A stretch of DNA of 64,000 nt from a virus, in the IMG/VR virus record IMGVR_UViG_3300027741_000024, positions 64,001 to 128,000 of that record; one strand, written 5' to 3'. This document shows, piece by piece, positions 1 to 64,000 of the stretch. Each line of letters opens with the position of its first letter. Position 1 is the first letter of the stretch. The notes below the pieces were generated by a model that saw only the letters and a list, made by a program, of their open reading frames with translations, had not been told where the DNA came from and searched no databases. Both the position numbers and the translations under genes were made by a program.

Positions 1-738
1 GATAGAACACTAAAAACGCAAGGTGGTATGATTAACCACACAGGTATAGGTTCATCAATTGTACCAACACAACCACTAGGTTACAATTATGTTGGTGGTA
101 AACTTCTATCTTTATTGTGTCTTTCAGATGAAGTTCAACGTTTATGGAAAGAACAATACGGCGACATTATGGTTGGCGTTACAACTACATCATTATATGG
201 AAACACTAAGGTGGGTGGATTATCTCAATATGATGGGTTAGATTATTGGAATAAAATGGGATTCACCGCAGGTTCTGTATCATATGAACCTGAGAGGGAA
301 ACAATTTATTTAATTCGTGATTGGTTAAAAACCAAACACACACGTAAATACTTTGAATGGTATATTGCAACGAAATCAACTGGTCAACCATACAAACGTG
401 ACCACAAAAATCGTTCATTACAATTTGTTTATGCACAGATGAAAATTCCAAAAGAATTGATTCGTTCAGATCATGCTAGAGGTATTTACTTTAGTGAACT
501 GTACACAAACACAAATGAATTTTTACGTGGAGAAATTAAAGAAGATAGGTTGGTCAAAAAATTTGATTCAAGTTATGAAAATCTTGTAAAGATTTGGAAA
601 GAGAAACATGCACGTGGTCGTATCGGTTTTTTAAAGAAAAAAGATAAAGTATCCAAAGACATTTTGTTCCTTGATGATTTGATTTATATGAATTGGCAAG
701 AAACGAAGGATAAGTACCTATCCCAGATCGGACGTTAA
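1..738 (+). CDS. DUF4338/DruA-like protein, 5' part outside window
   Basis: Frame is open from base 1. Motifs GYNYVGGKLL and TTTSLYG..SQYDG are shared with 21866-22981. Confidence 0.65.
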   Translation, partial: DRTLKTQGGMINHTGIGSSIVPTQPLGYNYVGGKLLSLLCLSDEVQRLWKEQYGDIMVGVTTTSLYGNTKVGGLSQYDGLDYWNKMGFTAGSVSYEPERETIYLIRDWLKTKHTRKYFEWYIATKSTGQPYKRDHKNRSLQFVYAQMKIPKELIRSDHARGIYFSELYTNTNEFLRGEIKEDRLVKKFDSSYENLVKIWKEKHARGRIGFLKKKDKVSKDILFLDDLIYMNWQETKDKYLSQIGR

Positions 739-752
739 TAATCTGACAATAC

Positions 753-781
753 TTGACAATCTCCTATTTTTATGCGATAAT
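753..781 (+). promoter_or_regulatory. sigma70-type early promoter
   Basis: TTGACA-N17-GATAAT. Confidence 0.75.
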
Positions 782-809
782 CCGTATATTGATTGATTAG
801 GAGAAGAAG

Positions 810-977
810 ATGTCAAGTTTGCAACAGTTTGCAGAATTGCAAGAGTTAGAATACTACGCCGCAGTTTCCGATATCAAAAATGCAATAGAACGATTCGGTA
901 TAGATATAATTGCCGAGGCATTAGAGGATATCGGGTTGACAGATATCCAAACCTCTGATATACTGGTTGTTCACTGA
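810..977 (+). CDS. small hypothetical protein (55 aa, not on ORF track)
   Basis: AGGAG RBS, ATG at 810, MSSLQQFAELQELEYY..., TGA at 975-977, directly behind the promoter. Confidence 0.65.
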   Translation: MSSLQQFAELQELEYYAAVSDIKNAIERFGIDIIAEALEDIGLTDIQTSDILVVH

Positions 978-992
978 TAACGGGATTGTCAA

Positions 993-3281
993 ATGAGTAA
1001 CATTCAAAATCAAAAGTCTGGTCTGGCCAAACTACTGGCGACCGAGAATCTAACAATACAACATCAAAAAATTCCTACCGCAGCATTTGATCCTAAAAAT
1101 CGTGTACTATACTGTCCTATCTGGGAAGATATGTCAGGCGACCTGTATGACCTATTGATGGGTCATGAAGTTGGTCACGCCTTAGATACTCCTTCTGATG
1201 GCTGGCATGATGCAGTACATTCTATGGGTAAGAACTATAAAGGGTTCTTAAACGTGGTTGAGGATGCACGAATTGAGAAGCGTCAGAAACGCCGGTATCC
1301 AGGTCTACGTTCATCATTCATCAAAGGTTATAATGAACTGATGAAGCGCAACTTTTTTGGTATTCAAGACCGTGACATTAATACAATGTCATTTATTGAC
1401 CGATTGAATATTTTCACCAAGTCTGGTTACACTCATGAAATTCAATTCACCAAAGATGAATTGGTGATGATTGAAAAAGTTAAAGAATGTGAAACATGGG
1501 ATGATGTTCTTCGTGTTACCGGTGAGATTTGGAACTATTCTAAAAAAGAACAGAAAGAAATTTTATTATCTGAAGAATACGATTATAGTTTTGAAAAGTC
1601 TGATCAAGGTGATGATTTTGAAACAGGTGACGGTGATGGTGATACCGAAACTGACGGTGAAGGTGATGATGAAGGTAAGTCCAAAGGCGACCTTGATGAA
1701 GATGGTGAAGAGGCTGAAGGTGAAGGCCAAGAACAAAATGATAATGACGGTGAATATGATGATGAAAATGATGAAATGTCCGATATCATCAACCGTAATA
1801 AAGAATCCACTGGCACTGATGAGCACTTTGAACCAACATGCGAAACTGATGATAACTTCCGTAAAAATGAATCATCATTAATTGCAGCTAAGGCACGTGA
1901 GTATGTGTATGTAAATATTCCTACACCTAATCTAGATCGTATCGTTACACCTGCCAAACGTGTTCAAGAATTGTTGACCGAAGCATTTGTTGGCCAATAT
2001 AGCACCGTATCGTATAGTAATATGGCAAATGAATTGTACACCGAGTTCCGTAAAAAGAATGAACGTTATATTTCTTTATTAGCAAAAGAATTTGAAATGC
2101 GTAAGGCGGCATCTAAGTTTGCAAAAGCAAAAGTGTCAGAGACTGGTGACATTGACGTAAATAAAATTTACAAGTACCAGATTGACGATAGTATTTTCAA
2201 AAAGATTATGCGTGTTCCTAAAGGCAAATCGCATGGCATGATGTTGTTGTTGGATAAGTCTGGTTCAATGGCAGGTAACCTTGCGGCATCATACGAACAG
2301 ATTCTTATCCTTGCAATGTTCTGCCGTAAAGTAAATATTCCTTTTACAGCATACGGTTTTGGCAATCACCGTGGTCTACGTGATATGGATTATCCAAATG
2401 AACGAAATAGTGACTTTGATGAAAAAGGTAACTATGTAAAAGGTGACAGTTCAGGTTGCTTTACTGAAAATGAGGGTGAAATTCATTGTTCAGAAGTTTA
2501 TCTTCGTGAAATGATTAATTCTAAAATGAGCAACGCAGAATTTTCAAAATCAGTAAAGAACATTCTTTGTTTGATGGACGGATGGGCACACCGCTACGGT
2601 GCACCAGGTAAGTTCCTTCGTCCACAGTGTGATGCATTATCAAACACACCATTGTCAGAAGCATTGATTGCTATGCAACCAATTATCAAAGAGTTTCGCC
2701 GTATTAATAACCTTGACATTGTGAATACTACAATTGTCCATGATGGTGATGCCGATTCTATAATCTGGGCTCATGCTTCTAATGGTGACAAAAAAACTTA
2801 TTTTTCAACTACCAGTCAAAACGTTTTTCTGGTAGATAAGAAAAATAAAGTGCAAGTGAATTTGAAAGTAAGTGATGATGATGTTCGTGAAGGTATATGT
2901 GAATGGCTTCAGAAAACAACCGGTACCAAGATTGTTGGTTTCTATTTGACACCAATCTCTAATGCTAAGGCAGCATTGAAACGCCGTTTGTTTAATGATG
3001 AGTTGGATGCGGTTCGTGGTGTGTATCATCAAACAATTGAAGTGATTACAAAACACGTAAAGAAATTGAAAAAAGAAAAGTACCTTGAATCAAAAAATGT
3101 AGGTTATGATTCTTTCTATATTCTACCTGCTGGTAATGATCTGTCAATTGATGATGAATCGTTTGAGGTATCAGGTAAGGCAACAACAACAAATCTTACC
3201 AAGGCATTTATGAAATTCAACAAAGCACGACAAATCAACCGAGTATTAGTTTCAAGATTTATAACACAGATAGCAGTTTGA
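993..3281 (+). CDS. CobT-like protein: N-terminal HExxH metallopeptidase-like domain, acidic linker, C-terminal VWA domain
   Basis: HEVGH, NVVEDARIE, D/E-rich linker, MIDAS motif LLDKSGSM; adjacent to an AAA ATPase. Confidence 0.85.
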   Translation: MSNIQNQKSGLAKLLATENLTIQHQKIPTAAFDPKNRVLYCPIWEDMSGDLYDLLMGHEVGHALDTPSDGWHDAVHSMGKNYKGFLNVVEDARIEKRQKRRYPGLRSSFIKGYNELMKRNFFGIQDRDINTMSFIDRLNIFTKSGYTHEIQFTKDELVMIEKVKECETWDDVLRVTGEIWNYSKKEQKEILLSEEYDYSFEKSDQGDDFETGDGDGDTETDGEGDDEGKSKGDLDEDGEEAEGEGQEQNDNDGEYDDENDEMSDIINRNKESTGTDEHFEPTCETDDNFRKNESSLIAAKAREYVYVNIPTPNLDRIVTPAKRVQELLTEAFVGQYSTVSYSNMANELYTEFRKKNERYISLLAKEFEMRKAASKFAKAKVSETGDIDVNKIYKYQIDDSIFKKIMRVPKGKSHGMMLLLDKSGSMAGNLAASYEQILILAMFCRKVNIPFTAYGFGNHRGLRDMDYPNERNSDFDEKGNYVKGDSSGCFTENEGEIHCSEVYLREMINSKMSNAEFSKSVKNILCLMDGWAHRYGAPGKFLRPQCDALSNTPLSEALIAMQPIIKEFRRINNLDIVNTTIVHDGDADSIIWAHASNGDKKTYFSTTSQNVFLVDKKNKVQVNLKVSDDDVREGICEWLQKTTGTKIVGFYLTPISNAKAALKRRLFNDELDAVRGVYHQTIEVITKHVKKLKKEKYLESKNVGYDSFYILPAGNDLSIDDESFEVSGKATTTNLTKAFMKFNKARQINRVLVSRFITQIAV

Positions 3282-3295
3282 TAACAAACCACCAC

Positions 3296-3324
3296 TTGAC
3301 AAAGTGGTGGTTATTCTTTATAAT
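3296..3324 (+). promoter_or_regulatory. sigma70 promoter embedded in an inverted repeat
   Basis: TTGACA-N17-TATAAT; palindrome AACCACCACTT-GACA-AAGTGGTGGTT. Confidence 0.8.
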
Positions 3325-3356
3325 GGTAGTTCCTATTGTGAGATGGAGTTTATATT

Positions 3357-4538
3357 ATGACAAGTCGTTCTGATAAGCGTCAAGCATTTCTTGATGCATT
3401 AATTGCAACTGGCAAAGATGTTGTCAGTTTAACAGATATTAAAACAATTGCAAGTGATGCGGGTCTTGCAATACCCTACTGGTTCACCAATGATGAACAA
3501 AACAAGGTTAAACGTGGTCTATACCGTGTACCGGTGCAGTCTCCAACGCCTGTTCCAGCAGCAATCAATATGGTTGCTCAAGTAATACCAATGGCAGCAC
3601 CCCAAGCGCCTTCTGGTAATCGTATTGCAAATGTGATAACAGACCTTGAGACTAAGGACTTGGTACCTTTCAAATATGACAACTATGTTCCTTTTGGTAA
3701 CTTTGAGGATGTGTTGTCAATTATACAATCAAAACAGTTCTTTCCCGTATTCATTACTGGTCCCTCCGGCAACGGTAAGACTATGAGTATTGAGCAGGCT
3801 TGTGCCAAGGCAAAACGTAAATTCGTTTGCGTATCAATGACACCTGATACCGATGAAGGCGACCTACTTGGTAACTATGTTCTGATTAACGGTCAGATGG
3901 AATGGCGTGATGGTCCCGTTACACTTGCTGCCCGTCAAGGTGCCGTATTGTGTATTGACGAAATTGATTACGGTTCTAACAACCTGTCCTGTTTGCAGCG
4001 TGTATTTGAAGGCAAACCATTCTTACTAAAGAAAAAGAATGAGTTAATTTCTCCTGCTGCCGGTTTTACTGTATTCGCTACTGCTAACACCAAAGGTAAA
4101 GGTTCAGAAGATGGTCGCTACATGTTCACCAACGTTTTGAATGAAGCGTTCCTTGAGCGTTTCCCAAATACGTTTGAACAGGAATGGGCACCAGTATCAG
4201 TTGAGAAAAAGATTGTTGCCAAAGAATTAGAATCTGTTGGTAAAGAAGATAAAGATTTTGCCGACAAACTGGTAACATGGGCAACCGTAATTCGTAGCAC
4301 CTTTGATGAAGGTGGTTGTGATGAGGTTATTTCAACCCGCCGTCTGGTACATATCGTAAAGACCTACGGTATTTTTGGTGACAAACTGAAAGCAATTCAG
4401 TTCTGCTTGAATCGTTTTGATACTGATACCAAGGTTACTTTCCTTGATCTGTATACCAAGATTGATTCTGGTGTGGATCCAACAGCACCTGTATCAGCAC
4501 CAGAAGTAACAGACCCATCAGTAGAAGTTCCATTTTAA
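3357..4538 (+). CDS. MoxR/CobS-like AAA+ ATPase
   Basis: Walker A GPSGNGKT, Walker B LCIDEID, ATANTKG, NEAFLERF, STRRL. Confidence 0.9.
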   Translation: MTSRSDKRQAFLDALIATGKDVVSLTDIKTIASDAGLAIPYWFTNDEQNKVKRGLYRVPVQSPTPVPAAINMVAQVIPMAAPQAPSGNRIANVITDLETKDLVPFKYDNYVPFGNFEDVLSIIQSKQFFPVFITGPSGNGKTMSIEQACAKAKRKFVCVSMTPDTDEGDLLGNYVLINGQMEWRDGPVTLAARQGAVLCIDEIDYGSNNLSCLQRVFEGKPFLLKKKNELISPAAGFTVFATANTKGKGSEDGRYMFTNVLNEAFLERFPNTFEQEWAPVSVEKKIVAKELESVGKEDKDFADKLVTWATVIRSTFDEGGCDEVISTRRLVHIVKTYGIFGDKLKAIQFCLNRFDTDTKVTFLDLYTKIDSGVDPTAPVSAPEVTDPSVEVPF

Positions 4539-4540
4539 AC

Positions 4541-4569
4541 TTGACAGAGGCTTAGACCTCTGTCATAAT
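4541..4569 (+). promoter_or_regulatory. sigma70 promoter embedded in an inverted repeat
   Basis: TTGACA-N17-CATAAT; TGACAGAGG-cttaga-CCTCTGTCA. Confidence 0.75.
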
Positions 4570-4630
4570 GTAATCTGTTCTTATGATATGAGAACAATTT
4601 TTAAAACCCTTGTTATATAAGGAAAATATT

Positions 4631-6001
4631 ATGAAAGTCAACAAAGTAACTCTTGGTATTGATCGCCAATATCCCTTGATAAGTGACAAAATTGCGGCCT
4701 TCCGCAACAAAACTGTCCTAGACAAATCTTTCAATCGTAGTGCTTGTTGGGACAAAAACCAAGAATCACGTTATATTACTTCATTGATTACTGGTCAAGC
4801 ACCATCTAAAATCATTGTTGCTAATATTGATGAATGCTTAAAACAAGCTCTTGAAGATACCCTTGACCATGAATATTTTAGCAATTTCTCTCAAATGGGA
4901 TATGACAAAATTGCTATTGATGGTAACAATCGTACACAAACAATTTTCAAATACCTGAATGGAGAAGTTGTCATTCAAAATGGACAATATGATTTACCAG
5001 ATTTACCTGTTGTAATTAATAACAACAATAACACATTCAAAACACATCCTAAGGCATTAAAAGATCACATTCGTAATAATGTAACTGTTACAATTTGTGA
5101 ATATGTTATTGCTACAAGAGAAGATTTATCTCGTTTGTTTATTAATATTAATGATGGTTACACACTAAACGATCAAGAAATTCGTAATGCAATTCTTGTT
5201 CCTTTTGCTGAATATGTCCGTCAAATGTCTGAGAAACATGCAAACGCATTCAAATATATTTTTCGTAATGGTAATTTTCGTTTGAAACGTGATGAACAAA
5301 TGGTCAACTTATCAGTATGCTCTACTTATGGTCCTGCTCATGGCATTTCCAAAAAAGACAAATTCGAGGCATATGAAGATAACTCCACCGTTTGGACACA
5401 TATTCTAAAAAAAGGTGGACAGAAAAATATTTCTGATGCACTTACGTTGATTGAAAAGTATGCTGACAAAGGATTCAAAGATACCTCAACTTTGACCAAC
5501 TTTTTTATGTTAATATGTCATATCAACAAAGAGAAAATTAAAATCTTAGATGAGAAAGCATTCTTCAAATGGTTTATGGCAACAGAAAACAAACGTGTTG
5601 CTAATGTTGACCGCAAAATTGTTACCTTGCAAAATGGTACTGAACTAAACTATAATGCAACAGGTTCTGCGGCTTCATCAATCTTTTTACCTGCTCGTTT
5701 TGAAATCATCTTAGAAGATTTTGCAAAGATTCCAAAAGGTATCGTTACTGATGTTGATCCTGAGAGATTGTTTACACCAGTGCAGAGATATCAAGCGTGG
5801 GTAAACCAAGGTGGTATTTGCCCACGTACAGGTAAAAGTATTTCGGAAGATGAAATCAATAACCACAATTTGTGGGCAGCTGATCACGTGATACCTTATT
5901 CAAAAGGTGGTAAAACTAACTTAGATAATTTAGAATTGGTTTGCCGCAAATACAACGAGTCTAAGGGCAATAGACCTGCAAAGAAATTAATTGCCGCATA
6001 A
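4631..6001 (+). CDS. DUF262 (ParB/GmrS-like) domain fused to a C-terminal HNH nuclease
   Basis: IAIDGNNR (DGQQR-like), LFININDGYTLNDQEIRNA, C-terminal DHVIPYSKGGKTNLDNLELVCRKYN; ATG 4631 follows an AAGGA RBS. Confidence 0.75.
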   Translation: MKVNKVTLGIDRQYPLISDKIAAFRNKTVLDKSFNRSACWDKNQESRYITSLITGQAPSKIIVANIDECLKQALEDTLDHEYFSNFSQMGYDKIAIDGNNRTQTIFKYLNGEVVIQNGQYDLPDLPVVINNNNNTFKTHPKALKDHIRNNVTVTICEYVIATREDLSRLFININDGYTLNDQEIRNAILVPFAEYVRQMSEKHANAFKYIFRNGNFRLKRDEQMVNLSVCSTYGPAHGISKKDKFEAYEDNSTVWTHILKKGGQKNISDALTLIEKYADKGFKDTSTLTNFFMLICHINKEKIKILDEKAFFKWFMATENKRVANVDRKIVTLQNGTELNYNATGSAASSIFLPARFEIILEDFAKIPKGIVTDVDPERLFTPVQRYQAWVNQGGICPRTGKSISEDEINNHNLWAADHVIPYSKGGKTNLDNLELVCRKYNESKGNRPAKKLIAA

Positions 6002-6005
6002 ACAC

Positions 6006-6034
6006 TTGACACTTCTGCAAGGGAGTGTTATACT
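6006..6034 (+). promoter_or_regulatory. sigma70 promoter overlapping a GCAA-loop hairpin
   Basis: TTGACA-N17-TATACT; ACACTTCT-GCAA-GGGAGTGT. Confidence 0.75.
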
Positions 6035-6050
6035 TATATCTTATTATGAA

Positions 6051-6094
6051 ATTGCGGAGAAAGACTGCCTCTGTAATGTTTTTAAAATGCAGTC
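6051..6094 (+). promoter_or_regulatory. putative H-type RNA pseudoknot in 5' UTR
   Basis: S1 ATTGCGGAG/CTCTGTAAT; loop GACTGC pairs with downstream GCAGTC. Confidence 0.55.
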
Positions 6095-6114
6095 ATATTT
6101 TATGGAGTTTTTGA

Positions 6115-6390
6115 ATGAAGTCAGCTAAACAAAAAGTGCTTGCATACCTTTCTAAAGAAGATGGTTACAACACACTAACCCCGAACAAAATGCAATCGCT
6201 TTATGGCATTGCAAATCCATCTGCAACTATTAATGAGTTGCGTAATGATGGTCACGCTATCTACTTGAATAGTCGCATCAACAGCAACGGTGATAAAATT
6301 TCTTTCTATCGTTTAGGTGCACCAACTAAGCGTGTAGTTGCTGCAGGTATCGCAGCACTTCGTGCTCAAGGCGAACGAGCATTTGCCTAA
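6115..6390 (+). CDS. small winged-HTH-like nucleic-acid-binding protein
   Basis: GGAG RBS; YGIANPSATINELRNDGHAI resembles a wHTH recognition helix. Confidence 0.65.
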   Translation: MKSAKQKVLAYLSKEDGYNTLTPNKMQSLYGIANPSATINELRNDGHAIYLNSRINSNGDKISFYRLGAPTKRVVAAGIAALRAQGERAFA

Positions 6391-6408
6391 AGTAGGTTGA
6401 AACTTAGT

Positions 6409-6449
6409 AGAGTGGAGACATATATACTTTGTGTCTCTACTCTTTTTTT
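6409..6449 (+). terminator. intrinsic terminator
   Basis: AGAGTGGAGACA...TGTCTCTACTCT followed by a T run. Confidence 0.65.
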
Positions 6450-6460
6450 ATGGATAAATT

Positions 6461-7276
6461 ATGCAAATACAAGTAAATATTGAAGAATTGAGAAAGAACA
6501 AACTGTTCGTGGCAACACCGATGTATGGTGGTATGTCACATGGACTGTATGTGAAATCTTGTCTTGATCTACAAACCGTAATGATGCGTTACGGCATTGA
6601 AGTAAAATTCTCCTTCCTTTTTAACGAATCACTTATCACACGTGCCAGAAATTATTTGGTAGATGAGTTCCTTCGTACAGACTTCACACACATGTTGTTT
6701 ATCGATTCAGACATTCACTTTGATCCGAACGATATCGTAGCACTGATGGCACTTGATAAAGATGTTGTTGGTGGTCCTTACCCTAAGAAATCTATCAACT
6801 GGGGTAACATTGCAGAAACTGCACGTAAGAATCCAGACTTGAATCCCAAAGAACTTGAGAATCTAGTTGGTGAATATGTGTTTAACGTTGTTAAAGGTAC
6901 GCAACAGTTCCAAGTTTCAGAACCATTAGAAGTTATGGAAATTGGTACAGGTCATATGATGATCAAGCGTGAAGTTTTTGATAAGATGGCAATAGAATAT
7001 CCTACCATTCGTTACAAACCAGATCATGTTGGCCAAGCACACTTTGATGGCTCACGTTATATTCATGCTTACTTTGATACTGTAATTGACACCAAAGAGT
7101 CTATTGTTGGTGGTGGTTCAGAACGTTATCTATCAGAAGATTATATGTTCTGTCAAATGTGGCGTAAGATGGGTGGCCAAATCTTCTTGTGTCCTTGGAT
7201 GAAAACACAACACATTGGTACCTATGCATTCACTGGTAACATGCCAGCGGTTGCTCAGTATACTGGTAAGTTGTAA
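6461..7276 (+). CDS. GT-A fold glycosyltransferase-like protein
   Basis: ATPMYGG, ESLITRARN, DxD motif FIDSDI, LSEDYMFC. Confidence 0.7.
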   Translation: MQIQVNIEELRKNKLFVATPMYGGMSHGLYVKSCLDLQTVMMRYGIEVKFSFLFNESLITRARNYLVDEFLRTDFTHMLFIDSDIHFDPNDIVALMALDKDVVGGPYPKKSINWGNIAETARKNPDLNPKELENLVGEYVFNVVKGTQQFQVSEPLEVMEIGTGHMMIKREVFDKMAIEYPTIRYKPDHVGQAHFDGSRYIHAYFDTVIDTKESIVGGGSERYLSEDYMFCQMWRKMGGQIFLCPWMKTQHIGTYAFTGNMPAVAQYTGKL

Positions 7277-7617
7277 TGGATAAGGATGCTATCAAGGCAT
7301 CCCAAACAGCAACAACTGGTGGTCGTAAATTTGATGGTGGTAAAATTCGTTATGGTCTTTTACCACCATTAGCACTTAAAGCGACCGCAGATGTTCTGAC
7401 ATTCGGTGCTGAGAAATATGAACCAAACAATTGGAAACATGTTCCAGATTCACTTAACCGATACTTTGATGCAACACAACGACACATGTGGGCATACCAA
7501 GAAGGTGAAGCAATTGATCCTGAATCTGGTAAACATCATCTAGCACATGCAATTTGCTGCTTGATGTTTTTGTATGAACATGATATACTATATTCTGCAA
7601 GTGAAAAACAAACTTAA
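7276..7617 (+). CDS. dATP/dGTP diphosphohydrolase-like protein (DUF5664 family)
   Basis: KFDGGKIRYGLLP, FGAEKY..NNW, DPESGKHHLAHAICCLMFL. Confidence 0.8.
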   Translation: MDKDAIKASQTATTGGRKFDGGKIRYGLLPPLALKATADVLTFGAEKYEPNNWKHVPDSLNRYFDATQRHMWAYQEGEAIDPESGKHHLAHAICCLMFLYEHDILYSASEKQT

Positions 7618-7631
7618 TTATGGAGTAACTG

Positions 7632-8312
7632 ATGAAATTATCAAACAACACATTGGGTGTATTGAAGAACTTCGCTTCAATCAACCAAGGTATGCTTTTC
7701 AAAAAAGGTAAGACTATTCGTACAGTCTCACCTCACAAAAATGTTATGGCAGAAGCAACAATCTCTGAAGAAATTCCAACAGAGTTTGGCGTCTATGACT
7801 TGAACAACTTTCTTTCTATTCTAACTCTTCACAAAGAAGAACCAACAATTGACTTTGAAGATAACAGTGTTCTTATCTCTGGTCTAAAAGGTCGTAGTAA
7901 AATCAAGTATCGCTTCTGTGCTGCGAATATGATTGTTACACCACCAGAAAAACCATTGGCAATGCCTGACCCAGAAATTTCTTTTGAACTTTCAGCAGAA
8001 GATTTTGATTGGATCATGAGAACTGCAAATGTATTATCATCACCTCAAATTGCTGTTGAGTCTGACGGAGAAAAGATATTCATTACAACATTTGATTCTA
8101 CAAATGATGCTGCACACACAGAATCATTAGAGATCAGTAAAGGTAATGGAAACAAATATCGTATGATATTTAAAACAGAAAATCTGAAATTAATTTCTGG
8201 TGGTTATATGGTTAAAATATCTTCCAAGAATGTTTCTCATTTTAAACATGCAACATCCGATGTTCAGTATTGGATTGCAAATGAAACTGGTTCAACTTTC
8301 ACAAAGGCTTAA
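7632..8312 (+). CDS. 45: sliding clamp gp45
   Basis: MKLSNNTLGVLKNFASINQG, FGVYDLNNFLS, YWIA; synteny with 44/62/regA. Confidence 0.92.
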   Translation: MKLSNNTLGVLKNFASINQGMLFKKGKTIRTVSPHKNVMAEATISEEIPTEFGVYDLNNFLSILTLHKEEPTIDFEDNSVLISGLKGRSKIKYRFCAANMIVTPPEKPLAMPDPEISFELSAEDFDWIMRTANVLSSPQIAVESDGEKIFITTFDSTNDAAHTESLEISKGNGNKYRMIFKTENLKLISGGYMVKISSKNVSHFKHATSDVQYWIANETGSTFTKA

Positions 8313-8314
8313 TC

Positions 8315-8530
8315 ATGGCAATGAAAATGTTTACAAATGCATCACCATCTTTTGATGGTGAATCCATTGCTATCAATTCGGATATTGTGGCATCAGTATT
8401 TGAATTGATTCAACCCGATGCAGATGCTAAACTACAAATGCGTACAGTTATTTTTGGTGTCAATGGTACTGATTGGCACGTGAAAGAACCATACCTTGAA
8501 GTAGTTGCAACATTGAACCAAAAAGACTGA
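8315..8530 (+). CDS. hypothetical protein
   Basis: Fills the gap between genes 45 and 44. Confidence 0.6.
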   Translation: MAMKMFTNASPSFDGESIAINSDIVASVFELIQPDADAKLQMRTVIFGVNGTDWHVKEPYLEVVATLNQKD

Positions 8531-8567
8531 TTGTTATTTTATATTATGATTTATGTGAAAGGTTTTC

Positions 8568-9500
8568 ATGGAACATCTTCTATGGACAGAACGTTACAGA
8601 CCTCAGACAGTGGAAGATTGTATTCTGCCAGAACGATTGAAAGTACCATTTCAGGAGTACGTCAATCAAAAGCAGATACCAAATCTTCTACTGACTGGTG
8701 GAGCGGGTGTAGGCAAGACCACGATAGCCAAGGCGATGTGCAACGAAATCGGTTGCGATTACATGGTGATCAATGGTTCTGATGAATCAGGTATTGATGT
8801 ATTCCGTAACAAGATAAAAAACTATGCATCATCAATGTCATTGGCTGGTGGCCGTAAGGTCATCATCATTGATGAAGCAGACTATCTAAATCCAAACTCA
8901 ACACAACCAGCACTTCGTAATGCGATTGAAGAGTTTGCAGGCAACTGTTCATTCATATTCACTTGTAACTTCAAAAACCGTATCATTGATCCACTACATT
9001 CACGATGTGCAGTGATTGATTTTGGTATGAAGAATGGTGAGAAACAAAAGATGGCAGGATCATTCTTTAAGCGTATTCAATCCATACTTGAATCTGAAAA
9101 AGTTGAATATGATGCGAAAGTAATTGCTGAACTTGTTAAGAAATATTTTCCAGATTTTCGTCGTGTCATTAATGAACTACAACGATACTCTCAACTTGGT
9201 AAGATTGATGTAGGTATTCTTGCACAGATTGGTGATATATCCATTACACAGATTGTAAAGTTTATGAAAGACAAAGACTTTACTGCTGTTCGTAAATGGG
9301 TTGCAACAACTGAAATTGATCCTGCAACTTTCTATCGTAAATTATATGATAGTCTATACGATATACTAAAACCTGCCAGTATTCCTGGTGTCGTTATAGT
9401 TCTTGCAGACTATCAATATAAACAGGCATTCGTTGCTGACCAAGAAATCAATTTGGTTGCTTGTTTGACCGAAATTATGGCAAATGGTGAATTTGTATGA
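8568..9500 (+). CDS. 44: clamp loader large subunit gp44
   Basis: WTERYRPQ, GGAGVGKT, IIIDEAD, LHSRC, FPDFRR. Confidence 0.95.
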   Translation: MEHLLWTERYRPQTVEDCILPERLKVPFQEYVNQKQIPNLLLTGGAGVGKTTIAKAMCNEIGCDYMVINGSDESGIDVFRNKIKNYASSMSLAGGRKVIIIDEADYLNPNSTQPALRNAIEEFAGNCSFIFTCNFKNRIIDPLHSRCAVIDFGMKNGEKQKMAGSFFKRIQSILESEKVEYDAKVIAELVKKYFPDFRRVINELQRYSQLGKIDVGILAQIGDISITQIVKFMKDKDFTAVRKWVATTEIDPATFYRKLYDSLYDILKPASIPGVVIVLADYQYKQAFVADQEINLVACLTEIMANGEFV

Positions 9501-10123
9501 TAAATCTTTTGCAATGTAGTTCGGAAAGAGTTCCAACCTTATTTGAATACGATCATGATTTTGTAACTCAATATTTAATAGACAATGTTAATTGGAATTT
9601 GGTATTTTCAGTTATGATTTCATTAAAAAGAAAATATAATACTGGAGCTGAAACATTTATTAAAGCGGATATTGTTGGTGAAGCAATCGAACAGGCTTCG
9701 AATAATAAATTGAAGTATGTTAATGAAGTTGGTTGCGATTTTTATATACCAGAGTTAGATGTCAAAGTAGAAATGAAATCTTCTAATTCAAATATATTTC
9801 CAGAAACAGGTAAAAGATTTACTACAACGATGAAGTTGAAAAATTTTCGTAGTTTAAAAGTAATAGATATTTCCAAAATAAAAAAAACATTTGACTATTT
9901 GTTGATGGTTGAACCTCTAAGATGTGGTATTGTTTCTTATGAAAAAATTGTACCATACTTTCAATTATATTCTGACGGTATAGGTACAGTAGTTGATGTA
10001 GATGACATACAATTTATAAAGGAAGTATACTCTGTGAAAACAACCGACATTCTTTTGTTTGATAGATATGAACAGATGAAAAAACAGATTATACAAGATG
10101 TAAAGGATAATTTGTATGAGTAA
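9497..10123 (+). CDS. putative PD-(D/E)XK (restriction-like) endonuclease inserted between genes 44 and 62
   Basis: GCDFYIPELDVKVEMKS fits D...ExK; AT-rich; interrupts normally adjacent genes. Confidence 0.5.
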   Translation: MINLLQCSSERVPTLFEYDHDFVTQYLIDNVNWNLVFSVMISLKRKYNTGAETFIKADIVGEAIEQASNNKLKYVNEVGCDFYIPELDVKVEMKSSNSNIFPETGKRFTTTMKLKNFRSLKVIDISKIKKTFDYLLMVEPLRCGIVSYEKIVPYFQLYSDGIGTVVDVDDIQFIKEVYSVKTTDILLFDRYEQMKKQIIQDVKDNLYE

Positions 10124-10502
10124 TCCATTTGATTACGTCAACCAGATTCTTCAAGGTAAGAAACAACTAATTGTAGATGAAATAACCGAGAAAGATTATG
10201 TACCTTTCTTGGTCAACCGGTCTCTTTCCTACCAGAAGGATTGTGTTCTATTTGCAAACGAGATGAACCAACGTCACCATTTAGACAAAAAGATGCAGAA
10301 TGACTTTTTACTAAATACTGTAAGGTCTATGAAAAGACCATTTGCGAAGTGGGCAAAGTCGGAAAAAGATGATGATATAGCATGTGTCAAAATGGTCTAC
10401 GGACTCTCCGACAGCAAGGCACGTGATGCCCTGCGTCTACTAACCAAAGAGCAAATCCAACAACTAAAAAAAGAAACCTTAACAGGTGGGTTAGGAAAAT
10501 GA
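10116..10502 (+). CDS. 62: clamp loader small subunit gp62
   Basis: PFDYVN, YVPFLVNRSLS, ANEMN, KRPFAKWAK. Confidence 0.92.
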   Translation: MSNPFDYVNQILQGKKQLIVDEITEKDYVPFLVNRSLSYQKDCVLFANEMNQRHHLDKKMQNDFLLNTVRSMKRPFAKWAKSEKDDDIACVKMVYGLSDSKARDALRLLTKEQIQQLKKETLTGGLGK

Positions 10503-10503
10503 C

Positions 10504-10908
10504 ATGGTTGATATATCTAAATTTGTTGAGGTCACCTTAGTAGAACAGGATGACTTCCTGAAAGTTCGTGAGACACTAACGAGAATTGGTGTGTCCTCAC
10601 GAAAAGAAAAGGTATTGTATCAATCTTGCCACATATTGCATAAGCAAGGTAAGTATTACATTACACATTTCAAAGAACTGTTTGCATTAGATGGTAAGTT
10701 GTCTACGATTACTGAAAATGATATACAAAGACGCAACGCTATTGCCAATTTATTAGAAGAGTGGGGGTTGCTAAAGATTGTTGACTATGATATTATAGAA
10801 CATAATATGGCACCAATACATCAGATCAAGATCATTGCTTTCAAAGAGAAAGATGAGTGGGAACTGATCGCTAAATATAACATAGGTAAAAAGAAGTCTG
10901 ATTACTAA
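10504..10908 (+). CDS. regA: translational repressor RegA
   Basis: DDFLKVRETLTRIG, LYQSCHILHKQGKYYITHFKELFALDG. Confidence 0.95.
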   Translation: MVDISKFVEVTLVEQDDFLKVRETLTRIGVSSRKEKVLYQSCHILHKQGKYYITHFKELFALDGKLSTITENDIQRRNAIANLLEEWGLLKIVDYDIIEHNMAPIHQIKIIAFKEKDEWELIAKYNIGKKKSDY

Positions 10909-10922
10909 TATGGTGAATCATC

Positions 10923-11105
10923 ATGCACAAAGCGAAAAACAATTTGGTCAAACTTGTAAATAAGTATACCAAAGAAGAAGTATTTACTAGAGATTACGAT
11001 GATGTGATTAGAGAAGGCGCCAATGAATTCGTTCGGGTCTTTACTCAATCAAATCCTCAAAGAACTTATCTTGTCAATCGCACAGCATTTGAGATTGACA
11101 AGTAA
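10923..11105 (+). CDS. hypothetical protein
   Basis: GGTG RBS; fills intergenic gap. Confidence 0.55.
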   Translation: MHKAKNNLVKLVNKYTKEEVFTRDYDDVIREGANEFVRVFTQSNPQRTYLVNRTAFEIDK

Positions 11106-11107
11106 GT

Positions 11108-11128
11108 CGTGATGCCTTCGGGGTCACG
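11108..11128 (+). promoter_or_regulatory. cUUCGg tetraloop hairpin upstream of hsp20
   Basis: CGTGATGCC-TTCG-GGGTCACG. Confidence 0.55.
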
Positions 11129-11158
11129 TATTTTAACTTGCTTAATAAGGAGAAAACT

Positions 11159-11635
11159 ATGACTATTACTGGTCGATTTGGTCCAACTATTTTACATCAA
11201 ACATTGGGCTTTGAAAACTTCATTCGTGATGTAGAAGCAATTCTAAATGACACTAAACCCGTAAGTAATTTTCCACCACATAATATCATCAAAGCAGATG
11301 AGAATAAGTATGTGGTAGAACTTGCAGTTGCAGGTTTTGCAAAAGATGAAATTGATATTCAAGTACAAGAAGGTAACTTGACTATCAGAGGTGAGAAGAA
11401 AGAAGGTACACCAGATATTCAATATCTACATCGTGGTATTGGTAATCGTTCTTTCACTAAAGTAATCACAATCGCAGACACCATTGAAGTGAAAGGTGCT
11501 GAATTCAAAGATGGTATTCTACGTATTGGACTTGAGAACATCATTCCAGAACACAAGAAACCACGCAAGATTGAAATTGGTAATGATTTAAAAGAGTTTA
11601 AGCCACAACTTCTCCAAGAAAAAGAAGCGGCATAA
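11159..11635 (+). CDS. hsp20: small heat shock protein Hsp20 (IbpA-like)
   Basis: FPPHNI, ELAVAGF, YLHRGI, DGILRIGLE..IPEHKKPRKIEI; AAGGAG RBS before ATG 11159. Confidence 0.92.
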   Translation: MTITGRFGPTILHQTLGFENFIRDVEAILNDTKPVSNFPPHNIIKADENKYVVELAVAGFAKDEIDIQVQEGNLTIRGEKKEGTPDIQYLHRGIGNRSFTKVITIADTIEVKGAEFKDGILRIGLENIIPEHKKPRKIEIGNDLKEFKPQLLQEKEAA

Positions 11636-11637
11636 AC

Positions 11638-11658
11638 AGTGGGGCTTTATGCCCCACT
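11638..11658 (+). terminator. GC hairpin after hsp20
   Basis: AGTGGGGC-TTTAT-GCCCCACT. Confidence 0.55.
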
Positions 11659-11674
11659 TATTGAAAGGTATATA

Positions 11675-12241
11675 ATGGATAGAAATATAGAATCATATCT
11701 AAAAGTTTATCAGGTACTATCTGAAGAAGATTGTATCAAGACAGTCAATGCTCTGGAAGAAAAAGAGAAAGAATTTCAAACGCATCAATTCTACAATGCA
11801 TCTAATAATACACATCATTCCTATGAACATGAACTTTCAGTAGCATATTCTCAAATTGAAACTAAAGATTTAATCATGAAAGAGATGTGGAATACTTTAA
11901 AAAAGTATTTGGCTGACTTAGATATGAAAGGTTGGTTTGTAAGTTGGAATGGATATTCTGAAGTACGTTTCAATCGTTATCGTACTGATACACAAATGAA
12001 ACTTCATTGCGATCATATTCATTCCATGTTTGATGGACAACGCAAAGGTATTCCAACACTCTCAATCTTAGGTTCTTTGAACAATGATTATGAAGGTGGC
12101 GAACTTGTATTTTGGGATGATACAACTGTTGAATTAAAAGCAGGTGAGATTATGATTTTTCCTTCTAATTTTTTATATCCACATGAGGTCAAACTGGTAA
12201 CAGAAGGTACCAGATACTCATATGTTTCTTGGGCATGGTAA
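11675..12241 (+). CDS. 2OG-Fe(II) oxygenase (prolyl-hydroxylase-like)
   Basis: HCD, LNNDYEGGEL, FPSNFLYPHEV, GTRYSYVSW. Confidence 0.88.
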   Translation: MDRNIESYLKVYQVLSEEDCIKTVNALEEKEKEFQTHQFYNASNNTHHSYEHELSVAYSQIETKDLIMKEMWNTLKKYLADLDMKGWFVSWNGYSEVRFNRYRTDTQMKLHCDHIHSMFDGQRKGIPTLSILGSLNNDYEGGELVFWDDTTVELKAGEIMIFPSNFLYPHEVKLVTEGTRYSYVSWAW

Positions 12242-12408
12242 TGAAACCTAATTCAAACTTTAAAATGACAAAACCATTAAAGGTCCTGTTGGCCAACATG
12301 GAACCTGAATACAAAAAAATCTATCGTGATGCTATGATATCAGCAATCATTGCACCAAAGGTTGATTTCAAAAAGAAGAAAAAAGAGAATGCGGCAGAAG
12401 AATCTTAA
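12241..12408 (+). CDS. small hypothetical protein (55 aa, not on track)
   Basis: TAATG coupling; MKPNSNFKMTKPLK... Confidence 0.55.
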   Translation: MKPNSNFKMTKPLKVLLANMEPEYKKIYRDAMISAIIAPKVDFKKKKKENAAEES

Positions 12409-12473
12409 TTCTGAAATAATCGCCAGAGAAATTGTCCAAACGCCTTACGTGAAGTGAATACTTACTTTTAATT

Positions 12474-12983
12474 ATGAAAACTAAATTTATACAAGCACAC
12501 ATGAAAGCGGCAGAGGTTTATGCCGAGTTATCATCAGCAACTAGACTTCACGTAGGTTGCGTAGTGGTAAAAGACAATACCATCATTGGTATTGGATATA
12601 ACGGTATGCCATCAGGTTGGAACAATACTTGCGAAGTGGTGATATACGTTCTCAAAGAAGAATGTTATAAAACTGACTTGGAAATGAGAGAACTTGGTTA
12701 TACCGAAACTGTTCATGGTTGGGTAAAATATAAAACTAAACCGGAGGTACTTCATGCTGAAACAAATGCTTTAGCCAAGATTGCACGTTCTACCAATTCT
12801 TCCGAAGGCGCATCACTGTTCGTTACTCACGAACCTTGTTTAGATTGTGCTAAAATCATACATCAAGCAGGAATCAAAGAAGTGTATTACCGTAACGACT
12901 ATCCACGTGCCAACGGAGGTAAACAATTTCTAAAAAACTGCGGTATAGATGTATATAAACTTGACAAAGAATCAGAGTCTTGA
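12474..12983 (+). CDS. cd: dCMP deaminase
   Basis: GYNGMPSG, HAETNA, PCLDC zinc motifs. Confidence 0.93.
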   Translation: MKTKFIQAHMKAAEVYAELSSATRLHVGCVVVKDNTIIGIGYNGMPSGWNNTCEVVIYVLKEECYKTDLEMRELGYTETVHGWVKYKTKPEVLHAETNALAKIARSTNSSEGASLFVTHEPCLDCAKIIHQAGIKEVYYRNDYPRANGGKQFLKNCGIDVYKLDKESES

Positions 12984-12989
12984 TATACT
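12961..12989 (+). promoter_or_regulatory. sigma70 promoter upstream of the gp43 operon
   Basis: TTGACA-N17-TATACT. Confidence 0.7.
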
Positions 12990-13018
12990 GTTTATAGTCT
13001 CAATTTTATGGAGTTAAT

Positions 13019-13249
13019 ATGAGTGTCACAACAAGAGTAGCAAAACAAATCGCAGAAACAAATCCAAAATATCCTAGAGCATATAAGTATGATGTTGTCT
13101 ATCGTGAGTTTGACAACATGGTTGAGTTGATCGGTCTTGTTGACGATCCTACATATGACATCACTGACTTCCGTGGTCGTGAGATGTTGTTTCCTAAAAA
13201 ATGGGTGACACTTGATGTCCTTGAAACTTCTATGAGGGTAGCAGCATGA
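13019..13249 (+). CDS. hypothetical protein
   Basis: GGAG RBS; coupled to next gene. Confidence 0.65.
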   Translation: MSVTTRVAKQIAETNPKYPRAYKYDVVYREFDNMVELIGLVDDPTYDITDFRGREMLFPKKWVTLDVLETSMRVAA

Positions 13250-13554
13250 GTAATATCAAACTAATCACATTTAACACACAACAAACAATCATCGCAGAAA
13301 TTATTGAAGAAGATGATCTTGATTTGTTAGTAAAGAATCCAGTTCAAGTAATTGCTGTTCCACCACGCAATGCTAGTGATCAAGGTGGTGTTGGATTTGC
13401 ACCATATCTTGCTTACACTGAAGAGTTTGATAAAGGAATTCACATCAAACATGACAATGTGTTTTGTGTCACAACTCCAGTCAGTGATCTGCTAGAACAA
13501 TATCGTAAAATGTTTAGTCGTATTGAAATTGCACCTGCTGGTCTAAAACTATGA
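13246..13554 (+). CDS. hypothetical protein of a type often found before gp43
   Basis: ATGA overlap; IKLI...TIIAEI...LVKNP pattern. Confidence 0.65.
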   Translation: MSNIKLITFNTQQTIIAEIIEEDDLDLLVKNPVQVIAVPPRNASDQGGVGFAPYLAYTEEFDKGIHIKHDNVFCVTTPVSDLLEQYRKMFSRIEIAPAGLKL

Positions 13555-13566
13555 TACAATAATTAA

Positions 13567-16098
13567 ATGTCAAAATATTACACCAATGTTGCCGTACATG
13601 GCAATCACATATTGTTTCGTGGTGTAAACAACGGTCGGAGAGTTAAAGGCAAAGTGCCATACTCTCCGACTTTGTTTTTACAGTCTAACAAATCCACCGA
13701 ATGGCGTTCATTGTTTAATGAACCATTGGAGGCTATGAAATTTGAAACCATCAGAGAGGCAAGAGACTTTGTTAAACGTTATGAAGAAGTTTCAAACTTT
13801 AAAATCTATGGTAATACAAGGTATGAATACGCATTCATTGCTGACAACCATAGAGGTATCATTGATTGGGATATTTCTGATCTATCAGTTACAATAATTG
13901 ATATTGAAGTTGGTTCAGATAATGGTTTTCCTGATCCATATAAAGCAAATGAACCAATCACTGCCATTGCGATTCACCAATTGAATGGTGGCACTACAGT
14001 CTATGGTTGTGGTGAGTATAAAGTTCAAGGTGAAGAAATCTATATTAAATGTAAAGATGAAATTGATCTATGTAAAAAGTTTCTTACTGATTGGTCTGAT
14101 AATTGTCCTGACGTTGTAACTGGTTGGAATACAAAGTTCTTCGATATACCTTATATTGTTAATCGTTTGACACGTGTACTTGGTGAAGATAGTGTTAAGA
14201 AACTATCGCCTTGGGGTGTGTATTCTGAACGTAAAACAGTTTTCAAAGGCAGAGAACAAACTGTTTATGATATTGTCGGTGTTGCTGCACTTGATTACAT
14301 GGAACTATACCAATGGTATGCACCAGGCGGTAAGTCACAAGAATCATATCGGCTGGATAATATTGCACAAGTAGAACTTGGTGAAGGTAAGATTGCATAT
14401 GATGACTATGACAACCTGCACCAACTTTATAAACAGAACTATCAGTTGTTTATTGAGTATAACATTAAAGATGTACATTTGATTCTGAAGATGGAAGATA
14501 AGTTGAAGTTGATTGAATTGGCTTTGACTCTTGCATATGATACCAAGTGTAACTATGATGATGTATTTGCACAAACAAGAATGTGGGATGCACTGATCTA
14601 TTCCTATCTACTTAATAAAAAGATAATTGTACCGCCACGCCGTATCAGTAAGAAATCTGAAGCCTTTGAGGGTGCATATGTTAAAGACCCGCAAGTAGGT
14701 TTACATAATTGGGTTGCATCATTCGATTTGAACTCTTTGTATCCGCATTTGATGATTCAATACAATATTTCACCAGAAACGTTGGTTGATATAGACGATT
14801 ACACCGATGAAATGAGAGAAGTAATTTCTAACGGTGTTTCAGTTGATGACTTGTTAATGAAACAGGTAGATACTTCCGGGCTTACTAATGTTACATTGAC
14901 ACCTAATGGTCAATTTTTCCGTACTGATGAACAAGGTTTTCTTCCTACGATGATGGAAGAAATGTATGAAGATCGTAAGAAGTTTAAGAAGTTGATGTTG
15001 AAGTCTCAACAAGACTATGAAGATGAAAGTGATCCAAAGAAAAAATATGAAATAGAGAAATTGATTGCACGATATAATAATCTTCAGTTAGCAAAGAAAG
15101 TTTCATTGAACTCTGCTTATGGTGCGATGGGTTCACAGTATTTCCGATTCTATGATTTGAGACAGGCACTTGCAGTTACCTCTGCTGGTCAGTTGTCTAT
15201 TCGTTGGATTGAAAACAAACTAAACGAATATCTAAACAAACTACTGAAAACTGAAAAAGATTATGTTATCGCCTCTGATACAGATTCAATTTATCTCAAT
15301 CTTGGTCCTTTGGTTAATAGTGTCTACAAAAAAGGAAAAGAAACTTCAGCAATTATCTCCTTCATGGATAAGGTCTGTGAAGATAAAATTCAACCGTTTA
15401 TTGATGAGAGTTATAAAGAACTTTCTGACTATGTACATGCGTATGACCAAAAAATGATTATGAAACGTGAAGGTCTTTCAGATAAAGGTATCTGGACTGC
15501 CAAGAAACGTTACATTCTCAACGTGTACAATAATGAAGGTGTTCAGTATAATGAACCTCACCTTAAAGTTATGGGTCTTGAGATGATCAAATCATCTACA
15601 CCTGCACCTGTTCGTGAGAAAATGCGCCAACTGATTAAGTTGTTGATGATTGCTGAAGAATCAGATATTCAAGAGTTTATTGCCAACTTTAAAGAAGAGT
15701 TTAAAACTTTACCTGTAGAAGAAGTTTCTTTTCCACGTGGTCTTAATGGTCTGAAAGAATATTCAGATTCAAAAACATTATATAAAAAAGGCACACCTAT
15801 TCATGTTAAAGGTGCAATTCTATATAATCATTTTCTAAATGAAAAGAAACTGACTACAAAGTATCAGTTGATTCGTGAAGGTGAAAAATTAAAATTCACG
15901 TATCTCAAATCACCTAATCCATTTAAAGATACAGTAGTTTCTTTTCCAACACGATTACCAAAAGAGTTTGGTCTGCAAGAATATATTGATTACGATACTC
16001 AGTTTGATAAAACCTTTTTAGAACCCGTTAAAGTTATTCTTGATTGTGTTGGTTGGCGAGCTGAGAAACAATCTACATTGGAGAGTTTTTTTGGATGA
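13567..16098 (+). CDS. 43: family B DNA polymerase gp43
   Basis: Exo DIEV and GWNTKFFD; SFDLNSLYP; KVSLNSAYG; SDTDS; KKRY. Confidence 0.98.
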   Translation: MSKYYTNVAVHGNHILFRGVNNGRRVKGKVPYSPTLFLQSNKSTEWRSLFNEPLEAMKFETIREARDFVKRYEEVSNFKIYGNTRYEYAFIADNHRGIIDWDISDLSVTIIDIEVGSDNGFPDPYKANEPITAIAIHQLNGGTTVYGCGEYKVQGEEIYIKCKDEIDLCKKFLTDWSDNCPDVVTGWNTKFFDIPYIVNRLTRVLGEDSVKKLSPWGVYSERKTVFKGREQTVYDIVGVAALDYMELYQWYAPGGKSQESYRLDNIAQVELGEGKIAYDDYDNLHQLYKQNYQLFIEYNIKDVHLILKMEDKLKLIELALTLAYDTKCNYDDVFAQTRMWDALIYSYLLNKKIIVPPRRISKKSEAFEGAYVKDPQVGLHNWVASFDLNSLYPHLMIQYNISPETLVDIDDYTDEMREVISNGVSVDDLLMKQVDTSGLTNVTLTPNGQFFRTDEQGFLPTMMEEMYEDRKKFKKLMLKSQQDYEDESDPKKKYEIEKLIARYNNLQLAKKVSLNSAYGAMGSQYFRFYDLRQALAVTSAGQLSIRWIENKLNEYLNKLLKTEKDYVIASDTDSIYLNLGPLVNSVYKKGKETSAIISFMDKVCEDKIQPFIDESYKELSDYVHAYDQKMIMKREGLSDKGIWTAKKRYILNVYNNEGVQYNEPHLKVMGLEMIKSSTPAPVREKMRQLIKLLMIAEESDIQEFIANFKEEFKTLPVEEVSFPRGLNGLKEYSDSKTLYKKGTPIHVKGAILYNHFLNEKKLTTKYQLIREGEKLKFTYLKSPNPFKDTVVSFPTRLPKEFGLQEYIDYDTQFDKTFLEPVKVILDCVGWRAEKQSTLESFFG

Positions 16099-16640
16099 AA
16101 AATATTCGTATAATTAAAACTGGCATTAACGTTTCAAAGATAAAGAAACAATTAGAAGAACATGCGTCTGATTGGAATTATCAGAAAGAACTGCAACATG
16201 CCACGGTACTTGATCCAGATGTTTATCTAAGCCAAAGTGGTGTGTTGCAATTAGTAATTGGCACGATTGATAAACCTGGTGATTATGTATTTGATTCTGA
16301 AGGTTGTATGGAAGCACCAGCATATTACCGACATACTGAAGCTGTTTCATTTATGAAACGACATTTCAAAGATTTTAAACGGTGTGGATTTCTTTCTATA
16401 CCTGTAGGTGGTGAAGTTGGCAAACATATTGATTTTGGCACTTATTACCTTAATAAAGACAGATATCACTTGTCAATACAAGGTCGTTACGTGTATACTG
16501 TAGGAGATGAAAGTTTAGTTGTTGAGCCAGGTACATTATTTTGGTTTAATAATAAATTGGAACACTCTGCCAAAAACATAGGAGACAATGTACGCATCAC
16601 GTTAGTATTTGATGTGCCACATAATAAACGCAATCCATGA
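16095..16640 (+). CDS. aspartyl/asparaginyl beta-hydroxylase-like 2OG oxygenase
   Basis: HIDFG..Y, RYHLSIQG, WFNNKLEHSAKN, RITLVFD. Confidence 0.8.
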   Translation: MKNIRIIKTGINVSKIKKQLEEHASDWNYQKELQHATVLDPDVYLSQSGVLQLVIGTIDKPGDYVFDSEGCMEAPAYYRHTEAVSFMKRHFKDFKRCGFLSIPVGGEVGKHIDFGTYYLNKDRYHLSIQGRYVYTVGDESLVVEPGTLFWFNNKLEHSAKNIGDNVRITLVFDVPHNKRNP

Positions 16641-17545
16641 TACATGCTATATTACCATTTCTGACTGCAATTGCTTTATCTACTATCGCAGCATACTATT
16701 CAGTAATAGGTCTTGCACAGATATTTCCAGGTTCATATTGGCCGATTATTATTATGGGTTCGGTACTTGAAGCAGCAAAATTGGTAACAGTATCTTGGCT
16801 ACATACTCATTGGAAAGATACATTCTCCGCATTAAAAGTATATTTTCTAATTGCTGTTATACTACTCATGGCAATTACATCGATGGGTATTTTTGGTTAT
16901 TTGTCAAAAGCACATATCGAACATTCTACTGGTATCACACCACTGATTGAAAAGGAAATGATTTATGAGGAGAAGATTAAAACCCTCAAAGAGAGCATCG
17001 AGACTAATCGCAAAAATGTCTTACAGTTGGATGCGGCGGTTGACCAAGTCATGGCACGCTCAACGGACGAAAGGGGTGCAGAGAGGTCGAATCAAATCCG
17101 CAAAGCCCAACAGAAAGAGCGCACACGAATCTCTGATGAGATTGCTAGGTCGCAGACCGAAGTACAGAAAATTACGGAAGAAAAGTCTCCTATATCATTG
17201 GAAATTAAAAAGGCTGAATCAGACTTGGGGCCTATAAAATATGTTGCTGAAGTAGTTTACGGCACACAAGATCGTGATTTGATTGATAGAGCAGTTAGAT
17301 TAGTGATCTTTGTTATTATTGTAGTATTTGATCCACTTGCAGTATTGTTACTAATTGCCTCTAATCAAACGTATCGTAGATTGAAAGATAAACCTGAAAT
17401 AGAAATCAAAAAGGTAGTGAAGAAGAAAAAGATTGACAAGAAGGATGGTCCTAGTTTAGAATCCTTCTTTGTAGATGATAAACATCAAGTAATACCGAAA
17501 GATAAAATTGCTGATATGAATGGAGAAATGAATGAGCGTTCTTGA
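16637..17545 (+). CDS. membrane protein with coiled coil
   Basis: Three N-terminal TM segments, GIFGYLSKAH, GPIKYVAE, C-terminal TM VFDPLAV. Confidence 0.7.
   Translation: MIHAILPFLTAIALSTIAAYYSVIGLAQIFPGSYWPIIIMGSVLEAAKLVTVSWLHTHWKDTFSALKVYFLIAVILLMAITSMGIFGYLSKAHIEHSTGITPLIEKEMIYEEKIKTLKESIETNRKNVLQLDAAVDQVMARSTDERGAERSNQIRKAQQKERTRISDEIARSQTEVQKITEEKSPISLEIKKAESDLGPIKYVAEVVYGTQDRDLIDRAVRLVIFVIIVVFDPLAVLLLIASNQTYRRLKDKPEIEIKKVVKKKKIDKKDGPSLESFFVDDKHQVIPKDKIADMNGEMNERS
17522..17545 (+). repeat. 24-bp direct repeat, copy 1
   Basis: GGAGAAATGAATGAGCGTTCTTGA, identical to 18565-18588. Confidence 0.9.
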
Positions 17546-18395
17546 ACAGAAGGAAAAATATGAAAGAGTTGATTTTCTATCCACATATGGAATAATTCCA
17601 TATTCAATATGGGAAACCGAAAACGCTAAATTTTCAAATTCTATATTGAAAGAATTGAAAGAACGAAATGGAGAATCAACTAGAGAAAACACATTGAAAA
17701 GTTTTGGCGGTGCAGGAAAAAAAACAGCATATACTTCAACTACAAGTTATTTCAATCCTAATCTTTGTAAGATAATATATTCGTCATATTGTCCACCAAA
17801 AGGTAAAATATTTGATCCGTTTTCTTCTGTAGTTCGTCCATATATGGCAAAAAGTTTAAGATATAACTATGTCGGCTGTGAAATTCGTGAGAGTGAAGCA
17901 GAAAAAATTCAAAAAATATTAGATAATTCTTTTATTTTTGGTGAAGAATGTAGTGTCAATGTTCATAATATAGATTGTAGAAAATTTCAAACAGATGAAA
18001 AGTTTGATTTGATTTTTACCTGTCCTCCATATTGGACATTAGAAACCTATTCACAAGAAGAAGGAGATATTAGTAATATTTCCGACTATAAAATGTTTCT
18101 ATCAGAAATGGAAAATGTTTATAGAAAATGTCTCTCTTTAATGCATGAAAACTCATATTGTTGTTTTGTTGTTGCAGATTTTAGAGATTACACTGAAGGT
18201 AGAAAACTTGTAAACAGGCTTGTTCCATTTGTGTCGGATATGATAAGATGTGGAGAAGATGCTGGTCTTGTTTTATACGATAAAGTTATACTAAAAAAAC
18301 CTATAGGAACAGCACCATCAAGATTAAAGTTGTGGAATAATAGAAAAACTGTTAGAATACATGAAGAACTTTTAGTTTTTAGGAGAGAAATGTGA
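17532..18395 (+). CDS. amino-type (N4-C/N6-A) DNA methyltransferase
   Basis: IFDPFS (degenerate motif I), YVGCEI, DLIFTCPPY (motif IV), HEELLVF. Confidence 0.8.
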   Translation: MSVLEQKEKYERVDFLSTYGIIPYSIWETENAKFSNSILKELKERNGESTRENTLKSFGGAGKKTAYTSTTSYFNPNLCKIIYSSYCPPKGKIFDPFSSVVRPYMAKSLRYNYVGCEIRESEAEKIQKILDNSFIFGEECSVNVHNIDCRKFQTDEKFDLIFTCPPYWTLETYSQEEGDISNISDYKMFLSEMENVYRKCLSLMHENSYCCFVVADFRDYTEGRKLVNRLVPFVSDMIRCGEDAGLVLYDKVILKKPIGTAPSRLKLWNNRKTVRIHEELLVFRREM

Positions 18396-18574
18396 TTACA
18401 AATTATGAGAAGTCTGTGTCAATTTATGAAACGGGAGGTCAATATGCTGTTTATAAAGCAGTGGAAAAAGGACACCTATACGCAGATTCATGGCAAAAGT
18501 GTTTGCCGTGTGAAGATAAAACACCACATGAAGTAAATATATGTTTGGTTTGCGGAACACAACAGGAGAAATGA
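18392..18574 (+). CDS. small Cys-rich hypothetical protein
   Basis: GTGA coupling; CLPC...H...CLVCG. Confidence 0.55.
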   Translation: MITNYEKSVSIYETGGQYAVYKAVEKGHLYADSWQKCLPCEDKTPHEVNICLVCGTQQEK

Positions 18575-18588
18575 ATGAGCGTTCTTGA
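18565..18588 (+). repeat. 24-bp direct repeat, copy 2 (uvsX RBS/start)
   Basis: Identical to 17522-17545. Confidence 0.9.
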
Positions 18589-19636
18589 TAAGTTGAAAAA
18601 GAGTTCAACGATTAAAGAGACTTCCATACTTGCGAAGTCTCAATTCTTTACTGAGAAAGATATGATTCAAACTGATGTGCCTATTGTAAACGTGGCACTA
18701 TCAGGCAATCTAGATGGTGGTCTGACACCAGGTCTGACTATGTTTGCAGGTCCATCAAAACACTTTAAGACGGCATTTGCTTTGTTGATGGCATCTGCTT
18801 ATATGAAGAAGTATCCGGATGCGGTAGTTCTATTTTATGATTCTGAGTTTGGCACACCACAGAAATACTTTGAAACATTTAATATTGACACTGACCGTGT
18901 TCTACACACACCGATCACTGACGTTGAACAATTGAAACATGATATCATGGTGCAGTTACAACAGATTGAAAAAGGTAATAAAGTTATTATTATTCTTGAT
19001 TCAATTGGTAATCTAGCATCAAAGAAAGAAGTTGATGATGCAACAGAAGGTAAGACTGTTGCAGATATGAGTCGTGCAAAGCAAATGAAGTCGTTGTTCC
19101 GTATGGTCACACCACACTTGACTATCAAAGATATTCCAATGATTGTGGTAAATCACACATACAAAGAGATTGGTTTGTATCCTAAAGACATCGTTGGTGG
19201 TGGCACAGGTTCTTACTACTCAGCAGATACAATTTGGATTCTTGGTCGTCAGCAAGAAAAAACCGGCACCGAAATCACAGGATATAACTTCATCATCAAC
19301 GTTGAGAAATCACGTTTTGTTCGTGAGAAGTCTAAGATACCTGTAACAGTTTCATTTGATGGGGGCATCAATAAGTATTCTGGTCTACTTGATATTGCAC
19401 TTGAAGGTAACTTTGTACAAAAACCATCTAATGGTTGGTATGCAAAGGTCAACCAAGATACAGGTGAGATTGGTGACAAGAAACGATTAGATGATACACA
19501 GAATGCTGAATTCTGGAATGATATTCTTGCTAATGAGAAATTTAAAGAATATGTAAGGAAGAGATATGAGATCACGTATAGTAGCATTCTTGGACAAGAT
19601 ACAGTTTTGGAAAAAGAAGATGTCTCAGAAGTATGA
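18575..19636 (+). CDS. uvsX: RecA-like recombinase UvsX
   Basis: AGPSKHFKT, FYDSEFG, DSIGNLASKKE, GGGTG.YYSAD. Confidence 0.95.
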   Translation: MSVLDKLKKSSTIKETSILAKSQFFTEKDMIQTDVPIVNVALSGNLDGGLTPGLTMFAGPSKHFKTAFALLMASAYMKKYPDAVVLFYDSEFGTPQKYFETFNIDTDRVLHTPITDVEQLKHDIMVQLQQIEKGNKVIIILDSIGNLASKKEVDDATEGKTVADMSRAKQMKSLFRMVTPHLTIKDIPMIVVNHTYKEIGLYPKDIVGGGTGSYYSADTIWILGRQQEKTGTEITGYNFIINVEKSRFVREKSKIPVTVSFDGGINKYSGLLDIALEGNFVQKPSNGWYAKVNQDTGEIGDKKRLDDTQNAEFWNDILANEKFKEYVRKRYEITYSSILGQDTVLEKEDVSEV

Positions 19637-19937
19637 AGTAGATATTGATTATCAGTTTATACCATCTGATGATGAACAGATAACAGGCATCGGCATACTA
19701 AAAGGAAAGTATGCCGGTGTTCTGTATCACTATGGTAAAGCAAAGGTAATAGAAGAAGGTGAGTTTGCCAGACTCTACTTTGATTATACCATTGAACATA
19801 CACCCACTTTCAGCGTTCATGACTTGACAATTGATCAGGAATTTCATACAATGATAGGTGACATCTTAACAGAAATCTTAATGAAACAAACCAATGAAAC
19901 GACTAGAGACGACGATATTAAAGAATTTGATATTTAA
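19620..19937 (+). CDS. hypothetical protein (T4 gene 40 position)
   Basis: Lies between uvsX and 41; GKYAGVLYHYGK. Confidence 0.6.
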   Translation: MSQKYEVDIDYQFIPSDDEQITGIGILKGKYAGVLYHYGKAKVIEEGEFARLYFDYTIEHTPTFSVHDLTIDQEFHTMIGDILTEILMKQTNETTRDDDIKEFDI

Positions 19938-21300
19938 TGAGGACTATGCTCGTAAGATTTTACCTTTCATAAAATCGGAATACTTTACCGACAATACCGA
20001 GAAAATACTTTTTGAAGAAGTCAATGAGTATATTAATCACTACAAGAATCTTCCAACCTATGAATCTTTGGTAATTAATTTTACAGAATCTAAAAAACTG
20101 ACCGAACAACAAGTTCGTGATTCAGTTGAAATGCTTCGTGAAATTAATGCAGAGAAAGAAGAGAAATCGGATAACGCATGGTTAATTGATAACACTGAAA
20201 AGTTCTGTCAAGATAAAGCAATCTATAATGCTATCATGAAGTCTGTACAAATTCTTGATAACAAATCCGAAAATGATAGTAAAGGTTCTATACCAAAGTT
20301 ATTGAGTGATGCACTTGGTGTATCATTTGATTCATCCGTTGGTCACGATTATGTTGAAGATGCGGATAATCGGTTTGACTTTTATCATAAACACGAAACA
20401 AAGATTCCATTTGACCTAGACATCTTCAACAAGATTACCAAAGGTGGTTTGCCACAGAAAACGTTGAACATTGCTTTGGCCGGCACAGGCGTTGGTAAAT
20501 CTTTGTTCATGTGTCACGTTGCAGGTTCTTGTTTGTCTCAAGGTCTAAACGTATTGTACATCACGATGGAAATGGCTGAAGAACGAATCGCTGAACGTAT
20601 CGATGCCAATTTATTGAACATCGATATTGCAGACTTGAATTCTATCAGCAAACAAGATTATGACCGTAAGTTTTCTGCATTGAAAGTAAAGACACAAGGC
20701 AAGTTAATCATCAAAGAATATCCAACTGCTGCAGCATCTGCACTGCACTTCCGTTCTTTGTTAAATGAATTGCAACTAAAAAAGAGTTTCAAACCTGATA
20801 TCATTTTTATTGATTATCTTAACATTTGTGCAAGTGCTAGAATCAAGGCTGGTGCGAATGTCAATAGTTATTCTTATATTAAGGCTATTGCGGAAGAACT
20901 CAGGGGTCTTGCGGTTGAGTTTTCGGTACCCATAGTATCTGCCACACAGACAACACGTTCCGGCTTCACCTCCAGTGATCCAGGTCTTGAGGATACTAGT
21001 GAATCCTTTGGTCTACCTGCAACTGCTGACTTTATGTTCGCTTTGATAAGTACCGAAGAGTTGCAACAATTGAATCAAATTATGGTCAAACAATTAAAGA
21101 ACCGATATAATGACCCGAATACATTCAAACGATTCATGGTGGGTATTGACAGATCAAAGATGAAACTGTATGATGTTGAACAGTCAGCACAAGAAGATTT
21201 GATTGATGCTGGTCAAGTTGATGATAAACCATTGAATTCGTTTGGTGATCGTGAAAGACTTAGTGGTATGAAAAATAAGTTTGGAGGATTTAAAGTATGA
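19894..21300 (+). CDS. 41: replicative helicase gp41
   Basis: AGTGVGKS, ITMEMAEE, IFIDYLNI, SATQTTR, SESFGLPATAD. Confidence 0.96.
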   Translation: MKRLETTILKNLIFNEDYARKILPFIKSEYFTDNTEKILFEEVNEYINHYKNLPTYESLVINFTESKKLTEQQVRDSVEMLREINAEKEEKSDNAWLIDNTEKFCQDKAIYNAIMKSVQILDNKSENDSKGSIPKLLSDALGVSFDSSVGHDYVEDADNRFDFYHKHETKIPFDLDIFNKITKGGLPQKTLNIALAGTGVGKSLFMCHVAGSCLSQGLNVLYITMEMAEERIAERIDANLLNIDIADLNSISKQDYDRKFSALKVKTQGKLIIKEYPTAAASALHFRSLLNELQLKKSFKPDIIFIDYLNICASARIKAGANVNSYSYIKAIAEELRGLAVEFSVPIVSATQTTRSGFTSSDPGLEDTSESFGLPATADFMFALISTEELQQLNQIMVKQLKNRYNDPNTFKRFMVGIDRSKMKLYDVEQSAQEDLIDAGQVDDKPLNSFGDRERLSGMKNKFGGFKV

Positions 21301-21860
21301 GTTACGTGAAATATTATGATAATGTTTTGCCTAAGACATTTTGTGATTCTGTTATAAAGAAGTTTGAGAATCATCCAAAACAACACAGAGAAACCTTTTT
21401 AGAAGGGCATCGTTCATTCACCGAATTAAATTTGAATGAGAACATTGTAAGTTGGAAATCTGAAATAGACTATCTAGTAAGCACGATGCAAACCTATATG
21501 GATGTGTATAAGAAGGATGTCGGTGTTGATTTGATGGCATGGCCAGAAAACTTTGGATTTGAACAATTAAGGATGAAACGATATCTACCAAACGATCAAG
21601 ATGAGTTTAAGTTTCATGTAGATGTACAAGACTATGCCTCAGCACGTAGATTTTTGGTATTTTTTTGGTATCTGAATGATGTGGAAGAAGGTGGACAGAC
21701 AGCATTTCAACTCAACAGAAATCAACCGGTTAAAGTTAAAGTACAACCTAGAACAGGTCGCTTGCTAATGTTTCCACCATTGTGGACACACCCACATGTG
21801 GCATTCAAACCAGTAGATGTACCAAAGTATATTGTTGGTGGTTACTTACATTACGTTTAA
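21297..21860 (+). CDS. 2OG-Fe(II) oxygenase
   Basis: HVD, YLNDVEEGG, FPPLWTHPH, KYIVGGYL. Confidence 0.88.
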   Translation: MSYVKYYDNVLPKTFCDSVIKKFENHPKQHRETFLEGHRSFTELNLNENIVSWKSEIDYLVSTMQTYMDVYKKDVGVDLMAWPENFGFEQLRMKRYLPNDQDEFKFHVDVQDYASARRFLVFFWYLNDVEEGGQTAFQLNRNQPVKVKVQPRTGRLLMFPPLWTHPHVAFKPVDVPKYIVGGYLHYV

Positions 21861-21865
21861 AAATT

Positions 21866-22981
21866 ATGAATCTAACTAGAGATCAAGCAGTATATTGTGC
21901 TAACATCTATTCAAAATACTTTGATAAATTTCAGAGAATTGATGATTATATTCGTGATCAAAAACTAAATTCTTTATCTGAAAGACCTCCTACTTTGTTT
22001 GGTATGGGACCAGAAGAAGATTTATTTTCAGACTTTGATATACACCCACAAGATATGGAGTTTGAACTTGTAGAACTACCACAAAATAATTGGGACATTT
22101 ATTTGAACATGATTTCTTCACATTCAAATATGACTAGTATTCCTGGTAGATGTTTTCGTTTGGCAGTACAAGAAAAGAATACAAAGAAGTGGGTTGGTTT
22201 CATTCGTTTGGGTTCTCCTGTTATTAACATGAAACCAAGAAATGAAATGTTGGGTGGTGTATTTTCTCAAACACCCGAATCTGCAAAGTCATTTAATCAC
22301 ACATCGATTATGGGTTTTGTGATTGTACCTTCACAACCCTTTGGTTTTAATTACCTTGGTGGTAAACTACTTGCTGCAATCTGTTGTTCACATTGGGTCA
22401 AAGAAAAGTTAGATGCAAAGTATGACATGAATACCTGTTTGTTTGAAACGACAAGTCTTTATGGCAGTTCAAAGTCATCATCACAATATGATGGCATGAA
22501 ACCATATTTAAGATTCAAAGGTTTGACTGACAGCAATTTCTTACCAATGATGCACGGTAAACCTTATGATGATTTAAAGAACTATGTTGAGAATGCGATT
22601 GGTGAATTCGTACCTGCTGATGCATCATCACGTAAACTGAAAGTCTCAAACGCAATCATTTCAATGACTAAAGTGGCATTGAAAGGTTCACCAGAAGGTG
22701 AGAAGTTTGCACAGACTGTGGAGAATGCCTTGTCATTGACAGAAAAGAAACGATACTATGCCTCAAATTATGGTTACAGTAACTTTACAGATGTGGTCAT
22801 GGGTAAAACGGACAAATTGATTCCAGACAAGGAGAACTATGATAAGTTTCATCTGGAGACGATCATAGACTGGTGGAAGAAGAAATCAACGACCAGATAT
22901 GATACACTCAAGTCTGAGAATAGGCTACGCTCCGAGATAGAAGTATGGACAGGCGAAAAAGAACTTGACATTATCAGGTAA
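21866..22981 (+). CDS. DUF4338/DruA-like protein
   Basis: GFIRLGSP, VPSQPFGFNYLGGKLLAAICCSH, ETTSLYG, SQYDG. Confidence 0.7.
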   Translation: MNLTRDQAVYCANIYSKYFDKFQRIDDYIRDQKLNSLSERPPTLFGMGPEEDLFSDFDIHPQDMEFELVELPQNNWDIYLNMISSHSNMTSIPGRCFRLAVQEKNTKKWVGFIRLGSPVINMKPRNEMLGGVFSQTPESAKSFNHTSIMGFVIVPSQPFGFNYLGGKLLAAICCSHWVKEKLDAKYDMNTCLFETTSLYGSSKSSSQYDGMKPYLRFKGLTDSNFLPMMHGKPYDDLKNYVENAIGEFVPADASSRKLKVSNAIISMTKVALKGSPEGEKFAQTVENALSLTEKKRYYASNYGYSNFTDVVMGKTDKLIPDKENYDKFHLETIIDWWKKKSTTRYDTLKSENRLRSEIEVWTGEKELDIIR

Positions 22982-22998
22982 TCCTGTTAGTATAAATA
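22965..22998 (+). promoter_or_regulatory. overlapping sigma70-like promoter and T4 late promoter
   Basis: TTGACA-N17-TAGTAT overlapping TATAAATA (22991-22998). Confidence 0.7.
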
Positions 22999-23023
22999 CT
23001 TCATCAATCATATGGAGTATTAA

Positions 23024-24145
23024 ATGGCAAAATCTTATTCAGCTGCAGAATTAACAAAGATGCAAGAACTCGGTTCTGCGTGGGTTTTTCGTAGAGTATT
23101 GAATGATAATCAAATATACAACACTCCAGACGATATTGTAAAAGATAAAAAGTATAGTGAGTTGGTGAAAATTTATCCAGCAATAAATGCTGAATGGTTG
23201 AAAGCATTTCATGCCCAACAAAAAACTATGTTTAAAGAATTCGCATCATCTAAGTTTACAGAGTTCACAAGAGATGGTGGATTTATGGATTACATTACAG
23301 AACTTGTTCGCACAAAATTTAAAATTTCTAAAAAAGATTCTTGGGATCCCGCTGATATTTGGTGTGTTCAGAATGAACAAAAAGTTATTGCGGATATTAA
23401 AAAGATAATTGAAGATGGTAAAGCATCCAGTCTTTTAGAGTTAAATGCTCTTATGAGAACAATGTATAAAGAAAGAAGGCTTGTTGGTGTTTCTCTAAAA
23501 TTAATTTCTGGTAAAGAAGCAAAGTATGAAGAAGTTAATATAAATGAGGCTGATTTTCCTGATAAGAAAAATTATAATTTCAACATATCATCAATGAAGT
23601 GCCCTTTAAATTTAAAAAATGGAACACAATTTGCAACGCAAGATACTAGAATTATTGTGGAAGGTGATGGCGTAAAATATGATTTTCAAATTAAAGCAAA
23701 TAGCACATCTGGTTATAATAACTTAAAATTTGAACCAACTTCATCAGCAGGTACTAAAGCGAGATTAGGTAAAACACCACTTGACTTGTTAGCAAAACTA
23801 CTGAAAGATTATAAACTGCCATTTAAAAATAGTCATAAAGAATATCCAATGACTGGCGCAGAGTTCAATGATAAAACTTCTTTACAATATGCCAAGAATG
23901 TATACAATTCAATTGTTGCGGCAAAAGTTGATACTGGTGTGAAAAATGAAGAAGAGTTTATTGCAAATATGCAAAAAGTATTTACACTTGAACCACATAC
24001 AGCGAATTCTAAATTAATGCAGTTAAACTTTTTATACAATATTTGTGAAATGGAAAAAGAAGAAAGAGATAATCTATTAACTGATATGTGCTTTCTTGCT
24101 CAGAAAAAAGGCCGCCAATTTGGTCCATTTGGAAAATTATACTAA
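23024..24145 (+). CDS. hypothetical late protein with PD-(D/E)XK-like motif
   Basis: SWDPADIW...LVGVSLK; follows TATAAATA. Confidence 0.6.
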   Translation: MAKSYSAAELTKMQELGSAWVFRRVLNDNQIYNTPDDIVKDKKYSELVKIYPAINAEWLKAFHAQQKTMFKEFASSKFTEFTRDGGFMDYITELVRTKFKISKKDSWDPADIWCVQNEQKVIADIKKIIEDGKASSLLELNALMRTMYKERRLVGVSLKLISGKEAKYEEVNINEADFPDKKNYNFNISSMKCPLNLKNGTQFATQDTRIIVEGDGVKYDFQIKANSTSGYNNLKFEPTSSAGTKARLGKTPLDLLAKLLKDYKLPFKNSHKEYPMTGAEFNDKTSLQYAKNVYNSIVAAKVDTGVKNEEEFIANMQKVFTLEPHTANSKLMQLNFLYNICEMEKEERDNLLTDMCFLAQKKGRQFGPFGKLY

Positions 24146-24146
24146 A

Positions 24147-25376
24147 ATGAAATTCAGAGAATATTTAACCGAAGCAAAAAAAGAAGGTAAGAACGTTCAC
24201 CTAGAACATCTTGAAGATAATGTATTGAACAATGGTGTGTCTGGTGCAAGAGAAGCAATCAACTTTCTGCGTTCACTTCGCAATATGTTAGCAGGTCATT
24301 CCGATGTTAAAGTAAACGTGACAACAAAATGGGATGGTGCACCTGCAATATTTTGTGGCATTAATCCAGAAAACGGTAAGTTCTTTGTTGGTACAAAATC
24401 TGTGTTCAACAAGAATGCCAAACTAAACTATACTGACGCAGACATTGATGAGAATCATCCATCAGAAGGACTGAATGATAAACTGAAGATTGCACTTGCA
24501 TACTTACCAAAGTTAGGTATCAAGGGTATTCTGCAAGGTGATATGATGTTCACCAAAGATGATTTAAAACACGAAACGATTGATGGTGAAGAGTATTTAA
24601 TATTTCAACCGAATACAATTGTGTATGCAGTACCAGCAAATACTAAACTGGCTAAGATGATGCAAGCCGCACAACTTGGTGTGGTATTTCATACATCATA
24701 TGTTGGTAAAAATATTGAGAACATGAAAGCATCATTCAATATCGATATTGGTCATTTACAAACAACTAAAGATGTTTGGTTCCGTGATGCATCATTCACT
24801 GACGCATCTGGTTCTGCCACATTCACAGAAAAAGAAACTGCTGACCTCACATCAATTCTTTCACAAGCAGGAAGATTGTTCACTACAATACCTGCACTCA
24901 TACTTAATAAGATTGCATCATCCGAAACTTATCTGATGCAAATTAAAACGTACAACAATACCAAAGTGCGTGAGGGTCAAGAGATTCGTGATACTAGGGC
25001 ACATGTAACCGGTTTGATGAAGTGGGTAGAAGATAAACTGAACAAAGAAATCTCTGCTGCAAAGAAAGCAGATACGAAAGAGAAACGCATCAAAGAGAAA
25101 ACAGAAGTCATGCGATTCTATCGTACCAATGCTGCACAACTAAAAAACATATTTGATTTGATGAATATGATCATTGAGGCAAAACTTATGATCATTCGTA
25201 AGTTGGAAACTATTCGTTCAATCGGCACATTTGTTCGTACTGATGATGGATTCAGAATCACAGCACCAGAAGGATTTGTAGCAGTAGATAAACTAAAAGG
25301 TAATGCATTGAAATTAGTTGATCGTTTAGAGTTCAGTCATCAGAATTTTAGTGCTGCTAAAAATTGGAGTAAATGA
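24147..25376 (+). CDS. conserved T4-like phage protein (DUF6267-like) with capsid-targeting-like N-terminus
   Basis: MKFREYLTE, HLEHLED, TTKWDGAPA, PEGFVA, KLVDRLEFS. Confidence 0.7.
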   Translation: MKFREYLTEAKKEGKNVHLEHLEDNVLNNGVSGAREAINFLRSLRNMLAGHSDVKVNVTTKWDGAPAIFCGINPENGKFFVGTKSVFNKNAKLNYTDADIDENHPSEGLNDKLKIALAYLPKLGIKGILQGDMMFTKDDLKHETIDGEEYLIFQPNTIVYAVPANTKLAKMMQAAQLGVVFHTSYVGKNIENMKASFNIDIGHLQTTKDVWFRDASFTDASGSATFTEKETADLTSILSQAGRLFTTIPALILNKIASSETYLMQIKTYNNTKVREGQEIRDTRAHVTGLMKWVEDKLNKEISAAKKADTKEKRIKEKTEVMRFYRTNAAQLKNIFDLMNMIIEAKLMIIRKLETIRSIGTFVRTDDGFRITAPEGFVAVDKLKGNALKLVDRLEFSHQNFSAAKNWSK

Positions 25377-25648
25377 TGGAATACGATATCAATAAGATTA
25401 TGGCAGAATATGGAGATAAAGATTTTGGTTTCTCCACAGTTGACGAAGTTGAATATGAAGCAGTTATTGCAGAAAAAAATGATACAGTCCAAGAATACAA
25501 AGATCGTTTAACTGAAGTAGAAAAAATTATCATGCCATTTTTGACCAATTTGCTCAAGTCAAAAGATCAACCATACATTCATTGGCCTAATCGTGGTCCA
25601 ATCATTGAGAAACAAATACAGAAGATATTGACGTTGACGAGGAATTAG
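25373..25648 (+). CDS. hypothetical protein
   Basis: DFGFS..., YIHWPNR; coupled. Confidence 0.65.
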   Translation: MMEYDINKIMAEYGDKDFGFSTVDEVEYEAVIAEKNDTVQEYKDRLTEVEKIIMPFLTNLLKSKDQPYIHWPNRGPIIEKQIQKILTLTRN

Positions 25649-25806
25649 TGAAATCGTTCAAAGAATATATTAAAGATTTAAAAGGTACACAAGAGTTTGT
25701 ATCTAAGGCTGGTGCTGGTGAATGGGGTAGACCAGAAACGGTACAAAAATATGTAAAAGACACACCAGGACAAACTATAGAACTATATAAGAAATACACT
25801 AATTAA
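25648..25806 (+). CDS. small hypothetical protein (52 aa, GTG start, not on track)
   Basis: GAGG RBS; MKSFKEYI...GAGEWG...KDTPGQ. Confidence 0.55.
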   Translation: MKSFKEYIKDLKGTQEFVSKAGAGEWGRPETVQKYVKDTPGQTIELYKKYTN

Positions 25807-25825
25807 TTTTTTACGTGAGGATATT

Positions 25826-26668
25826 ATGAAAGATTTGATCATTGGCTGCGCCACGAATTATAATTGGTCCAAATTAAAGTATTGGGTCAACTCTATCAAT
25901 CAATCAGGCTTTGAAGGTGATAAATGCCTGATTCTTATGAATTGTGATAAAGAAACCGTAGATAAGATTTCTGATGCGGGTTTTGCTATCATAGCATTCA
26001 ATCAAGATTCAAATGGTAATCTAACATACAACTCTAACATGATGGTGCATGTTGAGAGGTTCTTCCACATCTACAATGTTCTAAAAAATAATCTATATCG
26101 ATATGTAATTACCACTGATGTTAAAGATGTGATATTTCAAAAGAACCCATCTGAATGGTTAGAAAATAATTTATCAAAAGATGAAGATTTAGTATTTTCA
26201 TCTGAGAGTATGAAATATAAAGATGAGCCGTGGGGTAATCAAAATCTTATGGAAACATTTGGATCACAAATATATGAAGAGTTTAAGAATAATACTATCT
26301 TCAATGTAGGTGTTCTTGCTGGTCGTGGTTACGCCATGAAAGATTTGATGATGAATATCTTTACATCATGCGTTGGTCGTCCAATCAAAATTTGTGATCA
26401 GTCAACATTCAATTTCTTGATTTCACAACATCCATATCTAAAAACTTCCATGTATACCAAATCAGAAGATGGTTGGGCATGTCAGTTGGGCACAACTGCC
26501 GATCCAAGTAAGATAGATGAATTCCGTCCATTCTTACTTGAACCATCACCGAAATTAGATGGTGATAAGGTTGTAACTTCAGAAGGAATAGAGTATACTA
26601 TAGTACATCAATATGATCGTGTCCCAGAGTGGAAGAAAGTAATCGAGGAGAAATATAATGGTTTATGA
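25826..26668 (+). CDS. glycosyltransferase-like protein (GT-A)
   Basis: TTDVKDVIFQKNP, NVGVLAG, DQSTFN, IVHQYDR. Confidence 0.7.
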   Translation: MKDLIIGCATNYNWSKLKYWVNSINQSGFEGDKCLILMNCDKETVDKISDAGFAIIAFNQDSNGNLTYNSNMMVHVERFFHIYNVLKNNLYRYVITTDVKDVIFQKNPSEWLENNLSKDEDLVFSSESMKYKDEPWGNQNLMETFGSQIYEEFKNNTIFNVGVLAGRGYAMKDLMMNIFTSCVGRPIKICDQSTFNFLISQHPYLKTSMYTKSEDGWACQLGTTADPSKIDEFRPFLLEPSPKLDGDKVVTSEGIEYTIVHQYDRVPEWKKVIEEKYNGL

Positions 26669-27380
26669 AAAAATGTATATTAATAGTGATAATGAAACAT
26701 CACCTCAATCTAATCTAAAAGAAATATTCTGGAATTTGGACAAAGGTTGTACTAAATGGTCGGGTTACTTTGATGTGTATGAGAGACATCTGAGTAAATT
26801 CGTTGGTAAATCACCACGAATTTTGGAAATTGGTGTTCTTGGTGGTGGATCAATTGAGATGTGGTTAAAATACTTTGGTGAAGGCACAGAAGTTGTTGGT
26901 GTTGACATTAACGAAGAATGTAAAAATTATGTGTATGATGGTAAAGTAGAAATTGTAATGGGTGATCAAGGTGATCCACAATTTTGGGATCAATACCTAT
27001 CAGACAAAAAAGGATTTGATATCGTCATTGATGATGGTTCGCATGTGATGCAACATCAAATTACTACACTCAATAGTGTATTTCCACATGTAAGACCTGG
27101 TGGTGTTTATATTTGTGAAGATACACATACAAGTTACTGGCCACAACCATGGGGTGGTTCATTCCGTGGCGCTGGCACGTTCTTGGAACATGCCAAACGC
27201 ACGACAGACATTTTAAATCAACAACACTTTCAGGGTGAACCAATAATGCCTGAAGTTTTATCAAAATATTCAGGTCTATACTCTGTAGCATTCTATAATA
27301 GTATGGTTGTATATGAAAGAGAATCATTAAAAACATTTGGTATTGTAGATAACAAAGCAAATGTAGGACGTGATCTATGA
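26658..27380 (+). CDS. class I SAM-dependent (sugar) O-methyltransferase
   Basis: ILEIGVLGGGS, GVDI, GDQ, DIVIDDGSH, GGVYICED. Confidence 0.85.
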   Translation: MVYEKMYINSDNETSPQSNLKEIFWNLDKGCTKWSGYFDVYERHLSKFVGKSPRILEIGVLGGGSIEMWLKYFGEGTEVVGVDINEECKNYVYDGKVEIVMGDQGDPQFWDQYLSDKKGFDIVIDDGSHVMQHQITTLNSVFPHVRPGGVYICEDTHTSYWPQPWGGSFRGAGTFLEHAKRTTDILNQQHFQGEPIMPEVLSKYSGLYSVAFYNSMVVYERESLKTFGIVDNKANVGRDL

Positions 27381-28093
27381 AGATAGCATTATGTTTATCT
27401 GGTCAAGCACGAAGTGTGGAAGCAGGATATGAATTTCATAAGAAAAATATTATAGAAGGTAATGATGTAACTGTATTCTTTCACACATGGACACAAGATG
27501 ATATGAGTTTCTATCGGAAGATTATAGACTTGTATAATCCTGAATTATCGGTTGCTGAAGATCCGCTTGATGAAGATTTGTCAAAATACACAAGAACTCC
27601 ACCACCATCACCAAACTGGAAAGTAAAGGATGGTAGAATGTCAACATTTGCTCAACTGTATGCTATTCAAGGTTGCAATCAGTTGAAATCTGAATATGAA
27701 CTTGAAAACAATATGACATTTGATTGGGTGATTCGGTCACGATTTGATTTTGCCATCAACGCTAAGATACCGTTTGATGAATTGGATAACAGCAAACTGT
27801 ACATTCCAAATTGCCGTATGGTACCAACCAAAGATTTTGGTAATGATCAGTTCGCATTCTCATCATCTAAGAATATGGATAACTATGCAGAATGTTATAA
27901 TCATATTGACAAATTCTATGATTCTGGTGTACAATATATGTGTGAAGATTTTATGAGTGCTAACTGGAAGAAATACGGTATGGTTGGTGAGAATCTGGTA
28001 TACTGTGATGTCAACCATCCATTTCCACCAGGTGAGTATAACGGAACACCACATTCTTTAATCAGGGAAGATTTTAAAAAATGGTTAACTTAG
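27377..28093 (+). CDS. putative glycosyltransferase
   Basis: KIALCLSGQAR, FFHTW, FDWVIRSRFD, NDQFA. Confidence 0.65.
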   Translation: MKIALCLSGQARSVEAGYEFHKKNIIEGNDVTVFFHTWTQDDMSFYRKIIDLYNPELSVAEDPLDEDLSKYTRTPPPSPNWKVKDGRMSTFAQLYAIQGCNQLKSEYELENNMTFDWVIRSRFDFAINAKIPFDELDNSKLYIPNCRMVPTKDFGNDQFAFSSSKNMDNYAECYNHIDKFYDSGVQYMCEDFMSANWKKYGMVGENLVYCDVNHPFPPGEYNGTPHSLIREDFKKWLT

Positions 28094-28818
28094 TTATCTG
28101 TATGGCGGGTTATAATACCCGTTTTCATGATGTTGGTTTTGATATTCCAAAGTATCTGTTGCCTTGGAATAACACAACAATCATTCACGATATCTTAAAT
28201 AATTTTGGTGAAACGTACCAAACAATTCTTGTTGCAAACAAGCGTGATGTTTATTTCAAAGATCAATTACTAGAAACCATCAAACCATTTGGATTAGATG
28301 AGAAGAACATTCTATACATTGGTGATACTAAAGGTCAAGCACATACTGCTGCCATAGGTATTGATCAACTGTATGATGACAACATACCAACATTCATTCA
28401 TAATGCAGATACAATTGTTACAGGTCGATCTTTAAATCTGATTGCTGATTCGATGAATAATCTGTATGATGCTTATATTGATGTGTTTGTTGGCAACTCA
28501 CCAAAGTATTCATATGTTCGGGCATTTGAAGAAACTGTACTGGAAATTGTAGAGAAGAAACAAATCTCACCATATGCTTCATCAGGACTATATGGATTTT
28601 TGACGGGTAATATGTACATGAGTTTTTTTAATTCACTTTGGGCGAAACAATATGAAGAAAAGAGTGAACTGTATGTAGCAGATGTGATTCAAAGTATGAT
28701 TGCTGGAGGTAAACAAGTATTCATGAATGGTCTTGGAAATAACCAAGAAACGATTGTACTTGGCAGTCCACAAGAATATGGTATTGAGATAGCAAGACAA
28801 ACATTAGGTGCAAGATGA
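28081..28818 (+). CDS. sugar-phosphate nucleotidyltransferase
   Basis: ICMAGYNTRF...PKYL, TKGQAHT, HNAD, IVEKKQIS..ASSGLYGF, LGSPQE. Confidence 0.8.
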   Translation: MVNLVICMAGYNTRFHDVGFDIPKYLLPWNNTTIIHDILNNFGETYQTILVANKRDVYFKDQLLETIKPFGLDEKNILYIGDTKGQAHTAAIGIDQLYDDNIPTFIHNADTIVTGRSLNLIADSMNNLYDAYIDVFVGNSPKYSYVRAFEETVLEIVEKKQISPYASSGLYGFLTGNMYMSFFNSLWAKQYEEKSELYVADVIQSMIAGGKQVFMNGLGNNQETIVLGSPQEYGIEIARQTLGAR

Positions 28819-29783
28819 TATCCGCAGTAAAGAAACTTAAAGGTGGTTCCCTTAGTTCCACATACTATATTAAATCTTGTGAACAAGAATGTATCAGTAA
28901 AGAAATTGTTCGTGATCAAAATCGTGAATATGGTTTCGTTCGTTGGTATTCACAACTAAAGAAATTGCAACGATATAATACATTGTATCCTAATCTATTT
29001 CCACAAGTTATTAATGTTGGTGTTGATCACAATAAAGCATTCTTCAAAATAGAATATATGAAAGGTTTTCGTGACATTAAAAATATTCTGACTAACGACA
29101 CTCTGACTGATGAACAAATCTTTCGTATGAGTCAAGCGGTGTGGAAAGGTCTGAATCAACTTCATTCAGTCACACATGATCCAATACCGGGAGCAGGTAA
29201 TTTATATTTTGAAGAAGAAGTACAACAAAAGATAACCGATGCACTTGTTGTGCCAGAGTTTGCTGAGTTTTATTCTTATGGAACATATGAGTATCATGAT
29301 ACAATTGTTCAAGGTATAGGTGCTTCAATAAACGACTTAGAAAATTTCTTTTCCGAGTTAAAGTTGGTACAAGAGGAAAACATTCATGGTAATCCTACAC
29401 TAGAAAACATTTTATATTCATTTGAGGAAGATCGTGTGGTATTTATTGATGTATATGAAGAAAGTATGATTGATACTAGGTTTTTGGACTATGCACAAGT
29501 TTTACAATGCTCACGCAGTAATTATGGTTACATAAATGATAATCAGGTAGATATAGATGGTGTTTCTGTAACTCATAGGTTGCAGATACCAAAGAATTTT
29601 GAAACCTTTAACTATCATTTTGAGTCAGGAATTACCGAAAAAAGAACTAAAGAGATTGTGAACATTTTTGAGGCAACTCAGTTCATTCGTATGCTTCCAT
29701 TCAAAGTTCTGGCAGGTGATATAGATAAAGCAAAGTTCTTTTATATTCAGGCGTGTTATTTGTTAAGTAAGGTATTTAAATGA
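28815..29783 (+). CDS. APH/choline-kinase-fold small-molecule kinase
   Basis: GGSLS glycine loop, IEYMKG, HGNPTLENIL, VVFID. Confidence 0.72.
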   Translation: MISAVKKLKGGSLSSTYYIKSCEQECISKEIVRDQNREYGFVRWYSQLKKLQRYNTLYPNLFPQVINVGVDHNKAFFKIEYMKGFRDIKNILTNDTLTDEQIFRMSQAVWKGLNQLHSVTHDPIPGAGNLYFEEEVQQKITDALVVPEFAEFYSYGTYEYHDTIVQGIGASINDLENFFSELKLVQEENIHGNPTLENILYSFEEDRVVFIDVYEESMIDTRFLDYAQVLQCSRSNYGYINDNQVDIDGVSVTHRLQIPKNFETFNYHFESGITEKRTKEIVNIFEATQFIRMLPFKVLAGDIDKAKFFYIQACYLLSKVFK

Positions 29784-30919
29784 ATGATTTTATGATGGAT
29801 TACGACAAGTTCAAACGGACTTGGACAGTCAAAACAGAATTACCAGTAGAGTTCAAACTAACATACTCTGCTGATATTTTCAATCCTTTGAACCATGACT
29901 TGGTATCGTATAAGACTAACGATAGAGTGATGATTGTTATTGATCAGAATGTTCATAAGTTTTACACTGTAGAATTAATGAACTATTTCAATTCCCATAA
30001 TGTTAAATATTCTATGTTGGTTATTGATACTGACGAAGAAAGCAAGACATGGGAAGATGCAGACTATATTTTACAATTTTTTGAAGATGAAGGAGTGTTA
30101 CGCCGTGAACCGATTATCGCCATTGGTGGTGGTGTCTTGCTTGACATTGTTGGGTTTGCTTGCAGCATATATCGCCGTGGAATCCCTTACATCAAAGTCC
30201 CAACTACTTTACTGGCCATTGTTGATGCTTCCGTAGGGTCGAAGGTAGCAGTTAATCATTTTGAAAGACGCAATCGTCTTGGTGCATACTATCCACCAAT
30301 TGCCACATTGATCGACAAGAAGTTCATTAAGACACAAAGTGAACGTGAAATCGTTAATGGTATTGCTGAGATATTCAAGTTAGCAGTTATCAAATCACCA
30401 GAACTATTCACACTACTTGAAGAGAATGCTGAACTGTTGATTGAAGAGAAGTTTCAGCACGGCGCAGTACCAGTTCGTGTCATCAATCTTGCTATCACAG
30501 ATATGATTGCTGAACTTGGTCCTAATCTATGGGAAAGAAAACTAGATCGATGTGTAGACTTTGGTCACACATTCAGTCCTGTGATTGAGATGACAAATAT
30601 ACCAGAATTATTGCATGGGGAAGCAGTAGCACTTGATTGCTTGTATAGTTCATGTATTGCTTGTCTGCGTGGTTACATAGGTCAGAGTGTTCTCAACAGA
30701 ATATTCAATCTAGCAAAACGATTAAAACTAAAAACATTTCATGAAGGTTTCACAAACATGGAATTACTTCAGAAAAGTTTATCGGACGCAACTAAACATC
30801 GTAATGGTAATCAGTATGCACCGTTGCCAATATATGTGGGTAATTATAAAATTGTGAATGATATTACAAAATCGGAAATGGAATACGCTATCGCACTTTT
30901 TAGGACTTATCATGATTAA
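29780..30919 (+). CDS. sedoheptulose-7-phosphate cyclase, 2-epi-5-epi-valiolone synthase (EEVS) type
   Basis: DHQS-fold GGGVLLD and PTTLLAIVDASVG; EEVS-type MIAELGPNLWE..LDRCVDFGHTFSP; LLHGEAVALD. Confidence 0.85.
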   Translation: MNDFMMDYDKFKRTWTVKTELPVEFKLTYSADIFNPLNHDLVSYKTNDRVMIVIDQNVHKFYTVELMNYFNSHNVKYSMLVIDTDEESKTWEDADYILQFFEDEGVLRREPIIAIGGGVLLDIVGFACSIYRRGIPYIKVPTTLLAIVDASVGSKVAVNHFERRNRLGAYYPPIATLIDKKFIKTQSEREIVNGIAEIFKLAVIKSPELFTLLEENAELLIEEKFQHGAVPVRVINLAITDMIAELGPNLWERKLDRCVDFGHTFSPVIEMTNIPELLHGEAVALDCLYSSCIACLRGYIGQSVLNRIFNLAKRLKLKTFHEGFTNMELLQKSLSDATKHRNGNQYAPLPIYVGNYKIVNDITKSEMEYAIALFRTYHD

Positions 30920-31589
30920 GAAAAATGCTGTGGTGACAGGTTGCAGTTATGGTTTGGGTGCAGAGATTTGTCGTAAATTAATTGACGATGGTTATCATGT
31001 CTATGGTCTATCACGCAGTAAACCACCAGAAAGTTTCTTGAAATTTCCAGAAGATTTTACATGGGTTGAATGTGATATTTCAAGTTACGATGACGTTAGA
31101 TTGGCATTCAAATATATGAACCAATATACCGATATCCTAGTCAATAATGCTGGTGTATTTACTGGTGGAAAGTTTGCAGCACAAAATCATGAAGCAATTG
31201 ATAAAGTTATTGATGTTAATGTCAAAGGTGCGATGTATGTTACCAACGAAGCATTGAAGTGGATGCCATCAGGATCACGCATATTCTTTATTAATTCAGT
31301 TTCTGGTTTGTATGAGATAGAGTATGAAGCAATCTATGGTGCATCTAAACATGCACTCACTGCATTTGCGGGTGTGTTAGGTAAAGAATTGCAAAGTCGT
31401 GGCATCTATGTAACTAGTATTCATCCTGGCAGTATTGAGACTCCGATGCAACGAAATAATCCGAACAATGCACCAGATAAGTTTTTGAAACCAGAAGAGA
31501 TTGCTAATCTGATTTCATTTATTTGTAAGACCGAAAATGTAGAATATAAAACAATCAAACTATTTCCAAGGACAGAATGGCACCAATGA
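30912..31589 (+). CDS. short-chain dehydrogenase/reductase
   Basis: TGCSYGLG, LVNNAG, YGASK, HPGSIET. Confidence 0.9.
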   Translation: MIKKNAVVTGCSYGLGAEICRKLIDDGYHVYGLSRSKPPESFLKFPEDFTWVECDISSYDDVRLAFKYMNQYTDILVNNAGVFTGGKFAAQNHEAIDKVIDVNVKGAMYVTNEALKWMPSGSRIFFINSVSGLYEIEYEAIYGASKHALTAFAGVLGKELQSRGIYVTSIHPGSIETPMQRNNPNNAPDKFLKPEEIANLISFICKTENVEYKTIKLFPRTEWHQ

Positions 31590-32284
31590 AAGATAAAACA
31601 TTATTCATCGTAACATCAGCTTTGAATGCTGATATGGGTGTGGTTAGTCGCACCGACAGGTTTGATCAGACTATGAAAGGTCTGATATCAATTCGTAAGT
31701 ATGTACCTGATGCCATTATTCTTTTAACAGATGGATCGCCTCATGAAATTGAAAAAGCAAAATTAAAAGCAATTTCACACTTTGCTAATTTTGCTGCCGA
31801 TTTTTCTGGCGATGAACAAATAACTGAGTTGGCTATTAATCATCGTAAAAGTGAAGCAGAAAATCTTTTGATGTTGAAAACTTTAATGCTTTTACAACAA
31901 GATGAGGATATGAAAGAAGTTATGAATAATGTTGAACGTATATTCAAGTTATCAGCACGAACTGATCTGACTGATGAATTTAACGTTGAAGAACATATGC
32001 ATCAGGGTAAGTACGTATTTAAGAAAAGGATGCCAACTTGGTTGGAAGATTCTCGTAATGAGTTTGCTACAGACCTACTGATTACACGTATGTTTTCGTT
32101 CTGTCCAACACTGATGAACGATTACATGAAAATGTGTGAAAATAATATTTCACTGATTCTTCAGACTAGAATTGATACGGAACACGCACATTTTGTCAAT
32201 ATTAACAAAGATTTATTAGTAGAATTAGATGAAATTCACTGTACAGGCATCATGGCTGGCACTGGTGCAGTTGAAAATTACTAA
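31577..32284 (+). CDS. hypothetical protein, possibly glycosyltransferase-related
   Basis: LFIVTSA, RFDQT, IFKLSAR, EH motif; coupled to the cluster. Confidence 0.55.
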   Translation: MAPMKDKTLFIVTSALNADMGVVSRTDRFDQTMKGLISIRKYVPDAIILLTDGSPHEIEKAKLKAISHFANFAADFSGDEQITELAINHRKSEAENLLMLKTLMLLQQDEDMKEVMNNVERIFKLSARTDLTDEFNVEEHMHQGKYVFKKRMPTWLEDSRNEFATDLLITRMFSFCPTLMNDYMKMCENNISLILQTRIDTEHAHFVNINKDLLVELDEIHCTGIMAGTGAVENY

Positions 32285-32321
32285 ATAGAAGAAAACGTAA
32301 CCCTGCTGTAGAGGCGGATAA

Positions 32322-34436
32322 ATGAAATTTAGCGATTTTCTGCGTGAGCAGAAAGAAAAACATGCTGTACTGGCATTCGGGCGTATGAACCCGATAACTT
32401 CTGGTCACGAAAAATTAGTCAACAAAGTCAAAGATATTGCCGATAAAGTCGGTGGTTCTCATCACATCGTTCTGTCACATTCACAAGACTCTAAAAAGAA
32501 TCCTCTTACAGCAGCACAAAAAGTCAAGCATGCCAAACGTGCATTTCCCAATACTAATTTTACTGCCGCAAATAAAGATGCACCAACATTCTTTCATCAC
32601 GCAGAGAAACTTCATAAACAAGGTGTAACTCACCTTCATATGGTAGGTGGTTCTGATCGTACAGACGAGTACCATAAACTCTTACACAAGTATAATGGTA
32701 CACATGAAGGTGCTCGGTTTAACTTCAAATCAATCAAAGTCCATTCTGCTGGTGAACGTGATCCTGATGCTGAAGGCACAACTGGTATTTCCGCAAGTAA
32801 GATGCGTGAACATGCCACTAAAGGCAACTTCAAAGAATTCAAAAAAGGTGTACCATCTTCAATGTCTCATGAACATGCTAAACACATGTACAATGATGTT
32901 CGTAAAGGCATGAATCTGCATGAGTCTATTCTAGCAGAAGGTGTACACGATAAAGCAATATTCAAAGCCGTATTTTTAGCAGGTGGTCCAGGTTCTGGTA
33001 AAGATTATGTTCTGTCAAATACACTTGACGGACACGGCATGATTGAAATCAATTCAGATAAAGCATTAGAGTATCTGATGGATAAAGAAAATCTGGATAA
33101 GACTATGCCAGATAACGAAGCAGGACAACGTAATGCAGTTCGCAAAAAGGCTAAAGATATTACAGAAATTCGTAATCGTCTAGCACTTCATGGTCGTAAT
33201 GGCTTAATCATTAATGGCACTGGTGCTGATCCAAAAGAATATGAAGAAATCAAAAAGAAACTAGAGAAGTTAGGTTACGATACTTCAATGATCATGGTTA
33301 ATACCGATGATGAAGTATCAAAAGCCAGAAATGTAGAACGTGGTCAACGTGGTGGTCGTACAGTGCCAGAAGAGATTCGTAAGAAAAAATGGGAAGAAGT
33401 ACAGGCAGCACGTGCTCAGTTTTCTAAAATATTTCGCAACAACTATATTGAATTTGATAACTCTGAAGATTTACGTAATGCATCACCAGATGTTGTCAAA
33501 GCAAAAAAAGAAGAGATGCAACAAATTTTCAAACAGATTCAAAAGTTTGTTGATACGCCTCCAAAAAGTGAACAATCAAAACATTGGATAGCATCAGAGT
33601 TAGGTCAAAAAGACACAGCACCAATTAGCAAAACCGCACAACCTAATACAAATGCAAAAACAAACGATGAGATGAATGCGATGGGTCTTGAGTATTATGG
33701 ATTCGGTCGTTACGGTAAAAATGGTAAAGTTACTCATCGTTCAGTGCATGATCATTTAGTGCCAGTTGAGAAAATTGCTAAAAAAGTCAACGAAGCATTT
33801 GAAGATTTGTTTGAAGAAGAAGAAAAAAAGAAAAAACAAAAACTTATGTCGGATACAAATGGAAAACCAAAAGTGTTTCATTTTCGTATGTCTGCTGCAA
33901 AGGAAGCACATCGTAACAATGGTATAGTTCACAAAGTTGGAAAAACGTATGTTGTTAAAATCAGAGAGGACTTAAATGAAATATCTTCACCAGATAATAA
34001 TGCTATTGAAGCAATTTATGGACAAAATATCTCCACCCCCAGTGCAAAACAACTTGGCAAAGTTGGAACCAACTTTAGACCAAAAGGAAAACCTGCCCTT
34101 GACAAACCAGTCAGTGAGTCGGACAACGGAAGCGGAAGTGAAACCCGCCCGAAAATCACCCTCAACAAAATCAAAGAAAACTGGAACAAGAAAACCCAAG
34201 AGTCCATCGACAAAGGGATAGAACCAGGTCTTTCAATGGCAAGTTCAGGTGAATCACCTGCACGTGATACTGGTGAGAAGTTAAGTAAGAGAGGTAAAGC
34301 AACACAAGTTATACCATCATCAATCACTGAGTTGACTGGTGATGAAACAACTGCATCTATTGGTGATCAAAAAGAAGATGAGTTGAAGAAAAAAGGTATC
34401 TCACTTACAACATTTAAAAAGAGAAACTTTGTATGA
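32322..34436 (+). CDS. HxGH-type cytidylyltransferase-like domain + zeta-toxin-like P-loop kinase domain
   Basis: FGRMNPITSGHEKL, VGGSDR, SASKMR; FLAGGPGSGK, INSD, IINGT; CTS-like MKFSDFLRE; ACTAAATA upstream. Confidence 0.75.
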   Translation: MKFSDFLREQKEKHAVLAFGRMNPITSGHEKLVNKVKDIADKVGGSHHIVLSHSQDSKKNPLTAAQKVKHAKRAFPNTNFTAANKDAPTFFHHAEKLHKQGVTHLHMVGGSDRTDEYHKLLHKYNGTHEGARFNFKSIKVHSAGERDPDAEGTTGISASKMREHATKGNFKEFKKGVPSSMSHEHAKHMYNDVRKGMNLHESILAEGVHDKAIFKAVFLAGGPGSGKDYVLSNTLDGHGMIEINSDKALEYLMDKENLDKTMPDNEAGQRNAVRKKAKDITEIRNRLALHGRNGLIINGTGADPKEYEEIKKKLEKLGYDTSMIMVNTDDEVSKARNVERGQRGGRTVPEEIRKKKWEEVQAARAQFSKIFRNNYIEFDNSEDLRNASPDVVKAKKEEMQQIFKQIQKFVDTPPKSEQSKHWIASELGQKDTAPISKTAQPNTNAKTNDEMNAMGLEYYGFGRYGKNGKVTHRSVHDHLVPVEKIAKKVNEAFEDLFEEEEKKKKQKLMSDTNGKPKVFHFRMSAAKEAHRNNGIVHKVGKTYVVKIREDLNEISSPDNNAIEAIYGQNISTPSAKQLGKVGTNFRPKGKPALDKPVSESDNGSGSETRPKITLNKIKENWNKKTQESIDKGIEPGLSMASSGESPARDTGEKLSKRGKATQVIPSSITELTGDETTASIGDQKEDELKKKGISLTTFKKRNFV

Positions 34437-35614
34437 AAAAGTTTGAACAATTCGTAAAAGAAGAAAATAAATCTGGAGATTCTTCTTTGCATGATTGGTT
34501 TACTAAAAGTAAATCATCAGATGGTAAACCAGGATGGGTTCAGTTGGGTGGGCGATATGCAGGAAAATCGTGTGCCAAACAGCCAGGTCAAACTACTAAA
34601 CCGAAATGCGGTAGTTCAAAGATGGCAGCATCAATGTCAGACAAAGAAGAGGATGCAGCCGCAAAAAGAAAAAGAGCACAGGATCCCAATCCAAATAGAA
34701 GTGGCGCACCAATAAATGTTCCAACAGAAGGAAAACGAAAGATGAAAGAAGAGTGGAGTCAAAAATATAAAAATTCAATTAACTGTTCACATCCTAAAGG
34801 ATTCAGTCAAAAGGCACATTGCGCTGGCAAGAAAAAACAGAATGAATCTACTGATATGGAAATGGTATGCGAAGATTGCGGTATGTGCCAGACACATGGT
34901 AATCATTCACATGATACTTTAGGTGAAGCATGTTGGACAGGATATGAAAAAAAAGGAATGAAAACAATGTTTGGTAAGAAGTATCCTAACTGCGTTAAAA
35001 AAGAAAGTATTGAAGAATATATAGCTAAGAGTGAATGTCCAGAATGTGGTGGACATATGGTTTCAGAAGATGAGTTGACAGAAGAAAAAGATGCCTGTTA
35101 CCATAAAGTAAAATCACGATACTCAGTATTTCCAAGTGCATATGCATCGGGTGCATTGGTCAAGTGCCGTAAAGTGGGTGCTGCCAATTGGGGAAATAAA
35201 ACAAAACAAGAAGCAACTCAATTAATACCGTTCAAGGCATTTATTAACGAAGCCGCCAATGCTGCACAACAGGCAGCGATTGCAATCAATATGAAAAAGA
35301 AAGGCATCAAGCCTAAGAATGAAGAAGTTGAATTGGATGAGACTGAAGCATGGACACGCAAAGAAGGACAGAATTCAGAAGGTGGTTTAAATCATAAAGG
35401 TATTGAATCATATCGTGCTGCACATCCTGGCTCACACTTATCTATGGCTGTAACAACAAAGCCAAGTAAATTGAAAGCAGGTTCTAAGGCAGCAAACAGA
35501 AGAAAATCATTTTGTGCTAGAATGGGTGGCATGAAGAAAAGATTAACATCAGCAAAGACCGCACGTGATCCAGATTCACGTATCAATAAGGCTTTGCGTA
35601 AATGGAATTGCTAA
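34433..35614 (+). CDS. modular probable virion/internal head protein
   Basis: MKKFEQFVKEE; Cys-rich modules CWTGY..PNCVK, DACYHKVK..PSAYASGALVKCRK, SFCARMGG..WNC. Confidence 0.65.
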   Translation: MKKFEQFVKEENKSGDSSLHDWFTKSKSSDGKPGWVQLGGRYAGKSCAKQPGQTTKPKCGSSKMAASMSDKEEDAAAKRKRAQDPNPNRSGAPINVPTEGKRKMKEEWSQKYKNSINCSHPKGFSQKAHCAGKKKQNESTDMEMVCEDCGMCQTHGNHSHDTLGEACWTGYEKKGMKTMFGKKYPNCVKKESIEEYIAKSECPECGGHMVSEDELTEEKDACYHKVKSRYSVFPSAYASGALVKCRKVGAANWGNKTKQEATQLIPFKAFINEAANAAQQAAIAINMKKKGIKPKNEEVELDETEAWTRKEGQNSEGGLNHKGIESYRAAHPGSHLSMAVTTKPSKLKAGSKAANRRKSFCARMGGMKKRLTSAKTARDPDSRINKALRKWNC

Positions 35615-35643
35615 AAAAATTAAAAATAAAATAGGAGACTTAG

Positions 35644-37215
35644 ATGTCAATTTTCAACGATAAAGCACTGAAAGGTGTAGCAGCAGCAGTATCAAAGATT
35701 ATGGATGAAGAACTAAAAGGTAATCAAACTAAAATTGATGCCAATCATAATGGTAAAATTGATGCACAAGATTTTAAACTACTTCGTGCCAAAAAAACTA
35801 TCAAAGAAGATGATGTTGGTTATCAGCATCGCTATTCTGTTAAGAATGGTAAAGCAACTGTACACAATCCCGCAAAAGGTGAAAAGGATGAACCTCATCA
35901 CGTTTATGCTGATAGTGAAGAACATGCGGTTCGTAAACATGCTGCCCAAAATAAACCAACAGTAAAAGAAGAAGTCAAAAAGAATGAATATCACATTGCA
36001 GGAAAACATAAATTTCCTACAAAAGATGAACATGCGGTAACAGTGAAGCACACCGAAAGTGGTCGTGAACATGTTCATAGTGGTAAAGGAAAGTATCTGT
36101 CAAAATTAATTAAGTCGAGATATGACATCAATCATCATTTTGAAAGTGTTGAACTTGATGAGGCATTTCCAACTGTGGCTGATGCTAAAAAACGCATGGC
36201 TGCTGGTAAAACTGCCACTGGTACAGTAACAAAAACAAAAACAGGTTTAGTTCATAATCGTGATTACAAAGACGATGATAATGATGCAGAAGATATGCAA
36301 AAGAAATCAAAAGGTTATGGTGCTCGTCAAAATTTCAAGCGTTCAACCCGTGTCAATGAACAGAAACTTTCTTTTACAGAAATGCTTGAATTGTACAATG
36401 AGGCAGGTGTAGAAGTTATTGCTAAGATTGCTCCACAAACAGTCAAGTTCGGTGACACTGAAGTTGAAGTATTTGATGCTGATAAAATCAACGGCGCTAT
36501 TGAAACTACCGTTGTTGAAGAAGTAGATAACGAAACATTTACCAAAGAAGTTGAAGCACAGAAAGCAAAGAATGCTGGCGGTGGTAAGAAAGCAGATGTT
36601 GCTAAAGCATCCGTACAAGCAGTGAAGCAAGAGGAAGTTGAACAGATTGATGAACTAAAGAAATCGACTGTATCCTCTTACATTCAGAAGAAATTTGGTA
36701 AGATGAGTGATGAACCTGTTTCAAAAAATCAATATGGATATGCCAAAAAAGATGCAAAAGGTATTCAACGTGCTGGTTTGCGTATGAGTGGTATTAAAGC
36801 AACTCAAAAAGAAGAAGTAGAACACTTGGATGAATTGTCGAAGAACACTCTTGGTTCATACATCAAATCAGCATCACACGATGTTGCTGCTAAAGGTGCA
36901 TTCACACGCCATTTTGCTGATAAATCACGTGCTGAAACTGCGGAACAAAAACATGACTTAGCACGTAAAAGCATGAAACAAGCAGATAAAGTTCAAGATG
37001 CTGGCATGAAACGCCGTGCGAATATGGCAAAAGCAGTTGATCGTTTGACCAAAGAAGAAACACAATTAGACGAAAAACTGCCAGCAAGTGCATCCGCTGG
37101 TGATTACATTCATGACTTTGTTCACTCTGACAATCCAAAGTTTGACGGTAAATCAACTAAAGAACGTCAAAAGATGGCATTAGGTGCATTCTACGCTAAG
37201 AACAAAGGTAAGTAA
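35644..37215 (+). CDS. modular probable internal head protein
   Basis: AGGAG RBS; EF-hand-like DANHNGKIDAQDF; repeated EEVE(Q/H)(I/L)DELxK linkers. Confidence 0.6.
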   Translation: MSIFNDKALKGVAAAVSKIMDEELKGNQTKIDANHNGKIDAQDFKLLRAKKTIKEDDVGYQHRYSVKNGKATVHNPAKGEKDEPHHVYADSEEHAVRKHAAQNKPTVKEEVKKNEYHIAGKHKFPTKDEHAVTVKHTESGREHVHSGKGKYLSKLIKSRYDINHHFESVELDEAFPTVADAKKRMAAGKTATGTVTKTKTGLVHNRDYKDDDNDAEDMQKKSKGYGARQNFKRSTRVNEQKLSFTEMLELYNEAGVEVIAKIAPQTVKFGDTEVEVFDADKINGAIETTVVEEVDNETFTKEVEAQKAKNAGGGKKADVAKASVQAVKQEEVEQIDELKKSTVSSYIQKKFGKMSDEPVSKNQYGYAKKDAKGIQRAGLRMSGIKATQKEEVEHLDELSKNTLGSYIKSASHDVAAKGAFTRHFADKSRAETAEQKHDLARKSMKQADKVQDAGMKRRANMAKAVDRLTKEETQLDEKLPASASAGDYIHDFVHSDNPKFDGKSTKERQKMALGAFYAKNKGK

Positions 37216-37216
37216 T

Positions 37217-38872
37217 ATGGCAACGAAGAAAATGAAAATAAATTTCAAGATGCCAACACCGACTGCTGCTGAGAGACTTCATGTTCAACAGCAAAAGAAC
37301 AGGAAGGCCGCTGGTCTTCCTGATCCGTCCGAGTATAAAAAGAAACTTGATGCGATGAAGTCGGAAGAGGTTGAGCAGATTGATGAGATTTCTGCCGAAC
37401 TCAAAGCATCGTATAAATCCAAAGCAAAAGATCAAATAAGACAAGCTAGACCTTTTACTAAAAAGGGTCACAGTGAGTATAGAGATATTGCAAAGAACTT
37501 TATTGCTAAACGTCAAAAAGGTATTGCTAAAGCATCCAAAGTTGAAGAACAATTAGAGAAAAAAGGTCGCTTTGTGTCTGGACCAATAAAGCAACCATTT
37601 AAATCGGATACTATTTTAACTTCGGTAAAAGAAGAACATTTGGTTCACGTTTCCGATGGTAGTAATTCACATTCTAAAGATGTAGAACATGTTAAGGCTG
37701 GTGCAAAAATGCATGGTGGAGTATATCATGATGCTTCCGATAAAGGTGCATTTTTTAAATTTAATTCTCACAATGATGCCAAAAACTTTAAGCATCATGT
37801 AGACAAAGCACCACACAAATCTGTTTATGCAGATTTGCATGAAGAAACTAAAGTTGAAGAAGGAGTTACAATTGGTGGCATGGTTGGTCGTGGAAACATT
37901 CATCAATACGACAGAAATCCTGGTCCAAAAGATGGAAATGAATTAAAGAATGTACCATTTCATGCTAAGACAGAAAAACAAAAGAAGTTGCAGAATGCCT
38001 TAAACAATTTGGGGAAAAAGATGAAAGAGACACATCCAAAACTAAAAGAAGATTATGCGGATCCTATTACGATCATCAAAAAAGGTACAAACATAAAAAA
38101 GAAAATTAGTGCTAATGCATATGATATATTCAAGCATCATGGTTTTCGTAAAGAAGAAAAAGATTCTCATGAGTATGATTACGAAGGCGATATGGCAAAA
38201 TCTGATTTGCGTTCAATTATGCATAATGCCAAAGAATTACATGACATGATTGAAGATGATACAAATCTAGCAGAATGGTGTCAAGCAAAGATTACACTTG
38301 CCGAAGATTATTTGTCAACCGTTGCTAATTACATGCGTTCAGAAATGAATGAAGAAACGATGCAAGAAGATAAGAATGACTATCAGAGAAAGATTGAAAA
38401 GAATAATAAGAACTTTATTGCTGCATCCAAACGTCAAAAGAATCCCCTCACTAATGTTCATACAGCAAAACAAATAGAAAAAAACATGCAGCAGAAACCT
38501 GTAAAAGAAGAAGTAAAAGATGAATATGCACGTAAAGTTGACAAGTATTTAAAAAAGAAATATGGCAAAGATGATGTACCATTCAACAAACCATACAATA
38601 AAGATACTGGAACAACAACTGACAAATCTGGTGCTAAACACACTCCAATGTCCAAAGCAAGACATTTGGCACAACAAATGATGAAAAAAAATGCAGAGAA
38701 ATCTGTTAAAGAATCTGCTGCTGAGCCAACAGAAGGTGAAATGAAAGATAAGCAACAAGGTTATTCACGCAAAGCACAGATTGTGAAAGATATTGCTAAA
38801 GGTAAGAAATCCGACAATTCAGAAAAGTTTCAGAAAGATCCTGAGTTGTCAAGTGAAATTCATAAGACTTAA
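37217..38872 (+). CDS. modular probable internal head protein
   Basis: EEVEQIDEIS; EYDYEGDMAKS..LAEWCQAKITLAEDYL module; basic/acidic blocks. Confidence 0.6.
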   Translation: MATKKMKINFKMPTPTAAERLHVQQQKNRKAAGLPDPSEYKKKLDAMKSEEVEQIDEISAELKASYKSKAKDQIRQARPFTKKGHSEYRDIAKNFIAKRQKGIAKASKVEEQLEKKGRFVSGPIKQPFKSDTILTSVKEEHLVHVSDGSNSHSKDVEHVKAGAKMHGGVYHDASDKGAFFKFNSHNDAKNFKHHVDKAPHKSVYADLHEETKVEEGVTIGGMVGRGNIHQYDRNPGPKDGNELKNVPFHAKTEKQKKLQNALNNLGKKMKETHPKLKEDYADPITIIKKGTNIKKKISANAYDIFKHHGFRKEEKDSHEYDYEGDMAKSDLRSIMHNAKELHDMIEDDTNLAEWCQAKITLAEDYLSTVANYMRSEMNEETMQEDKNDYQRKIEKNNKNFIAASKRQKNPLTNVHTAKQIEKNMQQKPVKEEVKDEYARKVDKYLKKKYGKDDVPFNKPYNKDTGTTTDKSGAKHTPMSKARHLAQQMMKKNAEKSVKESAAEPTEGEMKDKQQGYSRKAQIVKDIAKGKKSDNSEKFQKDPELSSEIHKT

Positions 38873-38918
38873 TCAATAACATAAATAACAAACGAAATAG
38901 TTTTTTAGGAGAAAACAC

Positions 38919-39494
38919 ATGTCACTTTGGGGAAATTTAGATGCGTCAAATAACGCACCGTACTTCTCTGGTCTAACTGGTTACAAGACTTCAGTCAGTG
39001 TAGCCAATGCACAGATAGATGCAGTATTCAATAACGTAACAATCAGTGCTACGGAAACAGCCGTAGCATTAGGTGTGTTTGCTGTTGATACCACAGAGAT
39101 TCAAAATAACACTTCGGAAGATCACTCTGGCGCACATGCTGGTTGGATTGCTCGTCGTGCATTTACTGGTCCAATCACATCAATCACAGCAAATACAGGT
39201 GCTGTTGCCGTAAACAGTTATATCACGTTTACTGGTGGTTCTGCTGGTGCTGGTGCTGGATTGACTGGTAATACTGCTGCTAATGCTAGAATTTACGTAG
39301 ATAGTAATAATTTTATCGTAAATGTCACTCTGTTATCAGTTGGTTCATATGCTAACACACCCGTTGCCACTGCTAATCAAGGTAACGGTGTATTTACTAT
39401 CACTATGGGTGGTCGTGCTAATCGTGTTCAGCAAGAGTGCCTGGTAGCGATGGGTTCTATGTCTGGCGATTCAGGTGGCGTTCCATATCCATAA
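38919..39494 (+). CDS. probable virion structural protein
   Basis: CATAAATA late-like promoter at 38880; MSLWGN, HAGW, GGRANRVQQECLVAM; G/A/T-rich. Confidence 0.65.
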   Translation: MSLWGNLDASNNAPYFSGLTGYKTSVSVANAQIDAVFNNVTISATETAVALGVFAVDTTEIQNNTSEDHSGAHAGWIARRAFTGPITSITANTGAVAVNSYITFTGGSAGAGAGLTGNTAANARIYVDSNNFIVNVTLLSVGSYANTPVATANQGNGVFTITMGGRANRVQQECLVAMGSMSGDSGGVPYP

Positions 39495-39499
39495 TCTGA

Positions 39500-39859
39500 A
39501 TGAACTTTAAAAGTTATCTCCAAGGACATGTAGAGGAATCTCCGTTCTCTGACCCACAAGTCAGAGCGGAGATTAATCATGCATTGGAAGCAGAGATAGA
39601 TAGTACATTTATGATGACACCAGAATCTGGTGTTCAACGAATGAGGAAAGTTCTATCACGTTATAGTATAGATTTTCCTGCATTCGAAGATTTAGATACA
39701 GATGGCGATGAAAGCATTTACGAATTAGATGCTAATGTTTATCTGTATTTCATTTATTATCTCACCGATGATGGTAATTACGAATTCCATGCTGAAATCA
39801 CAGACGATGAAGGCATAGAAGAAATTCTGTCAGATGTGGAGGAAGATTCCGAAGAATAA
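39500..39859 (+). CDS. acidic hypothetical protein
   Basis: ORF coupled to next gene. Confidence 0.6.
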   Translation: MNFKSYLQGHVEESPFSDPQVRAEINHALEAEIDSTFMMTPESGVQRMRKVLSRYSIDFPAFEDLDTDGDESIYELDANVYLYFIYYLTDDGNYEFHAEITDDEGIEEILSDVEEDSEE

Positions 39860-40251
39860 TGTCATTTGATAATTTAACTGATGAGAATGTCATACTCTAT
39901 GCAGTAAAAGCATATGACACACCAAATTGTGTAATGAGTGAGTTTACTGAAGATATGAAGCGGTTGAATTATCTTAAACGTTTATTCCGAAGATATCGTA
40001 AACATGGTGAGATGCGTGAGCGTCTTATACTAAATCATATAGTAGTGTTAAACAATTTGTTTGGACCAGAAGTCACAACCAGATTGTTATTTTTTCGTAT
40101 GTCAAAAGACGATTATAGTGTAATGAAAACCTATTTGACCTTTTTGAATTTGATGCCAGAACGTGTCAAAGGAATAAATGGAAAAGATATTATATCATCA
40201 GATATTCAAATTGACATGCCAGTAGCAGATGTACTTAGGACTCTAAAATGA
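39859..40251 (+). CDS. conserved T4-like hypothetical protein
   Basis: EFTEDMKRLNYLKRLFRRY, ERLILNHIVVLNNLFG. Confidence 0.7.
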   Translation: MSFDNLTDENVILYAVKAYDTPNCVMSEFTEDMKRLNYLKRLFRRYRKHGEMRERLILNHIVVLNNLFGPEVTTRLLFFRMSKDDYSVMKTYLTFLNLMPERVKGINGKDIISSDIQIDMPVADVLRTLK

Positions 40252-40997
40252 TAATTGGACCAGGAATAACAATTGGCGGTGGAATAAATGTGGACACTCA
40301 AATTCCATCATACTCAATTGTTACAACTAATCTATTTGCCAACTACGATGCCGCTACAGGTATAAGTGGTAGCACATTTCTTGATAGTAGTGGTAATGGC
40401 CGTAATGCTACCCTATTCAACACTCCTACAACTACAACGGTTAACGGAACAACAGTATTAATATTAACCAGTGCTTCAAGTCAATACTTTGGTTACACTA
40501 CTGGTTATGGTACAAGTTTAGATTCTGCATTTACTTTTGATGTATGGTGTCGCAATTTATCAGGCAGCACGGCAGGAACATTAATTGGAGAGTGGAGTAA
40601 CAACACATTTAGTAGTGGATGGACTGATGCACAGATGGGATTTAATGCCACACAAATTAATTGTGGAGTATATAATACTGGATATGCTACTGCACAGGCT
40701 AGTTGGAACAATACAACGTGGTATAATATTGTAATGACTTATAATAGTGCTGCAGGTATTGCCACTTATGTTAATAACACAGCCGGTGCCACAAAAGCAG
40801 GAGCAAAACAAAATCCAAGTGGTACTGGCACATTCTTGAGTATGGGTAAACCTGATGGTGCCGGTGGTGGTTATCTAAACGGAGTCACTAATTATTTTAA
40901 CGGATACATAGGCGTTTGGAAAATATACAATCGTGCTTTAACATCAATTGAAGTAACACAAAACTTTAACGCTTTGCGTGGAAGATACGGATTATAA
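40248..40997 (+). CDS. LamG/concanavalin A-like lectin-domain protein
   Basis: DSSGNGRNATL, WYNIVMTYN, IYNRALTSIEVTQNFNA. Confidence 0.8.
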   Translation: MIIGPGITIGGGINVDTQIPSYSIVTTNLFANYDAATGISGSTFLDSSGNGRNATLFNTPTTTTVNGTTVLILTSASSQYFGYTTGYGTSLDSAFTFDVWCRNLSGSTAGTLIGEWSNNTFSSGWTDAQMGFNATQINCGVYNTGYATAQASWNNTTWYNIVMTYNSAAGIATYVNNTAGATKAGAKQNPSGTGTFLSMGKPDGAGGGYLNGVTNYFNGYIGVWKIYNRALTSIEVTQNFNALRGRYGL

Positions 40998-41000
40998 TCT

Positions 41001-41228
41001 ATGTCAAACGAATTCAAAAAACAATGTGGTGCTGGATATTATTGGTGCTCTACTGATAAAATTTGCAAACCACTTCAAGAAGATGGTATGGCTGGTGGTG
41101 CTCCTACCAATGCTGTAGGCGGTGGTCAAGTTGCTGGTATCGGTGTCGGTCTACAAGGTGAACCTGGCCGCAAGAAAAATAAAATCGCAACATTCATTTC
41201 ATACATGAGTAGAAAGATACCTAAATGA
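41001..41228 (+). CDS. small Gly-rich hypothetical protein
   Basis: CGAGYYWC, PTNAVGGGQVAG. Confidence 0.55.
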   Translation: MSNEFKKQCGAGYYWCSTDKICKPLQEDGMAGGAPTNAVGGGQVAGIGVGLQGEPGRKKNKIATFISYMSRKIPK

Positions 41229-41665
41229 TGTGGATGATGCATCTGTTACCAGATTCATTTCTAATTTTCGTAATCAATGCACTATTGGTCACTGGACTAA
41301 TTGGCATGGTGATAGGTTTTATTGGCGGTAAAATACCTTTTGTTGGAGCATATGCAACGATCATCAAGATAGTTTCAATTGTTCTTTTCTGTATTGGTTT
41401 GTACTGGAAAGGTGGTTACAGTGTAGAAGCAGATTGGCGTGAACGTGTTGCAGAGATGGAAGAAAAAGTAAAAATTGCAGAAGAGAAATCACGACAGACA
41501 AATGTGGTTATTGAAACAAAATACCATGATAGAATCAAAAAGGTCACAGAAACTAGAGAGAGAATTGTCCAGACGATTAAAGAGAGGGAAAAAGTTATTG
41601 ACGCAAAATGCGAACTTGATCCCGCAGTCATAAGCATCTTGAATGAGGCAGCAAAAAAACCATGA
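41225..41665 (+). CDS. putative inner-membrane spanin (Rz-like)
   Basis: N-terminal TM segments plus periplasmic coiled coil with Cys; precedes a lipoprotein and the endolysin. Confidence 0.65.
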   Translation: MMWMMHLLPDSFLIFVINALLVTGLIGMVIGFIGGKIPFVGAYATIIKIVSIVLFCIGLYWKGGYSVEADWRERVAEMEEKVKIAEEKSRQTNVVIETKYHDRIKKVTETRERIVQTIKEREKVIDAKCELDPAVISILNEAAKKP

Positions 41666-41922
41666 AAAAACTATTGATTCTTTTGTTGCTTGCAGGTTGC
41701 AGTACAACTGTGCCAGTGGCTCGTAAGTTTCCAGAAATACCTGATGTAATGATGGTACCTTGCCCGCCACTGTCACAGATCAAAGAAGGAACAACCAAGT
41801 TAAGTGAAGTAGTTGAGGTTGTTACGGATAATTATTTTGAATATCACAAGTGCAGTGATAAGAATGATTTGTGGATGGAATGGTTTAAAGCACAAAAAGA
41901 AATATTTGATTCTGTAAAATAA
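41662..41922 (+). CDS. putative outer-membrane spanin lipoprotein (Rz1-like)
   Basis: Lipobox LLAGC; Pro-rich PVARKFPEIP..PCPPL. Confidence 0.72.
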   Translation: MKKLLILLLLAGCSTTVPVARKFPEIPDVMMVPCPPLSQIKEGTTKLSEVVEVVTDNYFEYHKCSDKNDLWMEWFKAQKEIFDSVK

Positions 41923-41934
41923 TAAGGATTAACA

Positions 41935-42549
41935 ATGGAATTAACAAAACAACAATTAAAACAATTACTTCCAAAAAATCCATACATTGATCAGTGGCAT
42001 CATGCTCTGAGTCAATTGCTTCCGGATTATGAGATCAATACGCCAAAACGTATTGCATCATTCATGGCACAATGTGCTCATGAGTCGGGTGATTTTGTTT
42101 TTCTCTCTGAAAATTTAAATTACAAAGCAGAAAGTCTAGTTAAGATATTTGGAAAATACTTCAAAGATATTAACACGGCTAAAGCATACGAAAAGAAACC
42201 CGAAAAAATTGCCAACAAAATCTATGCAGATCGTATGGGTAATGGTAACGAAGCATCTGGTGATGGATTCAAATACCGAGGTCGTGGTCTAATTCAATTG
42301 ACTGGTAAAACAAACTATACATGGTTTGCAGCATCATTAGAAATTACACCAGAAGAAGCAGCAGAATACATGGGCACCTTTGAGGGTGCAGCACAATCAG
42401 CATGTTGGTTCTGGGAAACTAACAAACTGAATGAATGGGCAGATAAAGGTGACATTGAGAAGATGACTAAAATCATCAACGGTGGCACAATTGGACTTGA
42501 AGATCGTAAAAAACATTATGCACATGCACTTCACGTTTTAGGAGCATAA
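41935..42549 (+). CDS. GH19 endolysin
   Basis: AQCAHESG, ENLNY, YRGRGLIQLTGKTNY, INGGTIGLEDR. Confidence 0.92.
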   Translation: MELTKQQLKQLLPKNPYIDQWHHALSQLLPDYEINTPKRIASFMAQCAHESGDFVFLSENLNYKAESLVKIFGKYFKDINTAKAYEKKPEKIANKIYADRMGNGNEASGDGFKYRGRGLIQLTGKTNYTWFAASLEITPEEAAEYMGTFEGAAQSACWFWETNKLNEWADKGDIEKMTKIINGGTIGLEDRKKHYAHALHVLGA

Positions 42550-42553
42550 TACG

Positions 42554-42742
42554 ATGAGATATATACTACTTCTGTTGTTACCACTATCACTCTTTGCTTG
42601 CCAAGAACGATATAGATATCCTTGTCAAGACCCTGAAAATTGGGAAACTAAACAGTGTCAAAAACCATATTGCACCGCAAATGGTACTTGTCCTGAAGAT
42701 TTAAAACACTATGTAAAAGATAAAATTGGAGAAATTAAATGA
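42554..42742 (+). CDS. small Cys-rich lipoprotein
   Basis: LFAC lipobox; RYRYPCQDPENW. Confidence 0.65.
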   Translation: MRYILLLLLPLSLFACQERYRYPCQDPENWETKQCQKPYCTANGTCPEDLKHYVKDKIGEIK

Positions 42743-43185
42743 TATTTGCAAAAGAAAAATACACATCTGAAGAATTGAATGCTCGATTAAAGTTTTTCAT
42801 CGGTATCATTCTCGGTTTAACACTTTTTGGTATTGTGTTCGTTGTTCTTTATAGTTTGATTTTTGTTACTCAACCTATGAATGGCATGAGTCCAGTGGAT
42901 AATAAATTCTTTGAATTAATTATTCCTATTGCCACATTCTTGACTGGCACATTGTCGGGTATTATGTTAGCCGGTGATGACAAAGATTTGAGAGCAAAGG
43001 CAATTGATGCTGCTTCCAAACCTTATACACCACCACCTGAACCACAATCGGTTGCAAAATATGTACCTACTCCTGAACCTATGACACCACCTGCACCTTT
43101 TACTCCTGTAATGGCAGTAGCAGAACCTGTTGTTGGATTTGGTGGTAAACCTGCACCTTTTCAACCCCCACATCCAGAGGTATAA
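42739..43185 (+). CDS. two-TM membrane protein, holin candidate
   Basis: Two hydrophobic helices, Pro-rich tail, located in the lysis cluster. Confidence 0.5.
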   Translation: MIFAKEKYTSEELNARLKFFIGIILGLTLFGIVFVVLYSLIFVTQPMNGMSPVDNKFFELIIPIATFLTGTLSGIMLAGDDKDLRAKAIDAASKPYTPPPEPQSVAKYVPTPEPMTPPAPFTPVMAVAEPVVGFGGKPAPFQPPHPEV

Positions 43186-43186
43186 A

Positions 43187-43384
43187 ATGAAAAAAGAAAT
43201 TTTAGTTGGTTCTATGATTTTGTTTTTACTCTTTGCACCTTTGACCAAAGCAGCCTTTGCTGCAGAAACAAAAAAGGTATGTGTTAAAGAGTTAGATAAC
43301 AAAACCAAAAAACAAAAAGAAGTTTGTAAAACAATCAAAGTGCATAAAAAGTTAGAAGGCACTGAACTACCTACTAAAAAATAA
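43187..43384 (+). CDS. small exported basic protein
   Basis: Signal peptide ending AFA; KKVC...EVCKTIKVHKKLEG. Confidence 0.55.
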   Translation: MKKEILVGSMILFLLFAPLTKAAFAAETKKVCVKELDNKTKKQKEVCKTIKVHKKLEGTELPTKK

Positions 43385-43815
43385 TGGAACAAATAGAAGT
43401 TGATCTAAAAGTGGATGTGAGTGTATTGAAAGAAAGAGTCAGTACACTCACTGAACTTTGTGCTAAAATGGACCGAGTTATTGAAAAACTTGCGGATAAC
43501 CAATTGGATCTTGCTGGACAAATTTACCAAGACATGGATAAAAGAAAAGAGCAGACCGTGAGTGACATCAAAGAACTTCATTCCCGTATCACTACTACCG
43601 ATAGAAATTTATCCGATAAGATAGAACTTACCGAACGTAGGATTATGGATGAAATTAAATCTTTGCGTGAGTGTATAGATCAGCACAACGAAAAAGAAAT
43701 ATCTGACATGCAAAAACTATCACAATGGAAATGGATGATTGCTGGTGGTGTAATGGTATTTGCCTGGTTAGTTTCAAATGTTAAACTTGAGATGCTAGGT
43801 AAACTTTTTAATTAA
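43384..43815 (+). CDS. coiled-coil protein with C-terminal TM
   Basis: ELHSRITT, WKWMIAGG TM tail. Confidence 0.65.
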   Translation: MEQIEVDLKVDVSVLKERVSTLTELCAKMDRVIEKLADNQLDLAGQIYQDMDKRKEQTVSDIKELHSRITTTDRNLSDKIELTERRIMDEIKSLRECIDQHNEKEISDMQKLSQWKWMIAGGVMVFAWLVSNVKLEMLGKLFN

Positions 43816-43816
43816 G

Positions 43817-43845
43817 TTGACTTTTGTGTGTGGTAGTGATATTAT
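43817..43845 (+). promoter_or_regulatory. sigma70-type promoter for primase
   Basis: TTGACT-N17-TATTAT with an extended -10 TG. Confidence 0.6.
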
Positions 43846-43851
43846 GAATGC

Positions 43852-44892
43852 ATGTCCCTTTCTACTGATTCAAAATACGTCCGTCTAATTTCTTCACGTT
43901 TGCGTAACTTCAAACAGAAGAATACTAATCTATGGAACTTTTCTTGTCCGTTCTGTGGAGATTCTCAAACAAACAAACTCAAAGCCCGTGGTTATGTTTT
44001 TGCCAGGGGCAATGATCTATTCTTTCGTTGTCACAACTGTGGAGCAGGTACGAATGTTGCCAATTTACTCAAGCAAGTCGATTCTTCATTACATGGAGAG
44101 TACATACTTGAAAGATACAAGTCGGGTGAATCCAATACATTCGTCCGCAAAAGTAACACTGCACCCACATTCAACATACCTGCACCAAGGTTCGGCAAAC
44201 CAGAAAGACAAAGAGTATTTGAACACGCAGAGTGGGTATCAGACCTGCCAAGTGGACATTTTTGTCTAAACTATGTTGAGAATCGTTTATTACCAAAAGA
44301 AGTATACAATCAATTACTATTCACTAGTAAGTATAAAGAGTTTTGTGATACACTGATACCAGATCATGGTAAGACTGTAATTGATGATGCACGATTGATT
44401 ATACCATTCTTTGACAGAAACAATGAATTAGTTGCAGTCTCTGGTCGTGCATTAGAAACATCCGATAAGACTCTGAGGTATGTAACACTACGTACCAATG
44501 ACAGTGATGACAAACTTATCTATGGCATGGATAGAGTGAATTTGAATGAAACAGTGTACCTTGTTGAAGGTCCACTTGATTCTTTATTTCTAAAGAATTG
44601 TGTGGCATCTGGTGATGCAAACCTTTCATTAACAGCAAAAAATATTTCAGCAAAGAAATTGGTGCTGATTTTTGATAATGAACCAAGAAATAAAGAAGTA
44701 TGTAAGATGATTGAAAATGCCATTAAGTCCAATCATTATGTCGTTATCTGGCCTGACAACATGGATGGTAAAGATATCAATGAAATGATATTGAACGGGT
44801 TTTCAAATGGCGAAATCCAAGATATCATAGATAGTAATACATTTTATGGTTTGGAAGCAATAGCGAAGTTTACATTCTGGAAGAAATTATGA
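43852..44892 (+). CDS. 61: DNA primase gp61
   Basis: CPFCGDS, CHNCG, VEGPLDSLF, FDNEPRN, KDINEM. Confidence 0.95.
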   Translation: MSLSTDSKYVRLISSRLRNFKQKNTNLWNFSCPFCGDSQTNKLKARGYVFARGNDLFFRCHNCGAGTNVANLLKQVDSSLHGEYILERYKSGESNTFVRKSNTAPTFNIPAPRFGKPERQRVFEHAEWVSDLPSGHFCLNYVENRLLPKEVYNQLLFTSKYKEFCDTLIPDHGKTVIDDARLIIPFFDRNNELVAVSGRALETSDKTLRYVTLRTNDSDDKLIYGMDRVNLNETVYLVEGPLDSLFLKNCVASGDANLSLTAKNISAKKLVLIFDNEPRNKEVCKMIENAIKSNHYVVIWPDNMDGKDINEMILNGFSNGEIQDIIDSNTFYGLEAIAKFTFWKKL

Positions 44893-45554
44893 GCGTGAAA
44901 TTAATTGGTATTACTGCACCTTCTAATGACCATAAGTCAGCAGAAGATTTGATTGTTTACATGGCTAGGGTATCCAATCCCAGCAATCAAAACACTACAC
45001 AGGGTAACGACAAACTCATTCGTTATCTTATCAAAAATCAACATTGGTCTCCCATGGAGATGGTCAGTGTCGTAATGGAGATAAGCACAACCAGGGACAT
45101 AGCAAGGCAAATTTTGCGCCATCGTAGTTTTGCCTTTCAGGAGTTTAGTCAACGTTATGCAGAAGTTGATTTTGGTACTGCCGGTGACAATTGGGAACAA
45201 CGTGAAGCAAGATTGCAAGACACAAAGAATCGTCAGAACTCTATTGAAGTCGATGATATTGGTTTACAAGAAACATGGAAAACACAACAAAGTTATGTAA
45301 CATATGCAGCAGAGAAAGCATATCGATGGGCATTAAATAATGGTATTGCAAAGGAACAAGCAAGAGCAGTATTACCAGAAGGATTGACAAAATCAAAATT
45401 GTACATGAATGGCACACTTCGTTCTTGGATTCACTACTGTCAATTACGTATAGAAAATGGAACACAGAAAGAACACATGGAAGTTGCAAAAGCATGTTGG
45501 AATATTATAGCAAAAGAATTTCCAAATGTGGCAGCAGCACTAGAACAACAATAA
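44889..45554 (+). CDS. thyX: FAD-dependent thymidylate synthase
   Basis: HWSPME, RQILRHRSFAFQEFSQRY, EQARAVLP. Confidence 0.95.
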   Translation: MSVKLIGITAPSNDHKSAEDLIVYMARVSNPSNQNTTQGNDKLIRYLIKNQHWSPMEMVSVVMEISTTRDIARQILRHRSFAFQEFSQRYAEVDFGTAGDNWEQREARLQDTKNRQNSIEVDDIGLQETWKTQQSYVTYAAEKAYRWALNNGIAKEQARAVLPEGLTKSKLYMNGTLRSWIHYCQLRIENGTQKEHMEVAKACWNIIAKEFPNVAAALEQQ

Positions 45555-45567
45555 CAACGGAGATGAG

Positions 45568-47376
45568 ATGGTAGATATCAGCAGCATTAAGATAGACTTA
45601 GATCGTGATAAACTGTTTGACGAATTGGGAATTAAAAGACTACAAGAATCGTACATGAAAGAGGATGAGAAATCACCACAAGAAAGGTTTGCATATGTTT
45701 CAAAGGCATTTAGCAGTAATGATGGACACGCTCAAAGATTGTATGAGTATAGTAGCAATCACTGGTTATCTTATTCTACTCCTATTCTCTCTTTTGGTCG
45801 TTCTAAGCGTGGGTTGCCTATTTCTTGTTTTCTTCCTTATTTGGACGATTCCGCAGAGGGCTTGGTCAATACACTATCAGAAGTAAATTGGTTATCAATG
45901 CTAGGAGGAGGTGTTGGAATTGGTCTTGGGATTCGTTCGGCAGACGATAAATCAGTTGGAATCATGCCACATCTTCGCACATATGACGCATCATCTCTTG
46001 CTTATAGACAAGGTAGGACTCGTCGTGGTAGTTATGCTGCATACCTTGATATCAGTCACCCTGACATTATCAACTTTTTGGAAATGAGAAAGCCTACAGG
46101 CGATCCAAATCTTCGTACATTAAATCTGCATCACGGTATCAATATCACTGATGACTTCATGTTATTGATTGAGAAGGCCATGCTTGATCCAGAGGCAGAT
46201 GATTCGTGGGAGTTAAAAGACCCACATACACAAGAGGTACGTGAAACTGTATCGGCACGTGAATTATGGCAACGCATACTTGAAACACGTATGCTAACAG
46301 GTGAACCATACATTCACTATATTGATACAAGTAATCGGTTGATGCCAGAGTTTCAAAAGAAATTAGGATTATCAATCAAACAGAGTAACCTTTGCTCAGA
46401 AATTATTTTACCTACAGACAAACAACGAACAGCGGTGTGCTGTCTATCTTCAGTGAACTTGGAGTATTATGATGATTGGAAAAATGATAAACTTTTTCTG
46501 CGGGACGTTGCAGAGATGCTGGATAACGTACTTCAGCACTTTATTGACAATGCTCCTGATGCTATCAACAGAGCCAGGTTCTCTGCTATGCAGGAGCGCA
46601 GCATTGGTGTGGGCGCTCTTGGTTTTCATGCTCTTCTTCAGAAAAAGAATATCGCATTTGAATCGGCGTTAGCAAAATCAATCAACATGCAAGTGTTTAA
46701 ACACATTAGAGGAAAACTAAACGATGCAAATCTTGAACTCGGTAATGAACGTGGTGAGGCACCAGATGCAAAAGGTACCGGACAGCGTTTTAGTCACCTT
46801 ATGGCTATTGCTCCTAATGCTTCCTCTTCTATTATTATGGGCAACACCTCCCCATCTGTTGAGCCTTATAGAGCAAATGCATATCGCCAAGACACTCTTT
46901 CTGGTTCATATCTAAACAAGAATAAGTTTTTAAATACAGTTATAGAAAGACATTTGAATCCTGATCCTGGTGGTACAATTGCTACAGAGGATTACAATGA
47001 AATCTGGTCATCAATTATTGCAAATGATGGTTCAGTTCAACATTTAGATTGGATGCAACAATACACTAAAGATGTATTCAAAACATCTATGGAAATTGAT
47101 CAACGATGGGTTATAGAACATGCAGCAGATAGGCAAAAATATATTGATCAAGCACAATCTATCAACTTATTTTTCAGACCTGATGTCAATGTGAAGTATC
47201 TTCATGCTTGTCATTTCTTGGCATGGAAGCAAGGGCTTAAAACTTTATATTATTGTCGTTCTGAAAAGTTAGCAAAGGCAGACAAAGTATCCAAAAAGAT
47301 TGAACGTAACATTATTCAAGAGATTGATCTAAAATCTATAGCGGATGGAAATGAATGCCTTGCATGTGAAGGGTAG
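45568..47376 (+). CDS. nrdA: class Ia ribonucleotide reductase alpha subunit (no ATP cone)
   Basis: PISCF, SNLCSEI, VCCLSSVNL, APNASSS, KTLYY, CLACEG. Confidence 0.95.
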   Translation: MVDISSIKIDLDRDKLFDELGIKRLQESYMKEDEKSPQERFAYVSKAFSSNDGHAQRLYEYSSNHWLSYSTPILSFGRSKRGLPISCFLPYLDDSAEGLVNTLSEVNWLSMLGGGVGIGLGIRSADDKSVGIMPHLRTYDASSLAYRQGRTRRGSYAAYLDISHPDIINFLEMRKPTGDPNLRTLNLHHGINITDDFMLLIEKAMLDPEADDSWELKDPHTQEVRETVSARELWQRILETRMLTGEPYIHYIDTSNRLMPEFQKKLGLSIKQSNLCSEIILPTDKQRTAVCCLSSVNLEYYDDWKNDKLFLRDVAEMLDNVLQHFIDNAPDAINRARFSAMQERSIGVGALGFHALLQKKNIAFESALAKSINMQVFKHIRGKLNDANLELGNERGEAPDAKGTGQRFSHLMAIAPNASSSIIMGNTSPSVEPYRANAYRQDTLSGSYLNKNKFLNTVIERHLNPDPGGTIATEDYNEIWSSIIANDGSVQHLDWMQQYTKDVFKTSMEIDQRWVIEHAADRQKYIDQAQSINLFFRPDVNVKYLHACHFLAWKQGLKTLYYCRSEKLAKADKVSKKIERNIIQEIDLKSIADGNECLACEG

Positions 47377-48007
47377 AATAGCCCTATTTTTACACCATCC
47401 ACGATGTTCTATTCAGTCGGTGAATGGTATCATCAAATCGTTGGAGCATCATTATGTTTTCAAAACTTTCACTAAACACGAAATTGAAGATGGCTTCTTT
47501 GACGATGTGGATATCGTTTGCTTTTCTGGTGGCATTGGTGACTCCGATGCTTACGATTTTCTGTTTAGAGAAAACGGAGATACTATTCGCAAATACATTC
47601 AACGAGGTGGTAGATATCTTGGCATCTGTATGGGTGCTTATTGGGCTGATCACCATTATTTTAATTTGTTGGACGAAGTTACTTGCGAACAGTATATTAG
47701 ACAGCGTAATACATGTACAAAACGATACTACAGTAAAGCAGTTGAATGTAACTGGAACGGAAAATGGATTAGACCATTTTTCTATGATGGACCAGCATTT
47801 ATTGGAAATGAAAATACTTTTGAAACAGTTGGAAGATACAAGAACGGCAATCCAGCAGCAATTATTCAAGGACGTATAGGATTAGTTGGACCACATTTAG
47901 AAAGTCAAGATTTTTGGTATGATAAACCATATTTGGAAAGATATTGGCATTTCAATTCACATGGTAAGTTATTATTAAATTTTGTAGACAGATTGATGGA
48001 GAAATGA
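47345..48007 (+). CDS. class I glutamine amidotransferase-like (BPL_N-like) protein
   Basis: FSGGIGD, YLGICMGAY, GPHLE; true start may be GTG 47366. Confidence 0.75.
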   Translation: MEMNALHVKGRIALFLHHPRCSIQSVNGIIKSLEHHYVFKTFTKHEIEDGFFDDVDIVCFSGGIGDSDAYDFLFRENGDTIRKYIQRGGRYLGICMGAYWADHHYFNLLDEVTCEQYIRQRNTCTKRYYSKAVECNWNGKWIRPFFYDGPAFIGNENTFETVGRYKNGNPAAIIQGRIGLVGPHLESQDFWYDKPYLERYWHFNSHGKLLLNFVDRLMEK

Positions 48008-48008
48008 T

Positions 48009-48146
48009 ATGATAGTATTAGAATTGTTGATAGGCGGATTCTTTTCCGCACTTGGTTGGTGGGGTGCAAATCATTATGTTGTAGATGTATACCTGGAACC
48101 TAAAACAAAAATAGAAAAAACGGAGAAAGAAATAAATGAAAAATAA
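48009..48146 (+). CDS. small membrane protein (not on track)
   Basis: GGAG RBS; MIVLELLIGGFFSALGWWGA. Confidence 0.5.
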   Translation: MIVLELLIGGFFSALGWWGANHYVVDVYLEPKTKIEKTEKEINEK

Positions 48147-48297
48147 AGATTATACAGATATTGCAGTACAAAAAGAGGTGTTATTGGATTATTTGCAAGT
48201 GATGGTTGTGATGGGAGATTGGCATGGTGTATCTGATGTCGCAAACGACCTTCGTGAACTAGAAGCAAAAAACAATAACAACTATAAGAGCAAATAG
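48136..48297 (+). CDS. small hypothetical protein (not on track)
   Basis: GGAG RBS; DWHGVSDVANDLRELEA. Confidence 0.55.
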   Translation: MKNKDYTDIAVQKEVLLDYLQVMVVMGDWHGVSDVANDLRELEAKNNNNYKSK

Positions 48298-48298
48298 A

Positions 48299-49291
48299 AT
48301 GATTAAAAAACAGCAAGTAAGATTGACCGATGAACGAACAGCATTCAAACCATTTGCCTATCCATGGGCATACAACGCATGGCTACAACATGAACAGTCA
48401 CACTGGATTCACACTGAAGTACCGATGCTTGAGGATGTTAAGGATTGGAAAAATAAACTTACGAAAGACGAAAAGAATTTTCTTACTCATGTATTCAGAT
48501 TTTTTACTCAGGGTGACATTGATGTTGCAGGTGGTTATGTTAATAATTATCTACCTTATTTCCCGCAACCTGAAGTAAGAATGATGTTGCTTGGTTTTGC
48601 TGCACGTGAGGCATTACACATTGCAGCATACTCACACTTGATTGAAACACTAGGTATGCCAGAAACAACCTACTCTGAGTTTATGGAGTATAAAGAAATG
48701 AAGGATAAACATGATTATGTTCTTAATATTAGCTCACAGAATAGCAATCGGTCTGCTACTGCTGCTCACATTGCAGTATTCTCTGCTTTCACCGAAGGGA
48801 TGCAACTATTCAGTTCCTTTATCATGTTACTTAACTTCCCTCGACATGGTAAGATGAAAGGTATGGGGCAAATCATCACGTGGTCAATCGTAGATGAAAC
48901 ACAACATGCTGAGTCGATGATAAAACTGTTCCGCACATACATCGAAGAGAATAAAGATATATGGAATGATGACCTCAAATCGAGAATCTATTCTATTGCA
49001 GAGAAGATGGTAGAACTAGAAGATAACTTTATTGATTTGGCATTTGCTACAGGTGGTATTGAAGGATTGTCTGCGGAAGATGTTAAGAAATATATTCGTT
49101 ATATTGCAGATCGTAGGTTGATCAGTCTTGGACTCAAAGGCATATTCAAGGTCAAAAAGAATCCTTTGCCTTGGGTAGAAGAAATGATTAATGCACCAAC
49201 TCATACAAACTTTTTTGAGAATAGGGCGACCGACTATTCAAAGGGTGCGTTGTCTGGTTCATGGGAAAATGTATGGAGTAAAGCAGCATAA
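48299..49291 (+). CDS. nrdB: ribonucleotide reductase beta subunit
   Basis: FFTQGD, EALHIAAYS, EGMQLFSSF, DETQH, NFFENR. Confidence 0.95.
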   Translation: MIKKQQVRLTDERTAFKPFAYPWAYNAWLQHEQSHWIHTEVPMLEDVKDWKNKLTKDEKNFLTHVFRFFTQGDIDVAGGYVNNYLPYFPQPEVRMMLLGFAAREALHIAAYSHLIETLGMPETTYSEFMEYKEMKDKHDYVLNISSQNSNRSATAAHIAVFSAFTEGMQLFSSFIMLLNFPRHGKMKGMGQIITWSIVDETQHAESMIKLFRTYIEENKDIWNDDLKSRIYSIAEKMVELEDNFIDLAFATGGIEGLSAEDVKKYIRYIADRRLISLGLKGIFKVKKNPLPWVEEMINAPTHTNFFENRATDYSKGALSGSWENVWSKAA

Positions 49292-49313
49292 TTGTTACAA
49301 TTCTGTTTCAATT
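49292..49313 (+). promoter_or_regulatory. Pho-box-like 11-bp direct repeat
   Basis: TTGTTACAATT/CTGTTTCAATT upstream of the PlcP-like gene. Confidence 0.45.
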
Positions 49314-49396
49314 CTTGTTTTTGATAGATATACTATCTAAACGAACAAATCGGTCACAATGATATGGTGACTCTGGAACCGTAACCAGAAAGAATA

Positions 49397-50227
49397 ATGG
49401 ATAAAACCTACCGCACTATTTTTATATCAGATGTCCACCTTGGAACGAAAGATTGCAAGGCAGGACATCTGAATAATTTCCTCAAGCACAATACATGTGA
49501 AACATTATATCTTGTTGGCGATATAATTGATGCATGGAAAATCAAAGAAAACAAATGGCGTTGGAAGCAATCACATACAAATGTGGTGCGTAGAATCCTT
49601 GGTCACTCCAAACGTGGTACAAAAGTTGTTTATGTTCTGGGCAATCACGATGAATTTCTCAGACCTTATCTACATTATGGATTAGGTTTTGGTATGATAG
49701 AAATTACAAATCAATGCGAGCACATTGGTGCAGATGGTAAACATTATCTTGTTACGCATGGCGATCTATTTGATGGCATCACAAGATTAGCACCATGGTT
49801 GTCCATACTAGGAGACAAAGCATATGATTTCGTCCTTTCTCTCAATTCTAAATTCAATTGGATACGACATCGTTTTGGCTTTGGTTATTGGAGTTTGTCT
49901 CTATATCTTAAACAAAAGGTCAAACGAGCCGTAGATTTTATGTTTCACTTTGAAAAGAATCTTGCTGGTTACTGTAAGAAAAAAGGATATGATGGTGTGA
50001 TCTGTGGTCACATACACAAAGCAGAAATAAAAGAAATAGATGGCGTAACGTATATGAATGATGGTGATTGGGTTGAATCATGTACAGCATTGGTTGAGCA
50101 TCACGATGGCCGATGGGAAATAATCACATGGACAGAGGAGAACGATGATGTGGTTGATGATATTGATAGCAATCCACCTAAACGATTCAAACGACATTCC
50201 AGCAAGAATGACAATGGAGTTTCCTGA
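49397..50227 (+). CDS. PlcP/LpxH-like metallophosphoesterase (probable phospholipase C)
   Basis: YRTIFISDVHLG, LVGDIID, GNHDEFLR, HGDLFD, YWSLS, CGHIH, NDGDWVESCTALVE. Confidence 0.85.
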   Translation: MDKTYRTIFISDVHLGTKDCKAGHLNNFLKHNTCETLYLVGDIIDAWKIKENKWRWKQSHTNVVRRILGHSKRGTKVVYVLGNHDEFLRPYLHYGLGFGMIEITNQCEHIGADGKHYLVTHGDLFDGITRLAPWLSILGDKAYDFVLSLNSKFNWIRHRFGFGYWSLSLYLKQKVKRAVDFMFHFEKNLAGYCKKKGYDGVICGHIHKAEIKEIDGVTYMNDGDWVESCTALVEHHDGRWEIITWTEENDDVVDDIDSNPPKRFKRHSSKNDNGVS

Positions 50228-50318
50228 TCAGAAATCTTGCGAACATGCAAAATCCACATTGTCATATTCAGTGAAGTTTAAGAGTTATAAAATAGAGGCA
50301 ATTTGCAAATCTAAATAG
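50145..50318 (+). CDS. small hypothetical protein overlapping the end of the previous gene (not on track)
   Basis: GAGGAG RBS; MMWLMILIAI...SCE..CK. Confidence 0.5.
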   Translation: MMWLMILIAIHLNDSNDIPARMTMEFPDQKSCEHAKSTLSYSVKFKSYKIEAICKSK

Positions 50319-50338
50319 GCGTTTAAGGGAGAGATTCC

Positions 50339-50803
50339 ATGAAACGTCTATTGTTCTTTGTAATTGCAACACTCATGGCAGTGGCAGCACACGCAGAATC
50401 ATATCGTTTACCTTTTGTAGAATTACAAAACGGCGTAGTTAAAATTCCTTTTGTTGAAAATGAATGGGTTCTTGGAGCGAAAAGAGCCGATTGGTTGTTG
50501 TACCTAGAAAAAGGAATGTTCTCTAAACAAAATCAACCAATGTATGAATTTCATGCTGTTACATTATACAAAAAACCACATCATAATGATGCGATTGATA
50601 CCGATATAAGCAAGATATATACATACGGAGTTTTGAACTGTCAGGAAGCAAATTTGTATATTTTGTTTGAATGGTATGTGGATGTAGATGAAAACATGGT
50701 ATTCAAAGGTTCACATGAATATGGCGCATATACAGTTGAAATGCTGACGCCGACAACCGCAAGAAATGATGTTTATAACCAAATATGTAAGGATTCAGTA
50801 TGA
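50339..50803 (+). CDS. exported hypothetical protein
   Basis: Signal peptide ending AHA. Confidence 0.6.
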   Translation: MKRLLFFVIATLMAVAAHAESYRLPFVELQNGVVKIPFVENEWVLGAKRADWLLYLEKGMFSKQNQPMYEFHAVTLYKKPHHNDAIDTDISKIYTYGVLNCQEANLYILFEWYVDVDENMVFKGSHEYGAYTVEMLTPTTARNDVYNQICKDSV

Positions 50804-51618
50804 AAAAGATTATCAGTTTAGTTTTATTATTCGTAGCGCAGCATGTATTAGCATGGGATCAAAAACCACCACTACCAATTGACCAGTGTGCAGTTCATGC
50901 ACCATATGGTATTCCAACAGTAAATAAACCAGATGCAACAGTAATTTGTCGGAGTGGTTATGTTACAATGCATGACAACGTAGCAAAAATCCCAGTGTGG
51001 TCATCCTATTCAATTGATGCAACAACTGGTCTTGGTTGTGTGGCACGAACAAATGCATTTGTTGCAGATAATTCATTGCCATTAGGTAAGAAGGCATCAC
51101 CAACTGATTATGCTGGTACTGGATACGATCAAGGACATTTGGTGCCTGATGGTGATCAATCATATAATCAGCAAGTAGAATGGGAATCTTTTCTCATGTC
51201 CAACATGTCACCACAATTGCCTAATCTTAATCGTGGTGTATGGAAACAATTAGAATCAAATGTTCGTGCATGGGCAGTTCAACGCAATCATAAACTCATT
51301 GTAATACCAGGAGACATTTATGATACTGCTTCAGCTAAAAAGATTGGTAAGAATAATGTAGTTGTACCTTCGGCTCTATTTAAAATTGTGATTGACACGC
51401 AAACAAATGAAGCACTAGCATTCATCTATGAGCATAAAGAATCACAACCGACTGATATTACATTAGGTCAAGTATCTATTGCAGAAGTAGAGAAGCGCAC
51501 AGGTATTACATTTCCTATGCCTAAAGGTATAGATAAGAATGCTAAACCAAAAATCTGGACTGCCGACTTAGGTGCATTAGGCAAATCCAAGAAAGCAAAG
51601 TGTGGCAAAGATGATTAG
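50800..51618 (+). CDS. exported DNA/RNA non-specific endonuclease (NucA/EndoG-like)
   Basis: Signal peptide; YDQGHLVP, SNMSPQ..LNRGVWKQLE, VPSALFK. Confidence 0.88.
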   Translation: MKKIISLVLLFVAQHVLAWDQKPPLPIDQCAVHAPYGIPTVNKPDATVICRSGYVTMHDNVAKIPVWSSYSIDATTGLGCVARTNAFVADNSLPLGKKASPTDYAGTGYDQGHLVPDGDQSYNQQVEWESFLMSNMSPQLPNLNRGVWKQLESNVRAWAVQRNHKLIVIPGDIYDTASAKKIGKNNVVVPSALFKIVIDTQTNEALAFIYEHKESQPTDITLGQVSIAEVEKRTGITFPMPKGIDKNAKPKIWTADLGALGKSKKAKCGKDD

Positions 51619-51778
51619 ACTTCAGCACGAATGTTCCGCATGTGGTACAGATTTTACGATTCAATATGATGAGATGAATACTGAATCGGATCCAGCACAT
51701 TGTCCATTTTGTGGTGAATTCTTAGTATTAGATCCAGATGATTTTGGTGATATTGAAGATGATGAGGATGATGAATAA
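51611..51778 (+). CDS. zinc-ribbon small protein (not on track)
   Basis: CSACG...CPFCG with acidic tail. Confidence 0.6.
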   Translation: MIRLQHECSACGTDFTIQYDEMNTESDPAHCPFCGEFLVLDPDDFGDIEDDEDDE

Positions 51779-51780
51779 TT

Positions 51781-52197
51781 ATGAAATGGTTATTATGTGA
51801 CAGTGAATATATTGATGATGGGTTGAATTTTGGTTTTGTGTACATGATAGAAAACACCATCACAGGACGAAAATATATTGGAAGAAAGTATTTTACCGCA
51901 GCTGCGTATAAACAAGTTAATGGTAAAAGAAAAAAGATCCGAAAACCTTCTGACTGGCAAACATATTATGGTTCTAATGAAACACTCAAAGAGGATGTCT
52001 CAATCTTAGGTGAGGATAAGTTCGTAAGGACTATCCTTCACCTCTGTAAGACTAAATCGGAAGCATCATATCTTGAAACAAAAGAGATATTTGCCAGAGA
52101 TGCTCTATTATCTCCACAATATTATAATGATTGGTGCCAATGCAAGATACGCCGTGCCCATTTGACCAATCTCCAAATATCAGATATCACTAAATAA
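51781..52197 (+). CDS. short GIY-YIG nuclease-domain protein
   Basis: GFVYMIEN..GRKYIGRK, YYGS, YYN. Confidence 0.8.
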   Translation: MKWLLCDSEYIDDGLNFGFVYMIENTITGRKYIGRKYFTAAAYKQVNGKRKKIRKPSDWQTYYGSNETLKEDVSILGEDKFVRTILHLCKTKSEASYLETKEIFARDALLSPQYYNDWCQCKIRRAHLTNLQISDITK

Positions 52198-52250
52198 AAT
52201 ACTGCAACGCAACATTTCTCTACTATATAATATCATAGGAGGGTTGCACA

Positions 52251-52397
52251 ATGTTAAACAAACTGATACAATGGTTCATAAGACCACAAATAACCGAAAT
52301 AGAACAATATATTTCGGCACACAATCCAAAGAATACAGCGGACGTGGAAATGTTAATTAATGAATTCAACTACAAAAGGAAACTACAATGTTTTTAA
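52251..52397 (+). CDS. small protein, DUF3563-like (not on track)
   Basis: AGGAGG RBS; EIEQYISAHNPKNTADVE. Confidence 0.5.
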   Translation: MLNKLIQWFIRPQITEIEQYISAHNPKNTADVEMLINEFNYKRKLQCF

Positions 52398-52642
52398 ATC
52401 AACCACAATTTCCAGTGTTTTATACTTTTAATGATCTTAACCGCAAGGCAGAGGAAGCAGCCGTGAAAACTATTGACTTTAACAAGCAATTCATAGATAA
52501 TACTCTAGCGTATTTTGATTCTATCACAGATAATCAGTTTACTACATACACAAAGAAGATGGTAACTTTTAATCAGAATACGGCAGAAGATGCAAAGAAA
52601 ATCCTCAAAAGTGAGTCAACCAAAACTAAGGCTGGAAATTGA
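52388..52642 (+). CDS. small helical protein, possibly phasin-like
   Basis: AAGGA RBS; amphipathic helical pattern. Confidence 0.45.
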   Translation: MFLNQPQFPVFYTFNDLNRKAEEAAVKTIDFNKQFIDNTLAYFDSITDNQFTTYTKKMVTFNQNTAEDAKKILKSESTKTKAGN

Positions 52643-52850
52643 ATCTAAGACTAAATTTTGGTACCCAGTGAGTCGCAATGGGTGGTGGATTAAGTTCTCC
52701 ACCTATCGTGACCACTACATTTTATTAATGATAGTTTCCAAATATACCGCACAAACAATTATTAGATATTATGAGAATGAAGATGAGGCTGTAACATTTA
52801 TCAACTTTATTACCACATGTAACGCACAAGACGTACTTGAATCAATCTAG
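52590..52850 (+). CDS. hypothetical protein
   Basis: ORF track; co-oriented. Confidence 0.55.
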   Translation: MQRKSSKVSQPKLRLEIESKTKFWYPVSRNGWWIKFSTYRDHYILLMIVSKYTAQTIIRYYENEDEAVTFINFITTCNAQDVLESI

Positions 52851-52920
52851 GAGTTATTATGAATTTTGTGGACAAACTGGTCAACACCCAGCGAATATTT
52901 TGAATGATAGCTTCTAATAT

Positions 52921-53235
52921 ATGCCTGTTCAAAAAACTTGCCCAACATGTAACATAACTCACACTAAACGTGGACCGTATTGTTCACGTTCATGTGGTAA
53001 CATTAGGGTACACAGTGAAGAAGATAAGGCCATACGTTCACAAAAACTCACCGAGTATCATCAAACACCAGAAGGTGCAGCAACACGTGAGAAATCATCC
53101 CGTATTATGACGGCCAAAAGAAAAGGTGAAGATTGGGAAGAAATCAGTTCGGATGAATTTGCGGTAAATATTCCAGATGTTACCGATTATGTGGCAGACT
53201 ATGATAATACATGGGAACGTGCCGAAAAATGGTGA
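52921..53235 (+). CDS. zinc-finger hypothetical protein
   Basis: CPTC...YCSRSC. Confidence 0.6.
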   Translation: MPVQKTCPTCNITHTKRGPYCSRSCGNIRVHSEEDKAIRSQKLTEYHQTPEGAATREKSSRIMTAKRKGEDWEEISSDEFAVNIPDVTDYVADYDNTWERAEKW

Positions 53236-53236
53236 C

Positions 53237-53265
53237 TTGACAATCCAAATATTGTATCATATAAT
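53237..53265 (+). promoter_or_regulatory. consensus sigma70 promoter
   Basis: TTGACA-N17-TATAAT. Confidence 0.75.
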
Positions 53266-53268
53266 AAA

Positions 53269-53475
53269 ATGACAGACGATTCAGAAGATGAACTTAGCAT
53301 TCTTGAAAAGATTGATGCTGCAATAGAGTTCTTTACCCATGTAAAACAATTCAAAACATTGTGTTACATACTTAAAGAAATAAGGCAAGAACTTTTAGAG
53401 TCGTATGGTGAAACTGAATACTATGAAGAGCTCTGCGAAGGGTATGAAAAAATGATTCAAGATTTAATAAAGTAA
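53269..53475 (+). CDS. hypothetical protein
   Basis: ATG a few nt after the -10 box (possibly leaderless). Confidence 0.55.
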   Translation: MTDDSEDELSILEKIDAAIEFFTHVKQFKTLCYILKEIRQELLESYGETEYYEELCEGYEKMIQDLIK

Positions 53476-53479
53476 TCTT

Positions 53480-54394
53480 ATGAACATAAAAGAAAAACTG
53501 CTGGACATACAATACGCCATAGAAAATTGGTACAATGCAAGACAAATGACCGTTGTTGAGATGCTGGTCTTTGTTTTTTTATTAGGTTTATTACTTGTTG
53601 GTTCAGTAGAAGCCAAAACAATAAAACATAAACATAATATTCCAACTAATACTATGTCTATCATTCATGTGGATTTAAAACAAGATATTATTATCAAAGG
53701 CCAGAATATTGATCAGGTTCGTGCATTGGCAAGCATCACCAAACTAATGACGGCAATTGTGGCACTGGATTATACCACAGATATGGACAAAGTATTGACA
53801 CTGAGCAACAAAGCAGGTTCTAAATTACCTCATCGTGAATATACCCGTGATGAATTATTTCACGCTATGTTGATCAAATCGGATAACGCAGCAACAGAAA
53901 CAATAGCAGCAGATTATCCAGGTGGTCGTGAGAAGTTCATAACTGATATGAACATTCGTGCTATGATGATGGGATTAAAGAATACGCATTTTAATGATCC
54001 TACGGGTCTGAGTAACGGTAATGTAAGCACAGCAGAGGATGTATCGCATCTAGTGGCAGGTGCAGCATTCTATCCAATGATTAGAAATATATCTACAAAA
54101 AAAGAATCCACTATTCTATTTCAAGTCAAACACAAAAATAGGTCAGTTGTAATCAATAATACAAACAAAGTCCTATTGCATGAGTTTGATTCTATACGGT
54201 TAAGTAAAACAGGTTTCACTAATCCAGCAGGATTTTGTGTTGCCATACTAGTAGAACATTCAGTAAAGAATGAAATGCATCATCGGGTAATAGTGATCAT
54301 GGGTGCTAAGAATACCACTCAAAGAGTTGACATAGTAAAACGAATGATGTATCATGTAACGTATGGAGGCACAGAGTATGACGAAAGAGTTTGA
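53480..54394 (+). CDS. peptidase S11 D-Ala-D-Ala endo/carboxypeptidase (PBP7-like)
   Basis: SxxK (ASITK), SDN, DPTGLS, KTG motifs; N-terminal TM/signal. Confidence 0.88.
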   Translation: MNIKEKLLDIQYAIENWYNARQMTVVEMLVFVFLLGLLLVGSVEAKTIKHKHNIPTNTMSIIHVDLKQDIIIKGQNIDQVRALASITKLMTAIVALDYTTDMDKVLTLSNKAGSKLPHREYTRDELFHAMLIKSDNAATETIAADYPGGREKFITDMNIRAMMMGLKNTHFNDPTGLSNGNVSTAEDVSHLVAGAAFYPMIRNISTKKESTILFQVKHKNRSVVINNTNKVLLHEFDSIRLSKTGFTNPAGFCVAILVEHSVKNEMHHRVIVIMGAKNTTQRVDIVKRMMYHVTYGGTEYDERV

Positions 54395-54590
54395 TAAGAT
54401 TATGGATCGCATCAAGAATCTTACTGAGTATGAGGTAATGGTGCCATTTCCTAAAGAGTTTGAGTTTGGTGGTCCTGTACCGTATGATATGAGTATATCT
54501 GGTGATAAAGCATTTGTAAAAGTTATTGCAGAATCAATAGAAGAGGCAACGTTTAAAGCAAATGAATATTTTGAAAGCAAATACAAATAA
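54378..54590 (+). CDS. hypothetical protein
   Basis: GGAGG RBS. Confidence 0.55.
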   Translation: MTKEFDKIMDRIKNLTEYEVMVPFPKEFEFGGPVPYDMSISGDKAFVKVIAESIEEATFKANEYFESKYK

Positions 54591-54706
54591 ACCTTGGATG
54601 TCCAATGAGTATGAAACACCCATTCCTGAGAACGAGGAAATGTGGTCGCAACGGATAATTGATGAAGTTATAGAAGATTTGTTTAATGAAATGGATGAGG
54701 AAAATA

Positions 54707-55462
54707 ATGGCAACAAAAAAGAAAAAGATTGACAAATTAATTGAAGTACCAAAAAATAGTACCATCACAGTGTATCCGGAACCAATTATTAATCAGGTAT
54801 TTCCTACGCCAGTATCTTTCAGCAAATTACATCGTAAATTTACTGATGATGAAATTGCTTTCATTCAAAAATGTTCACAGAATGTAACAAAAAATACTGG
54901 CAATACTACTAGCGTAGATCGATACGTGCTGGAAGATCCTGTAATGTCGGGAATAAAATCATTCATTCAATTCTATGTGAATCATTATATGACCAACATA
55001 GAATCGCCATATAATCCTGTTGAAGCATATATTACACAATCATGGTTGAACTATACAAAACCAGGTGAGTTTCATCATAAGCATGAGCATCCGAATAGTT
55101 ATATTTCAGGTGTATTGTATATCAATGCTGATCCAGAGAAAGATAAAATCTATTTCTACAAGAGTGGATACAAACGCATTTCATTACCCACAAATAATTT
55201 TAATCCATTCAATTCTGACTCATGGTGGTTCTCTGTTGGTACATGTGATATGGTACTATTTCCTTCATATCTAACCCATATGGTAGAACAAACAGAAAGT
55301 GCCGACACCAGAATCAGTCTATCATTCAATACATTCCTCAAAGGTTATATTGGTGAAGAGAATAGTTTAACATCATTACATACCGGTCAACCTGTTGATA
55401 CTTCACAATGGCGTAAGACCGAAGTTGATAAACCAAGAGATGGATTAGGTGGTTCAATCTAA
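54707..55462 (+). CDS. putative 2OG-Fe(II) oxygenase (TIGR02466-like)
   Basis: FPTP, SWLN, HEHPNSYISGVLY, FPSYLTHMV, RISLSFN. Confidence 0.82.
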   Translation: MATKKKKIDKLIEVPKNSTITVYPEPIINQVFPTPVSFSKLHRKFTDDEIAFIQKCSQNVTKNTGNTTSVDRYVLEDPVMSGIKSFIQFYVNHYMTNIESPYNPVEAYITQSWLNYTKPGEFHHKHEHPNSYISGVLYINADPEKDKIYFYKSGYKRISLPTNNFNPFNSDSWWFSVGTCDMVLFPSYLTHMVEQTESADTRISLSFNTFLKGYIGEENSLTSLHTGQPVDTSQWRKTEVDKPRDGLGGSI

Positions 55463-55537
55463 CTGGCGTTAGTATAATGGATAATACAGAGGATTTCTAC
55501 TCCTTTAATGTGGGTTCGATTCCTACACGCCGGACCA
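55463..55537 (+). tRNA. tRNA-Arg(UCU)
   Basis: Acceptor CTGGCGT/ACGCCGG, D arm GTAT/ATAC, anticodon loop TTTCTAC, T loop TTCGATT, encoded CCA. Confidence 0.9.
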
Positions 55538-55556
55538 AATATATTATAGGGTTATA

Positions 55557-55958
55557 ATGGCTAAAAATTCAATATTCTCAGTACCATCAAATTCAACAGG
55601 AATTTATAGTATACCAGTTGGTGTTGGTGGCGGTGGTGGTACCAGTATGGGTGATTTAAATAGAATACCACCATATATGATTCAAGATGTTGTTGACCAT
55701 CAAATTACAGGTCAAACATTATATGTTGAGCACACATATACAGGAGATGTTGGTGATGGTCGTTATACAGAGGATAACATAAAACAATTATTGATGGATA
55801 AATTGGTAGTTGAAATGTACAAAGCAAATCACATAGAGTTCACACGTATGGAAAGGCATGAAACAAATGAGATGGTATTTCGTGCTAGAATTCATGTGGT
55901 GCCAGATACCCAAGTCCGTATTATTAGGGAGATAAAAGATGCAAGAAAAACAACGTAA
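55557..55958 (+). CDS. hypothetical protein
   Basis: ORF track; RBS. Confidence 0.6.
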   Translation: MAKNSIFSVPSNSTGIYSIPVGVGGGGGTSMGDLNRIPPYMIQDVVDHQITGQTLYVEHTYTGDVGDGRYTEDNIKQLLMDKLVVEMYKANHIEFTRMERHETNEMVFRARIHVVPDTQVRIIREIKDARKTT

Positions 55959-55996
55959 ATCACTATGGAGGAAGCGAAAGTTTCCAAATAGATAAC

Positions 55997-56025
55997 AAAA
56001 AACGACACTCCGGTGTCGTTTTTTT
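55997..56025. terminator. bidirectional intrinsic terminator
   Basis: AAAAAACGACAC-TCCG-GTGTCGTTTTTTT. Confidence 0.75.
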
Positions 56026-56044
56026 ACAACAATGCCACTATTTC

Positions 56045-56073
56045 TTGACAATCTTGCCGATATCTGTCATAAT
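56045..56073 (+). promoter_or_regulatory. early sigma70 promoter
   Basis: TTGACA-N17-CATAAT. Confidence 0.75.
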
Positions 56074-56109
56074 AAGAACATAGAAGATTAGATAGAAAGT
56101 GAGTTTGAT

Positions 56110-56379
56110 ATGAGAATAAAAACAGATTTTGATTTGACCGAATTGTGCGGTTGGATCGGTATGGTGTTGATACATGCAGCAACCTTACCAACAAGTATTG
56201 GTGTGATTCTAGGTTATAATGATAGACTTCCACCTGTTAGTATGGTGTTGATGGTCTGGGCAGGTTTGTTTCTGTTTTTGATTCGTGCATTAGGTAGGAA
56301 TGACAGACTGTATATTATAAGTAATGCAGTTGGATTTTTCTTCAATAGTGTATTGTTAGCATTGATAGTTTTTAGATAG
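56110..56379 (+). CDS. small three-TM membrane protein
   Basis: Hydrophobic helices; PQ-loop/SemiSWEET-like size. Confidence 0.6.
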   Translation: MRIKTDFDLTELCGWIGMVLIHAATLPTSIGVILGYNDRLPPVSMVLMVWAGLFLFLIRALGRNDRLYIISNAVGFFFNSVLLALIVFR

Positions 56380-56387
56380 GAGATTAT

Positions 56388-56657
56388 ATGAGTAAAGAAA
56401 TGTTTGGTATGTCCGAGAGTGACATCCGTGAGCAGTATATGGAAAGCATTACCGCAAGATTTAGTGGGTTAGAGATGGTGGTTGCAGGTATCCTGAGTGA
56501 TTGTCAGGAAATGATATCAATGAAGAATCCTACAATCCCTGCTCCTAACACCGATGAGTTTATTCGCAAGCAGTTAAATGTAGCTAAGTTTATCTTGTTT
56601 GAGATGATGGATGCTAAGCGTGCTAATGAGTCGAAGTACATTGGGGAGGCAGCGTAA
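56388..56657 (+). CDS. hypothetical early protein
   Basis: AGGAG RBS. Confidence 0.65.
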   Translation: MSKEMFGMSESDIREQYMESITARFSGLEMVVAGILSDCQEMISMKNPTIPAPNTDEFIRKQLNVAKFILFEMMDAKRANESKYIGEAA

Positions 56658-56848
56658 TGAGTTTGAGAAAATGGGATGAGATGTCCCTTTTGGAGCAGTA
56701 TGCCTGCATCTATTCAGACAGGTTCAAAGATGCCTATGGTTTTCGTCCACGTGGCAATGAAACACAGGATTGGAATGAGATACAGTACCTTGCCGAGTTT
56801 GCAAGATTGAATGAAATAGTTGCCAGACAGATTGCAGAGGAGTATTAA
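56657..56848 (+). CDS. hypothetical early protein
   Basis: YSDRFKDAYGFRPR motif; coupled. Confidence 0.65.
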   Translation: MSLRKWDEMSLLEQYACIYSDRFKDAYGFRPRGNETQDWNEIQYLAEFARLNEIVARQIAEEY

Positions 56849-57102
56849 TGTCAAGATTGAAACTTTTTGTTGTTGCTGGTAACTATAAAGAGTTCCAAGA
56901 CTTTGTTATCAAAAAGAGAATGAAAGGTTTTAGTTATGATTTTATATACATTTCTGGTGCCGAGATGCTACGTGGATTGAGTACCATACGGGGGTTCTAT
57001 ATCGGTACGTACAGGAACCGTCCAGACTGGCCAGAGATACGGGATGCTATAGCCATTATCAAAGTGAAAGAAAACCACGTGGAAGAGTCTCTGGATGATT
57101 AA
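56848..57102 (+). CDS. hypothetical early protein
   Basis: GAGGAG RBS; coupled. Confidence 0.6.
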   Translation: MSRLKLFVVAGNYKEFQDFVIKKRMKGFSYDFIYISGAEMLRGLSTIRGFYIGTYRNRPDWPEIRDAIAIIKVKENHVEESLDD

Positions 57103-57116
57103 TAATTTGACAATGG

Positions 57117-57145
57117 TTGACAAACCGAACGGGTTAGATTACAAT
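57117..57145 (+). promoter_or_regulatory. early sigma70 promoter
   Basis: TTGACA-N17-TACAAT. Confidence 0.75.
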
Positions 57146-57178
57146 CCTTATTGTGATGATTTTATTGGAGATGTTGAA

Positions 57179-57364
57179 ATGATAACTGTTAGCGAAGATG
57201 AAATTAATGCATTGGCTGCCGATTTGGCGGCCATGAGTATTGAAGATGAAATTGATGATGAATATGAAGCTTTGATGGATGCATTATATGCCGAGCATGA
57301 GGCAAGAATGCACGCCGCCAATAGTTATGATAATGATGCAATCGCCTACGGAGAGATGATATGA
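57179..57364 (+). CDS. acidic small early protein
   Basis: GGAG RBS before ATG 57179; very D/E-rich. Confidence 0.6.
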   Translation: MITVSEDEINALAADLAAMSIEDEIDDEYEALMDALYAEHEARMHAANSYDNDAIAYGEMI

Positions 57365-57681
57365 ATGTAAGCAATGAATTGGCTACGGCCTTGATCGGTT
57401 TGAAAGATGTAATCGTGGCAGACTATGCCAAGTTCCTTAGTGATTTAAATTGCTTGGAAAAAGATAAGTTCGGAATTGAGTTTGAGGCAGGTAGCAAGTA
57501 TGTAAAGGTTGTCAGTATTTCTGCTGGTGGTAGCCGCTCGGTACACTGCTTTGTTGAGAAAGCAAACGGTAATATATTGAGAGCCGCAAGTTGGAAATCA
57601 CCAGCACGTAATTTTATACGTGGTAATGTGTTTGACCAATCATCCTACATTAACCGTGTTCGTTGGACTGGTGTATCATGA
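57361..57681 (+). CDS. conserved phage early protein
   Basis: GSKYVKVV, SVHCFVE, GNILRAASWKSPA. Confidence 0.7.
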   Translation: MNVSNELATALIGLKDVIVADYAKFLSDLNCLEKDKFGIEFEAGSKYVKVVSISAGGSRSVHCFVEKANGNILRAASWKSPARNFIRGNVFDQSSYINRVRWTGVS

Positions 57682-57896
57682 AGTTGTGTAAAGATTGTGC
57701 CTTTTTTAGTGCAGAAAATGAGGAGTGTAATAACTCCTTATCCATACAAAGTCATGACCTTTTATATGGCAATCATTCGAAAAAGAGTGCTAAAGCCATG
57801 CGTGAAGATATTGACCGATGTGGTTTCAGTGGTAAACTATTTGCAGAAAAAATTATATTGAAAAACCAATCCAATTTTGTTGAAGGATTAGTATGA
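57678..57896 (+). CDS. Cys-rich hypothetical protein
   Basis: MKLCKDCAFF..CG..GKLF; ATGA coupling. Confidence 0.6.
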   Translation: MKLCKDCAFFSAENEECNNSLSIQSHDLLYGNHSKKSAKAMREDIDRCGFSGKLFAEKIILKNQSNFVEGLV

Positions 57897-58030
57897 AAAT
57901 CGTATTAACAATAATGCTCCTATCATTGGCAGCATGTAATACCGCATCTGGTGTATTGTCAGGTGCAGGTAAAGACCTACAAGCCGCAGGTTCATGGATG
58001 AGTCCAAAAGAATCGGTGCCCTTGAAATAA
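57893..58030 (+). CDS. entericidin EcnA/B-like lipoprotein (not on track)
   Basis: MKIVLTIMLLSLAAC-NTASGVLSGAGKDLQAAG. Confidence 0.6.
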   Translation: MKIVLTIMLLSLAACNTASGVLSGAGKDLQAAGSWMSPKESVPLK

Positions 58031-58040
58031 ATAAGGCACT

Positions 58041-58244
58041 ATGACCGATGATGCTGACGACCTCAAGAAAAAACTAGAAAAACACAAACCCAAGAAAAAA
58101 CTGGATATTGCAGCCGGTTTACTTGAAGGTGCCAAATCCTATGAGGGTAAGTTGGAAGCGGTCAAAATTATTGCAGAGCGTGAAAAAGATCGTACCTTGT
58201 TATTGATTAAAGGATTGATCAATAGTGAAGAAAAGAAAAAATGA
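58041..58244 (+). CDS. hypothetical protein
   Basis: ORF track; coupled. Confidence 0.55.
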   Translation: MTDDADDLKKKLEKHKPKKKLDIAAGLLEGAKSYEGKLEAVKIIAEREKDRTLLLIKGLINSEEKKK

Positions 58245-58489
58245 AAGACCTGCTAAACCTATTGCCTAAGTTATTAGAGATGATGCCAGGGGTTGTGAAA
58301 TTCCTGAAGTATATTCCTATTTTGATGGTATTGGCAGGCATAGGTTACGGTGTATTCTATTGGTCACAAAATTACAAAGATCCATTTAAATGCGTTAATA
58401 ATGAGATATATCAGCAAGTCCGTGTAGATTCTAATGTGTATCAATTTGTGGGTGGTTATTGTGTTGAGGGTGTTGATGAGCGAAAATAA
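58241..58489 (+). CDS. membrane hypothetical protein
   Basis: Single TM. Confidence 0.55.
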   Translation: MKDLLNLLPKLLEMMPGVVKFLKYIPILMVLAGIGYGVFYWSQNYKDPFKCVNNEIYQQVRVDSNVYQFVGGYCVEGVDERK

Positions 58490-58664
58490 AATAATGATTA
58501 TATTATGGTCTGGATTGATTTGCCTTGTTCCTATACTGGTGTTTGGTCTATATCATGAGCGAACTGAGCATGCCAAACAATGTACCGAGGCCAATGGTAC
58601 ACTTATCTCCACCAAAACCGATTATATTTGCATCAAAACAAAGGCAATAATTCCTCTCAAATGA
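58476..58664 (+). CDS. small membrane protein
   Basis: GAGG RBS; TM followed by C..ANG..C. Confidence 0.5.
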   Translation: MSENKIMIILWSGLICLVPILVFGLYHERTEHAKQCTEANGTLISTKTDYICIKTKAIIPLK

Positions 58665-58793
58665 CATGGTTTTTAGTTGTCATTTTTCAAATAACCCTCA
58701 CCCTTCTAGGTATTGTCATTACTGCAATGTCCTACGAACTACCTTTTGTCATTCCGACAACGTTGCCTCCTAACAACACTCCTTCCATACCTC

Positions 58794-58822
58794 TTGACAA
58801 TCTGCCCGAAATCAGCGATAAT
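58794..58822 (+). promoter_or_regulatory. early sigma70 promoter
   Basis: TTGACA-N17-GATAAT. Confidence 0.75.
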
Positions 58823-58856
58823 AGACCTATTGATGATGAAGATTGGGAGTAATTAA

Positions 58857-59075
58857 ATGAGAGAAAAAGTCCGAGTTATTGTGAATGGTGTATCGTTCTA
58901 TACAACCAAGGCACAAATCAAGCGTGGCGTTGGTGACAATGCATCCATTAACTATTTTGTCCAGTTGGCACTAGAAGAGTGCATCCGTGACGGTATCAAA
59001 GGTCTAGGTCGTACTTATCGCCAGTATGATGCGAAGATGAAGTTCACACCGCTTAACCTGCAAATTAACCTATAA
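58857..59075 (+). CDS. hypothetical early protein
   Basis: GGGAG RBS. Confidence 0.65.
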   Translation: MREKVRVIVNGVSFYTTKAQIKRGVGDNASINYFVQLALEECIRDGIKGLGRTYRQYDAKMKFTPLNLQINL

Positions 59076-59089
59076 TTCTGGAGTTTATT

Positions 59090-59467
59090 ATGGCATACGT
59101 ATCCCAAGAGTTGAAAGCGAAAATCGCACCGAAGGTCAAGGCGATTCTGAAAAAATACAAAGTCAAAGGTTCACTAGCCGTTAATCACCACTCCACATTG
59201 GTGCTGAATATCAAAGAAGGTGCCTTGGACATGTATCAGGATTTTGCTAAGTCCGAAGATGCCGAGAAATTCGGTATTCAAGTGAACCCATACTGGTACA
59301 AAGAGCACTTTTCTGGCAAGACCAAGGCATTCTTAAGCGAAGTGATTCCTGCTATGAATGACGGCAATTGGGACAAGTCAGATATCCAATCCGACTATTT
59401 CAACGTGGGTTGGTATATCTCCGTGAATATTGGTAAGTGGAACAAACCGTACCAGTTGTCAAAATAA
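59090..59467 (+). CDS. conserved phage early protein
   Basis: MAYVSQELK, SDIQSDYFNVGWY, IGKWNKPY. Confidence 0.72.
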   Translation: MAYVSQELKAKIAPKVKAILKKYKVKGSLAVNHHSTLVLNIKEGALDMYQDFAKSEDAEKFGIQVNPYWYKEHFSGKTKAFLSEVIPAMNDGNWDKSDIQSDYFNVGWYISVNIGKWNKPYQLSK

Positions 59468-59472
59468 CATGG

Positions 59473-59501
59473 TTGACAAAGTACCGACAATCGGTTATAA
59501 T
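59473..59501 (+). promoter_or_regulatory. consensus early sigma70 promoter
   Basis: TTGACA-N17-TATAAT. Confidence 0.8.
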
Positions 59502-59532
59502 AGAGTCTGAATTGATTAATACGGAGAAGCAA

Positions 59533-59721
59533 ATGATCCAATATATTACTGATGGCCGCAACGGCAAAAATGAACGTGTAGTCCTCTGGCGCACCGGCGA
59601 GTACACCTATGAGTTGGAAATTGCCGGTAAGAACCTGAAATTCTATGAGACCGAGTTTGGTGATGCCATAGGGTACTTTGATGCCGCTGTAGCCAACTAC
59701 CAAGATTTGGAGGCAGTATAA
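59533..59721 (+). CDS. hypothetical early protein
   Basis: GGAG RBS before ATG 59533. Confidence 0.6.
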   Translation: MIQYITDGRNGKNERVVLWRTGEYTYELEIAGKNLKFYETEFGDAIGYFDAAVANYQDLEAV

Positions 59722-59892
59722 TATGACCAAAGTATTCATTGTGGTAGAGCGGAAAACATATGATGCCTACCGAGGAAGTGATACTATAATGCGTGTATTT
59801 GCCAATTACAAAGATGCCGTGGCCTATGCTGATGAATTGACCGCACAACAAAATGGATTTGATTATGACGTACTTGAGCGTGAGGTATATTA

Positions 59893-60090
59893 ATGGAAAC
59901 CTATAATTTTTGGTATGAAACAAAGGGCGGTTACACCTTTGAAGAAAAACGATTAACCAAGAGGCAGGCAGTGATCCGTTACAATAGACTGGAAAAGAAC
60001 TACAATCCCAATATCAAATCCTTTGGATGGGGTGTAGAACAAAAACCAATAGACCTGAATAAACTGATGGAAGATTATGCCCAAGTTTAA
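59893..60090 (+). CDS. hypothetical early protein
   Basis: GAGG RBS. Confidence 0.55.
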   Translation: METYNFWYETKGGYTFEEKRLTKRQAVIRYNRLEKNYNPNIKSFGWGVEQKPIDLNKLMEDYAQV

Positions 60091-60286
60091 CACAAAAACC
60101 TATACAGAATCCATTGAGTTCATAGGTAAGATGGCAACCATACCTAATGCCAATGTGGACTCTGAGATAGCGACCATTGCCTTTATATTCAACCAAGACC
60201 TGTTTAAGGTAGGCAAGGACGTGATACGATTCGCACGAAAATGGCAGAGACTATTGGATAAAGATTACATAGCCAATGAAGGATAA
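60077..60286 (+). CDS. hypothetical early protein
   Basis: ORF track; overlap coupling. Confidence 0.55.
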   Translation: MPKFNTKTYTESIEFIGKMATIPNANVDSEIATIAFIFNQDLFKVGKDVIRFARKWQRLLDKDYIANEG

Positions 60287-60450
60287 CCACCAATTTGTGT
60301 AGAATCGTGCAATAATCCCATAGGACGTATACTGCTGAGTCACAAAATATACTCTGCAATCGCACTAGTCTGGATGGTGTGAAAAAGTGGGATAAAGTGT
60401 AAATTAGTGTCACCGCATAATCCCATGTTGTCAACTGAACAACGCCGCAC

Positions 60451-60474
60451 ATACCCGCATACCCGCATACCCGC
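60451..60474 (+). repeat. 8-bp tandem repeat x3
   Basis: ATACCCGC ATACCCGC ATACCCGC in a non-coding gap. Confidence 0.85.
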
Positions 60475-60515
60475 ACTGCATCACCGTTGCGTCCTTACAA
60501 CACTCCACAAACTGG

Positions 60516-60544
60516 TTGACAATCTTTGCCTAATCCACTATAAT
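60516..60544 (+). promoter_or_regulatory. consensus early sigma70 promoter
   Basis: TTGACA-N17-TATAAT. Confidence 0.8.
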
Positions 60545-60829
60545 GAAGTCTGATTGATTGAAAGAGGTAAGAAAATGTTAGTTCTAGAGTGTATTGCGTT
60601 TTTAGTAACAGTGGCGATTTTGATAACCCCTGCGACCGGAGAGTAAAATGGAAACGATTGAGATTATTTTCGTTATTGCAACTATTTTTGGTGGTGCCTA
60701 CATTGTCTGGGACGCTCTGTATGTTTAATGTTCTTTTTGCAAGTGGTCGGATCATGGAGTTCGGTACCGTTGACATTGCGACAATATACGCTACTGCCTA
60801 TAACGGAACACTATTACCGACTATGGGGC

Positions 60830-60858
60830 TTGACAATGCCGTGGATAACGACTATAAT
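60830..60858 (+). promoter_or_regulatory. consensus early sigma70 promoter
   Basis: TTGACA-N17-TATAAT. Confidence 0.8.
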
Positions 60859-61048
60859 GCTTGTGTGGTGAATGATATGGAGAAAATATGATTACCAGAA
60901 AAGAAACACTGAATGAGATAGCCACTCTAAAGGCCAAGTTTAATCCTGGTGTGTACGCTAATTGGGACTTGATTGTAATTGATTCGATTGCCAAGACACT
61001 GAACCTTGCTGCTGCTGATGTGGCTGCTGCTATTAAGGCGTTTAAATT

Positions 61049-61255
61049 ATGAATGATTGGATATTAGAAGGTCAGAGAGTCAGAGCCGAGTACCATGGCT
61101 TATTCCCAGTAGAGGGTACAGTGACAGAATCCAGAGTAACGTATGGTGGCGCAGTGAAGCACACCGTTGTATTACCAGAGCCTGTGATGATCTATGGTGC
61201 ACTCCGTGATACCCTTTTGTTTTATGCTGAGGATGTGGAGGTAGTAAATGGCTAA
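61049..61255 (+). CDS. hypothetical early protein
   Basis: VEGTVTESRVTYGG. Confidence 0.6.
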   Translation: MNDWILEGQRVRAEYHGLFPVEGTVTESRVTYGGAVKHTVVLPEPVMIYGALRDTLLFYAEDVEVVNG

Positions 61256-61535
61256 AGCCAAGTTTACACAAGAGCAATTGAATGCAGCTGTTGCTGAGTT
61301 CTTTGCTGATGAAAATTTGAGTATTGAATGGGGTTTGCGGCCCGCTGTGGGACTGCATGGAGCAATAACTGTTTACAATAAGGTAGAACAAAATGGCACG
61401 GATGAAAGACCAAGTAATTGAGATATTAGAGCTCTGGATGGAGGGTTACACCTTCGCCAGAATTGCAGGAGCTACAGGCCTTACACCTGAAGTGGTTCAG
61501 TATGTCATTGAGCAATACGGTGAGGACGTGATAGC

Positions 61536-61585
61536 ATAGTGTAGCAATGCTGTGATGGCTGTGGTCAAAACAGCATTGCCACTAT
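61536..61585. other. long inverted repeat in non-coding region
   Basis: ATAGTG..GCAATGCTGT / ACAGCATTGC CACTAT. Confidence 0.65.
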
Positions 61586-61890
61586 AAAAAGGAGTCCTCT
61601 AGAAGTATACTGCTTTATCCAAAGAGAACTCTTACGCACGACTTAGCACGTTTCAAAATTTTTTTCCTGGCCAAAAACGCTGTCCAGAATTTTTTTCGGA
61701 GGAAATCCAATGATAAAGTTCATTCTAAGTAAAAATGAGATAGCACTGCTCTATGATGCGTTAGAGGCCTATAAGATGCCGGATGATAAGGATAATCACT
61801 GTCAGATGGATTTCAATAGCAAACTTGATATGTTGATGGATTTTACCACATCATTCGAATTGGCACTGTATCCCGAAGAGTACGCATAAT

Positions 61891-62178
61891 ATGACAACTT
61901 TCACACAACCACTGCACCGTGCTGAGCCATTCTCTGTGGATCAGACTGCACCGGATCCAGAATATACACTGTGCATTTCAAAGCCTCTGACCTACGACCA
62001 GTTGGGTGATATGTACCAGAAGGCCACTGGGAATTCTGCACGGTCAAAGTCACTGGATTTTGTTCGTGAATGGGCAGAAAAACATGACCAATGGTTCTAT
62101 GTCTGCCCTATAGATACAACCATTCACAAGAAAGGGTATGCTAAACCCTTACCTACTGGTGGTACTGGATCTGCTTGA
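61891..62178 (+). CDS. hypothetical protein
   Basis: ORF track. Confidence 0.55.
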   Translation: MTTFTQPLHRAEPFSVDQTAPDPEYTLCISKPLTYDQLGDMYQKATGNSARSKSLDFVREWAEKHDQWFYVCPIDTTIHKKGYAKPLPTGGTGSA

Positions 62179-62203
62179 CAAACTACTGAGAATATACTAT
62201 GAT
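62175..62203 (+). promoter_or_regulatory. sigma70 promoter
   Basis: TTGACA-N17-TATGAT. Confidence 0.6.
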
Positions 62204-62471
62204 TGATTATTATACACTGAGGCGTATAGCACGGTTCAAATCATCCGGGAATGAATGGAAGATAGAAAGACTGGCTGAGATTGCTGCTGATCGTGTGAAG
62301 TCTCGGGAAAATGGTACCTACGACACTCGCAAATTTAATATTGTGTTTGCGGCGATGATTATAGATATCTGTATTGATCTTGTGGAAGATGGAGTGGAAT
62401 ATCGTGAACCGGCATCCCACTATGGAAATAAAATTCGTGAACACTTTGAAATGAAAATTGAAGATGAGTGA
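62199..62471 (+). CDS. hypothetical protein (FAxxII..C family)
   Basis: FAAMIIDICI...IREHF. Confidence 0.55.
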   Translation: MIDYYTLRRIARFKSSGNEWKIERLAEIAADRVKSRENGTYDTRKFNIVFAAMIIDICIDLVEDGVEYREPASHYGNKIREHFEMKIEDE

Positions 62472-62754
62472 TTATAAACCGCAGAATTCGCTGTTGTGTA
62501 AACTAGGTACCGATGCAGGTCTGCTGAATTATATTGAGCATGAAACGCCTCGGGAATATTTTATGTCATCATGGGCAACCGAAGAGGATGTCTTTACATT
62601 CGCTGAGACAATTATTCGTATCTGCGCTGATATCGCTCTGAAAGAGAATCATGATCCGTATGAGTGTATACTGAAACATTTTGATTTGGGTCCGACTGAG
62701 ACTGTTGATGAAACTCTACGGAGGCGGTCTACTTACTATGGAAGCAATCCATGA
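62464..62754 (+). CDS. hypothetical protein (FAxxII..C family)
   Basis: FAETIIRICA...ILKHF. Confidence 0.55.
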   Translation: MSDYKPQNSLLCKLGTDAGLLNYIEHETPREYFMSSWATEEDVFTFAETIIRICADIALKENHDPYECILKHFDLGPTETVDETLRRRSTYYGSNP

Positions 62755-63134
62755 AACCAGAACTACAAAAAAAATTAATTGAAAAATATCCCAAACTCTA
62801 CAACCAAGAATACTTTTGGGGTTTTGAGTGTGGTGACGGATGGTATGATTTGATTGACCATCTCTCCAGTGCGATTGATACATACACGAATCCGATATCC
62901 GAGTTTAATGTTTTTAACGTTGGGGTATCTCAAGTCAAAGAGAAATTCGGTACGCTGCGATTCTATGCTGACAATACAGACAGAGTGATTGATGGTATGA
63001 TTTGGCTCGCTGAACATATGTCGGCGCATACCTGCGAAACTTGTGGTAATCGTGGTGAAACACGGAATGGTTCGTGGTTGGTAACACTTTGCGATCTCCA
63101 TCATGATATGAGATTGGAAAAGGAAGCAGAATGA
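62751..63134 (+). CDS. conserved phage hypothetical protein
   Basis: FECGDGW, QVKEKFGTLRFY, CETCG, TLCDLH. Confidence 0.72.
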   Translation: MKPELQKKLIEKYPKLYNQEYFWGFECGDGWYDLIDHLSSAIDTYTNPISEFNVFNVGVSQVKEKFGTLRFYADNTDRVIDGMIWLAEHMSAHTCETCGNRGETRNGSWLVTLCDLHHDMRLEKEAE

Positions 63135-63240
63135 TAGTTCTAATATTGGTGCTGGTATTTCTATTTGCTGGTGAACCTGACCTATGGGACAATCTCCATG
63201 AATGGGCTATGCACGTAACTATGGTAAATAAGGATTGTAA

Positions 63241-63450
63241 ATGAATAATCGATGGAATGAAATAGCATACAAATGTTGGAATGAACGAAAATCCGGCAGA
63301 CAGTTCGACCAAGAGATGTTTGCCAAGTTGATCATTGACAAATGCCTACAACAATGTTATAATCGTGGTATGAATGATGAATTGTATGAAGGTCAGTTGC
63401 AAGCAGCTGCATATATTGAAGAATACTTTGGAATACAAAATGAAGCATAG
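63241..63450 (+). CDS. hypothetical protein (FAxxII..C family)
   Basis: FAKLIIDKC...IEEYFG. Confidence 0.55.
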   Translation: MNNRWNEIAYKCWNERKSGRQFDQEMFAKLIIDKCLQQCYNRGMNDELYEGQLQAAAYIEEYFGIQNEA

Positions 63451-64000
63451 GTACACGGATACACAAAATCGTACACTAATTGAGGGATAAAAAATGAACT
63501 TTGCATTAATGATTTATACCGTGGTTGCTATGTCCGGTCAAAACGCATCATTGGTACAAGCACATGACTGGCGTCCTCTAACCACACACTATACATTAGA
63601 GAGTTGCTTAAATGCCGCAAAAATTATGGGTATTTCATCTGAACGTTTTCGTTGTGTTCCATCAAAATGATAATTCTCGTTAGTATATTAATTGGTATTA
63701 TTCTATGGGCAATGTCTGATGTTGCATGGGAAGAAGGTCGTCCAAAAATGGCATGGACGTATTTGTTTTTATCAGCACTGAATGGTGCTTTGGTATTGAA
63801 TGCAATATTATAGGAGAACATATGATTAAAAATCTAATTAAATTTATGGATAATTTGATTCAGTATCGTCCATTTCTGGATGTGGCACTTCAGATGTTTT
63901 TTTGGCTACTGTTAGCAGCAGCAACATGGACTAAGAATTATGAGGACATGGCAATTGCAGCATGGTGGATTATTCTACTAGAATTGGTACAGGTGAACGA

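Follow-up and report, generated by a model that had tools for sequence, protein, structure and literature searches.

What does a lytic phage make with a sugar-phosphate cyclase of the EEVS type, carried among genes for a kinase, a nucleotidyltransferase, a reductase and glycosyltransferase-like proteins? The question is raised by an eight-gene locus in a 64,000-nucleotide stretch (the window; positions 64,001 to 128,000 of IMG/VR record IMGVR_UViG_3300027741_000024) from an uncultured freshwater T4-like phage, whose 146-kb record is 85% complete. In acarbose and validamycin biosynthesis, sedoheptulose 7-phosphate is the substrate of an EEVS-type cyclase that works with an SDR reductase, a kinase for the cyclitol and a nucleotidyltransferase to supply an NDP-cyclitol to a transferase (PMC9200736). 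The original prediction, that the phage genes follow this logic, is supported by our analysis, and we infer that the locus is probably a phage "glycan island" in which a four-gene core (g4-g7) would make a nucleotide-activated C7 cyclitol. As that prediction had also supposed, a literature search found no paper describing such a pathway in a virus.

The ORF listing gives exactly eight ORFs between 25826 and 32284, all co-oriented (Table 1), and, as first described, every junction overlaps (7 of 7, by 4-13 nt); the genes are translationally coupled at all seven, an arrangement far beyond chance. The identities first assigned to them proved largely right (profile matches; AF2, Foldseek and VIA folds), g1 and g3 being the weaker cases. 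On the left, the DUF6267 gene (PF19782, 2.4e-119) and a small conserved ORF are not part of the pathway. The partner of g9 on the right (PF01467, PF06414, PF13671) is probably DUF6267 rather than the island; the N-terminal part of phrog_455 (764 aa) covers DUF6267 and its C-terminal part covers the g9 N-terminal domain, and distant relatives place DUF6267 near a g9 homologue, the two being immediate neighbours in L107 and L110, without any island gene having been detected in the interval. In the phage, this conserved gene pair is split by the inserted island. Its surroundings are not the late/virion genes originally supposed: the gp23 capsid gene (genome position 50455) lies about 40 kb upstream, and the cluster is flanked by DNA polymerase, UvsX and gp41 helicase on one side and by endolysin, primase, thymidylate synthase and RNR on the other, a region of replication and nucleotide metabolism.

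Table 1. Predicted genes of the island and its boundaries (window coordinates)
Feature	Position	Strand	Length	Predicted identity
Left boundary	24096..25648	+		DUF6267 gene (24096-25376); conserved 91-aa ORF (25373-25648)
g1	25826..26668	+	280 aa	candidate GT-A-like transferase
g2	26658..27380	+	240 aa	class I SAM-dependent methyltransferase, CmcI / rhamnosyl O-MT-like
g3	27377..28093	+	238 aa	DUF7796 protein, probably GT-A-like
g4	28081..28818	+	245 aa	sugar-1-phosphate-type nucleotidyltransferase; proposed cyclitol-phosphate nucleotidyltransferase
g5	28815..29783	+	322 aa	APH/choline-kinase-fold small-molecule kinase; proposed cyclitol kinase
g6	29780..30919	+	379 aa	EEVS-type sedoheptulose-7-phosphate cyclase
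g7	30912..31589 (long ORF from 30858)	+	225 aa from revised start	classical SDR
g8	31577..32284	+	235 aa	GT-A-fold transferase without DxD motif
Right boundary, g9	32322..34436	+	704 aa	cytidylyltransferase-like + AAA_33/Zeta-type P-loop kinase

Sequence comparison identifies g6 as a predicted EEVS-type cyclase, in line with the initial call. It belongs to the DHQS fold (PF01761, PF24621), and its best solved relative is ValA (4p53; 4.5e-86, 292 bits), ahead of the DDGS 5tpr (2.1e-65, 224 bits) and of DHQS (1e-41 or weaker, 146 bits or less). At three sites separating EEVS from DDGS, the aligned residues L246, D260 and H340 correspond to ValA L267, D281 and H360 and not to DDGS E254, A268 and T347; the metal ligands align as E197/H263/H279. 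A classical SDR is predicted for g7 (PF00106, 2.6e-40; phrog_3142), most likely from the internal start in Table 1 rather than from that of the long ORF (overlap ATGATTAA, N-terminus MIKKNAVVTGCSYGLG), given the sequence and homologue alignments that start at about residue 20 of the long reading frame. The product of g4 appears to be an RmlA/GlmU-like sugar-1-phosphate nucleotidyltransferase: it matches rmlA_long (TIGR01208, 3.4e-10) and Arch_glmU (5e-10), both far below the curated cut-offs, as well as the NDP-sugar pyrophosphorylase 4evw in the PDB (2.8e-18) and phrog_3980, and has an N-terminal loop MAGYNTRF. For g5, the AF2 model (pLDDT 89) predicts an APH/choline-kinase fold, with Foldseek matches to NahK, MtnK, APH(2''), FN3K and LicA and a VIA superposition on 3dxq (Z 18.0, rmsd 3.1, 246 aligned).

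In the pathway that we propose, cyclisation by g6 would turn sedoheptulose 7-phosphate, a common metabolite, into 2-epi-5-epi-valiolone; g7, as a ketoreductase on the cyclitol C1 carbonyl with an AcbN-like role, would convert this ring carbonyl to a hydroxyl; g5 would phosphorylate the cyclitol, most simply at the pseudo-anomeric hydroxyl; and g4 would form the NDP-cyclitol by joining an NMP to the cyclitol phosphate. The same series of enzyme types occurs in the GDP-valienol branch (AcbC/ValA, AcbN, AcbU, AcbR/VldB, AcbS/VldE), in which the cyclitol 1-kinase AcbU and the cyclitol nucleotidyltransferase AcbR/VldB lead to GDP-valienol (PMC9200736). The validamycin/acarbose analogy drawn at the outset holds at the functional level and fails in the parts list, as the cluster has no ROK kinase, 2-epimerase, dehydratase, phosphatase, aminotransferase or GT-B pseudoglycosyltransferase (PMC9200736). 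The phage kinase is APH-like in fold and carries Asn at its catalytic position, whereas AcbM/ValC are of the ROK family and AcbK is adenosine-kinase-like (AcbU lies outside this comparison); the transferases are GT-A-like rather than GT-B (GT5/GT20); and the core occurs in a lytic phage and in bacterial polysaccharide loci instead of in an actinomycete secondary-metabolite cluster. In fold and in its adjacent nucleotidyltransferase, g5 resembles the NahK, MtnK and LicA/LicC salvage pairs, but unlike them it presumably acts on a carbocycle that the neighbouring cyclase makes de novo.

The genes had been expected to co-occur in related genomes, and each of the 41 IMG/VR loci retrieved by way of the cyclase (cyclase identity 65-96%) keeps the gene order as far as its contig reaches. 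Bacterial-type contigs carry a nucleotidyltransferase-kinase-cyclase-SDR core in the order of g4-g7, with the EEVS fingerprint kept in the cyclases, amid surface-polysaccharide genes: Wzy_C, Glycos_transf_4, GT2 and ABC transporters in one (L050); UDP-glucose dehydrogenase, epimerase, GT2, methyltransferase, HAD and NTP_transferase in another (L051); and GT2 and GT1 beside a further core. In sibling phages the same slot is filled by a cassette of an HGD kinase and an NTase-HAD, sometimes joined by a 4,6-dehydratase-like enzyme, and siblings lacking the cyclitol core retain g1, g3 and g8. Such exchangeability of the donor-supply module among related phages is what would be expected if a surface glycan were under diversifying selection.

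Which protein would use the donor is suggested by how the retained genes vary. The identity of g3 to the window copy co-varies with cassette type (48-74% in core-less siblings versus 78-89% in core-bearing loci, with g1 at 82-85%), whereas that of g8 does not (80-82% in the core-less L058, L063, L065 and L096), so that the g8 lineage does not track the core; g3 is the best candidate transferase for the product of the exchangeable cassette. It is probably GT-A-like: it matches PF25072 (DUF7796, 6.8e-9), its distant cyanophage homologues are annotated as GT family 6 or capsular polysaccharide biosynthesis, and a DUF7796 protein is found among the structural neighbours of the g8 model. That model (pLDDT 93.6) predicts a GT-A glycosyltransferase fold, with Foldseek matches to alpha-1,3-GalT, glycogenin, GTB and BoGT6a, VIA superpositions on 2d0j (Z 13.8, rmsd 3.4, 195 aligned) and the metal-independent BoGT6a 4ayl (Z 13.5), and viral GT-A proteins among its neighbours; in the alignment DxD is absent, R121, K124, S126 and R128 are invariant, and D52-x-S54 and D200-T-E202-H203 occur. 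Signals for g1, a candidate GT-A-like transferase, are weak: a phrog_1579 glycosyltransferase match (8e-6), weak homologue matches to GT_PLOD and Nucleotid_trans, all-viral atlas neighbours (one cluster with PF03407 in 10% of members), an acidic motif TTDVKDV (D98, D101) invariant in the alignment, and no PDB match by sequence profile. Profile comparisons of g1, g3 and g8 with one another found nothing, and no homologues of the three were found beside the bacterial cores, so it is adjacency in the phages that ties them to the cyclitol. Matches to PF13578 (Methyltransf_24, 2.7e-7), PF04989 (9e-4) and a phrog_21658 methyltransferase (6e-24) indicate that g2 is a CmcI-like class I SAM-dependent methyltransferase; it is accessory: of the 33 loci covering its slot, 8 lack it and 3 have it displaced (about a quarter).

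In the last steps, these phage-specific, soluble GT-A-like proteins would build or decorate a glycoconjugate, with g3 the likeliest user of the cyclitol donor, g1 and g8 a framework retained whichever cassette is present, and g2 adding an optional methyl group. Because all eight proteins lack membrane segments, the acceptor should lie in the cytoplasm or on the side of the membrane that faces it. Virion proteins are the foremost candidate, though a tentative one; an acceptor of some other kind is possible, host envelope-glycan precursors are somewhat doubtful, and DNA is improbable. The donor would be a saturated cyclitol, since the cluster holds no 2-epimerase or dehydratase, and no GT-A enzyme is known to transfer a saturated carbasugar.

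This bears on an alternative that keeps the same core and that we consider unlikely, in which the NDP-cyclitol acts like CDP-glycerol, CDP-ribitol or CDP-choline: cyclitol phosphate would be moved and NMP would leave, giving a phosphodiester rather than a pseudo-glycosidic link. A saturated cyclitol lacks anomeric reactivity, and every known pseudoglycosyltransferase works with an allylic donor, GDP-valienol, and an amine as acceptor (PMC9200736). Choline kinases are among the structural neighbours of g5 (3dxq, Z 18; LicA, 4r7b), recalling the LicA/LicC kinase and cytidylyltransferase, and distant g5 relatives are fused to IspD/MobA-like cytidylyltransferase-type domains; the missing DxD of g8 and a "Stealth protein" (hexose-1-phosphoryl transferase family) among its viral neighbours point the same way. 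Against this, the best family matches of g4 are to RmlA/GlmU-type sugar-1-phosphate enzymes, the closest solved folds to g8 are true glycosyltransferases, and no LicD-type or TagF-type phosphotransferase was detected in the cluster.

A further reading, which we regard as quite improbable, is that g5 is a pseudokinase or scaffold, or else an enzyme of pseudokinase fold that performs a different chemistry (e.g. nucleotidyl transfer, as in SelO), in which case the route to an NDP-cyclitol would differ. In its catalytic loop, H191-G-N193-PTLE-N198 (HGNxxxxN), Asn replaces the catalytic Asp, as in every close family member; HGN is invariant among 14 phage homologues and occurs in 82 of the 100 representatives where the motif pattern was found, whereas distant relatives, like the anomeric sugar kinases, keep HGD in this Brenner motif. 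With the canonical Asp missing, the protein may be slow, use another mechanism or be no kinase at all; Pfam's APH model also misses g5. The model nevertheless predicts a kinase fold with an intact ATP/Mg site, whose Gly-rich loop (LKGGSLS), K29, N198 and D212 are invariant in the phage homologues, and such strict conservation across 82 clusters (50% identity) speaks for a catalytic role. In every case the gene lies between the nucleotidyltransferase and the cyclase, and HGD homologues fill its position in the alternative cassettes. Every HGN kinase with readable surroundings is beside, or fused to, an EEVS-like cyclase (P0159, on a 66% GC contig with a nucleotidyltransferase just upstream, is a natural kinase::cyclase fusion), and the NTase-HAD-kinase and NTase-kinase fusions among distant HGD relatives fit a kinase-then-nucleotidyltransferase logic.

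T-even phages carry glucosylated or arabinosylated cytosines, and the ThyA family is the source of 5hmC, 5hmU and 5hoC. Transfer of the NDP-cyclitol, or of the siblings' alternative sugar, onto a DNA base, with cassettes diversifying under pressure from restriction systems, would suit the replication neighbourhood and the soluble proteins; such an arms race fits exchangeable cassettes, and T4-like phages provide a precedent in DNA-glycosylation clusters that include nucleotide-sugar synthesis of their own (PMC13326640; bioRxiv 10.1101/2023.12.21.572611). We nonetheless hold it to be improbable, and DNA disfavoured as acceptor, because neither a ThyA-family enzyme (positive controls worked) nor a C5-cytosine methyltransferase was found in the 85%-complete record; the thymidylate-synthase-like gene at 44889-45554 fails to match the ThyA family model, and bacterial polysaccharide loci contain the same core.

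A sedoheptulose-7-phosphate cyclase near a methyltransferase and an oxidoreductase also recalls the pathways to gadusol, made in vertebrates by EEVS and a methyltransferase-oxidoreductase (EEVS + MT-Ox; PMC4426668), and to mycosporine-like amino acids (DDGS + O-MT + ATP-grasp). The phage cyclase has the EEVS rather than the DDGS fingerprint, the methyltransferase is optional and unfused to the oxidoreductase, the cluster adds a kinase, a nucleotidyltransferase and GT-A-like proteins, and no ATP-grasp or NRPS-like ligase was found in it. That the product is a free small molecule, either a gadusol-like UV sunscreen or a validamycin-like glycosidase/trehalase inhibitor altering host metabolism, is very unlikely even though known EEVS products are secondary metabolites, as relatives that lack or have moved g2 keep the remaining genes, gadusol requires neither kinase nor nucleotidyltransferase, an aminocyclitol inhibitor would call for the missing aminotransferase or GT-B pseudoglycosyltransferase, and the core's neighbours in bacteria are polysaccharide genes and its slot in siblings holds ordinary sugar-activation genes.

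Read as a glycan island, the locus differs from other viral islands in that its donor would be a carbocyclic pseudo-sugar and that no DNA-hydroxylating enzyme was found. It shares with them (T-even DNA glycosylation clusters; mycobacteriophage and chlorovirus virion glycosylation) virus-encoded nucleotide-sugar synthesis, virus-specific GT-A-type transferases, and a cassette content that differs between related viruses (PMC13326640; PMC9614988).

The 146-kb IMG/VR record, whose completeness CheckV puts at 85% and whose bases 64001-128000 make up the window, belongs to a distant T4-like phage: it encodes gp43 polymerase, UvsX, gp41 helicase, gp23 capsid, primase, RNR and endolysin, and its polymerase is only ~50% identical to the cyanomyovirus counterparts. 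The ORF listing of the island holds exactly eight ORFs, all on the same strand (g1 to g8), and the overlaps of 4-13 nt at seven of seven junctions make them a translationally coupled unit. The start of the SDR gene g7 should be placed at 30912 rather than 30858, given the ATGATTAA overlap with the cyclase stop and the N-terminus MIKKNAVVTGCSYGLG. No membrane-span-like segments were found in the eight proteins, the single hydrophobic peak belonging to the cyclase, in its glycine-rich Rossmann core.

Features of the island and its surroundings, with coordinates in the window
Feature	Coordinates	Strand	Predicted product or content
DruA-like gene	21782-22981		phrog_19197 protein with DruA / DUF4338-like domain (Pfam 9e-9, PADLOC DruA 2e-7)
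Left flank	24096-25376		DUF6267 protein
Unlisted frame	25649-25806		52 codons, GTG start
Island (g1 to g8)	25826-32284	+	g1 GT-A-like candidate; g2 SAM methyltransferase; g3 DUF7796; g4 nucleotidyltransferase; g5 APH-fold kinase; g6 EEVS-type cyclase; g7 SDR; g8 GT-A fold (g4 to g7: core)
Right flank (g9)	32322-34436		704 aa; cytidylyltransferase-like + AAA_33/Zeta-type P-loop kinase
Structural-like gene	40248-40997		Laminin_G_3 / virion-structural-like protein
Endolysin gene	41935-42549		endolysin
tRNA gene	55463-55537		tRNA-Arg(TCT)

Judged from its sequence, the cyclase g6 is of the EEVS type rather than a DDGS, DHQS or DOIS. Both domains of the DHQS fold are present (PF01761, 1.5e-35; PF24621, 1.8e-19), and the best solved relative is ValA, the EEVS of validamycin (PDB 4p53, 4.5e-86, 292 bits), as against 224 bits for the Anabaena DDGS 5tpr, 146 bits for the best DHQS and 85 bits for the DOIS 2d2x. 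Aligned to 4p53 and 5tpr, g6 reads ELGPN, VDFGH and KHRNG where ValA has ELQPN, VDFGH and KHRDG and the DDGS has LEVPN, IAYGH and LTRDG. The sites that discriminate EEVS from DDGS, which we take to be L267, D281 and H360 in ValA versus E254, A268 and T347 in DDGS, are occupied in g6 by the ValA-like L246, D260 and H340, next to the metal ligands E197, H263 and H279; this comparison covers three of the 14 positions of the EEVS/DDGS fingerprint reportedly published by Kean (2014) and Osborn (2017). These residues are invariant across 12 phage homologues, and the bacterial core cyclases keep the Asp, the His and the metal ligands, with Leu or Ile at the first site. Cyclase protein matches in INPHARED were rejected as true phage homologues, being copies of host aroB from records that are contaminated or misfiled. 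A scan of genome contigs with narrow peptide patterns returned three loci, among them L044, taken up below, and a Prevotella cyclase in a differing context.

The kinase g5 has no match in Pfam, PADLOC gave it weak generic kinase matches only, and PDB sequence and profile searches produced nothing usable for g5, g1 or g8; the folds of g5 and g8 are accordingly those of their AF2 models alone. The g5 model (pLDDT 89) is a bilobal kinase. Foldseek relates it to N-acetylhexosamine 1-kinase, methylthioribose kinase, APH(2''), fructosamine-3-kinase and LicA, and VIA gives Z 18.0 (rmsd 3.1, 246 aligned) against the choline/ethanolamine kinase 3dxq and Z 17-17.7 against APH(4), APH(2''), maltokinase and MtnK (APH(4)-Ia, 17.7), so that the predicted structure matches a small-molecule kinase of APH/choline-kinase fold. 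All motifs of the ATP site are preserved (LKGGSLS, K29, N198, D212): G10-G11-S12, K29, N198 and D212 are invariant in the phage alignment A1, and by model secondary structure N198 and D212 fall at the catalytic loop and the DFG equivalent. The catalytic loop itself, H191-G-N193-P-T-L-E-N198, departs from the Brenner motif HxDxxxxN with its catalytic Asp, and the model strands put this HGN loop exactly at the kinase catalytic-loop place. Every characterised APH/choline-kinase enzyme known to us has the catalytic Asp where g5 has Asn.

All 14 aligned phage homologues share this Asn. When 1.84 billion representatives were searched with a profile, 548 related clusters emerged; the motif pattern was found in 100 of the best 150, comprising 82 with HGN and 11 with the variant HGD, the latter being the most distant members. 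Every HGN member with readable surroundings has an EEVS-like cyclase adjoining or fused, as in the 728-aa kinase::cyclase fusion P0159 of L047. No cyclase lies close to three HGD relatives, which neighbour DegT, radical SAM and GT2 or HAD, DUF7796, TylF and transaldolase, and fusion proteins of the type NTase-HAD-kinase or NTase-kinase are found among further HGD relatives. Selection on the Asn variant is clear, and the variant appears tied to the cyclitol substrate in what is a small sample (the phage loci, L044, L047, L049, L050, L051-L053 and one Tara contig). INPHARED, which holds GenBank phages, contains zero matches to the kinase.

In L121, L122, L123 and P0242, HGD-type kinases of the same superfamily are repeatedly accompanied by a DegT aminotransferase, a radical SAM/SPASM enzyme and a GT2, the kinase of P0242 being fused to the radical SAM enzyme, in what looks like another uncharacterised sugar-modification module. 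In L124 (1771-5953) the genes around an HGD relative encode a HAD hydrolase, a DUF7796 protein, a TylF-type O-methyltransferase and a member of the transaldolase/FSA family; this may be a further sugar island, one in which DUF7796 is paired with a sedoheptulose-related enzyme.

As for the remaining island proteins, g7 is a classical SDR (2.6e-40), g2 a CmcI-like SAM methyltransferase, and g4 a short nucleotidyltransferase of the RmlA/GlmU superfamily that falls under curated cut-offs and matches PDB 4evw at 2.8e-18. No family match was obtained for g8; its AF2 model (pLDDT 93.6) has a GT-A Rossmann-like fold, for which Foldseek returns alpha-1,3-GalT, glycogenin and GTB (probability 1.0 to GT6 and GT8 enzymes) and VIA returns Z 13-14 (top Z 13.8, rmsd 3.4) over ~195 of 235 residues, with BoGT6a (4ayl) among the matches. 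No DxD motif is conserved after the fourth strand of g8; the stretch that follows strand 119-126 reads S126-A-R128-T-D/I/N, and R121, K124 and R128, all basic, do not vary in the homologue alignment. Metal-independent GT-A enzymes exist, BoGT6a being one. The DUF7796 protein g3 has remote cyanophage homologues whose annotations name GT family 6 or capsule biosynthesis, and a DUF7796 protein is among the structural neighbours of the g8 model, while g1 yields weak GT-A signals only and carries an invariant TTDVKDV motif. Profile-profile comparison among g1, g3 and g8 found no relationship.

The cyclase query retrieved 41 IMG/VR loci at 65-96% identity; an additional 119 relatives, chiefly metagenomic, were listed at 83% identity or more. 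The order g1, g3, g4, g5, g6, g7, g8 is kept in the 41 loci wherever the contig extends; among the 33 that cover the g2 slot, 8 lack g2 and 3 have it displaced. There is no DNA match to the cluster in INPHARED, and the stretch recurs in freshwater metagenomes of several studies, with no RNA dataset among the listed holders. The architecture around the island was examined by searching with the left-flank DUF6267 gene. In distant relatives this gene lies close to a homologue of the right-flank g9 (directly adjacent in L107 and L110), no island genes were detected between the two in L107-L114, and phrog_455 (764 aa) spans both proteins; the island therefore interrupts a gene pair older than itself, to which it is predicted to have no functional tie. 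The pair itself is conserved and unexplained, and the kinase part of g9 also matches a polynucleotide-kinase PHROG, which might mean RNA repair or nucleotide salvage.

The centre of the island is exchangeable. Close siblings (L054, L058, L062, L063, L065, L096, L080, L081 and L073) keep g1, g3 and g8, and in most cases g2, and have no g4-g7. Read in L058 and L062, the slot holds a short APH-type kinase with a canonical HGDLTLEN loop and a nucleotidyltransferase-HAD fusion, together in L058 with a 4,6-dehydratase-like enzyme, and the L062 kinase lies at 15262-15999; L087 and L099 have GT4 and HAD-NTP_transferase. From these contents, the slot would always encode the sequence "phosphorylate, then nucleotidylate", and the cyclitol core would be one among several donor-supply modules. 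At similar g1 identity to the window copy (82-85% in core-bearing loci, 80-90% in core-less ones), g3 is 78-89% identical in the former and 48-74% in the latter, whereas g8 reaches 80-82% in several core-less loci, exceeding most core-bearing loci; this is modest evidence that the variable donor may be handled by g3 rather than g8. A 480-aa protein of the HGN family, P0133, has a C-terminal GIY-YIG + NUMOD3 homing-endonuclease module, by fusion or by a read-through gene call, a hint that homing endonucleases adjoin the cassette and may help shift it among T4-like phages.

The four-gene core is also found outside phages, in glycan-related surroundings. An NCBI assembly contig (L050, 45% GC) has nucleotidyltransferase, kinase, cyclase and SDR in the same order as the phage, with Wzy_C, Glycos_transf_4, GT2, H-NS and ABC transporters as neighbours; in L051 the genes next after these four encode UDP-glucose dehydrogenase, an epimerase/dehydratase, a methyltransferase, GT2, HAD and NTP_transferase; and on the Tara contig the core is flanked by GT2 and GT1 genes. 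The 55-kb contig L049 (35% GC) carries the cyclase, an aldo-keto reductase, the kinase and a nucleotidyltransferase-like gene. When the bacterial core loci were searched with HMMs of g1, g3 and g8, nothing homologous turned up. A 4.2-kb contig (L044, JBILGG010000259.1) in a lake 'Candidatus Caenarcanales' MAG bears a phage-type nucleotidyltransferase-kinase-cyclase-SDR cassette whose kinase and cyclase are 50-61% identical to the window copies; it is probably a phage fragment mis-binned in a bacterial MAG, and not host evidence.

We infer a route that runs from g6 through g7, g5 and g4 to the transferases and g2. The cyclase would turn sedoheptulose 7-phosphate into 2-epi-5-epi-valiolone, g7 would reduce the carbonyl, and g5 would add a phosphate to the cyclitol, the most economical site being the newly formed pseudo-anomeric hydroxyl; NahK and MtnK, structural neighbours of g5, act at the anomeric position. 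The NDP-cyclitol would then be formed by g4 and used by g3, with g1 and g8, on a cytoplasmic acceptor, with optional methylation by g2. Two chemical difficulties attend this route: g5 is a kinase without its usual base, and, with neither a 2-epimerase nor a dehydratase in the cluster, the donor would be saturated. Because of them, a phosphodiester-forming transfer of the CDP-alcohol type, in place of glycosyl-type transfer, is a serious variant. The chain from kinase through nucleotidyltransferase to transferase has biochemical precedent in AcbU, AcbR and AcbS (PMC9200736).

The proposed NDP-cyclitol route differs at several points from the GDP-valienol pathway, the enzyme families of which are those of the acarbose and validamycin reference enzymes (PMC9200736). 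There a ROK-family C7 kinase (AcbM/ValC), a 2-epimerase (AcbO/ValD) and a dehydratase (AcbL) lead to the unsaturated valienol skeleton, whereas Pfam and NCBIfam scans of the eight ORFs found no ROK, VOC-type epimerase or Zn-ADH-type protein. The phage has a kinase-fold protein and a nucleotidyltransferase side by side, candidates for the roles that its cyclitol 1-kinase and cyclitol-phosphate nucleotidyltransferase play in the GDP-valienol pathway. Its GT-B pseudoglycosyltransferase (GT5/GT20-like) and the aminotransferase that supplies the amine acceptor have no counterpart, as Pfam detected neither an aminotransferase nor a GT-B domain in the cluster, g8 having the GT-A fold instead. The gadusol and MAA sunscreen pathways have a DDGS-type cyclase or an obligatory methyltransferase-oxidoreductase partner; the phage cyclase appears EEVS-type, its methyltransferase is dispensable, and the cluster scan found no ATP-grasp or NRPS-like gene of the kind those pathways use.

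The original prediction placed the cluster among late or virion genes, and this has to be abandoned: the capsid gene is at genome position 50455, ~40 kb upstream, and the actual neighbours are replication, recombination and nucleotide-metabolism genes. Such a neighbourhood could suggest that DNA is the acceptor and the island modifies phage DNA, but neither a C5-methyltransferase nor a member of the ThyA family was detected in the record, and in known phage DNA glycosylation it is ThyA-family enzymes that give rise to 5hmC, 5hmU and 5hoC (PMC13326640); in a Tet_JBP model search of the record the search's own controls gave no match.

The logic of making an NDP-cyclitol is already known from actinomycete antibiotics. 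What is new is the APH-fold HGN kinase, the short nucleotidyltransferase and the GT-A-like transferases in three roles, the glycan-locus context and the viral carrier; in the full-text literature no paper was found that joins EEVS or sedoheptulose-7-phosphate cyclases with phages, viruses or polysaccharide loci. Products of these cyclases include antibiotics, enzyme inhibitors and sunscreens, and we know of none that serves as a building block of glycans or viruses. We regard it as possible, though short of probable, that freshwater T4-like phages and the core-sharing bacteria build C7-carbasugar glycoconjugates, activated by APH-fold kinases without the catalytic Asp, and that the phages exchange this pathway for ordinary sugar cassettes within a hypervariable island serving to decorate virions or infected cells. 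If so, this would be the first carbasugar pathway in any virus, and the first at all beyond secondary metabolism, carried by a widespread phage group, and its product a glycosidase-proof sugar mimic; microbial and viral glycobiology would gain a new class of monomer, carbocyclic and resistant to hydrolysis. The result would also define a four-gene pathway, so far uncharacterised, that many environmental bacteria possess, along with a natural enzyme set for NDP-carbasugars, useful as glycosyltransferase probes and inhibitors, and a new APH-fold kinase subfamily for probing the real need for the "catalytic" Asp. The exchangeable cassette would amount to a phage glycan diversification akin to that of bacterial O-antigens, which would imply some unknown selective agent acting on these phages.

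Scans for sigma-70 promoters and terminators gave counts no higher than shuffled expectation, and no clear instance of the T4 late-promoter TATAAATA was seen upstream of g1. Most of the 177-nt gap between a 91-aa ORF and g1 is occupied by the unlisted frame, and L058 and L062 have variable small ORFs at the matching place. Downstream, the otherwise replication-type region contains the structural-like gene, the endolysin gene and the tRNA gene of the table. Upstream of the left flank, the DruA-like gene product is a predicted phage-encoded homologue of a Druantia defence component.
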